Assembly (NCBI RefSeq): GCF_006937785.1
Contig: NZ_SJEE01000026.1
Span: forward strand, 1 to 32,000
Length of the DNA stretch: 32,000 bases
Source: Pseudanabaena sp. UWO311
GTDB lineage: Bacteria > Cyanobacteriota > Cyanobacteriia > Pseudanabaenales > Pseudanabaenaceae
Direction: 5' to 3'
Shown: piece by piece, positions 1-32,000 of the stretch
How the letters are laid out: the number at the start of each line of letters is the position of its first letter
Numbering within the stretch: position 1 is the stretch's first letter
Notes under the pieces: generated by a model
Told to the model about the DNA's origin: nothing
The model's database searches: none
What the model saw: the letters and a program-made list of their open reading frames with translations, nothing else
Translations under genes and position numbers: made by a program

Positions 1-253
1 GGTTAGGGTGGGGTAAATTTTAAATAAAAAATCACATAAGAGTTACGGCTACAGTAAATAAACCTCAAGTTCGGGTCTGATTGTATAATTCCTATGATCC
101 TCAGTGTTCGTATTGCACTTTTTTTGGCGTTTTCAACTTTTCTTATAGTAATCATAGATAAAGATTGATGATTACCCCTATTTTCATTTAGAGATATCTT
201 TGCAATAATCATAGAAATTTAATTACGATCTTTTGTAAATAGATAGACTTAAT

Positions 254-2089
254 ATGATAAATAACTGGCTGGACACGATCTGGCTGATTCCCTGCTATTC
301 CCTGATAGGAGCAATGCTATCGATCATCTGGTTTCCCAGCATCACGCGCAAAACGGGACCCAGACCAGCAGGCTACATCAATATTTTCATGACTTTCTGC
401 TCATTAGTTCATGCGATCGTCGCTTTGACTGTAGCTTGGGGACAGCCAGCACATTTATTATCTTTTCCTTGGCTTACGGTCGGAGGACTAGACTTTACAA
501 TCGACCTACAGATTTCAGAAATCACTATTGGCGCAATCATCTTGGTCACTGGGATTAACCTGCTTGCCGAGATTTATGCGGTCGGTTACATGGAAATGGA
601 TTGGGGCTGGGGTCGCTTTTATGCGCTACTGGCACTTTTTGAAGCAGGGATGTGTTCCTTGGTTCTATGTGATTCCCTATTTTTCAGCTATGTCATTCTC
701 GAAATTTTGACCCTTGGAACTTATCTCCTTGTCGGTATTTGGTACAACCAATCACTGGTAGTAACTGGGGCGAGAGATGCTTTTTTGACTAAGCGAGTAG
801 GAGATTTATTCTTACTAGTAGGCGTAGTTGGTTTACTGCCCTTAGCTGGCTCTTGGAATTTTACGGAGCTAGCCGAATGGGCTCAGACTACAGATGTTAA
901 CCCAACGACGATAACCTTAGTCACCCTAGCCCTGATGGTTGGTCCGATGGGAAAATGCGCCCAATTCCCCTTACATCTTTGGCTAGATGAGGCGATGGAG
1001 GGGCCTTTACCAAGTACTGTGCTGCGGAATTCAGTAGTTGTCGCTACAGGTGCTTGGGTATTGATCAAACTTCAGCCTTTGTTTGCATTGTCACCTTTTA
1101 CTCAACAAGCAATTATTGCCGTTGGTTCAGCAACTGCATTAGGTGCAACGCTAATTGCGATTGGGCAGATTGACGTGAAACGCTCTCTGTCATATCTAAC
1201 CAGTGCCTTTATGGGACTAATCTTTATCTCCGTTGGTACTGGCAATACCCATAGTGCCTATATTTTGATTTTGTCCCATGCTTTAGCGATCTCGCTCTTG
1301 CTAATGTCAGTAGGCAGCATTATTTCCAACAACATTAGTCAAGATCTAACTTTGATGGGTGGGCTATGGAATCGCCGCCCGATTTCAGGAATCTGCTTTT
1401 TAGTGGGTGCGATCGGATTGATTGGATTGCCTCCATTGGGTGGATTCTGGGCTATGGTTGATTTGCTTAACTCTCTCTGGCAAGACAACCCTGCTTTAGC
1501 AGAATTGCTGCTATTAATTAATGGCTTGATTGCCTTCAGTCTTATGCGCGTATTTGGTCTGATTTGGGGAGGTAAACCCAAGCAGATGACGGAACGGTCC
1601 GTAGAGCCCCTATGGTTGATTGTCATACCAATGACCATAATGGCAGGTGTAGTATTGCATGTTCCTCAAATGCTAATCGCTTGGGGCGTTATTCCTAACT
1701 GGACGCAGATGCTTAGTCCTGATGCCCTGCTTCTAATCGGCTCAAGTGTTGCAGGGCTGGCTACAGGTGCATATCTCTATCTCAATCAGCAAGTTCCTAA
1801 GCCTGTAACTTTACCTTGGTTAGGCTTACAGAATTTCTTTGCCAATGATTTCTACACCCCAAAACTCTACAAGGTCACAATTGTGGGACTAGTAGATGGT
1901 GTATCGAAAGGGATGTACTGGTTCGATCGCTTTTTTGTCGATGGAGTAGGCAATTTCTTTGGATTAGCGACTCTGTTTAGTGGTCAAAATCTCCGCTACA
2001 GCACCTTTGGTCAGTTACAGCTCTATACACTGACGATTATGGTCGGCATTGGCGTTCTACTTTTATTACTGTTCAATTGGACTCTCTAA
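254..2089 (+). CDS. ndhF3: NAD(P)H-quinone oxidoreductase subunit F, CO2-uptake paralogue (NdhF3, NDH-1MS)
   Basis: 611-aa polytopic ORF with NuoL/NdhF antiporter-type motifs (KCAQFPLHLWLDEAMEGPLPSTV). It is the first gene in the conserved order ndhF3-ndhD3-cupA-cupS. Confidence 0.9.
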   Translation: MINNWLDTIWLIPCYSLIGAMLSIIWFPSITRKTGPRPAGYINIFMTFCSLVHAIVALTVAWGQPAHLLSFPWLTVGGLDFTIDLQISEITIGAIILVTGINLLAEIYAVGYMEMDWGWGRFYALLALFEAGMCSLVLCDSLFFSYVILEILTLGTYLLVGIWYNQSLVVTGARDAFLTKRVGDLFLLVGVVGLLPLAGSWNFTELAEWAQTTDVNPTTITLVTLALMVGPMGKCAQFPLHLWLDEAMEGPLPSTVLRNSVVVATGAWVLIKLQPLFALSPFTQQAIIAVGSATALGATLIAIGQIDVKRSLSYLTSAFMGLIFISVGTGNTHSAYILILSHALAISLLLMSVGSIISNNISQDLTLMGGLWNRRPISGICFLVGAIGLIGLPPLGGFWAMVDLLNSLWQDNPALAELLLLINGLIAFSLMRVFGLIWGGKPKQMTERSVEPLWLIVIPMTIMAGVVLHVPQMLIAWGVIPNWTQMLSPDALLLIGSSVAGLATGAYLYLNQQVPKPVTLPWLGLQNFFANDFYTPKLYKVTIVGLVDGVSKGMYWFDRFFVDGVGNFFGLATLFSGQNLRYSTFGQLQLYTLTIMVGIGVLLLLLFNWTL

Positions 2090-2095
2090 GCAAAG

Positions 2096-2227
2096 CCATT
2101 TAAGAATTTATTTAGATCCCCCCCAGCCCCCCTTAAAAAGGGGGGAGAATCAATTCTTCCCCCTTTTTAAGGGGGATTGAGGGAGATCTCTTAGACCTTT
2201 TAACCTTAGAAAGTAATTCTTAAATGG
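2096..2227. repeat. MITE-like nested palindromic element in the ndhF3-ndhD3 spacer
   Basis: 13-bp terminal inverted repeats: ccatttaagaatt (2096-2108) and aattcttaaatgg (2215-2227). They enclose two G/C-clamped hairpins, ccccccttaaaaagggggg (2127-2145) and ccccctttttaaggggg (2159-2175), which are near reverse complements of each other. The end sequences recur at 25595-25626. Confidence 0.7.
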
Positions 2228-2263
2228 TTTCTAAATCTGAATCTCTACTTTAGGAATAACACT

Positions 2264-3787
2264 ATGCTCAGCGCTCTAATTTGGTTGCCTGTGATCGGGG
2301 CATTAGCGATCGCCTTTCTCCCGCAAAGTCAAGTTAAAAAAGGATCGGCAATTGTTGCAACGGCGATCTTAATTCTTGATTTCATCCTTTTGCGACAATT
2401 CGATATCAAGATTTCGGGTTTCCAATTAACAGAAAATTTGCCTTGGCTAGAAAATCTTGGCTTAAACTACAGCCTTGGCGTTGATGGGCTATCTTTACCA
2501 CTAGTGGTTCTAAATGGGTTGCTCACTTGGTTGATCGTTTGTTTTTGCGATCGGCAGATCAAAGAACGCAATACACTCTTTCATGTATTAATGCTCTTGA
2601 TTCATGCTGGTGTAAGTGGCGCAATTCTCTCCACCAATACGCTGCTATTTGTGCTGTTTTATGAAATAGAGTTAATTCCTCTCTATTTAGTCATCGCAGT
2701 TTGGGGTGGCGGACAACGTAGTTACGCGGCGATGAAGTTCTTGATCTTCACTGCTATTTCAGGGATTCTCGTTTTAGTCGGATTCCTAGCTTTAGGATGG
2801 CTATCGGCAAATCCTACGCCAGTTTTTGACTATGCGACATTACAAACTCTTTCGTTACCGATTGAGATTCAAGTCACTCTCCTAGTGGTATTGCTACTAG
2901 GCTTTACGATTAAAGCTCCTTTCGTACCATTCCACACATGGCTACCCGATGCCTATGTAGAATCGACAACCCCAACGGTAATGATGCTCGGAGGCATTGT
3001 TGCTAAATTAGGAACCTACGGTTTGTTTCGCTTTTGTGTCGGTTTATTCCCCGATGCTTGGGCTTTACTATCACCTTGGATTGCAGTTTGGGCAGGCTTA
3101 GGAATTCTCTATGGCGCAATGGTTGCGATCGCGCAAAAGGACATCAAACGCATGGTTGCCTATAGCTCCATCGGTCACATGAGCTACATTCTCCTTGCTG
3201 CTGCTGCTGCCACACCTCTAAGCATGGTCGGCGGGATCATTCAAATGGTAAGTCATGGCTTAGTTCTATCACTGCTGTTCTATTTAGTCGGCGTGATTGA
3301 AGAAAAAGTTGGTACAAGAGATCTCGATGTTCTGAATGGCTTACTTAATCCCATACGCGGTTTGCCTTCTACCAGTGCATTGCTAATCTTAGGTGGTATG
3401 GCAAGCGCGGGTATTCCTGGGCTGATTGGATTCATCTCAGAGTTTCTGATTTTCCAAGGTAGTTTTAGCAAGTTCCCTATCCCCACGATCTTATCGATGA
3501 TCGGTACAGGGCTTACAGCTGTTTATTTCGTAATTCTGCTCAATCGTACTTGCTTTGGTAAATTGGATAATCACACCGCTTACTACCCTAAAGTTTCAGG
3601 TATTGAGCAGTTGCCAGCACTGATTTTGACTGCATTAATTGTGATTTTAGGAGTGCAACCATCTTGGTTAGTGCGTTGGAGTGAAGTAAGTGCCGTTCAG
3701 ATCATCGCTCGTGTTCCTGACACAGCGATTGTAGCTAGTACAAGTCTCATCAATGAAGACAGCAACTCTTTAACTGATCGCAATTAG
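2264..3787 (+). CDS. ndhD3: NAD(P)H-quinone oxidoreductase subunit D, CO2-uptake paralogue (NdhD3)
   Basis: 507-aa polytopic NuoM/NdhD-like ORF (FVPFHTWLPDAYVESTTPTVMMLGG) located between ndhF3 and cupA. Confidence 0.9.
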   Translation: MLSALIWLPVIGALAIAFLPQSQVKKGSAIVATAILILDFILLRQFDIKISGFQLTENLPWLENLGLNYSLGVDGLSLPLVVLNGLLTWLIVCFCDRQIKERNTLFHVLMLLIHAGVSGAILSTNTLLFVLFYEIELIPLYLVIAVWGGGQRSYAAMKFLIFTAISGILVLVGFLALGWLSANPTPVFDYATLQTLSLPIEIQVTLLVVLLLGFTIKAPFVPFHTWLPDAYVESTTPTVMMLGGIVAKLGTYGLFRFCVGLFPDAWALLSPWIAVWAGLGILYGAMVAIAQKDIKRMVAYSSIGHMSYILLAAAAATPLSMVGGIIQMVSHGLVLSLLFYLVGVIEEKVGTRDLDVLNGLLNPIRGLPSTSALLILGGMASAGIPGLIGFISEFLIFQGSFSKFPIPTILSMIGTGLTAVYFVILLNRTCFGKLDNHTAYYPKVSGIEQLPALILTALIVILGVQPSWLVRWSEVSAVQIIARVPDTAIVASTSLINEDSNSLTDRN

Positions 3788-3875
3788 TGCGATTTATGAA
3801 GATGTCGATTTATTAGCAGCAAGTTCAGAAGCAATTTTAGAATCAACCATTTAGATATATAAAAGGTAATCAACG

Positions 3876-5192
3876 ATGACAGCTACTTTAACGGAACCCA
3901 CAACCAAGCTACCGCCTTCCACCCATCCCTACGCAGAAGTCATTCATCGCCTCGAAGCAGGTGGCTCAATGCTGCCAGATACGCCCGAAAATCTCATGCA
4001 GATTATCGGACTTTACAAAGCATATGCTGTACCGATGGACTTCTATTGGCGGGATTTACTATACATAGCTGAACAAGTATTTTTAGAGCCAATTCCTGCC
4101 TTTAAATATTTTCTTCCCCAAGAATATTTAGATTTGCCTAATCACTATGCTGGCGATACTGCTGATTTGCGGTTTTGGCGAGGCGAAGCGACGGCTCATC
4201 CAGAATTATTAGAATTCATGGATAAGGGAGAACTCAAAGCCAAAATTCCCAAGATTTTTCATCATCTCTATCACGATCGCATCAATATGGAGTTTGCGGA
4301 AGAATGTATGCGCGCAATGCTCTGGCATCGAGGCATGGGCGGCGAGTTAGAGCCTTACATGGATTCTGAAGAATATAAGCAGAATGCCGATCGCGCCATT
4401 CGGGCTTTCTTTAAAAATAATCCAGTGATGTTGGGATTATACAAACTTTTTCCTGATATGTTCATGGAGCAATGTCGCCAATCAACCATGACTTCGGTGC
4501 TTGGGCTATTTTGGGAAATCATGGCTCCCGTGTTCTTTGAGATGTCGGATATTTACGATGAAGGTGGCTTTAAGGGCGTGCCTGATGCGATGGATTTCTT
4601 GGTAAATGGCATCTTTGCGATCGCGGGTCGTCCCATTTATCACCGCGTGAAGATTGGCGATGAATGGATTGATATTGTCCCCAAATCCAAGGGATTTACT
4701 TGGCTCTATGAGGCAGCCTTCCCCTATGTCGAGGCAGTGTTTTACCGCACTTCCCCATTCCGTGGTACGAAGTCTTACAATGCTCAAGCTCACGAAGTGC
4801 CTAACGATCAGAATGATTTTCACTTTGGAATTTTGTACGCGGATAAGTTCCCTGTGGGCTCCGCAGGTATTCCGCCCACATTGCTGCATCAAGACATGTA
4901 CCACTTCTTGCCGCAATATCTGATTGACTATTACAAACAACATTGTCGCGGTGAAGATGACATGCTAATTCAGTTAGCTGTCAGTTTTCAGCGATCGATG
5001 TACAACGTGACTTCGGCAGTAATTCAGGCGGGAAGAGCGGCGTTGCTTTATCCCTTAGATGATCCTAATCCTAAACATCTTTTGGCAAATCGTCATTATT
5101 TTGAAGGACAACTGAATCGATTCTGTAATCCTAAATATGGCATGGATAAAGCTGCCAGAATAGGGATGGTTCAGGATCAAAATTATCGGTAG
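3876..5192 (+). CDS. cupA: CO2 hydration protein CupA/ChpY of NDH-1MS
   Basis: 438-aa soluble ORF. The N-terminal HRLEAGGSMLPDTPENLMQIIGLYKAY region is typical of CupA/ChpY, and the gene follows ndhD3. Confidence 0.9.
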   Translation: MTATLTEPTTKLPPSTHPYAEVIHRLEAGGSMLPDTPENLMQIIGLYKAYAVPMDFYWRDLLYIAEQVFLEPIPAFKYFLPQEYLDLPNHYAGDTADLRFWRGEATAHPELLEFMDKGELKAKIPKIFHHLYHDRINMEFAEECMRAMLWHRGMGGELEPYMDSEEYKQNADRAIRAFFKNNPVMLGLYKLFPDMFMEQCRQSTMTSVLGLFWEIMAPVFFEMSDIYDEGGFKGVPDAMDFLVNGIFAIAGRPIYHRVKIGDEWIDIVPKSKGFTWLYEAAFPYVEAVFYRTSPFRGTKSYNAQAHEVPNDQNDFHFGILYADKFPVGSAGIPPTLLHQDMYHFLPQYLIDYYKQHCRGEDDMLIQLAVSFQRSMYNVTSAVIQAGRAALLYPLDDPNPKHLLANRHYFEGQLNRFCNPKYGMDKAARIGMVQDQNYR

Positions 5193-5193
5193 A

Positions 5194-5333
5194 ACTTACA
5201 CAAAACAAGCCAAGAACTCAAGTTCTTGGCTAAAAGCTCAAGTCCACTGAAGTGGACTACAAAATACTGTCAAGCAACCCGTTGCAAAAGGTTTAAGCTT
5301 TTAGCCCACACTTGAGTGCAGGGCAGTGTAAGT
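5194..5333. repeat. Structured spacer of nested inverted repeats between cupA and cupS
   Basis: Outer arms acttacac (5194-5201) and gtgtaagt (5326-5333). Long-range arms ggctaaaagctcaagt (5228-5243) against aagcttttagcc/acttgag (5295-5316). Local hairpins at 5209-5230, 5241-5258 and 5274-5285. Confidence 0.55.
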
Positions 5334-5372
5334 CATAAGTTGTTAAAAAGTAATTAATAAAAGGAATTAAAT

Positions 5373-5825
5373 ATGGCCACAATTGTTGATATTGCTGTTA
5401 GTAACGAAGCATTCACCACACTCGTCACCGCTGTATCGGCTGCGAGCTTAGTGGAAGCATTACAAAGCCCAGGTCCTTTTACCGTATTTGCACCTACTAA
5501 TGATGCTTTTGCCAAATTACCTGATGGAACAATCACCACATTAGTTCAGAATATTCCTCAACTAGCAAGGATTCTGACATTCCATGTTGTTTCAGGAAAA
5601 TACAAAAAAGAAGATTTAATCGGTGTCAAATCGTTGATTTCTTTAGAAGGCACACAAATTGATATTGATGTCTCCGAAGAAAGCTTCGAGGCAAATAATG
5701 CCACGGTGATAGCTGCTGATATTGAAGCTGAGAATGGCGTGATTCATGTAATCGATAACGTCATGCTGATGCGTCCTCATTGGTTTTATCCAATTATGGA
5801 ATCTGGCAAAGTCGGTGTTGTGTAA
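5373..5825 (+). CDS. cupS: Fasciclin (FAS1) domain protein in the CupS position of the NDH-1MS operon
   Basis: FAS1 motifs ([27 protein letters not shown]) and no signal peptide. It lies directly after cupA. From memory, the Synechocystis cupS gene (sll1735) is annotated as MPB70/fasciclin-like. Confidence 0.65.
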
Positions 5826-5830
5826 TCACA

Positions 5831-5875
5831 AAAAAGCGTTAAAGATCCTGCCGTGCAGGATCTTTAACGCTTTTT
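5831..5875 (+). terminator. Intrinsic terminator after cupS
   Basis: Perfect 21-bp stem: aaaaagcgttaaagatcctgc, loop cgt, gcaggatctttaacgcttttt. It ends in a T run 5 nt after the stop codon. Confidence 0.8.
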
Positions 5876-5914
5876 TATATTGAACTTTTTTCTTTCTTTA
5901 TCAAAAAAATATTT

Positions 5915-8731
5915 ATGTTTGGACAGCTATCTGAACGGCGAATGCATTTGATTCGCTGGATTTTAACGATCGCATGGTTACTGATCATCGCGTCATTATT
6001 TTACGATCCTTGGACTCCTCAATTTACAGTCTCCAATCATCCTTGGAGTCCATTAAGGTTAACTGATAGTTGTATCTCGGTACAAGGTAACTGCTTAGTA
6101 GAACAGCCCTATGCCCTAGGTACAACTATATTCTGGGGTGCGGTTGTCCCTGCGGCGATTTTCATTTTGTTGGTGTTTGGGCATGAGTTATGGCGGCGGA
6201 TTTGTCCGCTCTCATTTTTATCACAAATCCCTCGCGCCTTGGGTTGGCAGCGTCAATTTAAACGCGAAAATGCCAAAACTGGCAAGGTTCGCTATGAGTT
6301 AGCCAAAGTAAAGCCCGACTCTTGGCTAGGAAAAAACTATCCCTATGTGCAGTTTGGCTGGCTATTCGCAGGGCTATGCGGTCGGATTTTATTTTTTAAT
6401 GCCGATCGCTTGGTGCTGGCTCTATGGATATTGACGACGATTGCTGCTGCGATCGCAGTTGGTTATCTTTATGGCGGTAAGTCTTGGTGCAATTACTTCT
6501 GTCCGATGGCTCCCGTACAGCGCGTTTACAGTGAACCAGGGGGACTATTTAGCAGCAGTGCTCACACTAGCGATCAGTTGATTACGCAATCGATGTGTCG
6601 AACTGTAATGCCCGATGGCAAAGAGCAAAGTGCCTGTGTGGCTTGTCAAAATCCTTGCTTGGATATCGACTCTGAGCGGGTGTATTGGGATGGCTTGAGC
6701 AAACCTGAAGAATCATTTCTGAGATATGGCTATGTCGGTTTAGTGACTGGCTATTTTGTCTATTACTATCTCTATGCAGGTAATTGGGACTATTATTTCT
6801 CTGGTGCATGGGCAAGGCAAACTGACCAATTGGCAACCTTGTTTAGTGCAGGGTTCTATCTATTTGGACAGGCGGTTAATATTCCTAAATTAATTGCTGT
6901 ACCTTTAACGCTGGGCATTTTTACCGCAGTTGGTTATTTCTTAGGTCGCTGGATTGAAAAGAGGATCAGGATTTACAGCGGCGATCGCCATCTCAAGCTA
7001 TCTAGGGAAGTCATTCGTCATCGTATTTTTACTATTTGTACATTTACAATTTTCAACTTCTTCTTTATTTTTGGCGGTCGTCCGTTAGTCGCTTTGATGC
7101 CACTTTGGGGCCAATACATCTATGATTTGGGATTAGTTCTGCTCAGTACGCTTTGGGTGTATAAAACTTGGCAGCGTAGCCCCGACCTCTATTCACGGGA
7201 GAATTTAGCCAGTCGCTTCCGTAAGCAATTAGAGAAGTTGCAACTTAATGTTTCCCAGTTTTTAGAAGGGCGATCGCTCAGCGATTTGAATACCCATGAA
7301 GTTTATATCTTGGCAAAGGTTTTGCCTAGCTTCACTAGAGAAAAGCGCCACACTGCCTATAAAGGAGTGGTGCGTGAAGCCTTGGAAGAAGGATATGTCG
7401 ATTCTTCCAGCAGTTTAGAGGTCTTGCAACAATTACGTCAGGAACTTGGCATTACTGATGATGAACACCGTGAAGTACTAGAAGAACTAGGCATTGAAGA
7501 TCCACAGTTGCTAAACCCTGATCATAAACGTAGTTTAGAAAATCAAATTCGCTTGACGGGCTATCGCAAATCAATGGAGCGATTGATGCTATTGCAAAAG
7601 CAACAGTTTGATAACTCTTCCGATACTTTACTTGAGCAGAACTCAGCTCAAGTACGAGCCTTACGCCGCCAATATGCGATTAATCCGCAGGAAGAAGCTT
7701 GGATTTTGGATGGCATTTCTCCAGAATCGGGAAACCTGCGTAGAGCCGAGTTTTTAGTCGCCCAGTTACCATCTTTGATTTTCTGTTATCGAGCTTTACA
7801 TCAGCCGATCATTCAAGAACATCAGACTGTACTGAGACTTTTGTGGGATAGCATTACTCACAAAAAGGAATTAATTGTGCGGACTATTTTAGGAACTCTG
7901 GAGACTTTCCCAAATGATGCCGATGCGATCGCAGTTGCTCAACAGTTAGGACAATTAGCACCATCAGTTTTGGTGGAAGCCTTAGAATCTGAGAGCTGGA
8001 GCGATCGCTTATCTCCAGAAATCCTGCAATGTTTACATCCATCGCAGGGACAAGCAACTGTCTGTCAGCTCGATTATTCTATTGAGGAGATTTTGCGATC
8101 GCTAGAGCCTTTACTGGATGATCAAAATCCTTTGATGCAAGCTGCTTGTTTGTATATCACCGCCCAACTGAATCTTGAGCAAAGTAAGGCGATCGCTCGT
8201 AATTACAGTCTGCAAACTTCGATCTTAGTGCAGGAGACCGCCAAGATCGTACTCTCACTGTCTGATAGTTCCCCACCGCTCACAGCATTTCCGATGTTAG
8301 AGAAAGTAGCGCATCTCTTTAATAGCGATTTCTTCCATCGGATGCATGGTGAAACGTTGGTAGGGCTTGCCGATCGCGCTGAGGTGAGAGCATTTACGAC
8401 GAATGAGGTGATTACGGAAGCAGGTGATACTTGTCGTGAGTTGTTGCTGGTAATCACTGGCTCAGCGAAGATTAATTTCTATTCTCAGGGTGAGGTAGTG
8501 CGTGTTGAGCATCTGAAGTCTGGACAAACCCTAGATGAGCTAGAGGTTTTAGCCCATAGTGATTCTCAAAATACAATCATTGCAGATAGTGAAATCACGC
8601 GAATTTTGGCGGTTCCTGTTGATGCCTTTGATGCTTTTCTCGATCGCGATCGCGATTTTGCCCGTCGTGTTCTCGAACTAGAAAGCCGTCAATTGCAAAA
8701 ATTTATGCGATCGTTCCAGACTACAAGATAA
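5915..8731 (+). CDS. Multidomain membrane protein: NapH/polyferredoxin-like Cys-motif membrane domain, helical HEAT-like region, C-terminal cyclic-nucleotide-binding (CAP_ED) domain
   Basis: The N-terminal TM segments carry RRICPLSFLSQ, WCNYFCPMAPVQ and ACVACQNPCLDID cysteine motifs. The C-terminus has a cNMP-binding beta-roll pattern (FTTNEVITEAGDTCRELLLVITGSAKI...SGQTLDELEVL). Confidence 0.6.
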   Translation: MFGQLSERRMHLIRWILTIAWLLIIASLFYDPWTPQFTVSNHPWSPLRLTDSCISVQGNCLVEQPYALGTTIFWGAVVPAAIFILLVFGHELWRRICPLSFLSQIPRALGWQRQFKRENAKTGKVRYELAKVKPDSWLGKNYPYVQFGWLFAGLCGRILFFNADRLVLALWILTTIAAAIAVGYLYGGKSWCNYFCPMAPVQRVYSEPGGLFSSSAHTSDQLITQSMCRTVMPDGKEQSACVACQNPCLDIDSERVYWDGLSKPEESFLRYGYVGLVTGYFVYYYLYAGNWDYYFSGAWARQTDQLATLFSAGFYLFGQAVNIPKLIAVPLTLGIFTAVGYFLGRWIEKRIRIYSGDRHLKLSREVIRHRIFTICTFTIFNFFFIFGGRPLVALMPLWGQYIYDLGLVLLSTLWVYKTWQRSPDLYSRENLASRFRKQLEKLQLNVSQFLEGRSLSDLNTHEVYILAKVLPSFTREKRHTAYKGVVREALEEGYVDSSSSLEVLQQLRQELGITDDEHREVLEELGIEDPQLLNPDHKRSLENQIRLTGYRKSMERLMLLQKQQFDNSSDTLLEQNSAQVRALRRQYAINPQEEAWILDGISPESGNLRRAEFLVAQLPSLIFCYRALHQPIIQEHQTVLRLLWDSITHKKELIVRTILGTLETFPNDADAIAVAQQLGQLAPSVLVEALESESWSDRLSPEILQCLHPSQGQATVCQLDYSIEEILRSLEPLLDDQNPLMQAACLYITAQLNLEQSKAIARNYSLQTSILVQETAKIVLSLSDSSPPLTAFPMLEKVAHLFNSDFFHRMHGETLVGLADRAEVRAFTTNEVITEAGDTCRELLLVITGSAKINFYSQGEVVRVEHLKSGQTLDELEVLAHSDSQNTIIADSEITRILAVPVDAFDAFLDRDRDFARRVLELESRQLQKFMRSFQTTR

Positions 8732-8783
8732 AGCAGAAATGTTTTATGGCGCGCCTTTACCGCGCCATAAAACATTTCTGCTT
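8731..8783 (+). terminator. Long perfect hairpin terminator
   Basis: 23-bp perfect stem aagcagaaatgttttatggcgcg / cgcgccataaaacatttctgctt with loop cctttac. It starts in the stop codon of the 5915-8731 gene. Confidence 0.75.
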
Positions 8784-8872
8784 TAAGGCAATTAAGTTTA
8801 GCGATCGCTCAATTCCTAGAGATGAAGTTTGTTGATATAAAATAGAAATATTGGCAAATCTGTGATCGAAGT

Positions 8873-9397
8873 ATGGATGCAATTACGACTATTTTTGTGG
8901 CAGCGATCAAAATTATTGTTGATTCTGGAGTATTGAGTAGAGTTAGTGATGGAGCAACGACTAAGATTGGTGAAAATATTACTGATGGGGTTGGTAATAT
9001 TTCACAGAGATTATGGGCAATGCTAAAGCGGAAATCTCCTAACACTGATACGGTAAAGAAACTTGGTAAAGGGCAAGAGATTGATTACCAGCAGGCAGTG
9101 ATTGATGTCGAGGCGATCGCGGATGATCCTGATGTGGTGAAATTATTGGATGAGGTGCGATCGCTTTTGGAAAGTAATCAAGAGCTAGCAGCTAGGGTTG
9201 AAGAGTTGGCGGCACAGGCTATAATTGCGCCTAAAATTGTACAAGTGATGGCTAGTGATATTGAGGGCGTAAACCTTCGAGCAAAATCAATGAAGCAAAC
9301 AGCGCCATCTGGCAGTAGCTCAGTTGAGCAGACGATGCTAAAGAATGTCAAAGTAACGGATGATATCGATTTGGGTGATTTAACTCAGGAGGCTTAG
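8873..9397 (+). CDS. Hypothetical 174-aa protein: hydrophobic N-terminal helix, acidic coiled-coil middle, C-terminal pseudo-repeat motif. First gene of the NLR-like module.
   Basis: ORF begins MDAITTIFVAAIKIIVDSGVL. The middle region reads VVKLLDEVRSLLESNQELAARVEELAAQ, and the tail reads NVKVTDDIDLGDLTQEA. Its stop is 3 nt from the next start codon. Confidence 0.6.
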   Translation: MDAITTIFVAAIKIIVDSGVLSRVSDGATTKIGENITDGVGNISQRLWAMLKRKSPNTDTVKKLGKGQEIDYQQAVIDVEAIADDPDVVKLLDEVRSLLESNQELAARVEELAAQAIIAPKIVQVMASDIEGVNLRAKSMKQTAPSGSSSVEQTMLKNVKVTDDIDLGDLTQEA

Positions 9398-9400
9398 GCG

Positions 9401-9832
9401 ATGGAAGAGTTGTTAGAACTAAAGGGATTTTTGCTCAGTGGCAATATCTCTGATGCTTTGCTGTTGGTGGAGGAGATGACAGAAATGAGCAAAGATGACA
9501 AATTAAATAAAATTTCCAGTTTTGCCAAGATTCTCCTATTGCATTTAATCAAGCGCCAAGCGGAAGGACGAACAACGAGATCGTGGGATGCTTCTATTGA
9601 AAATGCTGTTTATGAAATTCAGAAAACAAATCGTCGCCGTAAAGCAGGAGGGAGCTATCTGACTAAGGAAGAATTGCGGGAAGCAATCAGCGATGCTTAT
9701 CGGGTGGCGATATCAGGTGCGGCGGCTGAGGCTTTTGGTGGTTGTTATACAGTCATACAACTAGCGGCGATGGTCGATTGCGAGGCTATTATTAATCAGG
9801 CGATCGCTTTAATTTTGGGTGAGGCAACATGA
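9401..9832 (+). CDS. DUF29-like helical protein
   Basis: LLLHLIKRQAEGRTTRSWDASIENAVYEIQ resembles the DUF29 core (LL.HLLKWQYQP..RS.SW..TI). It shares an ATGA start/stop overlap with the NB-ARC gene. Confidence 0.5.
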   Translation: MEELLELKGFLLSGNISDALLLVEEMTEMSKDDKLNKISSFAKILLLHLIKRQAEGRTTRSWDASIENAVYEIQKTNRRRKAGGSYLTKEELREAISDAYRVAISGAAAEAFGGCYTVIQLAAMVDCEAIINQAIALILGEAT

Positions 9833-12159
9833 CGACAGATCCGAAAAATCAACAGTCGGCTTTACAAGGTAATGATGTGGCGCGCGACCTCACAATTGGT
9901 AACTTCGCACAGACAATCAACTACAACCAAATTATTCAAGAGGCAAAACTGACGGGGGGCAGCCTGATCAATTTGCCGCAGACTAATGTGACTTTTTTTG
10001 CGGGACGGGATGATGACCTGAAAAAAGTACATGAACTTTTACAGAAAAATCAGAGGGTGGCGGCAGTAGCTTTTGTGAAAGGGATGGGGGGTGTGGGGAA
10101 GTCAGAACTTGCCCTTCAATATTCGCTACGGCATTTTTTGACGGACTATAGCGGTGGAATCTGTTGGTTACGGGCAAATGAGGGGACTTTGCCGACCCAA
10201 TTACAGGATTTTGTACAGATACAGCTTGGGGAAATGATGCCCGATGGGTTAGATAGTGGCGAAAAGTTGGCGGGACATTGCTGGCGGCGGCTTTCGGATC
10301 GCTTGGAGGGGCAGATGTTGGTGGTGTTAGATGATGTGAAAAGTTCTGACGACGTGAATCCATTTTTGCCACCTCAGAATGGAAAGTTTTGGGTGTTGGC
10401 GACGACGCGGTTGGTATTGGGGAAATGGGATCAGCAATACACGTTAGATGTGTTGGTGTTGGCGGCGGCGGTGGATTTACTAAAGTCGTTTTTACCTGAA
10501 GCCGATCCGCGTCGGGGGAATGATGCGGAAATCGAGAGGCTTTGTGAGTGGTTGGGGCGGTTGCCTTTAGCGATCGAGTTGGTGGGGCGGTATTTGGCTT
10601 TGCCGAATCAGTTAGATACTGGTATTTCTGAGATCTTGCAACGCTTGCAAGGAGAATGTATGGTGCAGCTTTCGCAAATTACTGATGAAGAAAGGAAGTT
10701 ATTACCCAAAAATCTAAATGTGGCGGCTTCATTTTTCTTGAGTTGGCAAGAGTTGTCACCCTTGGCTCAACGTTTGGCTTGTATGCTGGGTTTGTTTGCC
10801 TTAGCGCCGATTCCTTGGGAACTAGCTGAAAATGCAGCACTCTTCAAGTTAGAAAATATACAAAGCAGCCGCCTGACTAAATTTATCAATGGTTTAGAAA
10901 ATATACAAAGCAGCCGCCTGACTAAATTTATCAATAAAACCTTGAAAAAAAATAATCCAAAAATAACAAAAGAAGACTTAAAAAAGGCTCGTGGTGAATT
11001 ATTGAATATAAATTTATTGCAAGTAATCTTTCTAGAGGATGTCCATTTTTATCATTTACATCAATTACTACGAGAGTATTTTAAATTTCAATACCAAAAA
11101 CATTCTGAATGGTCAAATATCAAGGATAAATTGATTTGCAGTTTAATTAAGTTTTGCAATAATTTATCTAATAATGAAAACTCATCAAACATTGCTACCA
11201 GTTATTTGAAACCACATTTAGGAATTCTTAAAGACAGAGAGAAAATATTTGATATCTGTAAATCTGATAATGAATTTATAGAAGATGTATTACGTGGATT
11301 TGGTAGCCTTAGAGATTACTATGAGAAGATAGGCTCATATTCTATTGCAGAGGATTGGGGAATTGAAAGCTTAGAGATCAGAAAAAAGTTTTATAGTGAG
11401 CAGCATTCTGATATTGCTCAAGATTGTAGCAAGCTTGCACATATCTACAATATGAATCAAAAATATAATGACGCAGTTGATTATTTTAAGCAAGCTATTC
11501 AAAAATACAAAAAGGCAGGTGAAATGCGTGAAGAGATAAAGAATGTGATCAAGGCTACAAGACTTAACTTTAAGTTAGACATATATTATGAGTTTGATTT
11601 GGAAAAGCACGAAAAAGAAAGTGAGAATTTATCTAATGATAAGCATGATTATGATCTGCGTTATGAAATCAAAGAATTAAGACAAGAAGAAGACAAACAA
11701 GCAAAACAAAAAGAAGAAAAGAGATTAAACTCTGTAAAAGAAGAAATTAAGATAGCTGTTGTTGGTTATCGTAATACTGGCAAAACAAGTTTTATCCGAA
11801 CATTAGTTAGAGACAAAGTTGGAATTGTAGAAGATAAAGCAGGAAGTACTATAGAGCCAGAAGAACACGAATGCTTGACTAATATAAAGCTAGTCGATTG
11901 TCCAGGGTTTATCAGTATTGATCAATACCAATCTTACAGAAGAGAAAAAGAGGAGAAATTACTCTCTAAAAGAGAAATATTAAGCAAAAACAAATGGACA
12001 GAAGAAACAATTGATCTATGCGAAAAAGCAATTAACAAAATAAAAATATCTGACATAGTTATTTATGTTGTCAGTTTAGAAAATCTTCACGATGAGGTAA
12101 CACAAAGAGAGATCGAGGAAATTAAAAATACAAACAAAAAAAATTATAGCTATTATTAA
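9829..12159 (+). CDS. STAND/NLR-like NTPase: NB-ARC module, winged-helix, TPR-like region, then the first half of a TRAFAC-type GTPase domain. The reading frame is interrupted at an A8 run.
   Basis: NB-ARC motifs: GMGGVGKSELA (10081-), LVVLDDV (10318-), WVLATTR, GRLPLAIELVG (about 10554-). GTPase motifs: G1 VGYRNTGKTS (11764-), G2-like GSTIEP, G3 DCPG (11896-11907). Confidence 0.85.
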   Translation: MTTDPKNQQSALQGNDVARDLTIGNFAQTINYNQIIQEAKLTGGSLINLPQTNVTFFAGRDDDLKKVHELLQKNQRVAAVAFVKGMGGVGKSELALQYSLRHFLTDYSGGICWLRANEGTLPTQLQDFVQIQLGEMMPDGLDSGEKLAGHCWRRLSDRLEGQMLVVLDDVKSSDDVNPFLPPQNGKFWVLATTRLVLGKWDQQYTLDVLVLAAAVDLLKSFLPEADPRRGNDAEIERLCEWLGRLPLAIELVGRYLALPNQLDTGISEILQRLQGECMVQLSQITDEERKLLPKNLNVAASFFLSWQELSPLAQRLACMLGLFALAPIPWELAENAALFKLENIQSSRLTKFINGLENIQSSRLTKFINKTLKKNNPKITKEDLKKARGELLNINLLQVIFLEDVHFYHLHQLLREYFKFQYQKHSEWSNIKDKLICSLIKFCNNLSNNENSSNIATSYLKPHLGILKDREKIFDICKSDNEFIEDVLRGFGSLRDYYEKIGSYSIAEDWGIESLEIRKKFYSEQHSDIAQDCSKLAHIYNMNQKYNDAVDYFKQAIQKYKKAGEMREEIKNVIKATRLNFKLDIYYEFDLEKHEKESENLSNDKHDYDLRYEIKELRQEEDKQAKQKEEKRLNSVKEEIKIAVVGYRNTGKTSFIRTLVRDKVGIVEDKAGSTIEPEEHECLTNIKLVDCPGFISIDQYQSYRREKEEKLLSKREILSKNKWTEETIDLCEKAINKIKISDIVIYVVSLENLHDEVTQREIEEIKNTNKKNYSYY
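10859..10945 (+). repeat. In-frame tandem duplication (45-nt period) at a compositional breakpoint
   Basis: A perfect 42-nt copy, ttagaaaatatacaaagcagccgcctgactaaatttatcaat, occurs at 10859-10900 and again at 10904-10945. It encodes LENIQSSRLTKFIN twice. Confidence 0.95.
12136..12143 (+). other. A8 homopolymer at the frame junction of the STAND gene (candidate slippage or indel site)
   Basis: The upstream frame stops at 12157-12159. The +1 frame is open from 12101 to 13036, and the two open frames overlap exactly across this A run. Confidence 0.8.
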
Positions 12160-13036
12160 TCAGTCTAATTCTATATCTTCTGACAAGAAAAATAGAATAC
12201 CCAAGTGGAAGCAATTCTTTAAAGATCAAGATGTCAAATATTATCTCGATTTTGATTGTTTTTGGGATAAACCATCAAAAATAGATTCACTATATTCATT
12301 TGTTTCAGAGAGCTTATCTGGAGATTTTAAAAAGAATCAGTCTTTTGCTTCTGCGCTGGAAATTTATGAAGACAAAAAATTAAAAAAATTAAAAAAAATT
12401 TGTACCGAATTTTCTAGTTGTTTAATTGATTGTAGAAAAATTAAGTTTCAAGTGGCAAATACTGAACAAGAAAGAGAGAACGCTCAAGAAGACTGCTCTA
12501 AAATGGCTTTGTCAATAATAAGAAAGTTTATCGAAGAAACACAAAAAGAATTTGAAATTGCAGTTAACATTAAACACTCAGACATTCAAGAAGTAATCTC
12601 AGCGAATGATTTTAACATCACGCATATTTCTAATGAAGCCGCATCTAAGACTGCAATATTTTCAGGACTTGGCGCTGTAATTGGCAGTGCAGTTCCATTG
12701 GTAGGAACAGCAATAGGAGCAGTAACAGGGTCATTGATAGGAGCAGGGATAGGTTATTTAACAACAAAAGACACAAAAATAGAGGTTAATTTGAGTTCAG
12801 CTAACTTAAACTGTATTTCTAGTTTTTGCTTGGCTTATTTATCCGCTTGTTTATTTTGTGGTTATGCAAAGTATGGTTATAAAATTGAAGATGAATACAG
12901 GAGACAACTAGATTGGCATAAAATAAAGACTTTGCTTAAAAACACAACTAAATATTGCAGTGAAAAAAATAATTTGATTGAATTAAGTGAAGAAGAAATG
13001 GTTACATGGTGTAATGACTTTCTTGTAAAACTTTAA
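12143..13036 (+). CDS. +1-frame continuation of the STAND gene: rest of the GTPase domain (degenerate G4), helical region, glycine-zipper/hydrophobic segment
   Basis: 117 open codons (12101-12451) with no ATG, GTG or TTG lie upstream of the track's GTG start. KKIIAIINQSN falls at the position expected for a G4 (NKxD) motif. The GxxxG-rich segment FSGLGAVIGSAVPLVGTAIGAVTGSLIGAGIGY spans 12653-12760. Confidence 0.7.
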   Translation: MIAIINQSNSISSDKKNRIPKWKQFFKDQDVKYYLDFDCFWDKPSKIDSLYSFVSESLSGDFKKNQSFASALEIYEDKKLKKLKKICTEFSSCLIDCRKIKFQVANTEQERENAQEDCSKMALSIIRKFIEETQKEFEIAVNIKHSDIQEVISANDFNITHISNEAASKTAIFSGLGAVIGSAVPLVGTAIGAVTGSLIGAGIGYLTTKDTKIEVNLSSANLNCISSFCLAYLSACLFCGYAKYGYKIEDEYRRQLDWHKIKTLLKNTTKYCSEKNNLIELSEEEMVTWCNDFLVKL

Positions 13037-13090
13037 AATAATCAAAATAAAATATTTTATTTTCAATCAAACTTTAGTAGCAAGCAAAAA

Positions 13091-13369
13091 ACTTACTCAT
13101 CGCAAGGGAAGTAAAACGAAGCCGAACCTCTCTTTATGCGATCGCTCTCTATCAGGGAACGCCAACTAGGAACAGACCATCCCAATGTCGCCGCCAGTCT
13201 ATTCAACTTAGCCGCCCTCTATCAAAATAAAAATACCCAACGTCATCCCGAAGCCCTGCAATCCATCCAACGCACCATCCAAATTTACGAACGAAAACTT
13301 GGCACTGAGCATCCCAATACTCAAGCAGCACTCAGTTGGCTTCAGGCGATCCGTGAGGCATCTCTATGA
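13091..13369 (+). pseudogene. Remnant 3' end of a KLC-type TPR (TPR_10/12-like) gene with an internal TAA
   Basis: [42 protein letters not shown]...LGTEHPNTQAALSWLQAIREASL. There is an in-frame TAA at 13112-13114 where TPR repeats normally have Tyr. GC content returns to the host level here. Confidence 0.7.
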
Positions 13370-14137
13370 TTGCAACTGACGCACCTGCTCAACTTTTAAG
13401 CCAGTAACCTGAGCAACTTGCTCAATATCCATACCAGACTTCAGCAAATTTAGAGCGATTTCTTGGCGACCCTTTAGCAAGCCTTTTCTTAGTCCTCTTT
13501 GCAAACCCTTTAATTCGCCTTCTCGCAAAGCATCTTTATATACTCTGGTATTTTTTATATCACTGAGTGTAAACATCGCTTCAATCTCCTCGCGGCTTAA
13601 GTTTTTAAATTTGGACACAAGCACAGCTTCGACTAATTCCATAATATCAGGATTTAAGTTTTGCTGCTTCAAACCCTGCACAATTTTCGGCGCATCACTT
13701 TCTGGGCTTGTAATTAACTGAACTATAGCGATCGCCACTGACTCAGACTCACCCAACTCATCGAGATAAATTGGTATTAAACGTTGATTATCAATCAACT
13801 CTTGCTGAAAACTTGATAATTTGGTGGGAGCAACTTGGCGATCGGCAAATATTGCAACTGCCTTCCAATCATTTTCTGGCTCATATTGACTGAGATACAA
13901 TAAAATCTCGCTGAGAAATTCCCAATAGAAATTAGCTTTTTTCTGAAACTGTACCTCTACAAAGTAAATCGGCTTGTCTATCCTATCAGGAGCAAAGATG
14001 CCATCAAATCGAAAAGCCTTCTCTTTCACTTCCACTGAAATAAACTCATATCCCTCTTCAAACGGTTGATTGAGAAGTTCAAACAGCAGCGTATTAAAAG
14101 TTTGAAAGAGTTTATAAAAAATCGTGTCAGTTCGCAT
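13364..14137 (-). CDS. Rpn-family recombination-promoting nuclease / putative transposase (PD-(D/E)XK; cyanobacterial DUF2887/DUF4351 type)
   Basis: MRTDTIFYKLFQTF N-terminus, FDGIFAP...PIYFVEVQFQK nuclease core, and a basic C-terminal tail with GLKVEQVRQL. Confidence 0.75.
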   Translation of the reverse strand: MRTDTIFYKLFQTFNTLLFELLNQPFEEGYEFISVEVKEKAFRFDGIFAPDRIDKPIYFVEVQFQKKANFYWEFLSEILLYLSQYEPENDWKAVAIFADRQVAPTKLSSFQQELIDNQRLIPIYLDELGESESVAIAIVQLITSPESDAPKIVQGLKQQNLNPDIMELVEAVLVSKFKNLSREEIEAMFTLSDIKNTRVYKDALREGELKGLQRGLRKGLLKGRQEIALNLLKSGMDIEQVAQVTGLKVEQVRQLQS

Positions 14138-14300
14138 GAGAAAACAATAAAATAGAAGTTATCATTAGCTGAGCGAAAGCATACTCAGCAAATTCTAGAA
14201 ATCTTTCAGCCGAATCTCGATTTCCCATCGCTAAAATATAATTTGCCTGTCGCCTGATATCTTGGGTTGCGCGATCGCGAACAATTATCGGAAAAGCTAT
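14127..14300 (-). pseudogene. parE: Truncated parE/relE-family toxin remnant
   Basis: (I)AFPIIVRDRATQDIRRQANYILAMGNRDSAERFLEFAEYAFAQL matches the first half of ParE. An ATA codon stands where a start is expected, directly after the parD stop. The reading frame runs into the Rpn gene start after about 45 ParE-like residues. Confidence 0.55.
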
Positions 14301-14305
14301 ACCTG

Positions 14306-14560
14306 CTACAGCTCTGTTCCAAGTACCGACAACCGCAGATCTTGCCAATAAGCTGAAGTTACCAGTTCAGGCTCTGAGTTCAACCCCTCTTGTAACAAAC
14401 TCACTAGTTTTGTCTGAGCCTCCTTCCTCTGACGATCTTGGTTCAGCAAAGACAGAAAATAATCCGCCACAGTATTATAAGTTCCAGACTGAATCTGTCC
14501 TTGAACATAGGACTCAAGTTCCTTTGGTATTGGAAAACTTACATTCATAAACCTTTTCAA
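14306..14560 (-). CDS. parD: ParD-family (RHH) antitoxin
   Basis: YVQGQIQSGTYNTVADYFLSLLNQDRQRKEAQTKLVSLLQEGLNS matches the ParD pattern (SQI.SGRY.SASEVIR.ALRLL...LL.EG..SG). Confidence 0.75.
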   Translation of the reverse strand: MKRFMNVSFPIPKELESYVQGQIQSGTYNTVADYFLSLLNQDRQRKEAQTKLVSLLQEGLNSEPELVTSAYWQDLRLSVLGTEL

Positions 14561-14591
14561 GATGAATTAAAGTACTATCAACGATTTTAGC

Positions 14592-14720
14592 ATTAGTCAA
14601 GAACTAGGATCAGACCATCCGACGACTCAAAATGCGATCATTTGGCTTCAGAGGATCAAGGAAAAGGGTAAAAGGAAAAAATGTGGATTTTTTGAGTTGT
14701 GTTGGTTGATGTTATCTTAG
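14592..14720 (+). pseudogene. Second decayed TPR-gene 3' tail
   Basis: ISQELGSDHPTTQNAIIWLQRIKEKG parallels LGTEHPNTQAALSWLQAIRE at 13300-13360. The nucleotide block tggcttcag.gatc is shared. Confidence 0.45.
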
Positions 14721-14832
14721 GACATAGGATTAGGCTAAAAATATATGTATCAAGTCACACTAAATTACGCCAAAGCAAACCTTGATGAACTATGCGATCG
14801 GGCAGGTCAAGAACCAGAAGGAGTAGCGATCG
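14631..14832 (+). repeat. Direct repeat copy 1 (TPR tail end + spacer + phd 5' end)
   Basis: Shares these blocks with 15217-15398: gttggttgat.tt.tct, acataggatta.gctaaaaata, caaagcaaac.ttgatgaactatgcgat, tagcgatcg. Confidence 0.65.
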
Positions 14833-14996
14833 TTCGTGAAAATCGTAGTTATATTCTGATTACTCAAGAAGAATGGGAATCTCTAATTGAAACTGCGGAA
14901 TTAATGCAACTACCAAACCTGCTCAACCAAGTTGCATCGGCACGCCAAGAATATCAAGCAGGAGAAGCACTCTCTATGGAGCAAGTCTTTGGATGA
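14745..14996 (+). CDS. Phd/YefM-family antitoxin
   Basis: 83 aa. YAKANLDELCDRA...VAIVRENRSYILITQEEWESLIETAELM is a typical Phd/YefM fold signature. Confidence 0.8.
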   Translation: MYQVTLNYAKANLDELCDRAGQEPEGVAIVRENRSYILITQEEWESLIETAELMQLPNLLNQVASARQEYQAGEALSMEQVFG

Positions 14997-15103
14997 AAAT
15001 CTACAGAGTCCTCTTTTCTAAACAAGCTCAAAAAGATATCAGCGAACTCACATCTAAACAAAAAGCGAAACTCCAAGAAATTTTACGAACCCAAAGTCTT
15101 TGA
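14993..15103 (+). pseudogene. Truncated RelE/ParE-family toxin (36 codons)
   Basis: ATGA overlap with the phd stop. MKIYRVLFSKQAQKDISELTSKQKAKLQEIL matches a RelE/ParE N-terminus. There is a stop at 15101-15103, and no recognisable RelE C-terminus appears in any frame downstream. Confidence 0.5.
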
Positions 15104-15216
15104 AGTCGAATTTAGCGACCTCAATGGAAGAGCCTATGCCATAGAAACCCTAACAGAAAGACAGTTAATGGTTTTATATCATCACCCCATCCAAGAAAGA
15201 CAATTAGTTTCTGCCT

Positions 15217-15398
15217 AATGCGATCAAGGAAAAAGGAAAAGGAAAAAAGGTGGATTTGTTTTTTTGTTGGTTGATATTGTCTCAAAACATAGGATTAAGC
15301 TAAAAATAATACGCATCAGATCGCGGTAGATTATGTCAAAGCAAACATTGATGAACTATGCGATTAAACTTGCCGAGAACTTCAAGGAATAGCGATCG
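15217..15398 (+). repeat. Direct repeat copy 2 (degenerate; contains a dead phd 5' fragment)
   Basis: Aligns with 14631-14832 apart from a 17-nt deletion and substitutions. The phd start region is lost, and only a 19-codon remnant (MSKQTLMNYAIKLAENFKE) remains. Confidence 0.65.
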
Positions 15399-15443
15399 CT
15401 AAAACAAATTACATAGTTTAAAATTAAGAAAAAGGACACAGCT

Positions 15444-15704
15444 ATGAATACATCAGTCAAAACGGTCAAAGTTTACGACGAAATCGTAGATTTTATTGCT
15501 GCTGGCACTACACCCCAAAGCTTAATTGACTTTCGCCTTTCCGAAACCGCACAAGATCGATTAGAGGATTTAATTCACAGCGCCAAAAACAATGAGCTTA
15601 CCAAAGAAGATAAGCGAGAATTAGATAATTTCTTGACCCTAGAACATATCTTGACTTTAGCTAAAGCCAAAGCTTATAAATACATTAATCCTGAGCCTAA
15701 ATAA
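15444..15704 (+). CDS. Small acidic helical protein, putative partner/antitoxin of the downstream HNH protein
   Basis: 86-aa ORF whose stop lies 1 nt before the HNH gene start. The motif ELDNFLTLEHILTLAKAKA recurs in small cyanobacterial proteins (recognised from memory only). Confidence 0.5.
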   Translation: MNTSVKTVKVYDEIVDFIAAGTTPQSLIDFRLSETAQDRLEDLIHSAKNNELTKEDKRELDNFLTLEHILTLAKAKAYKYINPEPK

Positions 15705-15705
15705 A

Positions 15706-16152
15706 ATGACGCGCACCTATATTAGCGTTCAGTTAAGGCGTTTAGTCATTGAACGTGCTGACAGCATCTGTGAATATTGTTTAATTTCTTCAGCAGATAG
15801 ATCTTCTGGTTGCCAAGTTGACCATATCATCAGTGTTAAGCATGGCGGAGATACTACACCAGACAATCTTTGTTATGCTTGCACATTCTGTAATCTACAA
15901 AAAGGAACAGATTTAGGATCGATTAATTGGCGAAATGGCGAACTCGTCAGATTCTTTAATCCTCGCAGAGATTTTTGGGGAGAACACTTTCAACTGGATG
16001 GAGCCATGATTCAGTCAGTTACAGATATTGGCGAAGTAACAGCACGTATCCTTGATTTCAATAATGAAGAAAGAGTCTTAGAAAGACAGTTATTAATAAA
16101 AGTTGATAGATATCCTTTAGACGTAGCAAAAAAGAGAATCTGCAAGTTGTAA
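15706..16152 (+). CDS. HNH endonuclease family protein
   Basis: CEYCLIS...CQVDHIISVKHGGDTTPDNLCYACTFCNLQKG contains the Cys4 zinc site and the H-N-H catalytic pattern. Confidence 0.85.
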   Translation: MTRTYISVQLRRLVIERADSICEYCLISSADRSSGCQVDHIISVKHGGDTTPDNLCYACTFCNLQKGTDLGSINWRNGELVRFFNPRRDFWGEHFQLDGAMIQSVTDIGEVTARILDFNNEERVLERQLLIKVDRYPLDVAKKRICKL

Positions 16153-16267
16153 TATTGAAATTCATTCGTGGCTACTATCTTTTCCATAACTTAACCACAC
16201 TTTAGCAACAGAAAAAACCTAGCAAAACTTTATTGGTGCAGATTTAAGCACAAAGCCCTCTCATACC

Positions 16268-16360
16268 AATTCACGAAAGTGTGGCTACACTTTCGTGAAT
16301 TAAAAACCAAACCCTGTAAGGGTTTTAAAAACACAAAATGGATACGCCATTTTGTGTTTT
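16268..16360. repeat. Cluster of three palindromic hairpins
   Basis: aattcacgaaagtgt/acactttcgtgaatt (16268-16301), aaaccct/agggttt (16309-16325), aaaacacaaaatgg/ccattttgtgtttt (16328-16360). The first hairpin recurs at 18141-18174. Confidence 0.8.
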
Positions 16361-16436
16361 GGGATCACATCTGCATAGCTATCTGACCGCGAGATATACA
16401 TCCTCAATAGCATCTCAAATCAGGAAGCAGCAAATT

Positions 16437-16895
16437 ATGTTTAACCTCACTTCAGTGCAGATCTCTCGCTTACCTCTATTTGGTATATGTGTAGCCATTG
16501 CGATCGCATCCATGCCCACAAAAGTATCAGCCCAATCAATAGATTGTCCCAACTATTGGGTAAATCCAAAAACAGGTCAGACGGAATGTTTTGTTATATA
16601 CAAGGGTTCTCTGATCAGAAATTCACAACAATTACTGAACGCATCTAATACAGTCTTGGTATATGGTAGAGAATCCTGTGGATGGACTCAACAAATGCTA
16701 GAGGAACTCAATCAATTGGGTATTCCCTATCAATATCGGGATGTCGATAATGATGCAATGTCAGACGAGATGTGGACTGCGTTGAGGTTCGCTGGACAGG
16801 ATACTTCTTCTTCAGTCAGCTTACCAGTTATTTCCGTCAATAAGCAGGTCATGATCCGTCCCGATGTAACGGAAGTAATTTCAGCAAGAAAATAA
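16437..16895 (+). CDS. Exported glutaredoxin-like (thioredoxin-fold) protein
   Basis: The start is moved to M34 of the track ORF. This gives a signal peptide (MFNLTSVQISRLPLFGICVAIAIASMPTKVSAQS) and avoids a start inside a hairpin. Grx-like core: VLVYGRESCGWTQQMLEELNQLGIPYQYRDVD. Confidence 0.6.
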   Translation: MFNLTSVQISRLPLFGICVAIAIASMPTKVSAQSIDCPNYWVNPKTGQTECFVIYKGSLIRNSQQLLNASNTVLVYGRESCGWTQQMLEELNQLGIPYQYRDVDNDAMSDEMWTALRFAGQDTSSSVSLPVISVNKQVMIRPDVTEVISARK

Positions 16896-16900
16896 AATCT

Positions 16901-16939
16901 AGAAATGGGAAGCGGCGCAATGCGCCGCTTCCCATTTCT
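16901..16939. terminator. Bidirectional hairpin terminator between convergent genes
   Basis: 19-bp arms agaaatgggaagcggcgca / tgcgccgcttcccatttct. Confidence 0.7.
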
Positions 16940-16978
16940 GGGTTTAAGCTGTAGTCATACCTTCGGGAATTAGTATAA

Positions 16979-17389
16979 CTAGGCAGCCAGATCGCAGTTA
17001 ATCATCCATGGAGTGCCAAAGCGATCGACAAGCATCCCAAAACGAGCAGCCCAGAAGGTTTCTTGGATTGGCATTTGCACTGTTCCATTTTCTGCCAAAG
17101 CATTAAAAACCCGCTCTGCTTCATCGGGATCGTTTAATACGAGCGATACAGAGAAACCCTGCGGTTTTTCAAAGTAATTAGGCGGAGCATCGGAGCCCAT
17201 CAGTACCGTATCACCCACGGTTAGGGAGGCATGCATGATTTTATCAAGCTTTTCAGGTGGCGTTTGCTCCGCCATAGGCGAATCTCCGAAGGTCATCATC
17301 GCATCGATTTTGCCATCTAGGCAATGTTCGTAGAACTTAAACGCAGCTTCGCATTCATCGTTGAAAGAGAGATATGGACTTAATTTCAT
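16979..17389 (-). CDS. VOC (glyoxalase/bleomycin-resistance fold) family protein, PhnB/YjdN-like
   Basis: MKLSPYLSFNDECEAAFKFYEHCL...FWAARFGMLVDRFGTPWMIN is a typical PhnB-like VOC signature. Confidence 0.75.
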   Translation of the reverse strand: MKLSPYLSFNDECEAAFKFYEHCLDGKIDAMMTFGDSPMAEQTPPEKLDKIMHASLTVGDTVLMGSDAPPNYFEKPQGFSVSLVLNDPDEAERVFNALAENGTVQMPIQETFWAARFGMLVDRFGTPWMINCDLAA

Positions 17390-17585
17390 GATGGACTCCT
17401 TTGTTTTATTTGTTGATTTTTCAGTGGAGTTGAGATCCCAAGCAAGATTTCGGTTTAGCTAACCAAGTTTTAATCATCGCTCAACAATCTAGTCGAACTG
17501 GAGTTTGTGCGATCGACAGCTAGAATAAACTGTTTCTATGAATTTGTATGTATCGATCGCACATGGATTTCTCAAAATACACACT

Positions 17586-18017
17586 TTAGGAATTCTTGAT
17601 CTTCTCAGCCTCAGCACGGATGCATTCTTCCTGTTCCCGAAGTTCAGGTGTAAATTCATCGCCAAAATCTGCCGCCTCAAAAAGCGGACGAACCTCAATC
17701 TCTGATTCTGATGGCATGGGATTGGGACACCGTTTGACCCATGCGATCGCCTCTTCCATTGACTGTACTTGCCAGAGCCAGTAGCCAGCCACTAGCTCCT
17801 TTGTCTCTGTAAATGGCCCATCGATGACGCTACGATTTGCTCCTGAAAATCTTATCCTCACTCCCTTTGAGCTAGGATGCAGACCCTCACCAGCCAGCAT
17901 AATCCCTGCTTTGACCAATTCTTCGTTGAATTTACCCATGTCAGTAAGCAGTTGTTCGCTGGGCATCACGCCAGCTTCTGAGTCTTTGGTCGCTTTGACC
18001 ATAACCATGACTTTCAT
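17586..18017 (-). CDS. YciI-like / DGPF-domain protein (long form)
   Basis: IDGPFTETKELVAGYWLWQVQSMEEAIAWVKRCP contains the DGPF motif. Confidence 0.8.
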   Translation of the reverse strand: MKVMVMVKATKDSEAGVMPSEQLLTDMGKFNEELVKAGIMLAGEGLHPSSKGVRIRFSGANRSVIDGPFTETKELVAGYWLWQVQSMEEAIAWVKRCPNPMPSESEIEVRPLFEAADFGDEFTPELREQEECIRAEAEKIKNS

Positions 18018-18077
18018 CTTTCAATCTCCTGTTTACTATTGCTATGTAGAGTTAAGAGAGTCTCAACCTTTGCTTTA

Positions 18078-18174
18078 TTCCAAATCAAGAAATGGCATAG
18101 CCATTTCTTGATTTGGAAAACCTTACTGGGTTTAGTTTTTAATTCACAAAAGTGTTGTCACACTTTCGTGAATT
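18078..18174. repeat. Two palindromic hairpins between DGPF genes
   Basis: ttccaaatcaagaaatggc/gccatttcttgatttggaa (18078-18118) and aattcacaaaagtgt/acactttcgtgaatt (18141-18174). The second is a copy of 16268-16301. Confidence 0.8.
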
Positions 18175-18287
18175 GGTATTACTATCTAGTCGAACAGACT
18201 GGCAGGAGATCGACAAGTTGAGCAAATTTTTCTAGAAAAGTTTTTTATAAGCTGATGGGCAATGTTGAGTGCGTATACCTCTAACAA

Positions 18288-18644
18288 CTATTCTGATGGC
18301 AGACCTGACAGCTCTACAATCGGGCGAATTTCAACAGTGCCTTTATATGCTGTGGGAATGCGTTCGGCGATCGCGATCGCTTCGTCGAGATTGGTCGCAT
18401 CGATCAAAAAGTAGCCGCCAAGTTGTTCCCGCGTTTCGGCAAAGGGACCATCGGTCACTAGTCGTTTTCCGTCACGAATCCTCACACTAGTTGCTTTGAC
18501 AACAGATTGCAGAGGTGAAGCGCCCAAGTATTGACCGTTCGCATTCAGATCTTGGGTGAGATGCACTGACTCCGTGTAGCATTGCTCTCTCTCATTTTCT
18601 GTCCATGCGTTTTCGTCACTGTAAATGAGCAACATATATTTCAT
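18288..18644 (-). CDS. YciI-like / DGPF-domain protein
   Basis: MKYMLLIY...VTDGPFAETREQLGGYFLIDATNLDEAIAIAERIP. Confidence 0.8.
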   Translation of the reverse strand: MKYMLLIYSDENAWTENEREQCYTESVHLTQDLNANGQYLGASPLQSVVKATSVRIRDGKRLVTDGPFAETREQLGGYFLIDATNLDEAIAIAERIPTAYKGTVEIRPIVELSGLPSE

Positions 18645-18746
18645 GATTGATCCTCTAGAGCTATGATTATTGCACGGTAATCATAGCTCAATCTATAGCA
18701 TGAGCTACATATATTTCAGGATTGATCGCGAAATATTTGTTGCGAG

Positions 18747-19226
18747 CTAATGATTACGCCGATAATGCGCTGTCATGAACTGCTGCCAGTTGCCATCATC
18801 ACCAAGAATCTGCGATCGCATGATCCGATGGTCATCACTAACAAACTCAATGATGTCCTGATACTTCGCGATCGCACTCTGGCTAAAGTTTAGTCCTTCT
18901 GTATCAAGTGTGAGAATCTTTTCCGACTCATCAAGAGCGCCATTGTAAATCCAGAGATGCGTCATCATTGAGCCGATAAAGTTTCCCACATACCGATTGA
19001 TTCTTGGGTCATAGCCCAACGTCATAATGGTCGTACCACGATTACCATCGGGCATTTCACTCTCACCTTCTGCCACGACCCAAAGTCCGCCAAGCGATCG
19101 GACGATTTCAGTTCCTTGATTCTTCGATGGTGGTTGGTCAGGTCCCATCATACATTCGACTTCCGAAATCCATTCGCCAACGAATTTATCGAGCCATTGA
19201 TGTTCTTTTTGAGGTTCAGCGTCCAT
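18747..19226 (-). CDS. DUF1579-like protein
   Basis: HQWLDKFVGEWISE...LGGLWVVAEGE...TLGYDP...YVGNFIGSMMTHLWIYNG fits the DUF1579 pattern as I remember it. Confidence 0.55.
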   Translation of the reverse strand: MDAEPQKEHQWLDKFVGEWISEVECMMGPDQPPSKNQGTEIVRSLGGLWVVAEGESEMPDGNRGTTIMTLGYDPRINRYVGNFIGSMMTHLWIYNGALDESEKILTLDTEGLNFSQSAIAKYQDIIEFVSDDHRIMRSQILGDDGNWQQFMTAHYRRNH

Positions 19227-19282
19227 ATTTTGCTCCTAAATAGTTAATCAAGATTAGTTAATCAAGTTTTTCAAGCCTTCAC

Positions 19283-19663
19283 TTACAGCTTTCTTGCGGC
19301 AACCATTGCGTTAATCTGCTCATCAGCGCCTCGAATCTCAAAGGCTCCGTTGCGAACTCCAGGGTGTTGGGACATTAACTGGATTGCATGGTTCAGATCT
19401 CTAGCTTCAAGAAAGAGGATACCGCCCAGATGTTCCTTCGTTTCGGCATAGGGACCATCGGTAATCGTAACCTTACCGTTCTGATACCTTAGCGTTGCGG
19501 CATTGCGGATACTTTGGAGAGCTTCGCCACCAACAAAGTGTCCGCCTCGACGTAGCTCGTCGTCATAGGCAAAACATTCCTCCATCAGCGCTGTGCGATC
19601 GCTTTCGGTCATCCAATCCCATTGCGCCTCATCCATATATCCAAGGCATATAAATTTCATCAT
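19283..19663 (-). CDS. YciI-like / DGPF-domain protein
   Basis: [35 protein letters not shown]. Confidence 0.8.
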
Positions 19664-19797
19664 TACCTCCAGAGTGTTATCTCAAATTAGTTGCCTTCAT
19701 CTAGTAGTCGTTCAGTAAAGCTGTAAATCGACAACACGGCAAAATATTTTTACAAAATATCTAGAGGCTTTGCTCCGCAACGCCTCTAGATATTTTG

Positions 19798-21048
19798 TTA
19801 GCTTAGTTCTTGGAGACGTTTTTCGAGAAACCGCCGCTCTGGTTCTTGCTTCACGAGTGCAAGGGCACGTTGGTAGGATTCTCTTGCCTGTGAATTTCTG
19901 CCCAAGCGCCGACAGAGATCGGCTTTTGCGGCATGGGCTAGGTGGTAATCAGCTAAATCACCATTTGATAAGATGCTATCGATCCGTTGCAATCCCGCTA
20001 GAAAGCCATCCCGCATCGCTACTGCCACGGCTCTATTTAGATCGACCACTGGTGATGGCTCTGCTCGCATGAGTAAGTCATACAAGGCGACAATCTGTGC
20101 CCAGTCCGTTGCCTCAGCACTTGTTGCTTCAGAATGTACTGCCGCGATCGCAGCCTGAATTGTGTATGAGCCGAACTGTGAAGATGATAGCGCTTGCCGC
20201 ACAAGTGCCCTGCCTTCCGCAATATATGCTTGGTTCCAGAGCGATCGATCCTGATCTTCTAGAAGGATTAGATCGCCTGTGAGAGATGTACGAGCAGTAC
20301 GTCGCGATTCTTGCATGAGCATCAGTGCTAACAATCCGATCGCTTCGGCATCTGGTAATAGTTCTACTACTAGTCGCCCCAAGCGAATTGCTTCTTCAGA
20401 GAGGTCGGTTCTTGTTAGAGATTCACCTGATGAAGCCGCATATCCTTCATTAAATACTAAATAAATCGTTTGCAGCATCGTATCTATGCGATCTGGCAAC
20501 TCTGCGATCTCTGGCACTTGATAGGGAATTCTTGCATCACGGATCTTTGCTTTAGCTCGGACAATTCGCTGAGCCAATGTAGGGGGCGTGATCAGAAAAG
20601 CGCTAGCAATTTCTTCAGTGGTTAGTCCGCAGACTTCTCTTAGTGTCAAGGCTACTTGTGCTTCTCGTGATAGAGATGGATGGCAGCAGGTGAAGATCAG
20701 GCGCAGGCGATCGTCTTCAACATCCTCATCCGCATCTTCTTTGCCAGAGGTATCACATGTGTCGAAATTTTGAGCGAGTTCTGCTAAGGATGCATCAAAA
20801 CGTGTGCGGCGACGAATGGTATCAATCGCTTTGAATCTCCCCACCGAGACAAGCCACGCTTTAGGATTGGCGGGTATGCCATCGCGGAGCCATTGCTTTA
20901 TAGCCACGGTAAAGGCTTCATGCATTGCCTCTTCTGCAAGGTCAAAATCTCCGATCAAGCGAATCAGGGTGGCGAAAATACTACGCGATTCTTTACGGTA
21001 GATATCATTAACGCGATCGCGGATCTGGCTGGCAATGTTCTCATTCAT
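19798..21048 (-). CDS. ECF sigma factor with a long C-terminal TPR-like extension (ECF42-type)
   Basis: Sigma-70 region 2 (FDLAEEAMHEAFTVAIKQW...NPKAWLVSVGRFKAIDTIRRR) and region 4 (LTLREVCGLTTEEIASAFLITPPTLAQRIVRAKAKI), plus a helical extension of about 200 aa. DGPF genes are adjacent. Confidence 0.8.
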   Translation of the reverse strand: MNENIASQIRDRVNDIYRKESRSIFATLIRLIGDFDLAEEAMHEAFTVAIKQWLRDGIPANPKAWLVSVGRFKAIDTIRRRTRFDASLAELAQNFDTCDTSGKEDADEDVEDDRLRLIFTCCHPSLSREAQVALTLREVCGLTTEEIASAFLITPPTLAQRIVRAKAKIRDARIPYQVPEIAELPDRIDTMLQTIYLVFNEGYAASSGESLTRTDLSEEAIRLGRLVVELLPDAEAIGLLALMLMQESRRTARTSLTGDLILLEDQDRSLWNQAYIAEGRALVRQALSSSQFGSYTIQAAIAAVHSEATSAEATDWAQIVALYDLLMRAEPSPVVDLNRAVAVAMRDGFLAGLQRIDSILSNGDLADYHLAHAAKADLCRRLGRNSQARESYQRALALVKQEPERRFLEKRLQELS

Positions 21049-21547
21049 GGAGCGTGATTGTAATTGCTGCTGATGCTAAAAGTGCTGATATAGTCCGAAT
21101 ATGGTTCCACATTGTCCAATTGGTAAGATAGTTAGCCCATAGACTCGCACCGTTAGCACTATCTGGATCGGCGATCGCTAGCGCATCATTTAGAGGCACA
21201 TTGCAGAGGATTGTCACACCCAATGTACCAACAAGATAGAACAGACTCCCGATGAGCAGGTAAACTGCATGGGGTTGATACCAATTTAACAGCGAAGATC
21301 CAGCCAGAAAGACACAAGCCGCAGCCGTTCCTAAAAATATACCTATAAATAACGGATTGATCGCCTTAATATTTATCGATTGCATAGCGGTAATGCCTTG
21401 CTTTGGTTGGAGTCGGGCAAGAGCATTCATTACAAAAGTTGAGAAAGCGAAGAAGACTCCAGCCATCAGCCCACAGCCCAATGCGGAGAAAAGCTTCAAG
21501 GCGAAATCATGTTGTTGAATGAATTGCAGCATTGTCCTACGTTCCAA
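21041..21547 (-). CDS. DUF1772 (anthrone-oxygenase-like) membrane protein
   Basis: 168-aa ORF with four hydrophobic segments. It overlaps the sigma factor start by 8 nt. Confidence 0.6.
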   Translation of the reverse strand: MERRTMLQFIQQHDFALKLFSALGCGLMAGVFFAFSTFVMNALARLQPKQGITAMQSINIKAINPLFIGIFLGTAAACVFLAGSSLLNWYQPHAVYLLIGSLFYLVGTLGVTILCNVPLNDALAIADPDSANGASLWANYLTNWTMWNHIRTISALLASAAITITLHE

Positions 21548-21564
21548 TCAGTTAAGAGATTTTA

Positions 21565-21774
21565 TCCCAATCCTGAAAATGGCGTTGCCATTTTCAGGAT
21601 TGGGACAACTATAGCCAATCAAGTCAGAATGTAAACCCAAAAGTAGAGTTGCGGCGCAACTCTACTTTTGGGTTTTTATCAAACTATAGCCATATAAGTA
21701 GACACGCTTAATTAGTTGCACACCCAAACCCGTAAGGTTGCGTCCCTGCGGGGCGCAACCTTACGGGTTTGGGT
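21565..21774. repeat. Three long palindromic hairpins inside a divergent promoter region
   Basis: 19-bp stem at 21565-21605 (core aaaatggc-gtt-gccatttt), 20-bp stem at 21633-21675 and 21-bp stem at 21722-21774. All lie upstream of both flanking genes. Confidence 0.8.
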
Positions 21775-21866
21775 AATTGCACTTGAAAAGCTCTACTCCT
21801 CTCAACTTGGCTTTGCACTGTTTATACTAGGTGTTGAATGCAAATACTCTCTAATTTCAGAGCCAT

Positions 21867-24185
21867 ATGGATACGATTCGACAGCCTCGACCCAAGATCG
21901 GTGCATTTGATAAATTGCAAAAAGCTTCAGAATTTACGATCGCGGGGGTTGAAGATTCGATTCCATTGCGGGTACTGGTGCAAATATTTGTGTTTATCAG
22001 TATTGGGGCAATGGACTCGGTGGCGAGTTCGGGAAATAGTGCTTGGGCAATCCCTCTAAGCGCGATCGCAGGAGTCTGGGCATGGTATGCAAGACGCAAA
22101 CGCAATGTAGTCGTGAAATTATTCATTGCGATCGCCATGATTGCTATGTTAGTCGTATTTCTCGGAGATCTGGTGCGGAATACCGATGAAACGCGGCTAT
22201 TACTGGCGAGATTGTTAATCCAGTTGCAGGTTTTGCATAGTTTTGACTTACCACGCCGCAAAGACTTGGGCTATTCGATTGTGATCGGATTGATCTTGAT
22301 GGCTTTGGCGGCAACTTTAAGCCAAACAATGGTGTTTGCACTGTGGCTCATCGCCTTTTTATTAGTTGGTATTCCAATTTTATTGCTCGATCACCGCTCT
22401 CGTTTGGGTGTGCAAACTAACGGGTTTCAACCAGAAAAAATGGGGATTTCCCTTTTACCTTTATCGGGGCTACTAGCGATCGTATTGGTATTAGGTCTGA
22501 CGATTTTTGCTTTTCTGCCCCGCTTACCAGGTTTTCAGCTACGCAACTTTCCTGTCAGCGTCAATCTCTCCGTGAAGCGAGAGATGTCCAAAGGAGATAT
22601 TTTAACGAGACAGCAGCAGCAACAGCAGCAACAGGCTAGCCCAAATGGCACTAGCCCAAATGGCACTGGAGGAAATAGTGGTAATAACGAGCAAGAAACT
22701 TTGCCGCCATTGTTTGCCCCTGAGATTGACACGGTTTCTGGGACTAAAAAGGATAATCAACGCAAACCTGAATTGGTGATGCGGGTGCGATCGCAAGCAG
22801 AGTTATTTTGGCGAGTGATGGCTTATGACGAATTTACGGGAAAAGGCTGGCGTATTTCGCGCAATGATCCTAGCCAGATCCGCACAGTTAGACGCAATCC
22901 CCTCAATTATGAGTTTTTTGTTGCCATGCCACCCTATGCATCGACTGGCTCCACAAAAAAATTAATACAGCCGATCGAGAGTCGAGAAGTAGTCCAAACC
23001 TATACGATTACATCACCCAATTTCCCTAACCTTGTACCTGCTGCATCTACACCGAAACAGATCTTCTTCCCTAGTGAAGAGTTAGACATAGATCCCGAAG
23101 GGATGATTCGTGGCCCTGGCCCTTTGCCAGAAGATCTTACCTATACTGTGATTTCCAGCGTGGTTGCCCGCAATTCTAAGCAATTGCGGCTATTGCCTAA
23201 TGAATATCCGAAATCAGTTCGGGACTATTATTTGCAAGTTCCGCCTAATTTATCGTCTGAAGTTCGCAGTTCGGCTCTCGAAATGATTGCCAGTGCCAAA
23301 GATCCTAATGGCAAGTTGATCGCTTTAGATAATGCCTATGATGTCGTGGTTCAAATCGCCCAAAGCATCAAGCAAAACTACGCGATTAAACCGCTAAAGT
23401 TTGATGAGTCTAAGGGTGATCTCGTATCACAGTTTATTGAGCAAGGTGGGGGTGAGGAGAGTCATTTTGTCTCAACAATGGCGGTAATGCTGAGATCGCT
23501 GGGCATTCCTACTCGTTATGTAGTTGGTTTTGCCCCAGGAAAATTTAACCCATTTACAGGGCTGTACGAGGTTCAGAACATTGATACACAGTCAATGGTG
23601 GAAGTTTTCTTCCCAGCCTATGGTTGGGTTGCCTTTGATCCTGTGCCAAATCGTCCTCTGTTTCCCCCGTCGATTGAGGAAAATCGGACATTTGGGGTCA
23701 TGCAGACCTTTTGGAATTGGATCGCTCAATTTTTGCCAAGTCCAGTCAATAACTTTTTTGCATCGCTATTTGACAGTATTGGTAAGTTTGTAGGCGGTTT
23801 GGTGAATTGGCTGATTGAAATGGGATGGATTGGTATTGCTTTTGGCTTAGCGATCGCCTTTGGTATTTGCCTTGGTGGTTGGGCATTGTGGCAATTTGCA
23901 ATCTGGTGGTGGCAATTGCAACGTTTACAAAAAATGCCGATACCGCAGCGTACCTATCAGCAAATGTTGCAATGGCTATCTGAGCAAGGTAAGCCTAAAT
24001 CTTCTTACCAAACCCCTCAAGAATATGTCGCGAGTCTTAGCGATCGCGTCTCTGAGAAACAAGCCTCTGCGATCGCCCAAATTACGCAGATCTACCAAGA
24101 CTGGCGCTATGGCGATCGGGCGATCGGCTATAACCTTGCCACAGAGTTAAAAATGCTGCTCAAGCAATTAAAGACCAGAAGATAG
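21867..24185 (+). CDS. TgpA-like transglutaminase-fold membrane protein (DUF3488/TGase core/DUF4129-like architecture); catalytic Cys and His appear to be substituted
   Basis: N-terminal TM bundle, poly-Q/SPNGT linker (22611-22688), TGase-core-like GEESHFVSTMAVMLRSLGIPTRYVVGF...DTQSMVEVFFPAYGWVAFDP, and a C-terminal TM segment plus helical tail. Confidence 0.7.
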   Translation: MDTIRQPRPKIGAFDKLQKASEFTIAGVEDSIPLRVLVQIFVFISIGAMDSVASSGNSAWAIPLSAIAGVWAWYARRKRNVVVKLFIAIAMIAMLVVFLGDLVRNTDETRLLLARLLIQLQVLHSFDLPRRKDLGYSIVIGLILMALAATLSQTMVFALWLIAFLLVGIPILLLDHRSRLGVQTNGFQPEKMGISLLPLSGLLAIVLVLGLTIFAFLPRLPGFQLRNFPVSVNLSVKREMSKGDILTRQQQQQQQQASPNGTSPNGTGGNSGNNEQETLPPLFAPEIDTVSGTKKDNQRKPELVMRVRSQAELFWRVMAYDEFTGKGWRISRNDPSQIRTVRRNPLNYEFFVAMPPYASTGSTKKLIQPIESREVVQTYTITSPNFPNLVPAASTPKQIFFPSEELDIDPEGMIRGPGPLPEDLTYTVISSVVARNSKQLRLLPNEYPKSVRDYYLQVPPNLSSEVRSSALEMIASAKDPNGKLIALDNAYDVVVQIAQSIKQNYAIKPLKFDESKGDLVSQFIEQGGGEESHFVSTMAVMLRSLGIPTRYVVGFAPGKFNPFTGLYEVQNIDTQSMVEVFFPAYGWVAFDPVPNRPLFPPSIEENRTFGVMQTFWNWIAQFLPSPVNNFFASLFDSIGKFVGGLVNWLIEMGWIGIAFGLAIAFGICLGGWALWQFAIWWWQLQRLQKMPIPQRTYQQMLQWLSEQGKPKSSYQTPQEYVASLSDRVSEKQASAIAQITQIYQDWRYGDRAIGYNLATELKMLLKQLKTRR

Positions 24186-24219
24186 AGTTGTGGCGCAAAG
24201 CGCCGCAACCCTATCTTTT
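24181..24219 (+). terminator. Hairpin terminator after the TGase-like gene
   Basis: gatagagttgtggcg / cgccgcaaccctatc (one mismatch, one G-U pair) followed by tttt. Confidence 0.6.
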
Positions 24220-24314
24220 GATTATGAAGATTTGTGATTTTATTACAAATTCTTGGCGGATTCACCGCTTTTGGTAGACTAGATGGCGAATATATTAAAT
24301 TTTTTATTTTAATT

Positions 24315-24800
24315 ATGAGTGTAGTTAGTCAAGTTTTAGAAAGAGCAGACGAAGAACTCCGCTATCCCAGCATTTCTGAGCTGCAAAGTGTGCAAAACTT
24401 CCTTGCCACTGGTGCTCAAAGGGTGAGAATTGCCACAACCTTGGCAGAAAGCGAAGATAAAATCGTCAAAAAAGCCACTGAAGAACTATTTAGAATTCAT
24501 CCTGATTACATCTCCCCAGGTGGTAATGCCTATGGTCAAAAGCAACGCAGCCAATGTCTAAGAGATTTTACATGGTACATCCGTCTGACGACTTACGGTG
24601 TATTGGCAGGCGACAAAGACCCTATCGAAAAAATCGGTATCATTGGTGTCCGTGAAATGTACAGCTCTCTCGGTGTGCCTTTAGTCGGTATGGCTGATGC
24701 AGTTCGCTGCCTCAAGAATGCATCTTTAGCATTACTCAGCAAAGATGATGCTGCGACCACTGAGCCTTACTTTGATTACATCATTCAAGCCATGTCTTAG
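24315..24800 (+). CDS. apcD: Allophycocyanin alpha-B subunit (ApcD)
   Basis: [19 protein letters not shown]...[17 protein letters not shown]...[11 protein letters not shown] closely matches ApcD. The start is moved to the ATG at 24315 rather than the track's GTG at 24234. Confidence 0.85.
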
Positions 24801-24840
24801 AAAATGAAGGGAGGGCGCTATGCGAGCCTTCTCTCAGAGC

Positions 24841-24881
24841 AAAACTATAAAAGCCCCGCAAGACGGGGCTTTTATAGTTTT
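24841..24881 (+). terminator. Intrinsic terminator after apcD
   Basis: 18-bp perfect stem aaaactataaaagccccg / cggggcttttatagtttt. Confidence 0.8.
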
Positions 24882-25010
24882 GAGCCAATGCCTTTCTGGT
24901 TTACCTTTCAAAAATGCCATGAAAAGCTAGTCATCCAGATAGCTATTAATCTTCGTAAATTTAAGTACAGCAATAAAAAAGTACAAAGTTATTAGACTGT
25001 CATACCAACC

Positions 25011-25535
25011 ATGAAAAAAAGAGATTTGTTACTAACTGGAGTATCGCTCATTGGGGGGGCTTGGCTATACCAATTTTGGCAGAAATCCACCGATTCTTTA
25101 CCCACAGACTCAGCGATCGCAGTAGACTCAACTAAAGCAACTAAGAGATATGAAATCATGAAAACCGAAGAAGAATGGAAACAAACTCTTACTCCAGAAC
25201 AGTTTCGTGTTTTACGAAAACATGGCACTGAGCGCTCCTTTAGCAGTCCTCTCGATAAGGAATATAGCAAAGGAGCCTATAACTGTGCTGGTTGCGACTT
25301 ACCACTATTTACCTCTGACACCAAGTTCAACAGCCGCACTGGTTGGCCGAGCTTTTTTGCACCAATTGAAGGTGCGATCGCAACTACAACTGATAATTCT
25401 CTGTTTATGAAGCGAGTTGAAGTCCATTGCAGCCGATGTGGTGGACATTTAGGACATGTCTTTGATGATGGACCAAAGCCAACAGGACAGCGCTATTGCA
25501 TGAATGGAGTTTCTCTCAAATTCGTTCCTGCTTAG
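25011..25535 (+). CDS. msrB: Peptide-methionine (R)-S-oxide reductase MsrB with an N-terminal signal/anchor
   Basis: SelR domain with two CxxC pairs (CAGCDLPLF, CSRCGGHLGHVF) and the catalytic RYCMNG motif. The N-terminus MKKRDLLLTGVSLIGGAWLY is hydrophobic. Confidence 0.85.
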   Translation: MKKRDLLLTGVSLIGGAWLYQFWQKSTDSLPTDSAIAVDSTKATKRYEIMKTEEEWKQTLTPEQFRVLRKHGTERSFSSPLDKEYSKGAYNCAGCDLPLFTSDTKFNSRTGWPSFFAPIEGAIATTTDNSLFMKRVEVHCSRCGGHLGHVFDDGPKPTGQRYCMNGVSLKFVPA

Positions 25536-25543
25536 CCTGAGCG

Positions 25544-25594
25544 AAACTAAAACCAAAAACGTAGTGCAAAGCACTACGTTTTTGGTTTTAGTTT
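25544..25594. terminator. Bidirectional hairpin terminator between msrB and tpsB
   Basis: 24-bp perfect stem aaactaaaaccaaaaacgtagtgc / gcactacgtttttggttttagttt. Confidence 0.75.
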
Positions 25595-25626
25595 CCATTT
25601 AAGAATTGCTTTCTATGGTTTCTAAA
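25595..25626. repeat. Collapsed (solo-ends) copy of the 2096-2227 element
   Basis: ccatttaagaatt (25595-25607) is identical to 2096-2108. atggtttctaaa (25615-25626) is identical to 2224-2235. The two are joined here by only 7 nt. Confidence 0.55.
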
Positions 25627-27355
25627 ATTGGTAACCGATGCTGAAATAGAGAGAAGACTCTTGCAGATTAGAACCGCGATCGCTAAGGTTAACAAATGGA
25701 AGTGTATAATCAAGCCGTAGGTTTAGCCGTTTAACTGGCTCGTATAGAATGCCCAATCCACCACCAGCTAAAAAGTTTTGACTAGGAAGCAAATTGAGGT
25801 TTCTAGAATTATTCCAAACTGTACCGAGATCGACAAAAGGAGCTAACTGGAGAACTGTACGACCATCCTCATTTCGCGCCACCACAAATCGACTCTCCAA
25901 TGACAAGCGAATCCCATTGTCACCCGATCGCGCATTTTGACGGAAGCCACGTAACGATTGACCACCACCAATCACAAACTGCTGTGATGGTAAAAGCGGA
26001 TCAGCCGAGAGTTGAGTATCTAAAGAACCGATCAAAATCGTATCAGTTCCCAGAACCTGAACTCGTTGAATTTGTCCCAACCAGCTTAAGAAAGCAGCAC
26101 TGGGACTGGTAACATAAGTTGCACCAAATAGCCCTGTACCGAGACTAAACTGCGATCGCAAAGACCAAACTCCTTCAGTATCACGACTAGTATAGTCTTG
26201 CCCAAACTTAAATATACTAGTACGGCTAGTTCCATCGGATTCTGGCCCAATTCCAAATGGCACAGCTAGATCGTTAAATAGGAAAGTCTGACCTCTTTGA
26301 TATTCATAACCTAGAGACAGTGCAAATTCTTCACGGAGAGAGCGAATTAAGGGTTGGCGATAAGTTGCAGCATAAACTTCACTATTGCCGCGAATATTGA
26401 AAGCATCAAATGGTGACTGGGTAATGCGATAGTTACTAGGTGCAAACCGTAGCGAGACAGTTCCATTCATCGGATTGACGGGAACACTAAAACCAAAATC
26501 ATATTGGTTAGAGCCGCCTGTTGTGGTTCTGGAATAATTGGCTGTAAATACATCTCCCAATCCAAAGAGATTGCGATAATTTAGCCCTACTCCCATGCGT
26601 TCAGACCCAACCGCAGGAGCAGAGAAGTTATCGAAACTGACAGAACCTGCAAATTGATTTGCTTCCACTACTGTAATTGTGAGAATACTCAAGCCAGCTT
26701 TGCTACCAGCTTTGAGATTAGCATCAAAACTTTTAAAATTGGGATCGGCACGTAAGAGTCGCAGTTGATCTTCGAGTTTATTGGTGTTGAGGGCAGTACC
26801 AATTCCTAGCTCAGTTCGCGATCGCACGTAGTCTGGATTAAGGGCATTAACGCCGATAATTTCGATTTTTTCGACTTTTCCTTCTAAAACTTGAATCTTG
26901 GCAATGCCATCAACGACGCTTTGAGGTGTGTATAGGGCTTGAGAGGTGACGTAGCCATTCTTGATGTAGAGTTGAGTAATGGCATTGGCAGCATCTGTTA
27001 GTTGTTCTTCGGTAACTGATTTACCTTCGAGTGGTTTGATGATGGGTTCGAGTTTAGTCGCATCGAAAACTGTGCTGCCAATAACTTCAATTTTTTTAAT
27101 GGGAATTGCTTGAGAAATTTCAGTTTGAGAAGTTTGAGAAGGAGAAGTTAAAGGAGAAGAAGCTATTTCTTTTGAAGGGATAGAACTAATTGATGGGGAA
27201 GATGTTAATGCTGTAGAAACTGGATTAGCACTAACCGATAACCTGCCATCTGTCGCTACCAATGCAAGGGTAGAAAGTCCTAATAATACTGAATGGATTC
27301 TTTCTATCTTGAACTTTAATTTCGTTGTTTTTACTTGCATGGTTACTATCTTCAC
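25622..27355 (-). CDS. TpsB outer-membrane transporter (ShlB/FhaC/HecB family, POTRA + beta-barrel)
   Basis: Signal peptide; POTRA pattern IKKIEVIGSTVF...EEQLTDAANAITQLYIKNGYVTSQAL...IQVLEGKVEKIEIIG; C-terminal beta-strand-rich barrel ending in ...YFSIGYQF. Confidence 0.85.
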   Translation of the reverse strand: MKIVTMQVKTTKLKFKIERIHSVLLGLSTLALVATDGRLSVSANPVSTALTSSPSISSIPSKEIASSPLTSPSQTSQTEISQAIPIKKIEVIGSTVFDATKLEPIIKPLEGKSVTEEQLTDAANAITQLYIKNGYVTSQALYTPQSVVDGIAKIQVLEGKVEKIEIIGVNALNPDYVRSRTELGIGTALNTNKLEDQLRLLRADPNFKSFDANLKAGSKAGLSILTITVVEANQFAGSVSFDNFSAPAVGSERMGVGLNYRNLFGLGDVFTANYSRTTTGGSNQYDFGFSVPVNPMNGTVSLRFAPSNYRITQSPFDAFNIRGNSEVYAATYRQPLIRSLREEFALSLGYEYQRGQTFLFNDLAVPFGIGPESDGTSRTSIFKFGQDYTSRDTEGVWSLRSQFSLGTGLFGATYVTSPSAAFLSWLGQIQRVQVLGTDTILIGSLDTQLSADPLLPSQQFVIGGGQSLRGFRQNARSGDNGIRLSLESRFVVARNEDGRTVLQLAPFVDLGTVWNNSRNLNLLPSQNFLAGGGLGILYEPVKRLNLRLDYTLPFVNLSDRGSNLQESSLYFSIGYQF

Positions 27356-27606
27356 ATTGATTCCTCACCGACAGCCAAAAAGTTAGTATATTTCAGTCTC
27401 AATTACGCGATGTGCAACTAAAAGTCTGAAAGCCCTGATTTCTCATACTGCACTGATAAGCAGTTTACACTTCAGGTAGCTCAAACAACCTAAGAGAAAT
27501 GGCTCAAAATATAGTTATCGCGTCTTAATTTGGATATTTTTGAAAAATCATAGTATAAAATTATCTTATTAAATCCCAGTCAAATTTTGGTGTGTGGTTG
27601 AAGATT

Positions 27607-30600
27607 ATGATGAAGCCAACCTGGGGAAAGTATTGGGCAATCACTGCCGCAATTATCGCAATGTCTCCAGCATTGCTGACAGCGCCCGTCACAGCACAAC
27701 CAATCACTGCTGCGCAAGATGGAATGAACACCGTCGTATTGCCAAATGGACAGCAGTTTGACATTACAGGCGGCACTCAAGCAGGAGCCAATCTCTTCCA
27801 TAGCTTTCAGCAATTTGGCTTAAGTCAAGGACAAATTGCCAACTTCCTGAGTCAACCAAACATTCAAAATATTCTCGGTCGCGTCGTTGGCGGTGATCCT
27901 TCCGTTATCAATGGCTTAATCCAACTCACAGGCGGAAATTCTAATCTCTACATCATGAATCCCGCAGGTGTGATTTTGGGAACCAATGCGAGCTTAAACG
28001 TTCCTGCTTCTTTTACTGCTACGACTGCCAATGGAATCCAAGTTGGGAATAGTTGGTTTGGGATGAATACGATCGCCAGCGATCTCAAGAATCTGACAGG
28101 AACTCCTAATGCTTTTGCTTTCACTAGTCCTTCTACTACCGTCCAAAATCAAACATCAGGAGTAATTGTCAATCAAGGCAATCTCAACGTTTCGGAAGGA
28201 AAAAGCATTACTCTCGTTGGTGGGATTGTGATCAATACAGGGACTATTGCATCTCCTAATGGCAATATCAATATTGTGGCAGCACCCAATGGCAAATATG
28301 TGCGGATCACGACTGAAGGTGGTGTGCTGAGTTTTGACTTGCCGATCGCAACTCAGCAGGAGTTGGGCAGTAAGACCCCGATCGCAGGGATTGATTTGCC
28401 GAAGTTGCTGGCTGGTTCGGGGATTGTTGCACCGACAAAGGCAGGGGAGGCGATCGCAACAGGTAATCTCACGGCCGCTAATATCAATGTCCTTGCTAAT
28501 CGCTATGACACGACTCAAGCTTCTCTGAATGCTGCGAATATCCAACAAGGTTGGAATTTTGTGTTTATTGACAGCACGGTTAAGGATTATCAAACATTAC
28601 TAAATGGCACTAATGGCGGTAGTAGTGTGACGGTGATTAATCCAGACCAATATGGGATTGCTCAGGTCACGGCAACTTTGGCTACGGTGACTGGTGCGAA
28701 TAGTTTGCATATTGTGTCTGAGGGTGATGTTGGTAATTTCTGGCTGGGTAAAGATTTTGTCAGTACTGAGAATATTGCTAGATATGCCAACGATCTTCAA
28801 GCATGGAAAACTTCTTTATCACCTGCGGCGAATATTTTGCTCTATGCCTGTAATTTGGCTAGTGGAGAGAATGGGGCGGCGCTTGTGCAAGCAGTGAAAC
28901 ACTATACGGGGCGTGAGGTAGCGGCTTCGACTGACTTGACGGGTAGCAGTAAGCTTGGTGGTAACTGGAATCTGGAATATCAGACTGGGAAACTGAATAC
29001 GGGTGTGGCGTTTAGTAACGATGCTCAGAATAGTTATAACGGTCGTCTGGCTACCTTTACGGCTACAAATATTAATGATGCTGGCGCAGGGTCTTTGAGA
29101 CAAGCGATTTTTGATGCTAATGTTTCACTAGGTGCTGATGACATTCGGTTTGACCCGAATGTGTTTAATGGTGCTCAAGCAGCGATTACTTTAGCAACAA
29201 CCTTGAATATTAATACCTTTACTGGAGGTCTAACCATCAGTGGTGCATTTGGAGCCAGCAATGTAACGGTGAGTGGCAATAATGCGGTGCGCGTGTTTAA
29301 TATCACGGGTATTGGCAATACCACGTTTGATAGTTTAAGGATTGTTAATGGAACAGTAGCAGGCAATGGTGGAGGGATAAATAACAGTGGCGGCGGAGCT
29401 GTGACGCTCACCAATAGCACTGTGTCGGGTAATACTGCTTCTAACTTTGGTGGTGGAATTTTTAGCAATGGATCAGTGACGCTCACCAATAGCACTGTGT
29501 CGGGTAATACGGCTGTGGTTTTCGGCGGTGGGATTTTCGGCAATGGATCAGTGACGCTCACCAATAGCACTGTGTCGGGTAATACGGCTGTGGTTTCAGG
29601 TGGTGGGATTTATAGCGATGGATCAGTGACGCTTACCAATAGCACTGTGTCGGGTAATACGGCTATTAATGATGCTGGTGGTGGGATTTTTGGCGTAGAT
29701 GTGACGCTCACCAATAGCACTGTGTCAGGTAATACGGGGGACGGTGGTGGTGCGATTGTAGGCTTTGGAGCTGTGACCCTAACCAACAGTACAGTGTCGG
29801 GTAATACAGCAACTTTTGATGGTGGTGGGATTTTTGGCTTGAATGGAGGCACAATTACCAACAGTACTATTACAAACAATACTGCCGATGCAGATAACAA
29901 TGGTTCAGGCAATGGTGGCGGTATTTTCCGCGAGATCAACGGCACATTTACAATTATAAATTCGATTATTGCAGGTAATTTTGACCAAGGATTGCAGGCT
30001 CCTGACTTGGGTAGTAATGTTGCAGGAGTAGGTTTTACTAATGGCGGCAATAACTTAATCGGAGCAAACGATGGCTTTGCCGCCACATTTGCACCTAGCG
30101 CCCTCATCGGCACGATCGCAGCACCAGTCAATCCCCAACTTGCGCCCCTTGCCAACAATGGCGGCCCAACTCTAACCCATGCCCTTTTACCCAACAGCCC
30201 AGCCCTAAATGCAGGGAATAACGCCAACGCCCCAGTAGGTAACGATCAACGCGGCTTACCCCGTATCTCTGGTATCGCGGTTGATATTGGTGCGTTTGAG
30301 GCTCAAGTTCCCTTAGTTGTAGCAACCCCAACTCCATCTCCAATTCCATCACCATCACCGATTTCAACTCCTAATATCGACCCATCTGTAGTGAGTCGGC
30401 AAAGCCCAGCGCAAAATATTTCCTTACCAACTGATGTGACTCCCATACTATCAACTGCGACTGACCAGACATTCTCTATCGAAAAATCTGCCTTAGCCAC
30501 ATCTCAACATCAGCAAGCCGATAAATTCCTCCAAACTGGTAACATAACAGAAGCAATAGTCAGTCTTGAATCTAGCTACATTTCAGAGCTAGAGGCTTAT

Positions 30601-32000
30601 ACTGGCATACCTTTAGCATCCACAACGGGTTTAACTGGCACAACTTCAACTACTCCAACTGGCACAACTTCAACTACTCCAACTGGCACAACTTCAACTA
30701 CTCCAACTGGCACAACTACTACTACTCCAACTGGCACAACTACTACTACTCCAACTGGCACAACTTCAACTATTTCAACTGGCACAACTTCAACTACTTC
30801 AACTGGCACAACTTCAACTACTCCAACTGGCACAACTACTAATACTTCAACTGACATAACTTCAACTACTCTAACTGGCGCAACTACTAAAGCCAAAGAG
30901 ATTATTGCAAATATTATAAACGAACTAAAAAGAACCTCAAAAATCACGAATAGCCCTACTGCGGTAGTTTATCCCGTGATTTTTGATGACCGTATTGAGA
31001 TTTTGGTTATATCTCCAAGTGGAAAGATAGTCCAAAAAACCAACGCAGATATCTCTAAACAGGTTCTATTAAAAGTAATTTCAGACTTTCGAGCCAACCT
31101 GCGGGATGCCAGTTCACAAGATTATCTGGGTGAAGCTCAAAAGCTAAATGATTGGATTGTCAAGCCAATTGAAACAACGCTGCAATCAGAAAAAATAGGT
31201 ACTATTGTTTTTGTGATGGATGGAGACTTACGAGTAATTCCAACAGCGACTCTCCATGATGGCGAAAAGTTTCTGGTTGAGAAATATGCGATCGCCAATG
31301 TACCCAGCTTTAGCTTAGCGAGATTAGAAGAACGAGATCGTAAAAACAGTCGTGTACTGGCGATGGGCTTAACCCAATCTGTGCAAGGGCTTTCAGCATT
31401 ACCTGCGGTAAATACGGAGATTAACAATATTGTCAGCAAAGATAATGCTCAATCATTATTAACAGGTAGTTCTTTTATTAACGAAGACTTTACCCTGATG
31501 AATATGCAAGCACAGAGAAAACAACAAGATTACGGCATCATTCATCTAGCTACACACGCTCAGTTTTTGAGCAATAAAGCTGACGGAGCATTCATTCAAT
31601 TTTTTGACGATCGCCTTAATATCAGACAAATTCCTAAACTCAATTTTGATAAACCTCAAGTCGAAATGTTGACATTGAGCGCTTGTGAGACCGCAGTGGG
31701 CAAAAATCTTGGTCTTGGAGGACTATCTGTAACTTCAGGTGTTCGTAGTGTTTTAGCTTCTCTCTGGCCAGTCAGTGATGCTGGCACTGTTCCTTTAATA
31801 TTGAGCTTTTACAGTCGCTTTTCCGATGCCCCAAGTAAAGCGGTTGCCTTACAAAAAGCCCAGTTATCAATTATAAGAGGCGAAGTTAAAATCGAAAACA
31901 ACAAAATCATTGGTATTCCTGGCTTACCAATAATTTCTCTACCTTCAGATAGCCCAAAAGATGTAAACCACCCATATTTTTGGTCTTCTTTTGTACTCAT
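27607..32000 (+). CDS. TpsA-type secreted giant protein (3' partial): TPS/haemagglutination domain, DUF4347-like, Pmp-like beta-helix repeats, choice-of-anchor-Q-like, Pro- and Thr-rich linkers, C-terminal CHAT (caspase-like) protease domain
   Basis: Hand translation of frame 1 from ATG 27607 to 32000 shows no stop. The ORF is absent from the track because it has no stop in the window. Signal peptide MMKPTWGKYWAITAAIIAMSPALLTAPVTAQP. TPS motifs ILGRVVGGDPSVINGLI and LYIMNPAGVILG. DUF4347-like FIDSTV...LHIVSEGDVGNFWLG...LLYACNLASGENG...GGNWNLEY. CHAT motifs IIHLATHA (His 31555-31557), LTLSACET (Cys 31684-31686) and HPYFWSSFVL at the window edge. Confidence 0.9.
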   Translation, partial: MMKPTWGKYWAITAAIIAMSPALLTAPVTAQPITAAQDGMNTVVLPNGQQFDITGGTQAGANLFHSFQQFGLSQGQIANFLSQPNIQNILGRVVGGDPSVINGLIQLTGGNSNLYIMNPAGVILGTNASLNVPASFTATTANGIQVGNSWFGMNTIASDLKNLTGTPNAFAFTSPSTTVQNQTSGVIVNQGNLNVSEGKSITLVGGIVINTGTIASPNGNINIVAAPNGKYVRITTEGGVLSFDLPIATQQELGSKTPIAGIDLPKLLAGSGIVAPTKAGEAIATGNLTAANINVLANRYDTTQASLNAANIQQGWNFVFIDSTVKDYQTLLNGTNGGSSVTVINPDQYGIAQVTATLATVTGANSLHIVSEGDVGNFWLGKDFVSTENIARYANDLQAWKTSLSPAANILLYACNLASGENGAALVQAVKHYTGREVAASTDLTGSSKLGGNWNLEYQTGKLNTGVAFSNDAQNSYNGRLATFTATNINDAGAGSLRQAIFDANVSLGADDIRFDPNVFNGAQAAITLATTLNINTFTGGLTISGAFGASNVTVSGNNAVRVFNITGIGNTTFDSLRIVNGTVAGNGGGINNSGGGAVTLTNSTVSGNTASNFGGGIFSNGSVTLTNSTVSGNTAVVFGGGIFGNGSVTLTNSTVSGNTAVVSGGGIYSDGSVTLTNSTVSGNTAINDAGGGIFGVDVTLTNSTVSGNTGDGGGAIVGFGAVTLTNSTVSGNTATFDGGGIFGLNGGTITNSTITNNTADADNNGSGNGGGIFREINGTFTIINSIIAGNFDQGLQAPDLGSNVAGVGFTNGGNNLIGANDGFAATFAPSALIGTIAAPVNPQLAPLANNGGPTLTHALLPNSPALNAGNNANAPVGNDQRGLPRISGIAVDIGAFEAQVPLVVATPTPSPIPSPSPISTPNIDPSVVSRQSPAQNISLPTDVTPILSTATDQTFSIEKSALATSQHQQADKFLQTGNITEAIVSLESSYISELEAYTGIPLASTTGLTGTTSTTPTGTTSTTPTGTTSTTPTGTTTTTPTGTTTTTPTGTTSTISTGTTSTTSTGTTSTTPTGTTTNTSTDITSTTLTGATTKAKEIIANIINELKRTSKITNSPTAVVYPVIFDDRIEILVISPSGKIVQKTNADISKQVLLKVISDFRANLRDASSQDYLGEAQKLNDWIVKPIETTLQSEKIGTIVFVMDGDLRVIPTATLHDGEKFLVEKYAIANVPSFSLARLEERDRKNSRVLAMGLTQSVQGLSALPAVNTEINNIVSKDNAQSLLTGSSFINEDFTLMNMQAQRKQQDYGIIHLATHAQFLSNKADGAFIQFFDDRLNIRQIPKLNFDKPQVEMLTLSACETAVGKNLGLGGLSVTSGVRSVLASLWPVSDAGTVPLILSFYSRFSDAPSKAVALQKAQLSIIRGEVKIENNKIIGIPGLPIISLPSDSPKDVNHPYFWSSFVL
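29401..29847 (+). repeat. 75-nt (25-aa) tandem coding repeats, Pmp-like beta-helix rungs
   Basis: The core gtgacgctcaccaatagcactgtgtcgggtaatac recurs at 29401, 29476, 29551, 29626 and 29701, with a diverged copy at 29773. It encodes VTLTNSTVSGNTA-x5-GGGIF. Confidence 0.9.
30634..30873 (+). repeat. 24-nt tandem repeat, about 10 units, encoding a TGTTSTTP Thr-rich linker
   Basis: The unit actggcacaacttcaactactcca is repeated head-to-tail with few substitutions. The antisense 'VVEVVPVG' ORF at 30597-30947 is its shadow. Confidence 0.95.

Follow-up and report, generated by a model that had tools for sequence, protein, structure and literature searches.

The closest described relatives of the locus reported here are the Bell/BASS/NLR pairs of filamentous bacteria, specifically those of the BASS4 motif family. 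In such pairs, the C-terminal motif (about 22 amino acids) of a small helical effector, hydrophobic at its N-terminus, is found again at the start of an NB-ARC NLR encoded collinearly. BBC24761.1 and BBC24758.1 have been given as a Bell/NLR pair of the BASS3 type, and prion or fibril formation has been shown experimentally for BASS1 and BASS3 (Dyrka et al. 2020, bioRxiv 10.1101/2020.01.06.895854). In E. coli, Bab/Agp brings about amyloid-triggered abortive infection (Ibarlosa et al. 2024 preprint, 10.1101/2024.11.07.622273). In the literature, amyloid or prion fibrils are found for BASS1, BASS3 and BASS11 only. I analysed a window of 32,000 nucleotides of DNA from Pseudanabaena sp. UWO311 that holds three adjacent genes, the outer two with the features of such a pair (Table 1). 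Very probably, they form a Bell/BASS/NLR amyloid-signalling cell-death operon, the receptor of which is a decaying chimeric allele and not a designed two-NTPase system.

The three open reading frames lie on the plus strand and are tightly packed, as the original prediction had it; genes 1 and 2 lie 3 nt apart (TAG gcg ATG), genes 2 and 3 overlap in ATGA, and the spacing in the orthologous loci L001 and L023 is identical. A strong terminator had also been placed before the genes. There is a perfect 25-bp hairpin between the upstream gene for a cNMP-binding membrane protein and the operon, but in a consensus scan it resembles a terminator on the minus strand only, the plus strand lacking a good T-run.

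Table 1. Features of the locus, with positions in the window
Feature	Position	Strand	Basis
Perfect 25-bp inverted repeat (hairpin)	8729..8785	.	100% complementary
Gene 1, putative Bell-type effector, 174 aa	8873..9397	+	homology to listed Bell protein
BASS4 motif, effector side, aa 151-172, VEQTMLKNVKVTDDIDLGDLTQ	9323..9388	+	published BASS4 string and NLR N-terminus match
Gene 2, DUF29 protein, 143 aa	9401..9832	+	PF01724; translationally coupled on both sides
Gene 3 as annotated, 776 aa, chimeric NB-ARC NLR truncated by frameshift	9829..12159	+	TYQ24806.1
BASS4 motif, NLR side, aa 8-28, QQSALQGNDVARDLTIGNFAQ	9850..9912	+	Smith-Waterman against gene 1 tail
NB-ARC ATPase domain, aa 61-279	10009..10665	+	PF00931, E 4.7e-10
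Foreign low-GC replacement segment	10819..13092	+	GC profile; homology break against L001
Perfect 42-nt tandem duplication, copies separated by GGT	10849..10935	+	left edge of low-GC segment
TPR-like stretch, aa 493-575	11305..11553	+	TPR_12, TPR_10, TPR_NPHP3, all below cut-offs
TRAFAC-class GTPase domain, G1 (GYRNTGKTS), G2, G3 (DCPGF)	11749..12141	+	MMR_HSR1, E 1.4e-13
A8 homopolymer, frame shifts +1	12136..12143	+	frame analysis; P0121 alignment
GTPase module continuation, +1 frame	12143..13036	+	family alignment; LeoB positions 349-488, E 8.7e-8
Glycine-zipper / hydrophobic paddle-like segment	12635..12769	+	Gly-zipper_Omp, E 5.8e-5; DUF6861
Orphan 3' remnant of original TPR sensor array	13093..13369	+	homology to L001 NLR; TPR_12, E 5e-12

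A Bell domain is an N-terminal helical domain of about 100 aa that begins with a hydrophobic helix. In gene 1, the N-terminal helix is hydrophobic, the helical domain spans aa 1-117, and the tail behind it is disordered. Its 152 homologues, every one from Pseudanabaena, have a conserved N-domain, with a family consensus that begins with MEPVSLLVGLL, and a variable tail that falls into four classes. The homologue P0104 (E 7e-28, 47% identity over the whole alignment) is BBC24761.1, a Bell protein in the set of Dyrka and co-workers. Judged from sequence, gene 1 is a Bell effector through homology to this listed member rather than through a direct Bell profile, as the Pfam, NCBIfam and PADLOC profile sets contain no Bell HMM. 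The AF2 model, of low confidence overall (pLDDT 55), shows helices at 3-117 and a tail with pLDDT <50; this low-confidence model gave no fold match, and the protein no PDB sequence match. The original prediction was probably right in taking gene 1 for a membrane-directed effector, and the Bell/HeLo-like search that it suggested pointed to the answer. The supposed repeats of the tail, however, are statistically unsupported (r1 vs r2, p = 0.45). The tail string VEQTMLKNVKVTDDIDLGDLTQ differs very little from VEQTMLKNVKVTGDIDLGDLSQE, a published instance of BASS4.

Its counterpart in the receptor, QQSALQGNDVARDLTIGNFAQ, fits the BASS4 NLR-side pattern ..NLTxGDITQ. For the pair in the window, tail and NLR N-terminus align with a Smith-Waterman score of 31, which is of modest significance (shuffle p 0.027 to 0.009). 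The scores are 75 and 74 for the pairs L007 and L005b (both p < 2e-4), 37 for L023 (p 0.0018) and 36 for L001 (p 0.009). Effector tails and cognate NLR N-termini co-vary among all these pairs, and L023 has the same BASS4 tail in the same register, but a different NB-ARC lineage. P0104 and its NLR are the pair BBC24761.1/BBC24758.1, and their motif strings and 466-nt distance agree with Dyrka et al. On these sequence grounds, genes 1 and 3 are a pair of the published type, a Bell effector and an NB-ARC NLR linked by BASS4, and the view of the locus as an undescribed three-gene system is not supported.

The NB-ARC core announced for gene 3 is present, with a PF00931 match and all four motifs readable in the translation (Walker A GMGGVGKS, Walker B LVVLDDV, TTR and GRLPLA). 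It was also correctly seen that the NLR has no enzymatic N-terminal domain (aa 8-28 are occupied by the BASS4 motif) and that the locus belongs to the NLR/STAND-type cell-death or defence systems. The NB-ARC part has no match in PADLOC at E <= 1e-3, the named STAND systems Avs and bNACHT included. By analogy with published homologous systems, the C-terminal TPR array of an intact NLR would sense a trigger, upon which the NB-ARC domains would oligomerise and gather the N-terminal BASS4 motifs into an amyloid fold. This fold could template the matching tail of the Bell protein, and the hydrophobic N-terminal helix of the latter would attack the membrane and kill the cell, that is, abortive infection.

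In other Pseudanabaena genomes, the third gene of the trio encodes an NB-ARC+TPR protein of 797-997 aa in which the GTPase is absent. These trios have the same spacing, and their NLRs carry TPRs only. In UWO311, homology to L001 at the nucleotide level stops at 10818 and sets in again at 13093. The protein shares 85% of its residues with L001 up to the junction and 28% beyond it, and the GC content falls from about 0.48 to about 0.27 past 10818 and recovers near 13100. The intervening segment (2.27 kb at 27-30% GC, about 0.25-0.34 along the profile) displaces about 1.2 kb of TPR-coding DNA; it contains a divergent winged-helix linker, a short TPR stretch, a coiled coil and the GTPase/glycine-zipper module, and a stop codon of its own and some 55 nt of 3' flanking sequence come with it. 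HIP1 sites are absent from it, which is weak evidence for a foreign origin. The remnant behind the segment is high in GC, has an in-frame TAA at its start and matches the end of the L001 NLR at 86% identity. Receptors of Bell/BASS pairs combine NB-ARC or NACHT with TPR or WD repeats; here, besides the NB-ARC domain, there are as repeats a weak TPR-like stretch within the foreign segment and this orphan remnant. The sensor half of the receptor was probably replaced in this strain by a horizontally acquired segment of a distant NLR-like gene, the 3' part of which would have encoded a small dynamin-like GTPase that carries a glycine-rich membrane paddle.

The window comes from a draft contig of 71.5 kb, and both the abrupt GC change and the perfect duplication at the left edge could point to contamination or a misjoin as the origin of the low-GC block. 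However, the block lies inside one gene, native sequence and synteny resume beyond it, the frame is kept over the left junction and the foreign part begins NLR-homologous; a misjoin is not normally expected to return to the same gene. I consider an artefact of this kind extremely improbable.

A second P-loop with G1/G2/G3 motifs after the TPR-like region had been predicted, and it is borne out by the MMR_HSR1 match (gene 3 aa 641-770). The sequence that follows includes a G4-like NQSN, a helical stalk, the glycine-zipper membrane segment and C-terminal helices. For the glycine zipper, said to lie in the continuing frame, there are matches just below the Pfam cut-offs in the annotated 194-aa ORF (12452-13036) and a G-rich block that is conserved across the GTPase family, but the frame continues only via a +1 change in A8. 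Deleting one A (A7) gives a continuous ORF of 1068 aa, and P0121, a homologue, can be aligned without a break over the site of the shift (NSKVIAVLNQ against NKKIIAIINQ). In the AF2 model of P0121 there is a long helical hairpin at 197-282 (pLDDT 57). The module measures about 440-450 aa. For its family, which is cyanobacterial and comprises about 70 clusters, no description was found in the literature searched; the window has one copy of the module, and 13 cyanobacterial loci have it as a single gene. Genes of the family adjoin sensor-kinase and TIR genes.

If the frameshift is a homopolymer sequencing error, the chimera might be intact and active. The same would apply if it is bypassed by slippage at A8, and the 1068-aa NLR would then work and keep its Bell/BASS4 output, while the GTPase/paddle would act at the membrane, either as a newly gained sensor or, in cis, as a second effector. 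One base aside, the 2.27-kb foreign ORF is open; the family motifs are kept (G1-G4, FDxxWDKPSK, the glycine block and the C-terminal WC motif), as are the reading frame and a winged-helix-like motif (ARGELLN..LHQLLREYF) at the junction, and elsewhere the family is fused to conflict-system domains (TPR in P0131, EAD11, SIR2, CHAT and kinase). On the other hand, the frameshift stands in the deposited assembly, where the fusion is annotated as two separate proteins with singleton clusters, and the usual programmed slippage is -1, here +1. No other NB-ARC fusion of the module occurs among the listed family members from 1.84 billion representatives, no metagenome relatives of the fusion were found, and an orphan TPR remnant with its in-frame stop lies downstream. 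A functional chimera is thus unlikely. I regard a decaying receptor allele as the better description, in which the NB-ARC-GTPase fusion would be confined to this genome, with the shift in A8 and the remnant left behind. A speculative and rather improbable notion is that the ~450-aa GTPase/glycine-zipper proteins act on membranes as mini dynamin-like effectors or switches of cyanobacterial conflict systems and were recruited here onto an amyloid-signalling NLR. If this is true and the frameshift is an error, the receptor would have two membrane-directed outputs.

Gene 2 was correctly called DUF29-like; it scores 33.4 bits against PF01724 (cut-off 22.5, E 6e-8) and its product is named DUF29 family protein by NCBI. 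A DUF29 gene is present beside gene 1 in every BASS4-type locus examined, and given this it may have a functional role. However, the slot between effector and NLR is occupied by HicAB or MNT/HepT in sister lineages, and gene 2 is therefore probably a passenger or accessory gene and not a signalling component, in a slot that would collect small toxin-antitoxin-like cassettes. A core role of the DUF29 gene, although it co-occurs with gene 1 in the BASS4 lineage, is thus doubtful. The original prediction as a whole was of a coherent undescribed defence system in which DUF29, an NB-ARC protein with built-in GTPase and two membrane-active ends are co-adapted. The tight translational coupling of the trio, the constancy of DUF29 and the missing PADLOC match to named STAND systems would be in line with it, but the effector-receptor pairing is already described, the middle slot is exchanged, and the GTPase half is compositionally foreign and missing from all orthologues. 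I judge such a system very unlikely. The second NTPase and glycine zipper are no conserved design, since they lie frameshifted in the low-GC segment; the original prediction had itself named a GTPase half that occurs only as a decayed single copy among the findings that would speak against it, and in its fusion to NB-ARC it was found as such, in this strain only.

The module can be compared with LeoA/LeoBC (Eleos, PADLOC) and BDLP, in which, as apparently here, a long helical hairpin and a hydrophobic, glycine-rich segment for the membrane come after the GTPase. PADLOC profiles for LeoA, LeoBC and LeoB match it, LeoB including the post-GTPase region, and Foldseek matches include BDLP, LeoA and IniA, with TM about 0.25 for BDLP and LeoA on a low-confidence model. 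However, the similarity is distant, the module is much smaller (~450 aa), and it is a single gene, whereas Eleos consists of paired DLP genes (LeoA with LeoBC). A dynamin-type large GTPase domain was considered and rejected (Dynamin_N 21 bits vs a cut-off of 27; MMR_HSR1 and Era/Der score best). Several family members match DUF3482 (E 1e-7 to 1e-12) and resemble GTPase/DUF3482 proteins (MMR_HSR1 + PF11981); the copy in the window reached no DUF3482 score. DUF3482 has no described function, and a literature search gave two incidental mentions only.

Bab/Agp and the fungal HET-S/NWD2 follow the same logic as that proposed for the locus, in that an amyloid motif of the receptor templates the tail of a membrane-targeting killer encoded by the neighbouring gene, but their motif is BASS11 or HRAM and that of the window BASS4; homology of Bab to the window proteins was undetectable with the methods used. 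The data of Dyrka et al. also contain small genes between the partners (distances 433 and 466 nt), as in the window. In contrast to the published Bell/BASS pairs, the NLR of the window has a foreign, frameshifted segment with a GTPase in place of its TPR array, and the fusion is probably a novel and decayed form of an already described pair type.

Gene 1 of the locus at 8873-13036 belongs to a family in which a helical N-terminal domain of about 115 residues is kept, starting with a hydrophobic stretch (consensus MEPVSLLVGLL...), and in which the C-terminal tails fall into four classes, one per protein and unrelated to one another. An AlphaFold2 model of gene 1, based on 120 homologues, shows helices at residues 3-117 and a disordered tail, though at low confidence (pLDDT 55). 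A Foldseek search of the PDB with this low-confidence model gave no match at E < 2, a PDB profile search with gene 1 returned coiled-coil noise only, and a profile search with the N-terminal domain found no relatives outside the Pseudanabaenaceae. A HET-s-like double pseudo-repeat in the tail is not supported (p = 0.45).

Each of the four tail classes has its counterpart at the N-terminus of the downstream NLR. In the Pseudanabaena locus L007 the tail QSGTGNTQTNTFNL pairs with the NLR N-terminus QGGTGNTQNNTFNF (score 75, z ~10), in L023 VEQTMLKNIKVTGDI with VNQTAFQNMTVGGDV (p = 0.0018), in L001, whose NLR is orthologous to gene 3, EQTMLKNVKVTGDIDLGDLTQ with QQSALQGNDVGRDLTIGNITQ (p = 0.009), and in the window EQTMLKNVKVTDDIDLGDLTQ with QQSALQGNDVARDLTIGNFAQ (p = 0.027 to 0.009). 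The motif tracks the partner and not the NTPase, as the NLR of L023 has an NB-ARC of a different lineage (33% identity to the N-terminal half of the window's NLR) and nevertheless shares both motif and register with it.

This architecture of Bell domain, amyloid signalling (BASS) motif and NLR was described by Dyrka et al. 2020 (10.1101/2020.01.06.895854), whose Table S2 includes the L007 pair (BBC24761.1/BBC24758.1, Pseudanabaena sp. ABRG5-3, BASS3, distance 466 nt). The same table holds a BASS4 entry in which VEQTMLKNVKVTGDIDLGDLSQE is paired with QPQINQSILNNVNVGGNLTTGDI at a distance of 433 nt; the accession numbers differ by two, from which I take it that one gene separates the partners. 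The tail of gene 1 is almost identical to the effector string of that entry, VEQTMLKNVKVTGDIDLGDLSQE, and the string DLTIGNFAQ on the NLR side of the window fits the BASS4 receptor pattern NLTxGDITQ. Genes 1 and 3 thus have the same architecture as the published pairs, with a motif of the BASS4 type, and judged by its sequence the locus is a member of this published class. The original prediction of a membrane-directed small effector in an NLR-type cell-death locus holds, but its proposal of an undescribed system does not, and the locus can be assigned to a mechanism already described, in which an NLR activates a Bell-type killer by amyloid templating. Prion and fibril behaviour has been shown experimentally for BASS1 and BASS3 (Dyrka et al. 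2020, 10.1101/2020.01.06.895854), and amyloid-triggered abortive infection for Bab/Agp of E. coli (Ibarlosa et al. 2024, 10.1101/2024.11.07.622273).

Two related loci show additional arrangements. In L005 (6001-9724, Pseudanabaena yagii, GCA_012863495.1) the Bell protein has a BASS5-type tail only (KLAEKIGIVVQSGGKADIGTFNM) and the NLR N-terminus BASS3 only (INIGQGGTGNTQNNTFNF), and between them is encoded a 150-aa protein with an unknown N-terminal domain and the two motif types in tandem, KLSEKIGVVAQSGSVVNIGTLNV then VNVDQSGTNNTQNNTFNL; this protein could be an adaptor bridging the two motif types, possibly in an amyloid relay. In the metagenomic locus L023, a convergent gene for a 677-aa CHAT-domain protein (4848-6884, minus strand) comes immediately after the BASS4 NLR.

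The operon itself is as initially drawn in coordinates and spacing, with a 3-nt gap between genes 1 and 2 and an ATGA overlap between genes 2 and 3, and Pfam confirms gene 2 as a DUF29 protein. Gene 1 is 100% identical to a Pseudanabaena sp. UWO311 protein annotated as hypothetical. The strong terminator proposed upstream is indeed a perfect hairpin, but a consensus scan finds it terminator-like on the minus strand only.

Features of the locus and of the related loci compared with it
Feature	Position	Strand	Basis or remark
Perfect 25-bp hairpin	8729-8785		5' of the operon
Gene 1	8873-9397	+	ORF
Gene 2	9401-9832	+	ORF; Pfam DUF29
Gene 3 as annotated	9829-12159	+	ORF
NB-ARC	gene 3 aa 61-279	+	Pfam
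Weak TPR stretch	gene 3 aa 493-575	+	Pfam
MMR_HSR1 GTPase	gene 3 aa 641-770	+	Pfam
Glycine-zipper matches just under threshold	ORF 12452-13036	+	Pfam
Perfect 42-nt tandem duplication	left edge of graft		
Native TPR remnant, orphaned	13093-13369	+	in-frame TAA at start
Bell-NLR gap cassettes	window 9401-9832; L005:6938-7425; L007:6405-6892; L008:6540-7239; L024:6487-7419		
Stand-alone GTPase genes with kinase, SBP or TIR-GUN4 genes 5' of them, L010-L021 (examples)	L011:3559-5979; L015:4125-5789; L018:4814-5956; L021:4814-5731		

DUF29 is found directly 3' of gene 1 in all BASS4-type loci examined; this slot is taken by HicA-HicB where the motif is BASS3 or BASS5, and by MNT-HepT in loci of the fourth tail class. 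A second DUF29 copy lies 5' of gene 1 in L001 and L024, the latter also having HicAB after DUF29. In the five loci compared, the gap between Bell and NLR genes always contains small toxin-antitoxin-like genes (DUF29, HicA/HicB, MNT/HepT or DUF29 plus HicAB), in most cases overlapping at their stop and start codons, and the cassette type follows the gene 1 lineage. The slot may be read as one that collects small cassettes of the toxin-antitoxin kind, and it raises the question why a position between effector and receptor attracts them. DUF29 is likely a passenger of the operon, though a functional role there is conceivable; no functional work on DUF29 or DUF3482 was found in the searched literature.

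The two-NTPase design proposed for gene 3 has a different explanation. The trio of gene 1, DUF29 and NLR does recur, identically spaced, in further genomes of Pseudanabaena and in metagenome contigs, but the third gene there encodes an NB-ARC and TPR protein of 797-997 aa without a GTPase. The continuing frame of the original prediction exists as well, but it is reached only by a +1 shift inside the A8 run at 12136-12143; deleting one A from this run gives a 1068-aa product, and P0121, a stand-alone homologue of the GTPase module from Laspinema, aligns straight across the frameshift. The 776-aa and 194-aa products of the chimera are each singleton clusters.

The GC content drops from ~0.48 to ~0.27 just past 10818 and rises again near 13100. 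The nucleotide match to the L001 NLR runs over 9070-10818 at 84%, is then lost, and returns at 13093-13355 (86%) against the last TPR units of that NLR; protein identity is 85% before the junction vs 28% after it. The foreign segment (10819-13092) includes a stop codon of its own, followed by an AT-rich 3' flank of ~55 nt, and since it starts with an NLR-type winged-helix sequence (ARGELLN..LHQLLREYF), the donor was a distant NLR-like gene and not random DNA. No close relative of the low-GC segment turned up when metagenomes were scanned for its donor. The whole window has 42 copies of the HIP1 palindrome GCGATCGC (0.3 expected), with no site between 9808 and 13137; this longest HIP1-free stretch spans the NLR including the foreign segment and is weakly consistent with a foreign origin, a second gap of 2.8 kb being present elsewhere in the window. 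The second NTPase is thus a graft, and the two-NTPase architecture a one-off, frameshifted chimera. NLR repertoires are thought to diversify by sensor-domain replacement, and this locus offers a natural example in a bacterial NLR, in which both junctions, the orphaned remnant and the likely donor type can be identified.

Around the locus, toxin-antitoxin, HNH and DUF2887 genes form a small islet with housekeeping operons on either side. The DUF2887 gene (13364-14137, minus strand, E 1e-60) and the TPR remnant overlap at the end of the latter, and in the syntenic L001 its position is held by a ParE toxin gene; the Phd/YefM antitoxin and HNH genes downstream are kept in both. The region 254-5192 resembles an operon for inducible CO2 uptake by NDH-1, encoding ChpXY and two subunits of the Proton_antipo_M type (similar to ndhF3, ndhD3 and chpY); 3' of it come a fasciclin gene and a gene for a membrane protein of 938 aa that has a cNMP-binding domain at its C-terminus.

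What remains of interest, besides the documented sensor swap, is the family of the grafted module. A word-indexed search with the GTPase half found P0121 alone, because low-complexity words swamped the candidates, and an exhaustive profile search was needed to recover ~70 clusters at E < 1e-30, mainly stand-alone proteins of 445-470 aa. Among the listed members, NB-ARC occurs only in the window's own protein; P0131 is a TPR fusion (28% identity over 465 aa), other fusions are to EAD11, Ser/Thr kinase, SIR2_2, CHAT and DUF2868, and several members match DUF3482. Residues 1-200 of P0131 have no Pfam match and may form a novel domain, perhaps a degenerate one of NTPase type. A genome scan with a 6-sequence alignment gave 13 loci, 12 in cyanobacteria, mostly of filamentous genera, and one in a Candidatus Obscuribacterales MAG, the GTPase genes being 1-10 GC points lower than their surroundings; a viral scan gave one weak match, to the G domain only. 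Among the genes on the 5' side of the GTPase genes are those for kinase-PBP, kinase-FGE-sulfatase, TIR-GUN4 and patatin proteins. In L010-L021 the gene directly 5' of the GTPase gene encodes a Ser/Thr kinase with a fused periplasmic-binding or FGE-sulfatase domain, or else an SBP or TIR-GUN4 protein, an arrangement that suggests sensor-plus-GTPase two-gene conflict systems. The family is undescribed in the searched literature, where no functional work on it was found, and the main text of the Aravind-group papers searched contains no EAD11, glycine zippers or DUF29. With its conflict-system fusions, this cyanobacterial family could merit testing as a defence effector.

The low-confidence AlphaFold2 model of P0121 shows a G domain and a long helical hairpin, and its Foldseek matches are led by Era/Der and also include BDLP, LeoA, IniA, EHD4 and GIMAP/IRG proteins. 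I infer that the module is a mini dynamin-like, membrane-associated GTPase. The window's module has neither the dynamin G domain nor the paired gene by which Eleos is recognized, and is therefore not a member of that system. Its PADLOC matches are LeoA and LeoBC in the G domain and, in the part after the GTPase, LeoB positions 349-488; LeoB has been described with a membrane-binding domain between its middle and GED regions, and the paddle of LeoA as glycine-rich.

Follow-up and report, generated by a model that had tools for sequence, protein, structure and literature searches.

In Table S2 of Dyrka et al. 2020, a bass_04 pair is listed for Cuspidothrix issatschenkoi (PPJ64015.1/PPJ64013.1), and OYQ63525.1 (bass_05) and BBC24761.1 (bass_03) are listed as Bell proteins with BASS motifs; these two are paired with OYQ63523.1 in Pseudanabaena SR411 and with BBC24758.1 in ABRG5-3. 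BASS4 has been described as the BASS type nearest to HET-s (PMC8086366), and fibril formation and prion behavior are reported for BASS1 and BASS3. The Bab/Agp system controls abortive infection in E. coli through an amyloid, and its effector carries an N-terminal 'MEPIS'-type helix that is required for killing (bioRxiv 10.1101/2024.11.07.622273).

We analyzed a window of 32,000 nucleotides from Pseudanabaena sp. UWO311, in which a short motif is common to the tail of a small protein of cell-death type and to the head of the neighboring NB-ARC receptor; judged by sequence, the motif family is the published BASS4, and the UWO311 locus is therefore a further copy of a known system, with a receptor that is rearranged relative to it. 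With a probability of roughly 0.78, we read the three genes of the locus as a Bell-DUF29-NLR cassette that belongs to the BASS4 amyloid-signaling type known from filamentous cyanobacteria, with amyloid templating presumed by analogy. The Bell/BASS-type logic of effector and NLR put forward in the original prediction is thus borne out at the level of family membership (Bell paralogues in Table S2, a BASS4 tail and joint switching of motif types), and the coordinates and sequences that it gave for gene 1, the pseudo-repeat and the start of the NB-ARC protein proved exact when re-checked. The features of the cassette are as follows.

8873..9397, + strand: gene 1, Bell-domain effector protein of 174 aa (ORF; TYQ24804.1/WP_142656510.1, annotated as hypothetical)
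8873..9217, + strand: Bell-type helical N-domain, aa 1-115 (AF2 and identity to listed Bell proteins)
9236..9298, + strand: R1, a tentative first pseudo-repeat, aa 122-142 (IVQVMASDIEGVNLRAKSMKQ)
9320..9391, + strand: Bell-side BASS4 motif, aa 150-173 (SVEQTMLKNVKVTDDIDLGDLTQE; Table S2 BASS4 profile)
9401..9832, + strand: DUF29 gene between the partners (Pfam PF01724, E=6e-8)
9829..12159, + strand: NLR-like protein as annotated, 776 aa, with putative BASS4 N-terminus, NB-ARC, short TPR and truncated GTPase (ORF, Pfam)
9853..9912, + strand: candidate NLR-side BASS4 motif, aa 9-28 (QSALQGNDVARDLTIGNFAQ; receptor-side and combined profiles)

Like the Cuspidothrix pair, the two partners in the window are encoded by collinear genes with an NB-ARC protein as the receptor. 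The Bell tail is VEQTMLKNVKVTGDIDLGDLSQE there and the near-identical VEQTMLKNVKVTDDIDLGDLTQE here, and the NLR N-terminus, QPQINQSILNNVNVGGNLTTGDI in Cuspidothrix, is probably of the same motif type, with ...NV.VGGNLT.GDI on the NLR side there against ...NDVARDLTIGNFAQ here. The gap of 433 bp in Cuspidothrix, against 431 bp in the window, corresponds in size to one DUF29 gene. The window pair itself is absent from the Dyrka et al. 2020 table, in which DLGDLTQ does not occur, and it differs from the Cuspidothrix pair in that its NLR motif is degenerate (G18A, I26F and T27A) and a low-GC, frameshifted GTPase/glycine-zipper module takes the place of its TPR sensor. The SR411 and ABRG5-3 pairs share genus, operon logic and Bell domain (63% and 61% identical, respectively) with the window, and the SR411 receptor (locus L020) has an NB-ARC scaffold 73% identical to that of the window; in contrast, both partners of these pairs carry BASS5 or BASS3 rather than BASS4, and SR411-type NLRs have two tandem N-terminal motifs.

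More distant systems show the same arrangement. HET-S/NWD2 of Podospora anserina (HeLo domain and HRAM prion motif) likewise combines a small effector, whose helical N-terminal domain targets the membrane and whose C-terminal motif can be templated, with an adjacent NLR bearing one N-terminal copy of the motif; however, no relationship to it was detected in sequence or, in the Foldseek search of the Bell model, in fold, the sequence of the window does not bear out a two-rung pseudo-repeat, and the setting in the window is a bacterial operon that also includes a DUF29 gene. Bab/Agp (BASS11, Babybell) also has a sensor and, next to it, a small effector of helices, with an amyloid motif common to the two, demonstrated by experiment there and read from sequence here, whereas its effector domain is shorter (~80 aa) and its motif family is BASS11.

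The Bell protein and its tail

Gene 1 had no match in Pfam, NCBIfam or PADLOC, and its N-domain is homologous to recognized Bell-domain proteins, with 63% identity to OYQ63525.1 and 61% to BBC24761.1, accessions that we confirmed by exact look-up. It belongs to a class of short proteins (~120-170 aa; 174 aa in this case) with an all-helical N-domain of ~100 aa, and is laid out as an M-D hydrophobic helix, a helical domain of ~115 aa and a flexible tail. The AF2 model (54 sequences) predicted six helices (3-17, 34-54, 59-65, 72-80, 86-101 and 103-116), with pLDDT of 86-93 for aa 40-110, and short strands in the tail with pLDDT of 50-67. The hydrophobic N-terminus proposed for the effector-like protein is predicted in this model as a helix at aa 3-17 (MDAITTIFVAAIKIIVD), and the N-terminus, MDAITTIFVAAIKIIV, in which position 2 is acidic, agrees with the hydrophobic helix and acidic position 2/3 by which Bell domains are recognized. 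Homologues of gene 1 begin MEPVSLLVGLL or MEP(L/I/V)T, and the MEPVS start recalls the 'MEPIS' start motif described in the Bab/Agp preprint (bioRxiv 10.1101/2024.11.07.622273). A Foldseek search of the Bell model against the PDB returned only matches with E>1, and no resemblance to a solved structure, such as the Babybell, HeLo or MLKL-type bundles, was detected; the same preprint describes extensive topological variation among Bell models. As modeled, the product of gene 1 is a small protein of the executioner type, and its Bell domain keeps the hydrophobic 'M-D/E' helix at the N-terminus tucked away.

A profile search recovered 80 representative clusters of 'MEP...' proteins of 110-170 aa with BASS3-, BASS5- and other BASS-like tails, and the gene 1 family combines a conserved N-domain with four interchangeable tail types. 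We rebuilt a Bell-side BASS4 profile from Table S2 (Dyrka et al. 2020), using its seven Bell-side 'cya_02' rows, and this profile matches the effector tail, VEQTMLKNVKVTDDIDLGDLTQ, at E=4e-12 (40.9 bits), with E>1 for the next-best segment of the window; when the near-identical Cuspidothrix row was left out, the tail still matched at E=1.8e-8. The protein ends in ...NVKVTDDIDLGDLTQEA (9344-9394). Conservation of the tail 24-mer exceeds that of the globular domain in the gene 1 family, with an identical 24-mer in 32 of 42 cluster representatives, and G163D in the window copy is unique (1 of 42 tails).

The proposal that the effector tail contains two pseudo-repeats did not fare as well. The similarity of R1, which includes the "looser copy" VQVMASDIEGVNLRAKSMKQ at 9239-9298, to the terminal motif (R2) is not beyond chance (z=0.1, p=0.44), and R1 scores about 0-1 bit against the BASS4 profile. 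R1 is conserved in tail classes A and B of the gene 1 family. An identical pattern of predicted strands at 122-136 (R1) and 151-166 (R2), separated by a P/S/G-rich linker in the low-confidence tail of the AF2 model, and the statement that Bell-side repetition of BASS4 is common (PMC8086366) are the sole grounds on which R1 may tentatively be regarded as a repeat.

The receptor head, the DUF29 gene and covariation with the tail

The NLR lies on the same strand as gene 1, 431 bp away (within 5 kb), and has NB-ARC (aa 61-279, E=5e-10), TPR (aa 493-575) and MMR_HSR1 (aa 641-770) domains in Pfam, with its native TPR array largely replaced. In the translated ORF, a single candidate BASS4 motif is the sole N-terminal extension of the NB-ARC protein, in line with the suggestion that the NLR has one repeat and no other N-terminal domain; the stretch LQGNDVARDLTIGNFAQTINYNQIIQ lies at 9862-9939. 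Scanning of this head with BASS profiles gave a mixed result. Of 512 six-frame segments of the window, the receptor-side profile puts it first (E=0.37), and the combined profile puts it second, after gene 1 (E=0.13); scored on its own, it gives E=0.047 and 0.009. The match itself is weak (E 0.01-0.4). The same position scores 21-26 bits in the orthologues of loci L001, L005 and L008, from which the window motif differs at G18A, I26F and T27A, and because of these substitutions the score drops to 8.5-11 bits. The NLR heads of L001, L005, L008 and L014 match the receptor-side profile at E 1e-7 to 5e-6.

In the best local alignment of the window pair, EQTMLKNVKVTDDIDLGDLTQ/QQSALQGNDVARDLTIGNFAQ, 6 of 21 residues are the same, which is at the bottom of the range in published cya_02 BASS4 pairs (6-10), and the similarity is marginal in a shuffle test (z=2.9, p about 0.017). 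The match of tail and head is nevertheless solid, because it is supported by the Table S2 profile and the orthologue scores and not by the window pair alone. Covariation of the two motifs across orthologous pairs had been named as a check, and in 17 related loci the tail and the receptor N-terminus indeed switch jointly among BASS3, BASS5 and BASS4-like types: a single NB-ARC scaffold (67-86% identical) is headed, over the first 30-55 residues, by BASS4, by BASS3, or by BASS4-like plus BASS5, and the Bell tail beside each NLR fits the motif type of its head. The summed score of cis pairs is 777, against 534 +/- 51 for re-paired partners, and 0 of 20,000 permutations reached 777. BASS5 and BASS3 pairs stand out with z=9-14. 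Covariation by motif type is not matched by clean covariation among the BASS4-like sub-variants, for which the cis partner is not always the best match; when each type is represented once, 22 of 720 permutations equal the cis pairing.

The DUF29 gene between the partners had been taken as a departure from the known pattern, and this view is wrong, as the gene is a conserved part of the cassette. It lies downstream of the Bell gene in 12 of 12 sampled BASS4-tail loci, a DUF29 copy adjoins the Bell gene in 20 of 26 loci, and the distant locus L027 has the order Bell-DUF29-DUF29-NLR. Its start is 3 nt past the stop of gene 1 and its stop overlaps the start of the NLR (ATGA); the three genes are collinear, and the DUF29 gene is, by its spacing, translationally coupled on both sides.

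The rearranged receptor

Downstream of the NB-ARC region, the NLR gene and its surroundings contain the following features.

10849..10935, + strand: perfect 42-nt direct duplication with a 45-nt period, located at the recombination junction in the NLR gene
10840..13090, + strand: low-GC (0.25-0.35) replacement segment (composition and breakpoint)
12136..12143, + strand: A8 homopolymer, reading-frame break
12452..13036, + strand: ORF continuing the GTPase module, with glycine zipper and LeoB-like C-part (Pfam Gly-zipper_Omp, E=6e-5; PADLOC LeoB, E=1.6e-7)
13094..13369, + strand: stranded 3' remnant of the native TPR sensor domain (tblastn; TPR_12, E=5e-12)

Up to nt ~10819-10850 the NLR is 97-100% identical to that of L005, and beyond this breakpoint about 25%. 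The replacement segment codes for a divergent NLR middle, a short TPR, a dynamin/MMR_HSR1-type GTPase and a glycine-zipper membrane segment, with Pfam matches and LeoA/LeoB-like matches in PADLOC; we found no other homologue and no plasmid match. Deletion of one A in A8 fuses 9829-12159 with the frame of 12452-13036, which is open from ~12095, to give a protein of 1068 aa in which the MMR_HSR1 match grows to the full model (1-112 of 113). The TPR remnant aligns in tblastn, at 70-77% identity, with the C-terminal ~88 aa of the L001, L005 and L008 NLRs, and GC is back to 0.49 there. The sensor half of the receptor has been exchanged through recombination for a low-GC GTPase/glycine-zipper module with a frameshift at a homopolymer, and both BASS motifs have substitutions peculiar to this strain where other copies are conserved. 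The UWO311 cassette is probably altered or decaying; because its NLR is frameshifted and without the native sensor, it may be unable to signal in UWO311.

Proposed mechanism, and alternative readings of the shared motif and of this copy

Drawing on HET-S/NWD2, on the prion assays of BASS1 and BASS3 and on Bab/Agp, we infer, by analogy, amyloid templating between the NLR head and the Bell tail, as well as the function of the cassette in UWO311. The NLR would detect a trigger and oligomerize, so that its N-terminal motifs gather into a cross-beta nucleus; this nucleus would template the Bell tail into the same fold, the conversion would free helix 1 of the Bell domain, and the freed helix would attack the membrane and kill the cell, as abortive defense or as death triggered by non-self. 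It is improbable, in our judgment, that the shared motif instead mediates an ordinary stoichiometric contact of effector and receptor, by beta-strand pairing or inhibitory tethering. Such a contact is consistent with the mere 6 of 21 residues that the window pair has in common, with tail strands that are short and of low confidence in AF2, and with a conserved DUF29 gene in the operon that could be a partner, and we found no experimental test of a BASS4 motif in the publications that we consulted. However, the gene 1 family also uses RHIM-like BASS3 tails, and BASS3 and BASS1 are reported to have given fibrils and prions in experiments; tail modules are exchanged as units with NLR heads, as in fungal HET-S/NWD2 pairs, and the motif agrees with the BASS description in composition and length. 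A chance resemblance of the termini of two functionally unrelated neighbors could be argued from the shuffle-test p of about 0.017 for the window pair alone and the NLR-side E of 0.01-0.4, but is effectively refuted by the comparative data, namely the E=4e-12 of the Bell tail, the E of 1e-7 to 5e-6 of orthologous NLR heads, the joint switching of types across loci, and the same gene order in at least 12 loci and in the published Cuspidothrix pair.

A further reading accepts the Bell/BASS4/NLR cassette by descent and regards the UWO311 copy as a non-functional relic, its sensor lost to a foreign insertion, its fused frame broken and its motifs drifting; we consider this possible, if on the unlikely side. 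The abrupt breakpoint, the drop in GC, the stranded TPR tail and an A8 frameshift that divides the GTPase domain all point to it, as do the unique changes in Bell (G163D) and NLR (G18A/I26F/T27A), and decay is common in the family, with Bell genes split in L011 and L014 and the NLR truncated in L007. On the other hand, a homopolymer frameshift in a draft assembly may be a sequencing error, and position 163 varies among published BASS4 tails. The Bell, DUF29 and NLR (to aa 776) ORFs are open with their translational coupling kept, and at the junction homologous NLR regions are fused in frame, as for a productive domain swap.

The Bell protein and its BASS4 tail

Our sequence comparisons support the assignment of the window locus to the known Bell/BASS4/NLR class, as a previously unlisted case from Pseudanabaena sp. 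UWO311.

Genes of the cassette
8873-9397, + strand: gene 1, open reading frame of the Bell protein (174 aa), C-terminus ...VEQTMLKNVKVTDDIDLGDLTQEA
9401-9832, + strand: DUF29 gene (Pfam PF01724, E=6e-8), beginning 3 nt past gene 1
9829-12159, + strand: NB-ARC protein (776 aa), the NLR or receptor, whose start overlaps the DUF29 stop (ATGA)

Gene 1 corresponds to TYQ24804.1 / WP_142656510.1, annotated in the databases as 'hypothetical protein', and searches of Pfam, NCBIfam and PADLOC assigned it to no family. Because these libraries contain no Bell or BASS models, we made BASS4 profiles anew from Table S2 (its seven 'cya_02' rows) of the study that defined Bell domains and ten BASS families by a match between tail and NLR N-terminus, as here (Dyrka et al. 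2020, bioRxiv 10.1101/2020.01.06.895854), and searched the six-frame translation of the window, 512 segments in all, with them. The Bell-side profile matched gene 1 at aa 150-173 with E=4e-12 (1.8e-8 when the Cuspidothrix row was left out), and none of the remaining segments fell below E=1. With the NLR-side profile, aa 9-25 of the window NLR ranked first of the 512 segments, weakly (E=0.37), and with the combined profile the NLR N-terminus came second, behind gene 1, also as a weak match (E=0.13). Together with the published Bell relatives and the matching of tails and heads (NLR N-termini) across loci, the Bell-side result upholds the original prediction of a Bell/BASS-type effector-NLR pair, and re-reading the window showed its coordinates and sequences for the gene 1 tail and the NLR N-terminus to be exact. 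The looser upstream copy of the terminal motif that it proposed in the gene 1 tail (9239-9298) gained no support from sequence statistics, being indistinguishable from chance by alignment (z=0.1, p=0.44) and not significant by profile.

Two of the Bell proteins in Table S2 belong to the gene 1 family: by exact look-up, BBC24761.1 (Pseudanabaena ABRG5-3, bass_03) is our homologue P0104 and OYQ63525.1 (Pseudanabaena SR411, bass_05) is the effector of locus L020, with N-domains 61% and 63% identical to that of gene 1 (Dyrka et al. 2020). In the same table, the bass_04 row from Cuspidothrix gives the pair VEQTMLKNVKVTGDIDLGDLSQE / QPQINQSILNNVNVGGNLTTGDI, collinear and 433 bp apart; its tail is essentially that of the window, where the gap is 431 bp. 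The window's own motif string is absent from Table S2, which makes the locus an addition to the class and not a listed case found again.

Gene 1 opens with M-D ahead of a hydrophobic helix, where its relatives begin MEPVS. An acidic residue at position 2 is a signature of Bell domains (Dyrka et al. 2020), and the MEPVS start is the counterpart of the 'MEPIS' motif of Bab/Agp, which has a bearing on killing according to that preprint (bioRxiv 10.1101/2024.11.07.622273). A profile search with the N-domain through 1.8 billion proteins returned 80 representative clusters at E<=1e-3, mostly of 110-170 aa, starting MEP... and carrying BASS3-, BASS5- or other BASS-like tails; a profile search with the full family alignment contributed little, its listed matches all being close relatives from Pseudanabaena. 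An AF2 model built with 27 close homologues was too poor for use (pLDDT 51), and one built with 54 sequences, including remote relatives, reached pLDDT 73, with aa 3-116 helical and pLDDT 86-93 over aa 40-110. Its tail is of low confidence, with 122-136 and 151-166 predicted to have an identical strand pattern. A Foldseek search of the PDB with this model gave no match below E=1 and so connects it structurally to none of Babybell, HeLo and MLKL.

The anatomy of the pair can be read from the locus, whereas for its mechanism we infer from the family. By that analogy, once the NB-ARC protein is activated and oligomerises, its BASS4 heads would seed a cross-beta fold, this fold would template the Bell tail, and helix 1 of the Bell protein would be released to damage membranes. 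Experimental precedent is described for BASS1 and BASS3, and for BASS11 in Bab/Agp (bioRxiv 10.1101/2024.11.07.622273); in the literature consulted we found none for BASS4. The locus itself leaves the general picture of how Bell/NLR systems work unchanged, and it illustrates that such amyloid-signalling pairs can be recognised by a reader without tools, from the bare sequence.

Matching of Bell tails and receptor heads

Homologues of gene 1 are nearly all from Pseudanabaena. They combine a conserved N-domain (~100-115 aa) with a tail of one of four unrelated kinds, which we counted over 136 cluster representatives.

Tail classes among the representatives
Class A (the BASS4 tail, as in the window): ...VEQTMLKNVKVTGDIDLGDLTQEA, 42 representatives
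Class B: ...NKQTGFDNVKIKGKATIKLNQQIN, 26 representatives (+1 variant)
Class C: ...NPNKLAEKIGIVVQSGGKADIQTFNM, 39 representatives
Class D: ...GKQINVNQSGNNNTQNNTFN, 26 representatives

We compared 26 loci from genomes and one from a metagenome. In the loci examined the downstream gene encodes an NB-ARC protein whose N-terminus agrees with the tail type: class C tails accompany the head HEPNKLADKVGIVA..GS.VNIGTFN (z=9-14), class D tails EVNINQDGTKNTQNNTFN (z=9), and class A tails NQQSALQGNDVGRDLTIGNITQ or VNQTGFQDVSVGGNLTANLDQ (z=2-5). Alignment of receptors 67-86% identical to the window NLR demonstrated that the exchange is confined to the first 30-55 residues and ends at a fixed junction (..N-Y-N/T-Q-I-I-Q-E-A-K). 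The predicted covariation of the two motifs holds at the level of types, with a cis tail/head score of 777 vs 534 +/- 51 for random re-pairing and 0/20,000 permutations equalling it, a figure inflated by kinship among the loci; when each type was reduced to a single representative, the support was weaker (22/720 permutations), because BASS4-like variants cross-match each other. These receptors form a natural swap series, in which a single NB-ARC scaffold bears heads of the BASS3, BASS4 or BASS5 type, in some receptors two in tandem, and which would suit studies of amyloid-templating specificity.

Taken by itself, the window pair shows marginal sequence similarity. Residues 1-60 of its NLR, ahead of the NB-ARC domain, have no Pfam match, and the best local alignment of the partners, EQTMLKNVKVTDDIDLGDLTQ / QQSALQGNDVARDLTIGNFAQ, has 6/21 identical positions (z=2.9, p ~0.017 vs shuffles). 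When N-termini were scored alone, the NLRs of L001, L005, L008 and L014 reached 21-26 bits (E 1e-7 to 5e-6) and the window NLR 8.5-11 bits, its motif reading VARDLTIGNFAQ vs VGRDLTIGNITQ in orthologues. An identical 24-mer is present in 32 of the 42 class A tails, although their N-domains are just 70-78% identical to the window's, and the G163D change of gene 1 (9359-9361) is found in the window copy alone. With G18A in the NLR (9880-9882), each partner in UWO311 is therefore short of one glycine in the aligned 'GG' turn of two residues. This paired loss at the 'GG' turn of published BASS4 motifs is a single case, seen in UWO311 only, and could reflect joint drift or a compensatory change.

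Some receptors carry two different motifs in tandem at the N-terminus (L013 2781-3210, L020 7895-8330 and L021 7935-8360; also L019 and L023), a BASS4-like NKQTGLENVN.GGDADINISQEI followed by BASS5 HEPNKLADKVGIVA... The adjoining Bell tail fits the first motif in L021 and the second in the others, and one dual-head receptor may address two effectors. Members of the family often show decay: L011 (7001-7631) and L014 (6977-7458) have split Bell genes, and the L007 NLR is down to 110 aa (7870-8202). Downstream of Bell-DUF29 in L004 (7900-10000), no NLR was detectable.

DUF29 and the slot between the partners

The original prediction treated the intervening DUF29 gene as a departure from the effector-NLR pattern. 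It is not peculiar to the window, since DUF29 follows the Bell gene in 12/12 class A loci, and it adjoins the Bell gene directly, ~50 bp upstream and/or directly downstream, in 20 of the 26 genome loci. The N-terminal 60 aa of these copies are almost invariant.

Loci with repeated DUF29 genes
L005, 6506-6919 and 7475-7903: DUF29 genes flanking the Bell gene
L027 (distant metagenome locus), 674-1111 and 1157-1582: two DUF29 copies between Bell and NLR

Elsewhere this slot is occupied not by DUF29 but by a toxin-antitoxin pair, MNT (NTP_transf_2)+HepT, or by one gene for a HicB-like antitoxin (L015 7531-8239, L016 7474-8140, L022 7450-8116, L026 7375-8056; L017 3612-3899, L018 8511-8798 and L023 7868-8179). 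A relationship of DUF29 to HEPN/HepT, which would unify the slot genes, was rejected (hhalign probability 0.8%), and phmmer found no match among PDB sequences. The only paper mentioning DUF29 that we found is a Synechocystis protein-interaction screen, and our literature search found nothing on a steady presence of DUF29 or toxin-antitoxin-type genes between Bell/NLR partners. DUF29 could, as a brake or a chaperone, keep the Bell tail from being templated too early, or its several copies could offer a recombination handle through which Bell tails and NLR heads are exchanged cassette-wise. The linkage is a testable lead towards either an additional control layer or cassette shuffling.

The chimeric receptor of UWO311

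As far as nt ~10818 the window NLR shares 97-100% identity with its L005 orthologue; the break at ~10819-10850 is sharp, and past it identity is about 25%. Beyond the junction GC drops from ~0.48 to 0.25-0.35 and stays low to ~13090 (~2.2 kb).

Features of the rearranged receptor
10849-10935, + strand: perfect 42-nt tandem duplication at the junction
12136-12143, + strand: A8 run with a reading-frame break; minus one A, a 1068-aa ORF results and the GTPase match is complete
13094-13369, + strand: stranded remnant of the native TPR array, last ~90 codons, by likeness to the native NLR end

The replacement segment, which has LeoA/LeoB-like matches, codes for a divergent NLR linker, 1-2 TPRs, a GTPase of the MMR_HSR1/dynamin-like type and a glycine zipper. 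A protein search for further copies of the GTPase module gave the window's own protein only, a search in which low-complexity words may have crowded out candidates, and the plasmid collection gave no match. The combination of a BASS4-head NB-ARC protein with a GTPase was not seen among the other loci examined or the database matches. An Rpn-family recombination-promoting nuclease / putative transposase gene (13364-14137, - strand; DUF2887, E=1e-60; TIGR01784) abuts the 3' remnant.

From the breakpoint, low GC, frame break and stranded TPRs, it follows that the receptor either has recently exchanged its sensor or is a wreck. The cassette is probably altered or decaying in UWO311; that it is already a relic there we consider rather unlikely. 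We regard two further readings as improbable, namely that BASS4-type Bell/NLR cassettes have DUF29 as an integral third part, and that the UWO311 receptor is a productive domain swap. If the swap were productive, a dynamin-like GTPase anchored in the membrane would have taken the place of the TPR sensor in a BASS4-head NB-ARC protein. This GTPase-bearing chimera, the DUF29 linkage and the dual-head receptors are worth a further look.

A promoter/terminator scan of the window found only one hairpin above shuffled expectation (8734-8780), a perfect hairpin with a 20-bp stem lying 3 nt past the stop of a gene for a cNMP-binding membrane protein (5915-8731), and it probably marks the end of that upstream gene's transcription unit, ahead of the Bell cassette. 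Close downstream of the cassette are genes for a Phd/YefM antitoxin (14745-14996, + strand) and an HNH endonuclease (15706-16152, + strand), and the rest of the neighbourhood is housekeeping, with ndhF/ndhD/chpX at 254-5192 and phycobilisome, MsrB and ShlB-type transporter genes.

Follow-up and report, generated by a model that had tools for sequence, protein, structure and literature searches.

Our results support the conclusion that two annotated ORFs in a 32,000-nt stretch of Pseudanabaena DNA (the window) are one gene, split by a single-nucleotide indel in an A-run inside its GTPase domain. The GTPase part of this STAND gene sits on a foreign AT-rich cassette that took the place of the original TPR array, a chimera that the earlier note on this DNA overlooked. 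The cassette has replaced the native sequence and the tail of the original gene remains downstream as an orphan. Coordinates are collected in Table 1.

Table 1. Features of the chimeric STAND locus, in order of position in the window
Feature	Position	Strand	Basis or remark
Two small conserved upstream genes	8873-9832	+	174-aa gene without assigned function; 143-aa DUF29 gene; same order in L002
Native 5' part of STAND gene	9829-10818	+	NB-ARC P-loop, ARC1, winged-helix start
Upstream ORF as it stands	9829-12159	+	776 aa, C-terminal end ...NTNKKNYSYY; database entry P0001, 1 member/1 contig
Walker A GMGGVGKS (aa 85-92)	10081-10104	+	motif
Walker B LVVLDD (aa 164-169)	10318-10335	+	motif
GRLPLAI (GxP motif)	10555-10575	+	native part
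AT-rich replacement cassette	10819-13092	+	2274 bp, 30% GC; L002-L004 align at flanks only
Perfect in-frame tandem duplication	10849-10935	+	45-bp period; 42-nt copies 10849-10890 and 10894-10935, 100% identity
Winged-helix end YHLHQLLREY	11050-11079	+	co-linear with YELHQLLREY of orthologues
About 1.5 TPR repeats	11305-11508	+	TPR_12 25.8 bits vs 30.1 cut-off
GTPase (G) domain, interrupted	11740-12280	+	Pfam MMR_HSR1 near-full profile only when repaired; family alignment; AF2 model
G1 GYRNTGKT	11764-11787	+	motif
G3 DCPG	11896-11907	+	motif
A8 homopolymer, frame-break site	12136-12143	+	A7 form gapless vs 32 homologues; A10 one residue extra
Strand and G4 IIAIINQS	12142-12166	+	in +1 frame
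Continuation of same gene in +1 frame	12144-13036	+	encodes G4, helical stalk, glycine-zipper hairpin, conserved C-terminus
Family motif FDCFWDKPSK	12251-12280	+	
Glycine-zipper hairpin	12659-12760	+	+1 frame; Gly-zipper Pfam matches under curated cut-offs
Conserved C-terminus ...WCNDFLVKL	12998-13033	+	part of +1-frame continuation
Cassette's own stop codon	13034-13036	+	
Orphan remnant of original gene	13093-13369	+	last TPR_10/12 repeats and C-terminus; Pfam TPR_12 E 5e-12, TPR_10 E 7e-10
DUF2887 / Rpn-family recombination-promoting nuclease gene	13364-14137	-	Pfam DUF2887 E 1.3e-60, NCBIfam Rpn family E 1.9e-19

Frame break and homologues

The frame that opens at 9829 ends with a TAA at 12157-12159, 14 nt past the A8 homopolymer (acAAAAAAAAtt) at which the frame is broken. 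The 776-aa ORF is therefore cut after G3 and is without G4, G5, the stalk and the membrane hairpin. The +1 frame is stop-free from 12101 to 13036 (312 codons), and its first ATG, GTG or TTG is the GTG at 12452, with only ATA, ATT and CTG before it. Both readings had been given in the earlier note and are borne out by the sequence. The annotated 194-aa ORF (GTG 12452-13036, P0005) is merely the tail of this continuation. When one A is removed, the junction reads ...EEIKNTNKKIIAIINQSNSISSDKK... and the repaired gene encodes 1068 aa, in which NB-ARC is followed by a short TPR region, an MMR_HSR1 GTPase and a glycine-zipper tail; either A7 or A10 would join both halves in one frame. That such a long open frame is unlikely by chance, as the note had argued, was confirmed by shuffling the sequence from 12101 to 12451, which was stop-free over 117 codons in 0 of 20,000 shuffles. 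The remaining two frames of 12101-13036 contain 25 and 38 stops per 311 codons.

Alignment of 32 homologues across the junction revealed no gap, and the A7 form matches the spacing of the family exactly; therefore, the break between G3 and G4 interrupts a single gene. P0002, P0006, P0007 and the other best full-length homologues are 27-35% identical and likewise gapless over the junction, and all 38 of the metagenome loci examined have a single ORF of ~440-500 aa. Thus, a split layout, sought in the 32 aligned homologues and the 38 metagenome loci, was found in none of them. Pfam MMR_HSR1 matches aa 641-777 of the repaired protein over profile positions 1-112 of 113 (E 3.8e-14), spanning the junction, while the match to the upstream ORF alone ends at profile position 104. 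In an AlphaFold model, the junction is the start of strand 135-140, whose end is the G4 asparagine. The gene was ancestrally one ORF, and its break lies between G3 and the G4 strand of the fold, as the note had proposed for a single STAND-linked gene cut by a 1-nt A-run indel.

Downstream of the break, 16 of 19 highly conserved family columns are retained, compared to 20 of 26 upstream, and the C-half/N-half identity ratio of 0.72 is at the top of the family range. Because conservation does not fall off downstream, the break is a very recent mutation, an artefact or a site that is bypassed. A gene that is intact, or whose break is bypassed, would show this complete absence of decay just as well as a very recent mutation would.

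GTPase module

Motifs, profile and fold together assign the module to the TRAFAC GTPases, MMR_HSR1 type. The MMR_HSR1 score is 53.2 bits against a cut-off of 21.9, and both G1 and G3 of a TRAFAC GTPase are present. The canonical G4 NKxD is absent: the sequence here is N-Q-S-N, and the family throughout has N-[K/Q]-x-x and lacks the Asp. The earlier note had thus placed G4 correctly, with N-Q-S exactly in the G4 column, but the NKxD it expected there was wrong, since G4 of this GTPase family is N-[K/Q]. Nor does one uninterrupted frame run from G1 to G5, given the break at A8 between G3 and G4.

The AF2 model of the GTPase has a pLDDT of 82 and a pTM of 0.80. A fold search with it returned the G domains of Era, EngA, MnmE and EngB, a similarity at the level of the G domain only (TM <=0.34). 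The module has ~180 distant homologues or representatives, some of them fused to EAD11, SIR2, CHAT or kinase domains. No match to DUF3482 (PF11981) was seen on the window protein at E up to 0.1, and the link to DUF3482 comes only via homologues, P0002 (25.4 bits, below the cut-off) and P0003 (254 bits). The sole PADLOC match on the locus was of the GTPase region to LeoBC, and it was partial (profile positions 17-194 of 601, E 5e-11). The earlier note's label of a 'costly defence gene' finds no support in these results. Membership in Eleos was rejected, given this partial match and neighbours that consist of a 174-aa gene, a DUF29 gene and an Rpn-like gene.

Chimeric gene and its neighbours

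The N-terminal part of the protein is that of an NB-ARC STAND NTPase, with a Pfam NB-ARC match of 38.4 bits (E 1.1e-9; cut-off 23.5) and an NCBIfam FxSxx_TPR match over aa 56-340 (E 7e-28). The ARC and winged-helix elements are both present, GRLPLAI in the native part and YHLHQLLREY in the cassette. The native part is 84% identical in DNA to Pseudanabaena L002 up to 10818, where DNA homology to the orthologues ends; it returns at ~13093 with the last TPR. Between these points the DNA has no similarity to L002-L004, all of which align at both flanks, although at the protein level the first ~60 aa of the cassette product are still co-linear with the orthologues. Over the cassette, GC drops from ~0.48 to 0.27-0.30 and recovers at ~13100, and GC3 is 0.22-0.25 compared to 0.52 in the native part. 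No HIP1 site occurs from 9800 to 13138, versus 41 in the entire window.

The cassette holds the winged-helix end, ~1.5 TPR, a coiled-coil linker, the GTPase, the helical stalk and the glycine zipper. It brings its own stop codon, followed by 56 nt of 3' flank, and it displaces ~1.2 kb of a canonical NB-ARC-TPR gene known from three Pseudanabaena genomes. Just within its left edge, the tandem duplication adds 15 aa (LENIQSSRLTKFING/K); without it, APIPW and ARGELLN are 40 aa apart, as in L002. This perfect 45-bp duplication is a second slippage-type mutation in the same cassette. The orphan remnant matches the 3' end of the gene for the 829-aa orthologue (L002 12182-12428) with 86% identity, and it carries a TAA (13115-13117) in place of the orthologues' Tyr (TAC).

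Upstream, the DUF29 gene overlaps the STAND start (ATGA). The DUF2887/Rpn gene adjoins the orphan tail and is missing at the orthologous loci, where 13356-14156 has no counterpart in L002-L004. The other genes checked in the 32-kb window gave near-full-length domain matches, and therefore the assembly is not riddled with indels. No second copy or close relative of the sequence was found in JGI metagenomes, plasmids or phages, and the protein cluster consists of a single member from a single contig.

Origin of the break

We give about an even chance to an account in which the STAND gene captured the cassette by recombination and was then broken accidentally, and not in a programmed manner, by replication slippage from A7 to A8. 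A Pseudanabaena-type NB-ARC-TPR gene exchanged most of its winged-helix end and TPR array for the foreign AT-rich cassette. The donor may have been a related STAND gene with a C-terminal TRAFAC GTPase, helical stalk and glycine-zipper membrane hairpin, the GTPase being a putative distant relative of the DUF3482-type GTPases. The old last TPR was left stranded past the cassette's own stop. Later, replication slippage would have inserted one A at 12136-12143, with loss of the frame between G3 and G4. We consider this step very recent because the 298 codons downstream are still stop-free and are conserved like the upstream part. The chromosome would now code for the 776-aa product without G4, G5, stalk or hairpin, and the remainder would have no usable start before the GTG at 12452. 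RNA polymerase slippage might occasionally produce A7 or A10 transcripts and a little full-length protein, as an incidental rather than a designed outcome. The sequence comparisons show the single ancestral ORF, the place of the break in the fold, the cassette replacement and the orphan tail, whereas the direction of the change, the presence of the extra A in the DNA as opposed to a fault of assembly, and any protein function are inferred.

The earlier note had left four causes standing side by side. A recent mutation or a sequencing indel is now favoured, while a switch or recoding has lost ground: the shift is in no homologue, there is no RNA structure, and A8 is not enriched. The break has the appearance of an ordinary mutation of very recent date or of a sequencing error, not of a programmed signal. 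If it were an error of sequencing or assembly, the organism would have A7 (or A10) and an intact 1068-aa NB-ARC-TPR-GTPase gene, and the two ORFs would reflect a homopolymer miscall. This is possible, though clearly less probable than slippage after capture. The break sits exactly in a homopolymer, the half downstream shows no decay at all, and the A7 form is perfect in the family alignment; moreover, the source is a draft contig (longest contig 71.5 kb) and the sequence is known from one contig only, leaving no second copy for comparison. However, every other checked gene in the window is intact, even though the counted ORFs hold 25 six-base and 6 seven-base homopolymer runs, and two further A8 runs of the cassette are in frame. 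In addition, consensus errors at an 8-mer homopolymer are uncommon in Illumina-based assemblies, which would weigh against a miscall if this assembly is one. That the two ORFs are instead genuine genes, one for a STAND protein of 776 aa and the other for a glycine-zipper membrane protein of 194 aa with a start of its own at GTG 12452, is hardly credible. Although the record is annotated in this way (P0001, P0005) and the 194-aa product would keep the membrane hairpin, the 117 stop-free codons before the GTG match the G4-to-stalk region of the family residue for residue, none of the homologues is split, and the region has no more promoter-like sites than the background.

A phase-variable switch, in which slipped-strand mispairing changes the A tract at high frequency and turns a potentially harmful STAND-GTPase ON (A7/A10) or OFF (A8/A9) in part of the population or in individual cells of a filament, seems unlikely. 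The tract does lie within the coding region of a locus that is otherwise a rearrangement hot spot, a 1-nt change suffices for reversion, and the rest of the gene is perfectly kept despite the OFF state. Yet eight A's make a short contingency tract, the site carries no such tract in any homologue, and chance alone predicts A-runs of this size in DNA with 41% A: the cassette contains 3 runs of at least 8 A versus 1.09 expected from shuffles (P ~0.1), which is not significantly enriched, and the other two (10945-10952 and 12391-12398) are both in frame. To our knowledge, no homopolymer contingency switch has been established in cyanobacteria. Programmed recoding would yield full-length protein from A8 by RNA polymerase slippage (A7/A10) or by a +1/-2 ribosomal slip on A-AAA-AAA-A, with the full-length product kept at a fixed low ratio to the truncated one, and we regard it as very improbable. 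The 0-frame stop follows closely after A8 and the downstream part is without a start codon. In addition, A8, while shorter than the 9-nt slippage threshold typical of most bacteria, appears to be slippage-competent and is probably productive for transcriptional slippage in Nostoc IS elements (Baranov et al. 2005, PMC1088944). But programmed sites are conserved, and this site is missing in 32/32 aligned homologues, which are distant, and in 38/38 metagenome loci; neither a conserved A-run nor a two-frame layout was seen in either set. Folding of 12100-12240 gave no stimulatory RNA structure (z 0.25), the break region has no Rfam match, and no SD-like element is present. Furthermore, the truncated product stops in the middle of the G domain, without a plausible separate function, and the cassette is a recent foreign import.

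A further reading, which we consider a long shot, is that A8 acts as a reversible gate through slippage of DNA and/or RNA polymerase, so that the captured STAND-membrane-GTPase module is mostly OFF and rare cells of the filament make the 1068-aa protein. If true, bacterial NLR-like genes would swap C-terminal modules as Rhs/CDI toxins do, with a homopolymer switch taming the new module.

Significance and comparison with known systems

The two ORFs are one disrupted gene, and therefore the annotation should be corrected. By itself, the frame break has little weight beyond this correction and a site for a read check. The locus as a whole is a clean, datable case of an NB-ARC (NLR-like) gene whose sensor end was swapped for a foreign module, with the displaced tail still present. 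It also connects a small GTPase family of ~180 representatives, with no assigned function, to STAND-type conflict systems, and would offer a handle on the role of the GTPase module if the gene is intact or switchable. The NB-ARC-TPR-GTPase-glycine-zipper architecture was found nowhere else among 1.84 billion cluster representatives (one per 50%-identity cluster of ~15 billion proteins).

Among the closest known systems are the cyanobacterial NB-ARC-TPR STAND NTPases (AP-ATPase clade; Kaur et al. 2020, PMC7159879). Identity to L002, L003 and L004 is 68-84% over the N-terminal 330 aa. The Walker A, Walker B, GxP and winged-helix motifs of these three also occur here, and the loci share the upstream DUF29 gene, the downstream neighbours and the last TPR, which is the orphan here. 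These Pseudanabaena orthologues (829, 756 and 774 aa; the 829-aa protein is L002) are plain NB-ARC-TPR proteins with 6-7 TPR_10/12 repeats and nothing more. In contrast, the window gene has exchanged all but ~1.5 repeats for the GTPase, stalk and glycine zipper on AT-rich DNA, and none of its 120 closest NB-ARC relatives has a GTPase domain.

As in MMR_HSR1 + DUF3482-type GTPases such as Marinomonas P0003, the G domain in the second half is followed by a helical stalk, a Gly/Ala-rich hydrophobic hairpin and C-terminal helices. The G4 N-[K/Q] and FDxxWDxPSK motifs are also shared with this type, including its conflict-system fusions with EAD11, SIR2, CHAT and protein kinase. P0007, a cyanobacterial relative, similarly has TPRs before the GTPase and a STAND-like ATPase gene directly upstream. 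The window protein differs in that identity is just 18-35%, the Pfam DUF3482 match is missing and the gene is frameshifted. A direct NB-ARC fusion was seen in no other member of the GTPase family among the same cluster representatives. With the Eleos (LeoA/LeoBC) dynamin-like defence GTPases it shares the LeoBC profile match, and a functional analogy, that of a large GTPase associated with the membrane, is plausible, but the match is only partial and no LeoA partner is nearby.

Like poly-A frameshift pseudogenes, which can be partly rescued by transcriptional slippage (Baranov et al. 2005, PMC1088944; Atkins et al. 2016, PMC5009743), the gene is an otherwise intact ORF broken by a 1-nt A-run change, in a run at the lower edge of slippage-prone length. 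In the well-documented functional cases of slippage (Thermus dnaX, Shigella mxiE, IS elements), conservation extends across relatives, whereas the A8 break here is not conserved. Displacement of C-terminal cassettes is known in polymorphic toxin loci (Zhang et al. 2012, PMC3482391), and the 'orphan' modules of Rhs/CdiA show the same layout: a conserved 5' part, an abrupt foreign 3' module with its own stop, and a displaced, promoterless 3' end downstream. Unlike Rhs/CdiA, the window gene encodes a cytoplasmic STAND NTPase and not a secreted toxin, is without an immunity gene, and is followed by a single displaced remnant.

The upstream frame and the downstream +1 frame are one gene

Re-reading of the sequence bore out what the earlier note had described: an A8 run, a stop codon shortly past it, and an open +1 frame that lacks an early start. 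In this frame no ATG, GTG or TTG occurs from 12101 until the GTG at 12452, and a 117-codon stop-free stretch arose in 0 of 20000 shuffles of 12101-12451. Because of this, and because the remaining two frames of 12101-13036 contain 25 and 38 stops per 311 codons, the open +1 frame is not a product of chance. Deletion of one A yields a protein of 1068 aa (the repaired protein). The predicted junction peptide of a trans-frame or A7 product is ...NTNKKIIAIINQSNSISSDK, and the +1 frame of 12144-12451 would encode the peptides IIAIINQSNSISSDK and IPKWK/QFFK.

Features of the STAND-GTPase gene, its repaired protein and other loci in the window
Feature	Position	Remark
776-aa ORF	9829-12159
A8 run	12136-12143
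TAA stop of the 776-aa ORF	12157-12159	14 nt past the A8 run
Open +1 frame	12101-13036	312 codons
Annotated 194-aa ORF	12452-13036	GTG start
Native 5' part	9829-10818
AT-rich cassette	10819-13092	2274 bp
Tandem duplication	10849-10935	45 bp, perfect, in frame
Stop codon of the cassette	13034-13036
Orphan 3' end	13093-13369
DUF2887/Rpn-family gene	13364-14137	minus strand
NB-ARC	aa 61-279	Pfam
One TPR_10/12 unit	aa about 493-563	Pfam, under curated cut-off
MMR_HSR1 GTPase domain	aa 641-777	Pfam, E 3.8e-14
Glycine zipper	aa 936-980	weak Pfam matches
CO2-uptake cluster	254-5192
YCII/sigma factor cluster	17586-21547	minus strand
TpsB gene	25622-27355	minus strand
Large open frame	27559-32000	plus strand, at least 1480 aa, runs past window end

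The MMR_HSR1 match extends over profile positions 1-112 of 113, across the junction, the point at which the frame breaks (aa 771/772 of the repaired protein); with the upstream ORF alone it stops at profile position 104. The N-terminal 340 aa group with NB-ARC/TPR proteins (NCBIfam FxSxx_TPR, E 7e-28).

With the repaired GTPase-to-C-terminus segment as query, a word-indexed search returned a stand-alone homologue of 489 aa (P0002; 27% identity, 92% coverage) as well as P0003, a DUF3482 protein from Marinomonas; both align without interruption across the junction. Among 1.84 billion cluster representatives, an exhaustive HMMER search identified 180 relatives (E up to 1e-3). Almost all are 440-490 aa long and have a single matching stretch across query position 134/135, the site of the junction. 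All 38 metagenome loci examined hold a single ORF of about 440-500 aa, and the two with a shorter ORF both reach a contig end. When the segment was aligned with 32 relatives using MAFFT, the junction was free of gaps. The A7 version (...REIEEIKNTNKKIIAIINQS...) matches the family spacing, E-[IL]-x-x-[IV]-(6 aa)-[IV][IV]-x-[IV]-x-N-[KQ], exactly, while an A10 version is one residue longer; a change from A7 to A8 is therefore the simplest history.

A confident AlphaFold2 model built from a 28-sequence alignment (pLDDT 82, pTM 0.80) places the junction where strand 135-140 begins; this strand has the near-invariant G4 asparagine at its end. The earlier note had thus placed G4 correctly, but the NKxD motif it expected there is not that of the family, which in the alignment reads N-[K/Q] and lacks the Asp. 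Homologues, Pfam, alignment and model all support its core reading of one STAND-linked gene whose GTPase domain is split by a 1-nt indel in the A-run. We conclude that the upstream ORF and the downstream +1 frame are one gene.

The gene is a chimera

The chimeric nature of the gene was overlooked in the first reading. Between about 10850 and 13100, GC content falls from about 0.48 to 0.27-0.30, and it recovers beyond; the AT-rich part has a GC3 of 0.22-0.25, compared with 0.52 for the native 5' part. The cyanobacterial HIP1 octamer (GCGATCGC) is present in 41 copies in the window, about one per 780 bp, with zero sites in the 3.3 kb from 9800 to 13138, a gap that spans both the native NB-ARC part and the foreign cassette.

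In a scan of one genome per species, three Pseudanabaena loci (L002, L003 and L004) showed 68-84% identity to the N-terminal 345 aa. The orthologues at these loci (829, 756 and 774 aa) are plain NB-ARC proteins with 6-7 TPR_10/12 repeats, encoded by genes of normal GC that lack the GTPase. By blastn, window positions 9070-10818 correspond to L002 9242-10987 (84%), 13103-13355 to 12182-12428 (86%; last TPR and C-terminus), and 14157-15084 to 12705-13637 (94%). Both cassette junctions are sharp: on the left, homology stops directly past ...GATTCCTTGG (10818), and on the right it restarts at about 13093-13104, within a TPR unit. Thus, about 1.2 kb of ancestral sequence has given way to the AT-rich DNA. 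The cassette contributes its own stop codon, and the old 3' end is stranded as an orphan. Within the orphan TPR remnant, a TAA at 13115-13117 replaces the TAC found in all orthologous TPR units (Tyr, ...SQGKYSEAEPL...), indicating that the displaced tail is already in decay.

Over its first ~60 aa, the cassette remains co-linear with the orthologues at the protein level (ARGELLN...LHQLLREYFxFQ), and the donor was therefore a related STAND gene of AT-rich background that already contained the GTPase module. Neither this donor nor any other NB-ARC and GTPase fusion of this type was found in the databases searched. Misassembly is an unlikely source of the cassette: the two junctions return, in the correct order, to a single gene, the left one keeps the reading frame and protein-level co-linearity, its 40-aa spacing being that of L002, and two chimeric joins between 30% GC and 48% GC DNA would be required.

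Just inside the left edge lies a tandem duplication of 15 aa (LENIQSSRLTKFIN), without which the APIPW...ARGELLN spacing equals that of L002; it is the gene's second recent mutation of the slippage type. The orphan tail is adjoined by a gene for a DUF2887/Rpn-family recombination-promoting nuclease, which is absent from all three orthologous loci and also takes the place of the last few codons of the ancestral gene. This gene might be connected with the rearrangements. We conclude that the STAND-GTPase locus is a rearrangement hot spot.

Other loci in the window

Two Proton_antipo_M family subunit genes (one also with Proton_antipo_N) and a ChpXY CO2-hydration protein gene form a cyanobacterial NDH-1 CO2-uptake cluster, confirming a chromosomal cyanobacterial context. 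On the minus strand, three YCII-domain genes cluster with a DUF1579 gene, an anthrone-oxygenase-like gene and the gene for an ECF-type sigma factor that has DUF6596 and TPR domains. A gene for a ShlB/FhaC-type (TpsB) outer-membrane transporter lies beside a large divergent open frame, whose part at the window end finishes in ...HPYFWSSFVL; together they are probably a two-partner-secretion or large exoprotein locus. Many short minus-strand ORFs here are shadows of the large frame.

Cause of the frame break

In a decay test, the window kept 16 of the 19 highly conserved columns after the junction versus 20 of 26 before it, and its ratio of C-half to N-half identity (0.72) is at the top of the family range. 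On this basis an old pseudogene is rejected, which leaves a very recent break, one that is not real, or one that is bypassed. To the first of these, in which a recently formed chimeric gene would then have undergone a recent, non-programmed A7-to-A8 insertion, we give about an even chance. An assembly error through a homopolymer miscall is possible but rather unlikely. No record matched the exact product, the 776-aa product is the sole member of its 90%-identity cluster, no relative of the cassette protein appeared in a JGI metagenome scan, and tblastn against plasmids and phages gave no match. With the sequence present once in the collections, its run length has no comparison anywhere, which leaves room for a miscall; however, the remaining genes checked in the window have full-length domain matches, and the ORFs counted hold 25 six-base and 6 seven-base homopolymer runs.

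Phase variation at the run seems improbable, and programmed recoding more so. Against a programmed event, none of the 32 aligned homologues has a frameshift or an A-run at the junction, RNA folding revealed no stimulatory structure around the break site (z 0.25), and Rfam had no matches across the whole window. This DNA is 41% A, and runs of at least eight A's show no significant enrichment in it (3 seen versus 1.09 expected, P about 0.1); the other two A8 runs, at 10945-10952 and 12391-12398, lie in frame. Baranov et al. 2005 (PMC1088944) place the usual onset of selection against A/T runs at 9 nt but report that Nostoc IS elements seem to use A8, which makes some incidental rescue by A7 or A10 transcripts plausible. 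That the two ORFs are two genuine genes is hardly credible; promoter and terminator scans gave background level, and an internal promoter for the 194-aa ORF is unsupported.

The frameshift itself is an ordinary event. Of more interest are the cassette replacement with its orphan tail and the unique NB-ARC-TPR-GTPase architecture, a single instance that is currently broken.

Relatives of the GTPase module

A cyanobacterial relative, P0007, is the product of a 768-aa TPR-GTPase-glycine-zipper gene in which the TPRs precede the GTPase. It lies on a metagenome contig (L005) with 10 HIP1 sites, where, within 198-3800, a 430-aa STAND/KAP-like ATPase gene stops 3 nt before the GTG start of the 768-aa gene; the two are possibly a split or fused pair. 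This contig was rejected as a donor model because the ATPase is not homologous to the window's NB-ARC, and it therefore represents an independent association of STAND, TPR and GTPase.

A PDB fold search with the AlphaFold2 model returned generic TRAFAC G-domain matches (Era, EngA, MnmE, EngB) and low-TM alignments to EHD, IRG and GIMAP proteins, with no solved structure of the whole architecture. PADLOC reported a partial LeoBC match on the G domain and nothing more, and membership of the Eleos system was rejected. Most relatives of the module are stand-alone, and in some a fusion to EAD11, SIR2_2, CHAT, a protein kinase or DUF2868 occurs. Partners of this kind are typical of NTP-dependent conflict systems, for which AIG/GIMAP-septin-like GTPase effectors have also been mentioned (Kaur et al., PMC7159879, PMC8195603). 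It is reasonable to regard the module as a putative membrane-acting GTPase effector or switch.

What the first reader, a model, noticed from the sequence alone, without database searches (positions are those of the whole stretch)
25622..32000. Two-partner secretion pair whose exported cargo ends in a CHAT (caspase-like) protease; the gene is missing from the supplied ORF track
Seen in the sequence:
- An uninterrupted reading frame of 1464 codons or more (27607-32000) lies divergent from a ShlB/FhaC-type TpsB gene.
- The cargo has a signal peptide and TPS domain (NPAGVILG, GGDPSVINGLI), a DUF4347-like module, at least 6 beta-helix rungs, a choice-of-anchor-Q-like segment (LAPLANNGGPTLTHALLPNSPALNAG...DQRG...DIGAFE), and Pro-rich and Thr-rich spacers.
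- It ends in a CHAT domain with an intact His/Cys dyad (HLATHA, LSACET) and the family's terminal HPYFWSSFVL motif.

Established knowledge: TpsA proteins are exported adhesins or toxins. CHAT domains are caspase-fold proteases best known from intracellular conflict systems (for example TPR-CHAT/Craspase).

Inference: a caspase-like protease displayed on or released from the cell surface through TPS has no characterised function. It could be an interbacterial or anti-grazer toxin, a self-processing module, or a kin-recognition/programmed-cell-death factor in a filamentous cyanobacterium. The divergent gene orientation is atypical, since tpsBA genes normally form a co-oriented operon.
Basis: partly seen in the sequence, partly recalled or inferred. 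Interest (0 to 1): 0.72.

Follow-up and report, generated by a model that had tools for sequence, protein, structure and literature searches.

The report
Two-partner-secreted protein ending in CHAT protease
A cyanobacterial outer-membrane export pair whose large surface protein ends in an intact caspase-like (CHAT) protease belongs to a very common but unstudied cyanobacterial family, and the protease looks more like a built-in anchoring or processing module than a toxin.

Summary
A TpsB gene (25622-27355, minus strand) lies 251 bp from a divergent open frame (27607 to the window end, 1464 codons). Orthologues show only about 5 codons are missing.

Profiles confirm TPS, DUF4347, choice-of-anchor-Q and CHAT. 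An AlphaFold model of the C-terminal module matches Csx29, separase and DdvA. The His/Cys dyad is invariant.

The architecture is not rare. The CHAT module belongs to a large, almost purely cyanobacterial clade of exported CHAT proteins: 4,870 representative clusters at E<=1e-30. Of the best 150, 87 are TPS fusions, and most of the rest are Sec-signal-only forms or fragments.

Close paralogues share the same passenger but end in an HMW1/HxuA-type Cys-loop periplasmic anchor. The CHAT cassette occupies that position. No immunity gene or VENN motif was found.

DUF4347 is itself a caspase/CPD-like fold, with the catalytic His replaced by an invariant Glu.

Best reading: an envelope-side anchoring/processing protease. 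This mechanism is inferred, not shown. No published characterisation was found. Interest is moderate.

The parts
25547..25591 (.). Perfect 20-bp-stem hairpin between the convergent msrB and tpsB genes, likely a bidirectional terminator. It lies just outside the conserved two-gene module.
   Evidence: Terminator-like scan. The module homology boundary with L001 is at 25615.
25622..27355 (-). tpsB: Omp85-superfamily ShlB/FhaC-type outer-membrane transporter, 577 aa, GTG start.
   Evidence: PF03865 ShlB 1.7e-35, PF08479 POTRA_2 1.7e-21, PF01103 Omp85 3.4e-14. L6 'LRGF' at aa 468 and terminal ...GYQF. A 577-aa orthologue sits at the same position in L001.
27356..27606 (.). 251-bp AT-rich divergent intergenic region, presumed to hold the promoters for both genes.
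   Evidence: Sequence. Only one weak promoter-like match, not above chance. Conserved with L001 as part of the module.
27607..32000 (+). tpsA cargo gene, 1464 codons in the window, cut about 5 codons before its stop. The full protein is about 1469 aa.
   Evidence: Translation. Orthologues P0001, P0003 and P0004 end ...FVL(I/V)GSWL*.
27607..27696 (+). Sec-type signal peptide (aa 1-30, ...LLTAPVTAQ|PITAA).
   Evidence: Read from the sequence. No dedicated predictor was available.
27712..28323 (+). TPS secretion domain (aa 36-239) with NSNL (aa 111) and NPAGV (aa 118) motifs.
   Evidence: PF05860 1.9e-35. TIGR01901 4.7e-21. Motifs.
28561..29046 (+). DUF4347 (aa 319-480): a clan-CD (caspase/CPD-like) fold. 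Glu372 (codon 28720-28722) sits at the catalytic-His position. Cys415 (codon 28849-28851) is retained.
   Evidence: PF14252 6.4e-53. AF2 model pTM 0.87. Foldseek: Tce1 9qpe_G at 9.7e-05, then caspases, legumain and Csx29 at about 1e-3. Residue alignment to Tce1. E and C are invariant in 21 sequences. Tce1's dyad is described in PMC13323088.
29077..30126 (+). Parallel beta-helix passenger (aa 491-840), with six perfect VTLTNSTVSGN rungs plus degenerate ones. Rung number varies between orthologues.
   Evidence: 75-nt tandem repeat at 29401-29839. Rung count. PF13229 hit in paralogue P0012. Segment identity only 69-93% among orthologues.
30130..30306 (+). Choice-of-anchor Q domain (aa 842-900), the last element shared with the CHAT-less paralogues.
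   Evidence: NF041518 4.6e-24. Shared with paralogues at 63-89% identity.
30313..30384 (+). Pro-rich linker (ATPTPSPIPSPSPISTP). This is where the protein diverges from the Cys-loop paralogues.
   Evidence: Sequence. Comparison with P0007, P0008 and P0012.
30529..30621 (+). Helical segment (aa 975-1005) that belongs to the CHAT cassette. It is conserved in stand-alone exported CHAT proteins and in P0074/P0063.
   Evidence: AF2: helix at segment residues 6-25, pLDDT 84-92. Conserved in P0074, P0129 and P0165.
30631..30891 (+). Thr-rich disordered loop (TGTTSTTP repeats). Copy number varies among orthologues.
   Evidence: 24-nt repeat x 10.5 copies at 30633-30885. pLDDT about 30. Shorter in P0001, P0003 and P0004.
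30850..32000 (+). CHAT fold core (aa 1082-1464; Pfam CHAT aa 1177-1464 = nt 31135-31998). His1313, His1317 (codon 31555-31557) and Cys1360 (codon 31684-31686) are present.
   Evidence: PF12770 1.1e-55. AF2 pTM 0.82. Foldseek: Csx29 at 6e-13, plus separase, DdvA and SAVED-CHAT. Dyad invariant in 48 aligned sequences and in 58/58 TPS-CHAT homologues.

Best explanation
**What is shown.** This is a type Vb (two-partner) secretion module of a Pseudanabaena-like cyanobacterium. A FhaC/ShlB-type TpsB and a divergently transcribed TpsA of about 1469 aa travel together as a discrete two-gene unit.

The cargo reads, in order:
- Sec signal
- TPS domain
- DUF4347, a caspase/CPD-like fold whose catalytic His is an invariant Glu
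- parallel beta-helix
- choice-of-anchor-Q domain
- Pro-rich linker
- C-terminal cassette: helical segment, disordered Thr-rich loop, CHAT protease with an intact His/Cys dyad.

The cassette belongs to a large, almost exclusively cyanobacterial clade of exported CHAT proteins. These occur either as Sec-signal-only proteins of about 500 aa or fused to the end of diverse TpsA passengers.

**What is inferred.** The passenger is threaded outward through TpsB from N- to C-terminus. The CHAT cassette is made last and is a globular domain of about 40 kDa. It occupies the position that sister paralogues fill with an HMW1/HxuA-type disulfide-loop periplasmic anchor. I propose that it folds on the periplasmic side and tethers the passenger through the Pro-rich linker. 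It would then act as a built-in processing protease, cleaving its own or a neighbour's linker to mature or shed the surface protein, or cleaving other envelope proteins. It would not be a CDI-type toxin delivered to other cells.
For: **Identity of the pair**
- Profile hits for TpsB and all cargo domains.
- TpsB L6 and beta-signal motifs.
- DNA homology with contig L001 starts 7 bp beyond the tpsB stop while the left flanks differ.
- The same divergent pairing occurs in L001 and in six Nostocales loci.

**Active CHAT**
- AF2 pTM 0.82.
- Foldseek hits Csx29 at 6e-13 over about 370 columns, plus separase, DdvA and SAVED-CHAT.
- The dyad is invariant in 48/48 aligned sequences and 58/58 TPS-CHAT homologues.

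**Exported clade**
- The nearest relatives carry N-terminal signal peptides; 57 of 64 have a hydrophobic N-terminus.
- The CHAT core has a median of 1 Cys (n=80). The whole cargo has only 2 Cys.
- At least 590 genomic loci match the clade.
- 4,870 representative clusters at E<=1e-30. Of the best 150, 87 have a TPS domain.

**Anchor-position argument**
- 52 of 58 CHAT-less paralogues share the passenger at 73-89% identity. They end in C-X13-20-C.
- This is the feature that locks HMW1/HxuA in the TpsB pore from the periplasm (PMC5422565).
- The same cassette sits on a different passenger in P0074 and P0063 at 71-72% identity.

**Precedents for envelope-side self-processing**
- Periplasmic TPR-CHAT of DdvA, with proposed cleavage of its own flexible linker (PMC11506125).
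- The FhaB prodomain remains intracellular (Noel et al. 2012, cited in PMC5422565).

**Against a toxin**
- gcpE lies convergent 124 bp downstream in L001.
- No recurrent downstream family.
- No pretoxin VENN motif.
Against: - The topology is not demonstrated. Many TpsA proteins export their C-terminal domain as the functional end (CdiA-CT, ShlA).
- TPS passengers normally fold outside the cell, so the CHAT domain could equally be surface-exposed or released.
- The Sec-only relatives might travel beyond the periplasm.
- Signal peptides were judged by eye and by a crude hydrophobicity rule, not by a predictor.
- No cleavage site is known.
- The anchor analogy rests on positional equivalence, not homology.
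- The gene downstream of this particular copy is outside the window.
- Only about 40% of TPS-CHAT genes have an adjacent TpsB, so partner assignment elsewhere is unknown.
- A secreted DUF928 protein recurs near some relatives and may point to a different, trans-acting function.
Confidence: 0.45

Rival explanations
1. Surface-displayed or released extracellular protease. The whole cargo, including CHAT, passes through TpsB. The beta-helix/CoA-Q stalk presents the protease at its distal end, where it cleaves external substrates such as matrix or sheath proteins, other cells' surface proteins, or prey/grazer proteins. This would resemble gingipain-like clan-CD surface proteases.
For: - The C-terminal domains of many TpsA proteins are the exported functional end (review PMC5422565).
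- The dyad is strictly conserved.
- Long flexible Pro- and Thr-rich linkers suit a tethered enzyme.
- The CHAT core holds a single Cys, compatible with an oxidising exterior.
- There is a large paralogue expansion with very long stalks, up to 4,144 aa.
- No immunity gene would be needed.
Against: - The cassette replaces a periplasmic Cys-loop anchor in paralogues.
- The nearest relatives are Sec-only proteins with no evident outer-membrane export route.
- No CHAT or hemagglutinin-like proteins are mentioned in the cyanobacterial exoproteome paper checked. This is weak evidence, since the species differ.
Confidence: 0.3
2. Polymorphic-toxin or CDI-like effector, or a kin-recognition/programmed-cell-death factor. 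The CHAT cassette is delivered into neighbouring cells and cleaves an essential target.
For: - The C-terminal cassette is swapped among different TpsA passengers.
- Zhang et al. list C-terminal caspase-like domains as possible toxins, though not for T5SS (PMC3482391).
- Many paralogues occur per genome.
Against: - No immunity-like ORF downstream in the orthologous contig.
- No recurrent neighbour across 85 loci.
- No VENN/pretoxin motif and no FHA-1/FHA-2 repeat hits.
- The cassette is one conserved family, not a set of diverse toxins. The alternative terminus is an anchor, not another toxin.
- Stand-alone signal-peptide homologues exist in the same genomes without immunity partners.
Confidence: 0.1
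3. Non-catalytic role. The CHAT module serves only as a folded plug or a protein-binding domain (a pseudo-protease), or as an intramolecular chaperone like the FhaB prodomain.
For: - CHAT domains rest in inactive conformations until triggered (DdvA, Craspase).
- The DUF4347 in the same protein has lost its catalytic His.
Against: His1313, His1317 and Cys1360 are invariant in every complete homologue examined. This argues for retained catalysis.
Confidence: 0.08

Closest known systems
HMW1/HMW1B and HxuA/HxuB (Haemophilus TPS systems with a periplasmic C-terminal anchor)
   Same: A TpsB plus a beta-helical TpsA adhesin-like cargo. Sister paralogues of this cargo end in the same kind of terminal Cys...Cys loop (52/58). 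In HMW1/HxuA that loop stays in the periplasm and locks the cargo in the pore (PMC5422565).
   Different: The window protein has no terminal Cys pair. That position holds a helical + CHAT protease cassette of about 490 aa. Periplasmic retention is inferred, not shown.
FhaB/FhaC of Bordetella
   Same: A large TpsA whose C-terminal region is not part of the mature surface protein. The prodomain stays intracellular and is removed by proteolysis (Noel et al. 2012, cited in PMC5422565).
   Different: FhaB is processed by separate proteases. Here the C-terminal region is itself a protease domain. The two C-terminal regions share no sequence similarity.
CdiA/CdiB/CdiI contact-dependent inhibition systems
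   Same: TPS export, with a modular C-terminus that is exchanged between passengers.
   Different: No VENN/pretoxin motif. No immunity gene downstream in the orthologue. The cassette is one conserved protease family rather than a set of diverse toxins. Zhang et al. do not list T5SS among the export routes for Tox-Caspase.
DdvA periplasmic TPR-CHAT anti-sigma factor (Myxococcus; PDB 8rot)
   Same: An extracytoplasmic CHAT domain with a His/Cys dyad, joined to the rest of the protein by a flexible linker that is the proposed self-cleavage site (PMC11506125). Foldseek E=5e-07.
   Different: DdvA is an inner-membrane signalling protein with a long TPR array. Here the helical part is minimal and the module ends an outer-membrane-secreted cargo.
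Csx29 (TPR-CHAT of Craspase), separase and SAVED-CHAT
   Same: Same fold. The best structural matches are Csx29 at 6e-13 over about 370 columns, and separase at 3.5e-09. The dyad arrangement is the same.
   Different: Those are cytoplasmic and activated by RNA, securin or nucleotides. Sequence identity is only 10-14%. None is linked to a secretion system.
Tce1 (PA0256, DUF4347) and the TcdB/MARTX cysteine protease domains
   Same: The cargo's DUF4347 matches Pfam DUF4347. Its model's best structural hit is Tce1, followed by caspases and legumain. Tce1 is described as CPD-like with dyad His186/Cys240.
   Different: In the TPS-linked DUF4347 clade the His is an invariant Glu. It is internal to a TpsA rather than a T6SS effector.
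HetF (Anabaena CHAT protease)
   Same: The only experimentally characterised cyanobacterial CHAT protease found in the literature search (PMC9457339, PMC8406250).
   Different: HetF acts on the divisome-linked substrate PatU3 inside the cell. It has no TPS domain or signal peptide.

Membership tests
Two-partner secretion (type Vb) system | TpsB: Omp85-superfamily barrel of the ShlB/FhaC type with POTRA domain(s) | tested here: met
   PF03865 1.7e-35, PF08479 POTRA_2 1.7e-21, PF01103 3.4e-14. Only one POTRA was resolved by profile.
Two-partner secretion (type Vb) system | Conserved L6-loop (V/I/L)RG(Y/F) motif and a C-terminal aromatic residue in TpsB | tested here: met
   LRGF at aa 468; the protein ends ...SIGYQF.
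Two-partner secretion (type Vb) system | TpsA: N-terminal signal peptide followed by a TPS domain with NPNL/NPNGI-type motifs | tested here: met
   PF05860 1.9e-35. TIGR01901 4.7e-21. NSNL at aa 111 and NPAGV at aa 118. The signal peptide was read from the sequence.
Two-partner secretion (type Vb) system | tpsA and tpsB genetically linked | tested here: met
   Separated by 251 bp, divergent. The pair is conserved as a unit in L001 and is divergent in six Nostocales loci.
Two-partner secretion (type Vb) system | TpsB-dependent export of the cargo | not testable with these tools
   Requires experiment.
CHAT (clan CD, caspase-hemoglobinase fold) peptidases | Match to the CHAT profile over its full length | tested here: met
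   PF12770 1.1e-55, profile positions 4-286 of 289, cut by the window end.
CHAT (clan CD, caspase-hemoglobinase fold) peptidases | Separase/Csx29-type three-dimensional fold | tested here: met
   AF2 pTM 0.82. Foldseek: Csx29 at 6e-13, separase at 3.5e-09, DdvA at 5e-07.
CHAT (clan CD, caspase-hemoglobinase fold) peptidases | Catalytic His and Cys | tested here: met
   His1313/His1317 and Cys1360 are invariant in alignment A1 and in 58/58 homologues. Naming His1317 as the catalytic one is an inference from the caspase 'H-G/A' motif. Dyad geometry could not be measured because no coordinates were available.
CHAT (clan CD, caspase-hemoglobinase fold) peptidases | Peptidase activity | not testable with these tools
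   Requires biochemistry.
CDI / polymorphic toxin systems (CdiA-CT/CdiI) | Cognate immunity gene immediately downstream of the toxin-encoding end | tested here: not met
   Not visible in the window. In orthologous contig L001 the next gene is a convergent gcpE 124 bp away. No recurrent downstream family in 85 loci.
CDI / polymorphic toxin systems (CdiA-CT/CdiI) | Pretoxin (VENN) demarcation and FHA-type repeats before a variable toxin | tested here: not met
   No PT-VENN or Fil_haemagg Pfam hit. The only [VIL][ED]NN motif lies inside CHAT at aa 1429.
HMW1/HxuA-type anchored TpsA | C-terminal disulfide-bonded loop (two Cys in the last ~20-45 residues) | tested here: not met
   The window cargo has only Cys415 and Cys1360. 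The feature is present in 52 of 58 CHAT-less paralogues.
DUF4347 / CPD-like clan-CD protease domain (Tce1-like) | Profile match and fold | tested here: met
   PF14252 6.4e-53. The Foldseek top hit is Tce1, followed by caspases and legumain, but at modest E of about 1e-3 to 1e-4 and TM 0.35-0.52. hhalign against CHAT is not significant.
DUF4347 / CPD-like clan-CD protease domain (Tce1-like) | His/Cys catalytic dyad | tested here: not met
   The His position is Glu372, invariant in 21 TPS-linked sequences. Cys415 is retained.

The most novel reading that the evidence does not exclude
The CHAT cassette is a caspase-like effector that the TPS system delivers to other cells: filament mates, competitors or grazers. 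It would work without a cognate immunity protein, for example as a kin-recognition or programmed-cell-death trigger in a multicellular cyanobacterium. The Sec-only paralogues and neighbouring DUF928 proteins would form part of the same extracellular proteolytic signalling network.
Probability: 0.1. Interest if true: 0.85.

Novelty: new variant of a known kind. Interest (0 to 1): 0.5.

Why it matters
TPS systems have been studied almost entirely in proteobacterial pathogens. Their cargoes there are adhesins, cytolysins or CDI toxins.

The data here indicate that cyanobacteria have a major, unstudied class of TPS cargo ending in a catalytically intact CHAT protease. That protease cassette alternates with the classical periplasmic Cys-loop anchor.

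If the cassette proves to be a self-processing tether, it would be a new way to control surface retention versus shedding of large adhesin-like proteins. Such proteins matter for filament adhesion, mats, biofilms and blooms. It would also extend CHAT/caspase-fold biology from cytoplasmic defence and cell-cycle roles to the cell envelope.

The DUF4347 result gives a fold and a testable residue pair (Glu372/Cys415) for a widespread domain of unknown function.

For this particular window, however, the locus is one ordinary member of a family with thousands of database relatives.

Tried and rejected
- **Exact look-up of the window TpsB to extend the contig:** not on record. The orthologue P0003 was used instead.
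- **Literature:** searches for CHAT with two-partner secretion, hemagglutinin, TpsA, secreted, or filamentous haemagglutinin gave no relevant paper. The EXCRETE exoproteome paper mentions neither CHAT nor haemagglutinin.
- **Sequence search of PDB with the CHAT profile:** no hit at E<=0.01. Only the fold search worked.
- **hhalign of DUF4347 against CHAT:** not significant, probability 0.6%. No direct homology claim is made. The caspase-like assignment rests on the modest Foldseek series and the Tce1 alignment.
- **Search for a conserved immunity or partner gene in 85 loci:** the recurrent 'families' were generic signalling proteins, antisense ORFs or synteny among close relatives. The only specific recurrent neighbour is DUF928 (7 loci), which is absent from the window.
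- **TpsB detection:** relaxing to E<=10 found no additional TpsB genes, so orphan TPS-CHAT genes are real within the flanks available.
- **Cys content versus cytoplasmic TPR-CHAT:** not a clean control, because many of those TPR-CHAT relatives also carry signal peptides.
- **Promoter scan of the divergent intergenic region:** nothing above chance.
- **Pfam call with nine long proteins:** exceeded the size limit.
- **Model coordinates:** His-Cys distance and docking of the helical segment could not be measured.

Full report
**1. Observation**

The frame 27607-32000 (+) is open for 1464 codons. It is missing from the mechanical ORF list only because ORFs that run off the window end are not reported.

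Orthologous proteins from metagenomes (P0001 95%, P0003 90%, P0004 88% identity) end ...HPYFWSSFVL(I/V)GSWL*. The window's last two bases, AT, fit the Ile codon. So about five codons are missing.

The divergent ORF 25622-27355 (-) is a ShlB/FhaC-type TpsB. It hits ShlB at 1.7e-35 and POTRA_2 at 1.7e-21. It has an L6 LRGF motif and a terminal ...GYQF.

Cargo domains are confirmed by profiles:
- TPS, 1.9e-35
- DUF4347, 6.4e-53
- CHAT, 1.1e-55, profile positions 4-286 of 289
- adhes_NPXG, 4.7e-21
- choice-of-anchor Q, 4.6e-24

There are six perfect beta-helix rungs, encoded by a 75-nt tandem repeat. The Thr-rich spacer is a 24-nt repeat of 10.5 copies.

**2. The pair is a unit**

DNA similarity to the 46-kb orthologous contig L001 begins at window position 25615, 7 bp beyond the tpsB stop. 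It runs to the window end at 93-97% identity.

The left flanks are unrelated. The window has msrB and a perfect 20-bp hairpin. L001 has a GT4 gene and transposase fragments.

In L001 the cargo gene is followed after 124 bp by a convergent gcpE/ispG, a housekeeping gene. The rest of the window is ordinary cyanobacterial chromosome: NDH-1/ChpY, a STAND NTPase, an ECF sigma/YCII cluster, TgpA, an ApcA-like gene and MsrB.

**3. The CHAT module is real and looks active**

An AlphaFold2 model of aa 975-1464, built on a 48-sequence alignment, has pTM 0.82. Most of the core is above pLDDT 90, and the Thr-rich loop is disordered.

Foldseek against the PDB gives:
- Csx29/TPR-CHAT at E=6e-13 over about 370 columns
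- separase at 3.5e-09
- the periplasmic anti-sigma factor DdvA at 5e-07
- SAVED-CHAT

A sequence-only PDB search found nothing.

His1313, His1317 and Cys1360 are invariant in the 48-sequence alignment. They are also invariant in 58 of 58 complete TPS-CHAT homologues retrieved without reference to those motifs.

**4. The architecture is common, not exceptional**

The whole-protein search returned 2,903 relatives. Of the top 120, 62 carry a CHAT region (58 of them complete), in Pseudanabaena, Spirulina, Coleofasciculus and others. Several genomes hold multiple paralogues.

A scan of one genome per species found at least 590 stretches encoding relatives of the cassette, almost all cyanobacterial. 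In the 85 loci held (80 from this scan plus 5 fetched earlier), 50 ORFs combine TPS and CHAT, at lengths of 783-3,205 aa. The rest are mostly proteins of 455-543 aa.

An exhaustive HMMER search of 1.84 billion representatives gave these counts:

| E-value threshold | Representative clusters |
|---|---|
| <=1e-3 | 35,858 |
| <=1e-30 | 4,870 |

Of the best 150, 99 are at least 1000 aa, and 87 have a recognisable TPS domain. CHAT always ends 5-6 residues from the C-terminus.

No paper in the searchable library links CHAT with TPS. The Zhang/Aravind survey lists Tox-Caspase for T2SS, T6SS, T7SS and PVC, but not T5SS. So the kind is abundant in databases but uncharacterised.

**5. An exported CHAT clade**

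The nearest relatives of the cassette outside the TPS fusions are proteins of about 470-650 aa. They begin with classical signal peptides. They share the helical segment, the CHAT core and the HPYFWSSF.L.GNWL terminus. Examples sit in unrelated chromosomal contexts with no TpsB nearby.

By a crude test, 57 of 64 have a hydrophobic N-terminus. Their CHAT core contains a median of one cysteine, the catalytic one. The window cargo has only two cysteines in 1464 residues.

A periplasmic TPR-CHAT is documented structurally in DdvA. Its authors propose that it clips its own flexible linker (PMC11506125). The premise that CHAT is an intracellular module is therefore too narrow.

**6. The cassette alternates with a periplasmic anchor**

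Segment-wise BLAST shows that about 45 Pseudanabaena/Tumidithrix paralogues share TPS, DUF4347, beta-helix and CoA-Q with the window protein at 73-89% identity (TPS segment). They diverge right after ...DIGAFE.

Of the 58 CHAT-less homologues, 52 end in a conserved C-X13-20-C tail (VLCLDPSLANAQTTSIPTCKK). These two cysteines are virtually their only ones apart from the DUF4347 Cys.

This is the hallmark of the HMW1/HxuA subfamily. There, a small disulfide-bonded loop stays in the periplasm and locks the TpsA in its TpsB pore (Guerin et al. 2017, PMC5422565).

Conversely, P0074 and P0063 carry the same helical+CHAT cassette at 71-72% identity on a different passenger that lacks DUF4347. The cassette is therefore a mobile C-terminal module. 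It occupies the anchor position.

**7. Mechanism (inferred)**

TPS cargoes are threaded through TpsB from N- to C-terminus. A C-terminal domain of about 40 kDa that folds in the periplasm cannot pass the pore.

My preferred reading is that the CHAT cassette acts as a periplasm-side plug or tether, joined to the passenger by the Pro-rich linker. Its protease activity would mature or release the cargo in cis or trans, or would act on other envelope proteins.

Supporting points:
- positional equivalence with the Cys-loop anchor
- the Sec-only relatives
- the DdvA and FhaB-prodomain precedents
- the strict conservation of the dyad
- the absence of any immunity partner or VENN motif

By gene-fusion logic, the fusion also suggests that the stand-alone exported CHAT proteases work on TPS cargoes.

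I put this at about 0.45. The identity of the system itself I put above 0.9. The main rival, at about 0.3, is that the whole protein is exported and CHAT is a surface or extracellular protease. A CDI-like toxin or death effector is about 0.1. A purely structural role is below 0.1.

**8. DUF4347**

A model of aa 301-494 has pTM 0.87. Its best structural match is Tce1 (9qpe_G, E=9.7e-05), the only solved DUF4347 protein. After that come a consistent but modest series of hits at E about 1e-3: caspase-3/-7/-6/-1, CED-3, legumain and Csx29.

Tce1 is described as a TcdB-CPD-like putative cysteine protease with dyad His186/Cys240 (PMC13323088).

HMMER aligns Tce1 ATHGTAGQLWLG with the cargo's VSEGDVGNFWLG, and Tce1 LYGCDFA with LYACNLA. 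So the Cys (C415) is kept, but the His is Glu372. Both residues are invariant in 21 TPS-linked DUF4347 sequences. A direct profile comparison with CHAT is not significant.

The cargo thus probably holds two caspase-fold modules. The N-proximal one is a His-to-Glu variant of unknown activity.

**9. Gene order**

The divergent arrangement is conserved in L001 and in six Nostocales loci, with gaps of 122-583 bp. Other Pseudanabaenales have tpsA followed by tpsB.

Of the TPS-CHAT genes with at least 5 kb on both sides, only 8 of 18 have any TpsB nearby, even at E<=10. The orientation is a lineage feature rather than an anomaly.

**10. Verdict**

The locus is an ordinary member of a very large cyanobacterial family. 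That family is, however, an experimentally unexplored variant of two-partner secretion.

Novelty: new variant of a known kind. Interest: 0.5.

Noticed in passing
L043, L045, L048, L061, L062, L064, L065, L075, L079, L082 (e.g. L062:6137-11059): In Nostocales and Coleofasciculus relatives the TPS...CHAT ORF carries an in-frame N-terminal GT2 glycosyltransferase domain of about 230 aa (PF00535, 1.4e-34). It is followed by a signal/anchor-like hydrophobic segment and then TPS at about aa 280. This is an odd cytoplasmic-enzyme/secreted-cargo fusion. It recalls the HMW1C glycosyltransferase partner of HMW1. The window's beta-helix rungs each carry an NST sequon (18 sequons in aa 491-840).
   Followed up: partly
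L007:3754-4518, L048:13404-14282, L054:14591-15406, L063:4421-5137, L070:1299-2093, L075:18629-19447, L082:18565-19383: A secreted DUF928 protein (PF06051, E from 1e-49 to 1e-61) recurs within 10 kb of exported-CHAT genes in 7 loci of different genera. In L070 it ends 6 bp before the TPS-CHAT start. It is a possible partner or substrate. It is absent from this window.
   Followed up: partly
L043:12236-16895 (- strand): A second TpsB gene lies 11 bp upstream of, and co-oriented with, a 929-aa TPR-CHAT protein that has no recognisable TPS domain. This suggests a further link between TpsB transporters and CHAT proteins.
   Followed up: partly
window 30633-30885 and 29401-29839: Two in-frame tandem repeats: 24 nt x 10.5 copies for the Thr-rich loop, and 75 nt x about 6 copies for the beta-helix rungs. 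Copy numbers differ among 88-95%-identical orthologues (P0001, P0003, P0004), so both stalk length and linker length are hypervariable.
   Followed up: partly
window 25547-25591: A perfect 20-bp-stem hairpin between the convergent msrB and tpsB genes. It is probably a bidirectional terminator and lies just outside the conserved module boundary at 25615.
   Followed up: no
window 9401-12159: A DUF29 gene followed by a 776-aa NB-ARC + TPR + MMR_HSR1 GTPase protein. This is a STAND-type NTPase of the kind found in conflict systems of multicellular bacteria.
   Followed up: no
window 17586-21547 (- strand): A cluster of an ECF-type sigma factor with DUF6596, three YCII-domain genes, DUF1579 and an anthrone-oxygenase-like gene.
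   Followed up: no
window 24234-24800: An allophycocyanin-alpha-like gene (Phycobilisome, 4e-59). It scores below the ApcA equivalog cut-off (200 against 270 bits), so it is a divergent ApcA paralogue. A phycobilisome gene also lies near the orthologous module in L001.
   Followed up: no
L006:1490-5830: A TPS...CHAT gene split into two adjacent ORFs (1163 aa plus 281 aa) by a frame break. This is either a pseudogene or an assembly error in that MAG.
   Followed up: no
P0224, P0227, P0235, P0236 (TPR-CHAT relatives, one annotated as from Desulfobacterales): Several classical multi-TPR CHAT proteins outside the cyanobacterial clade also begin with signal-peptide-like N-termini. Exported TPR-CHAT proteins may be more widespread than the literature implies.
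   Followed up: no
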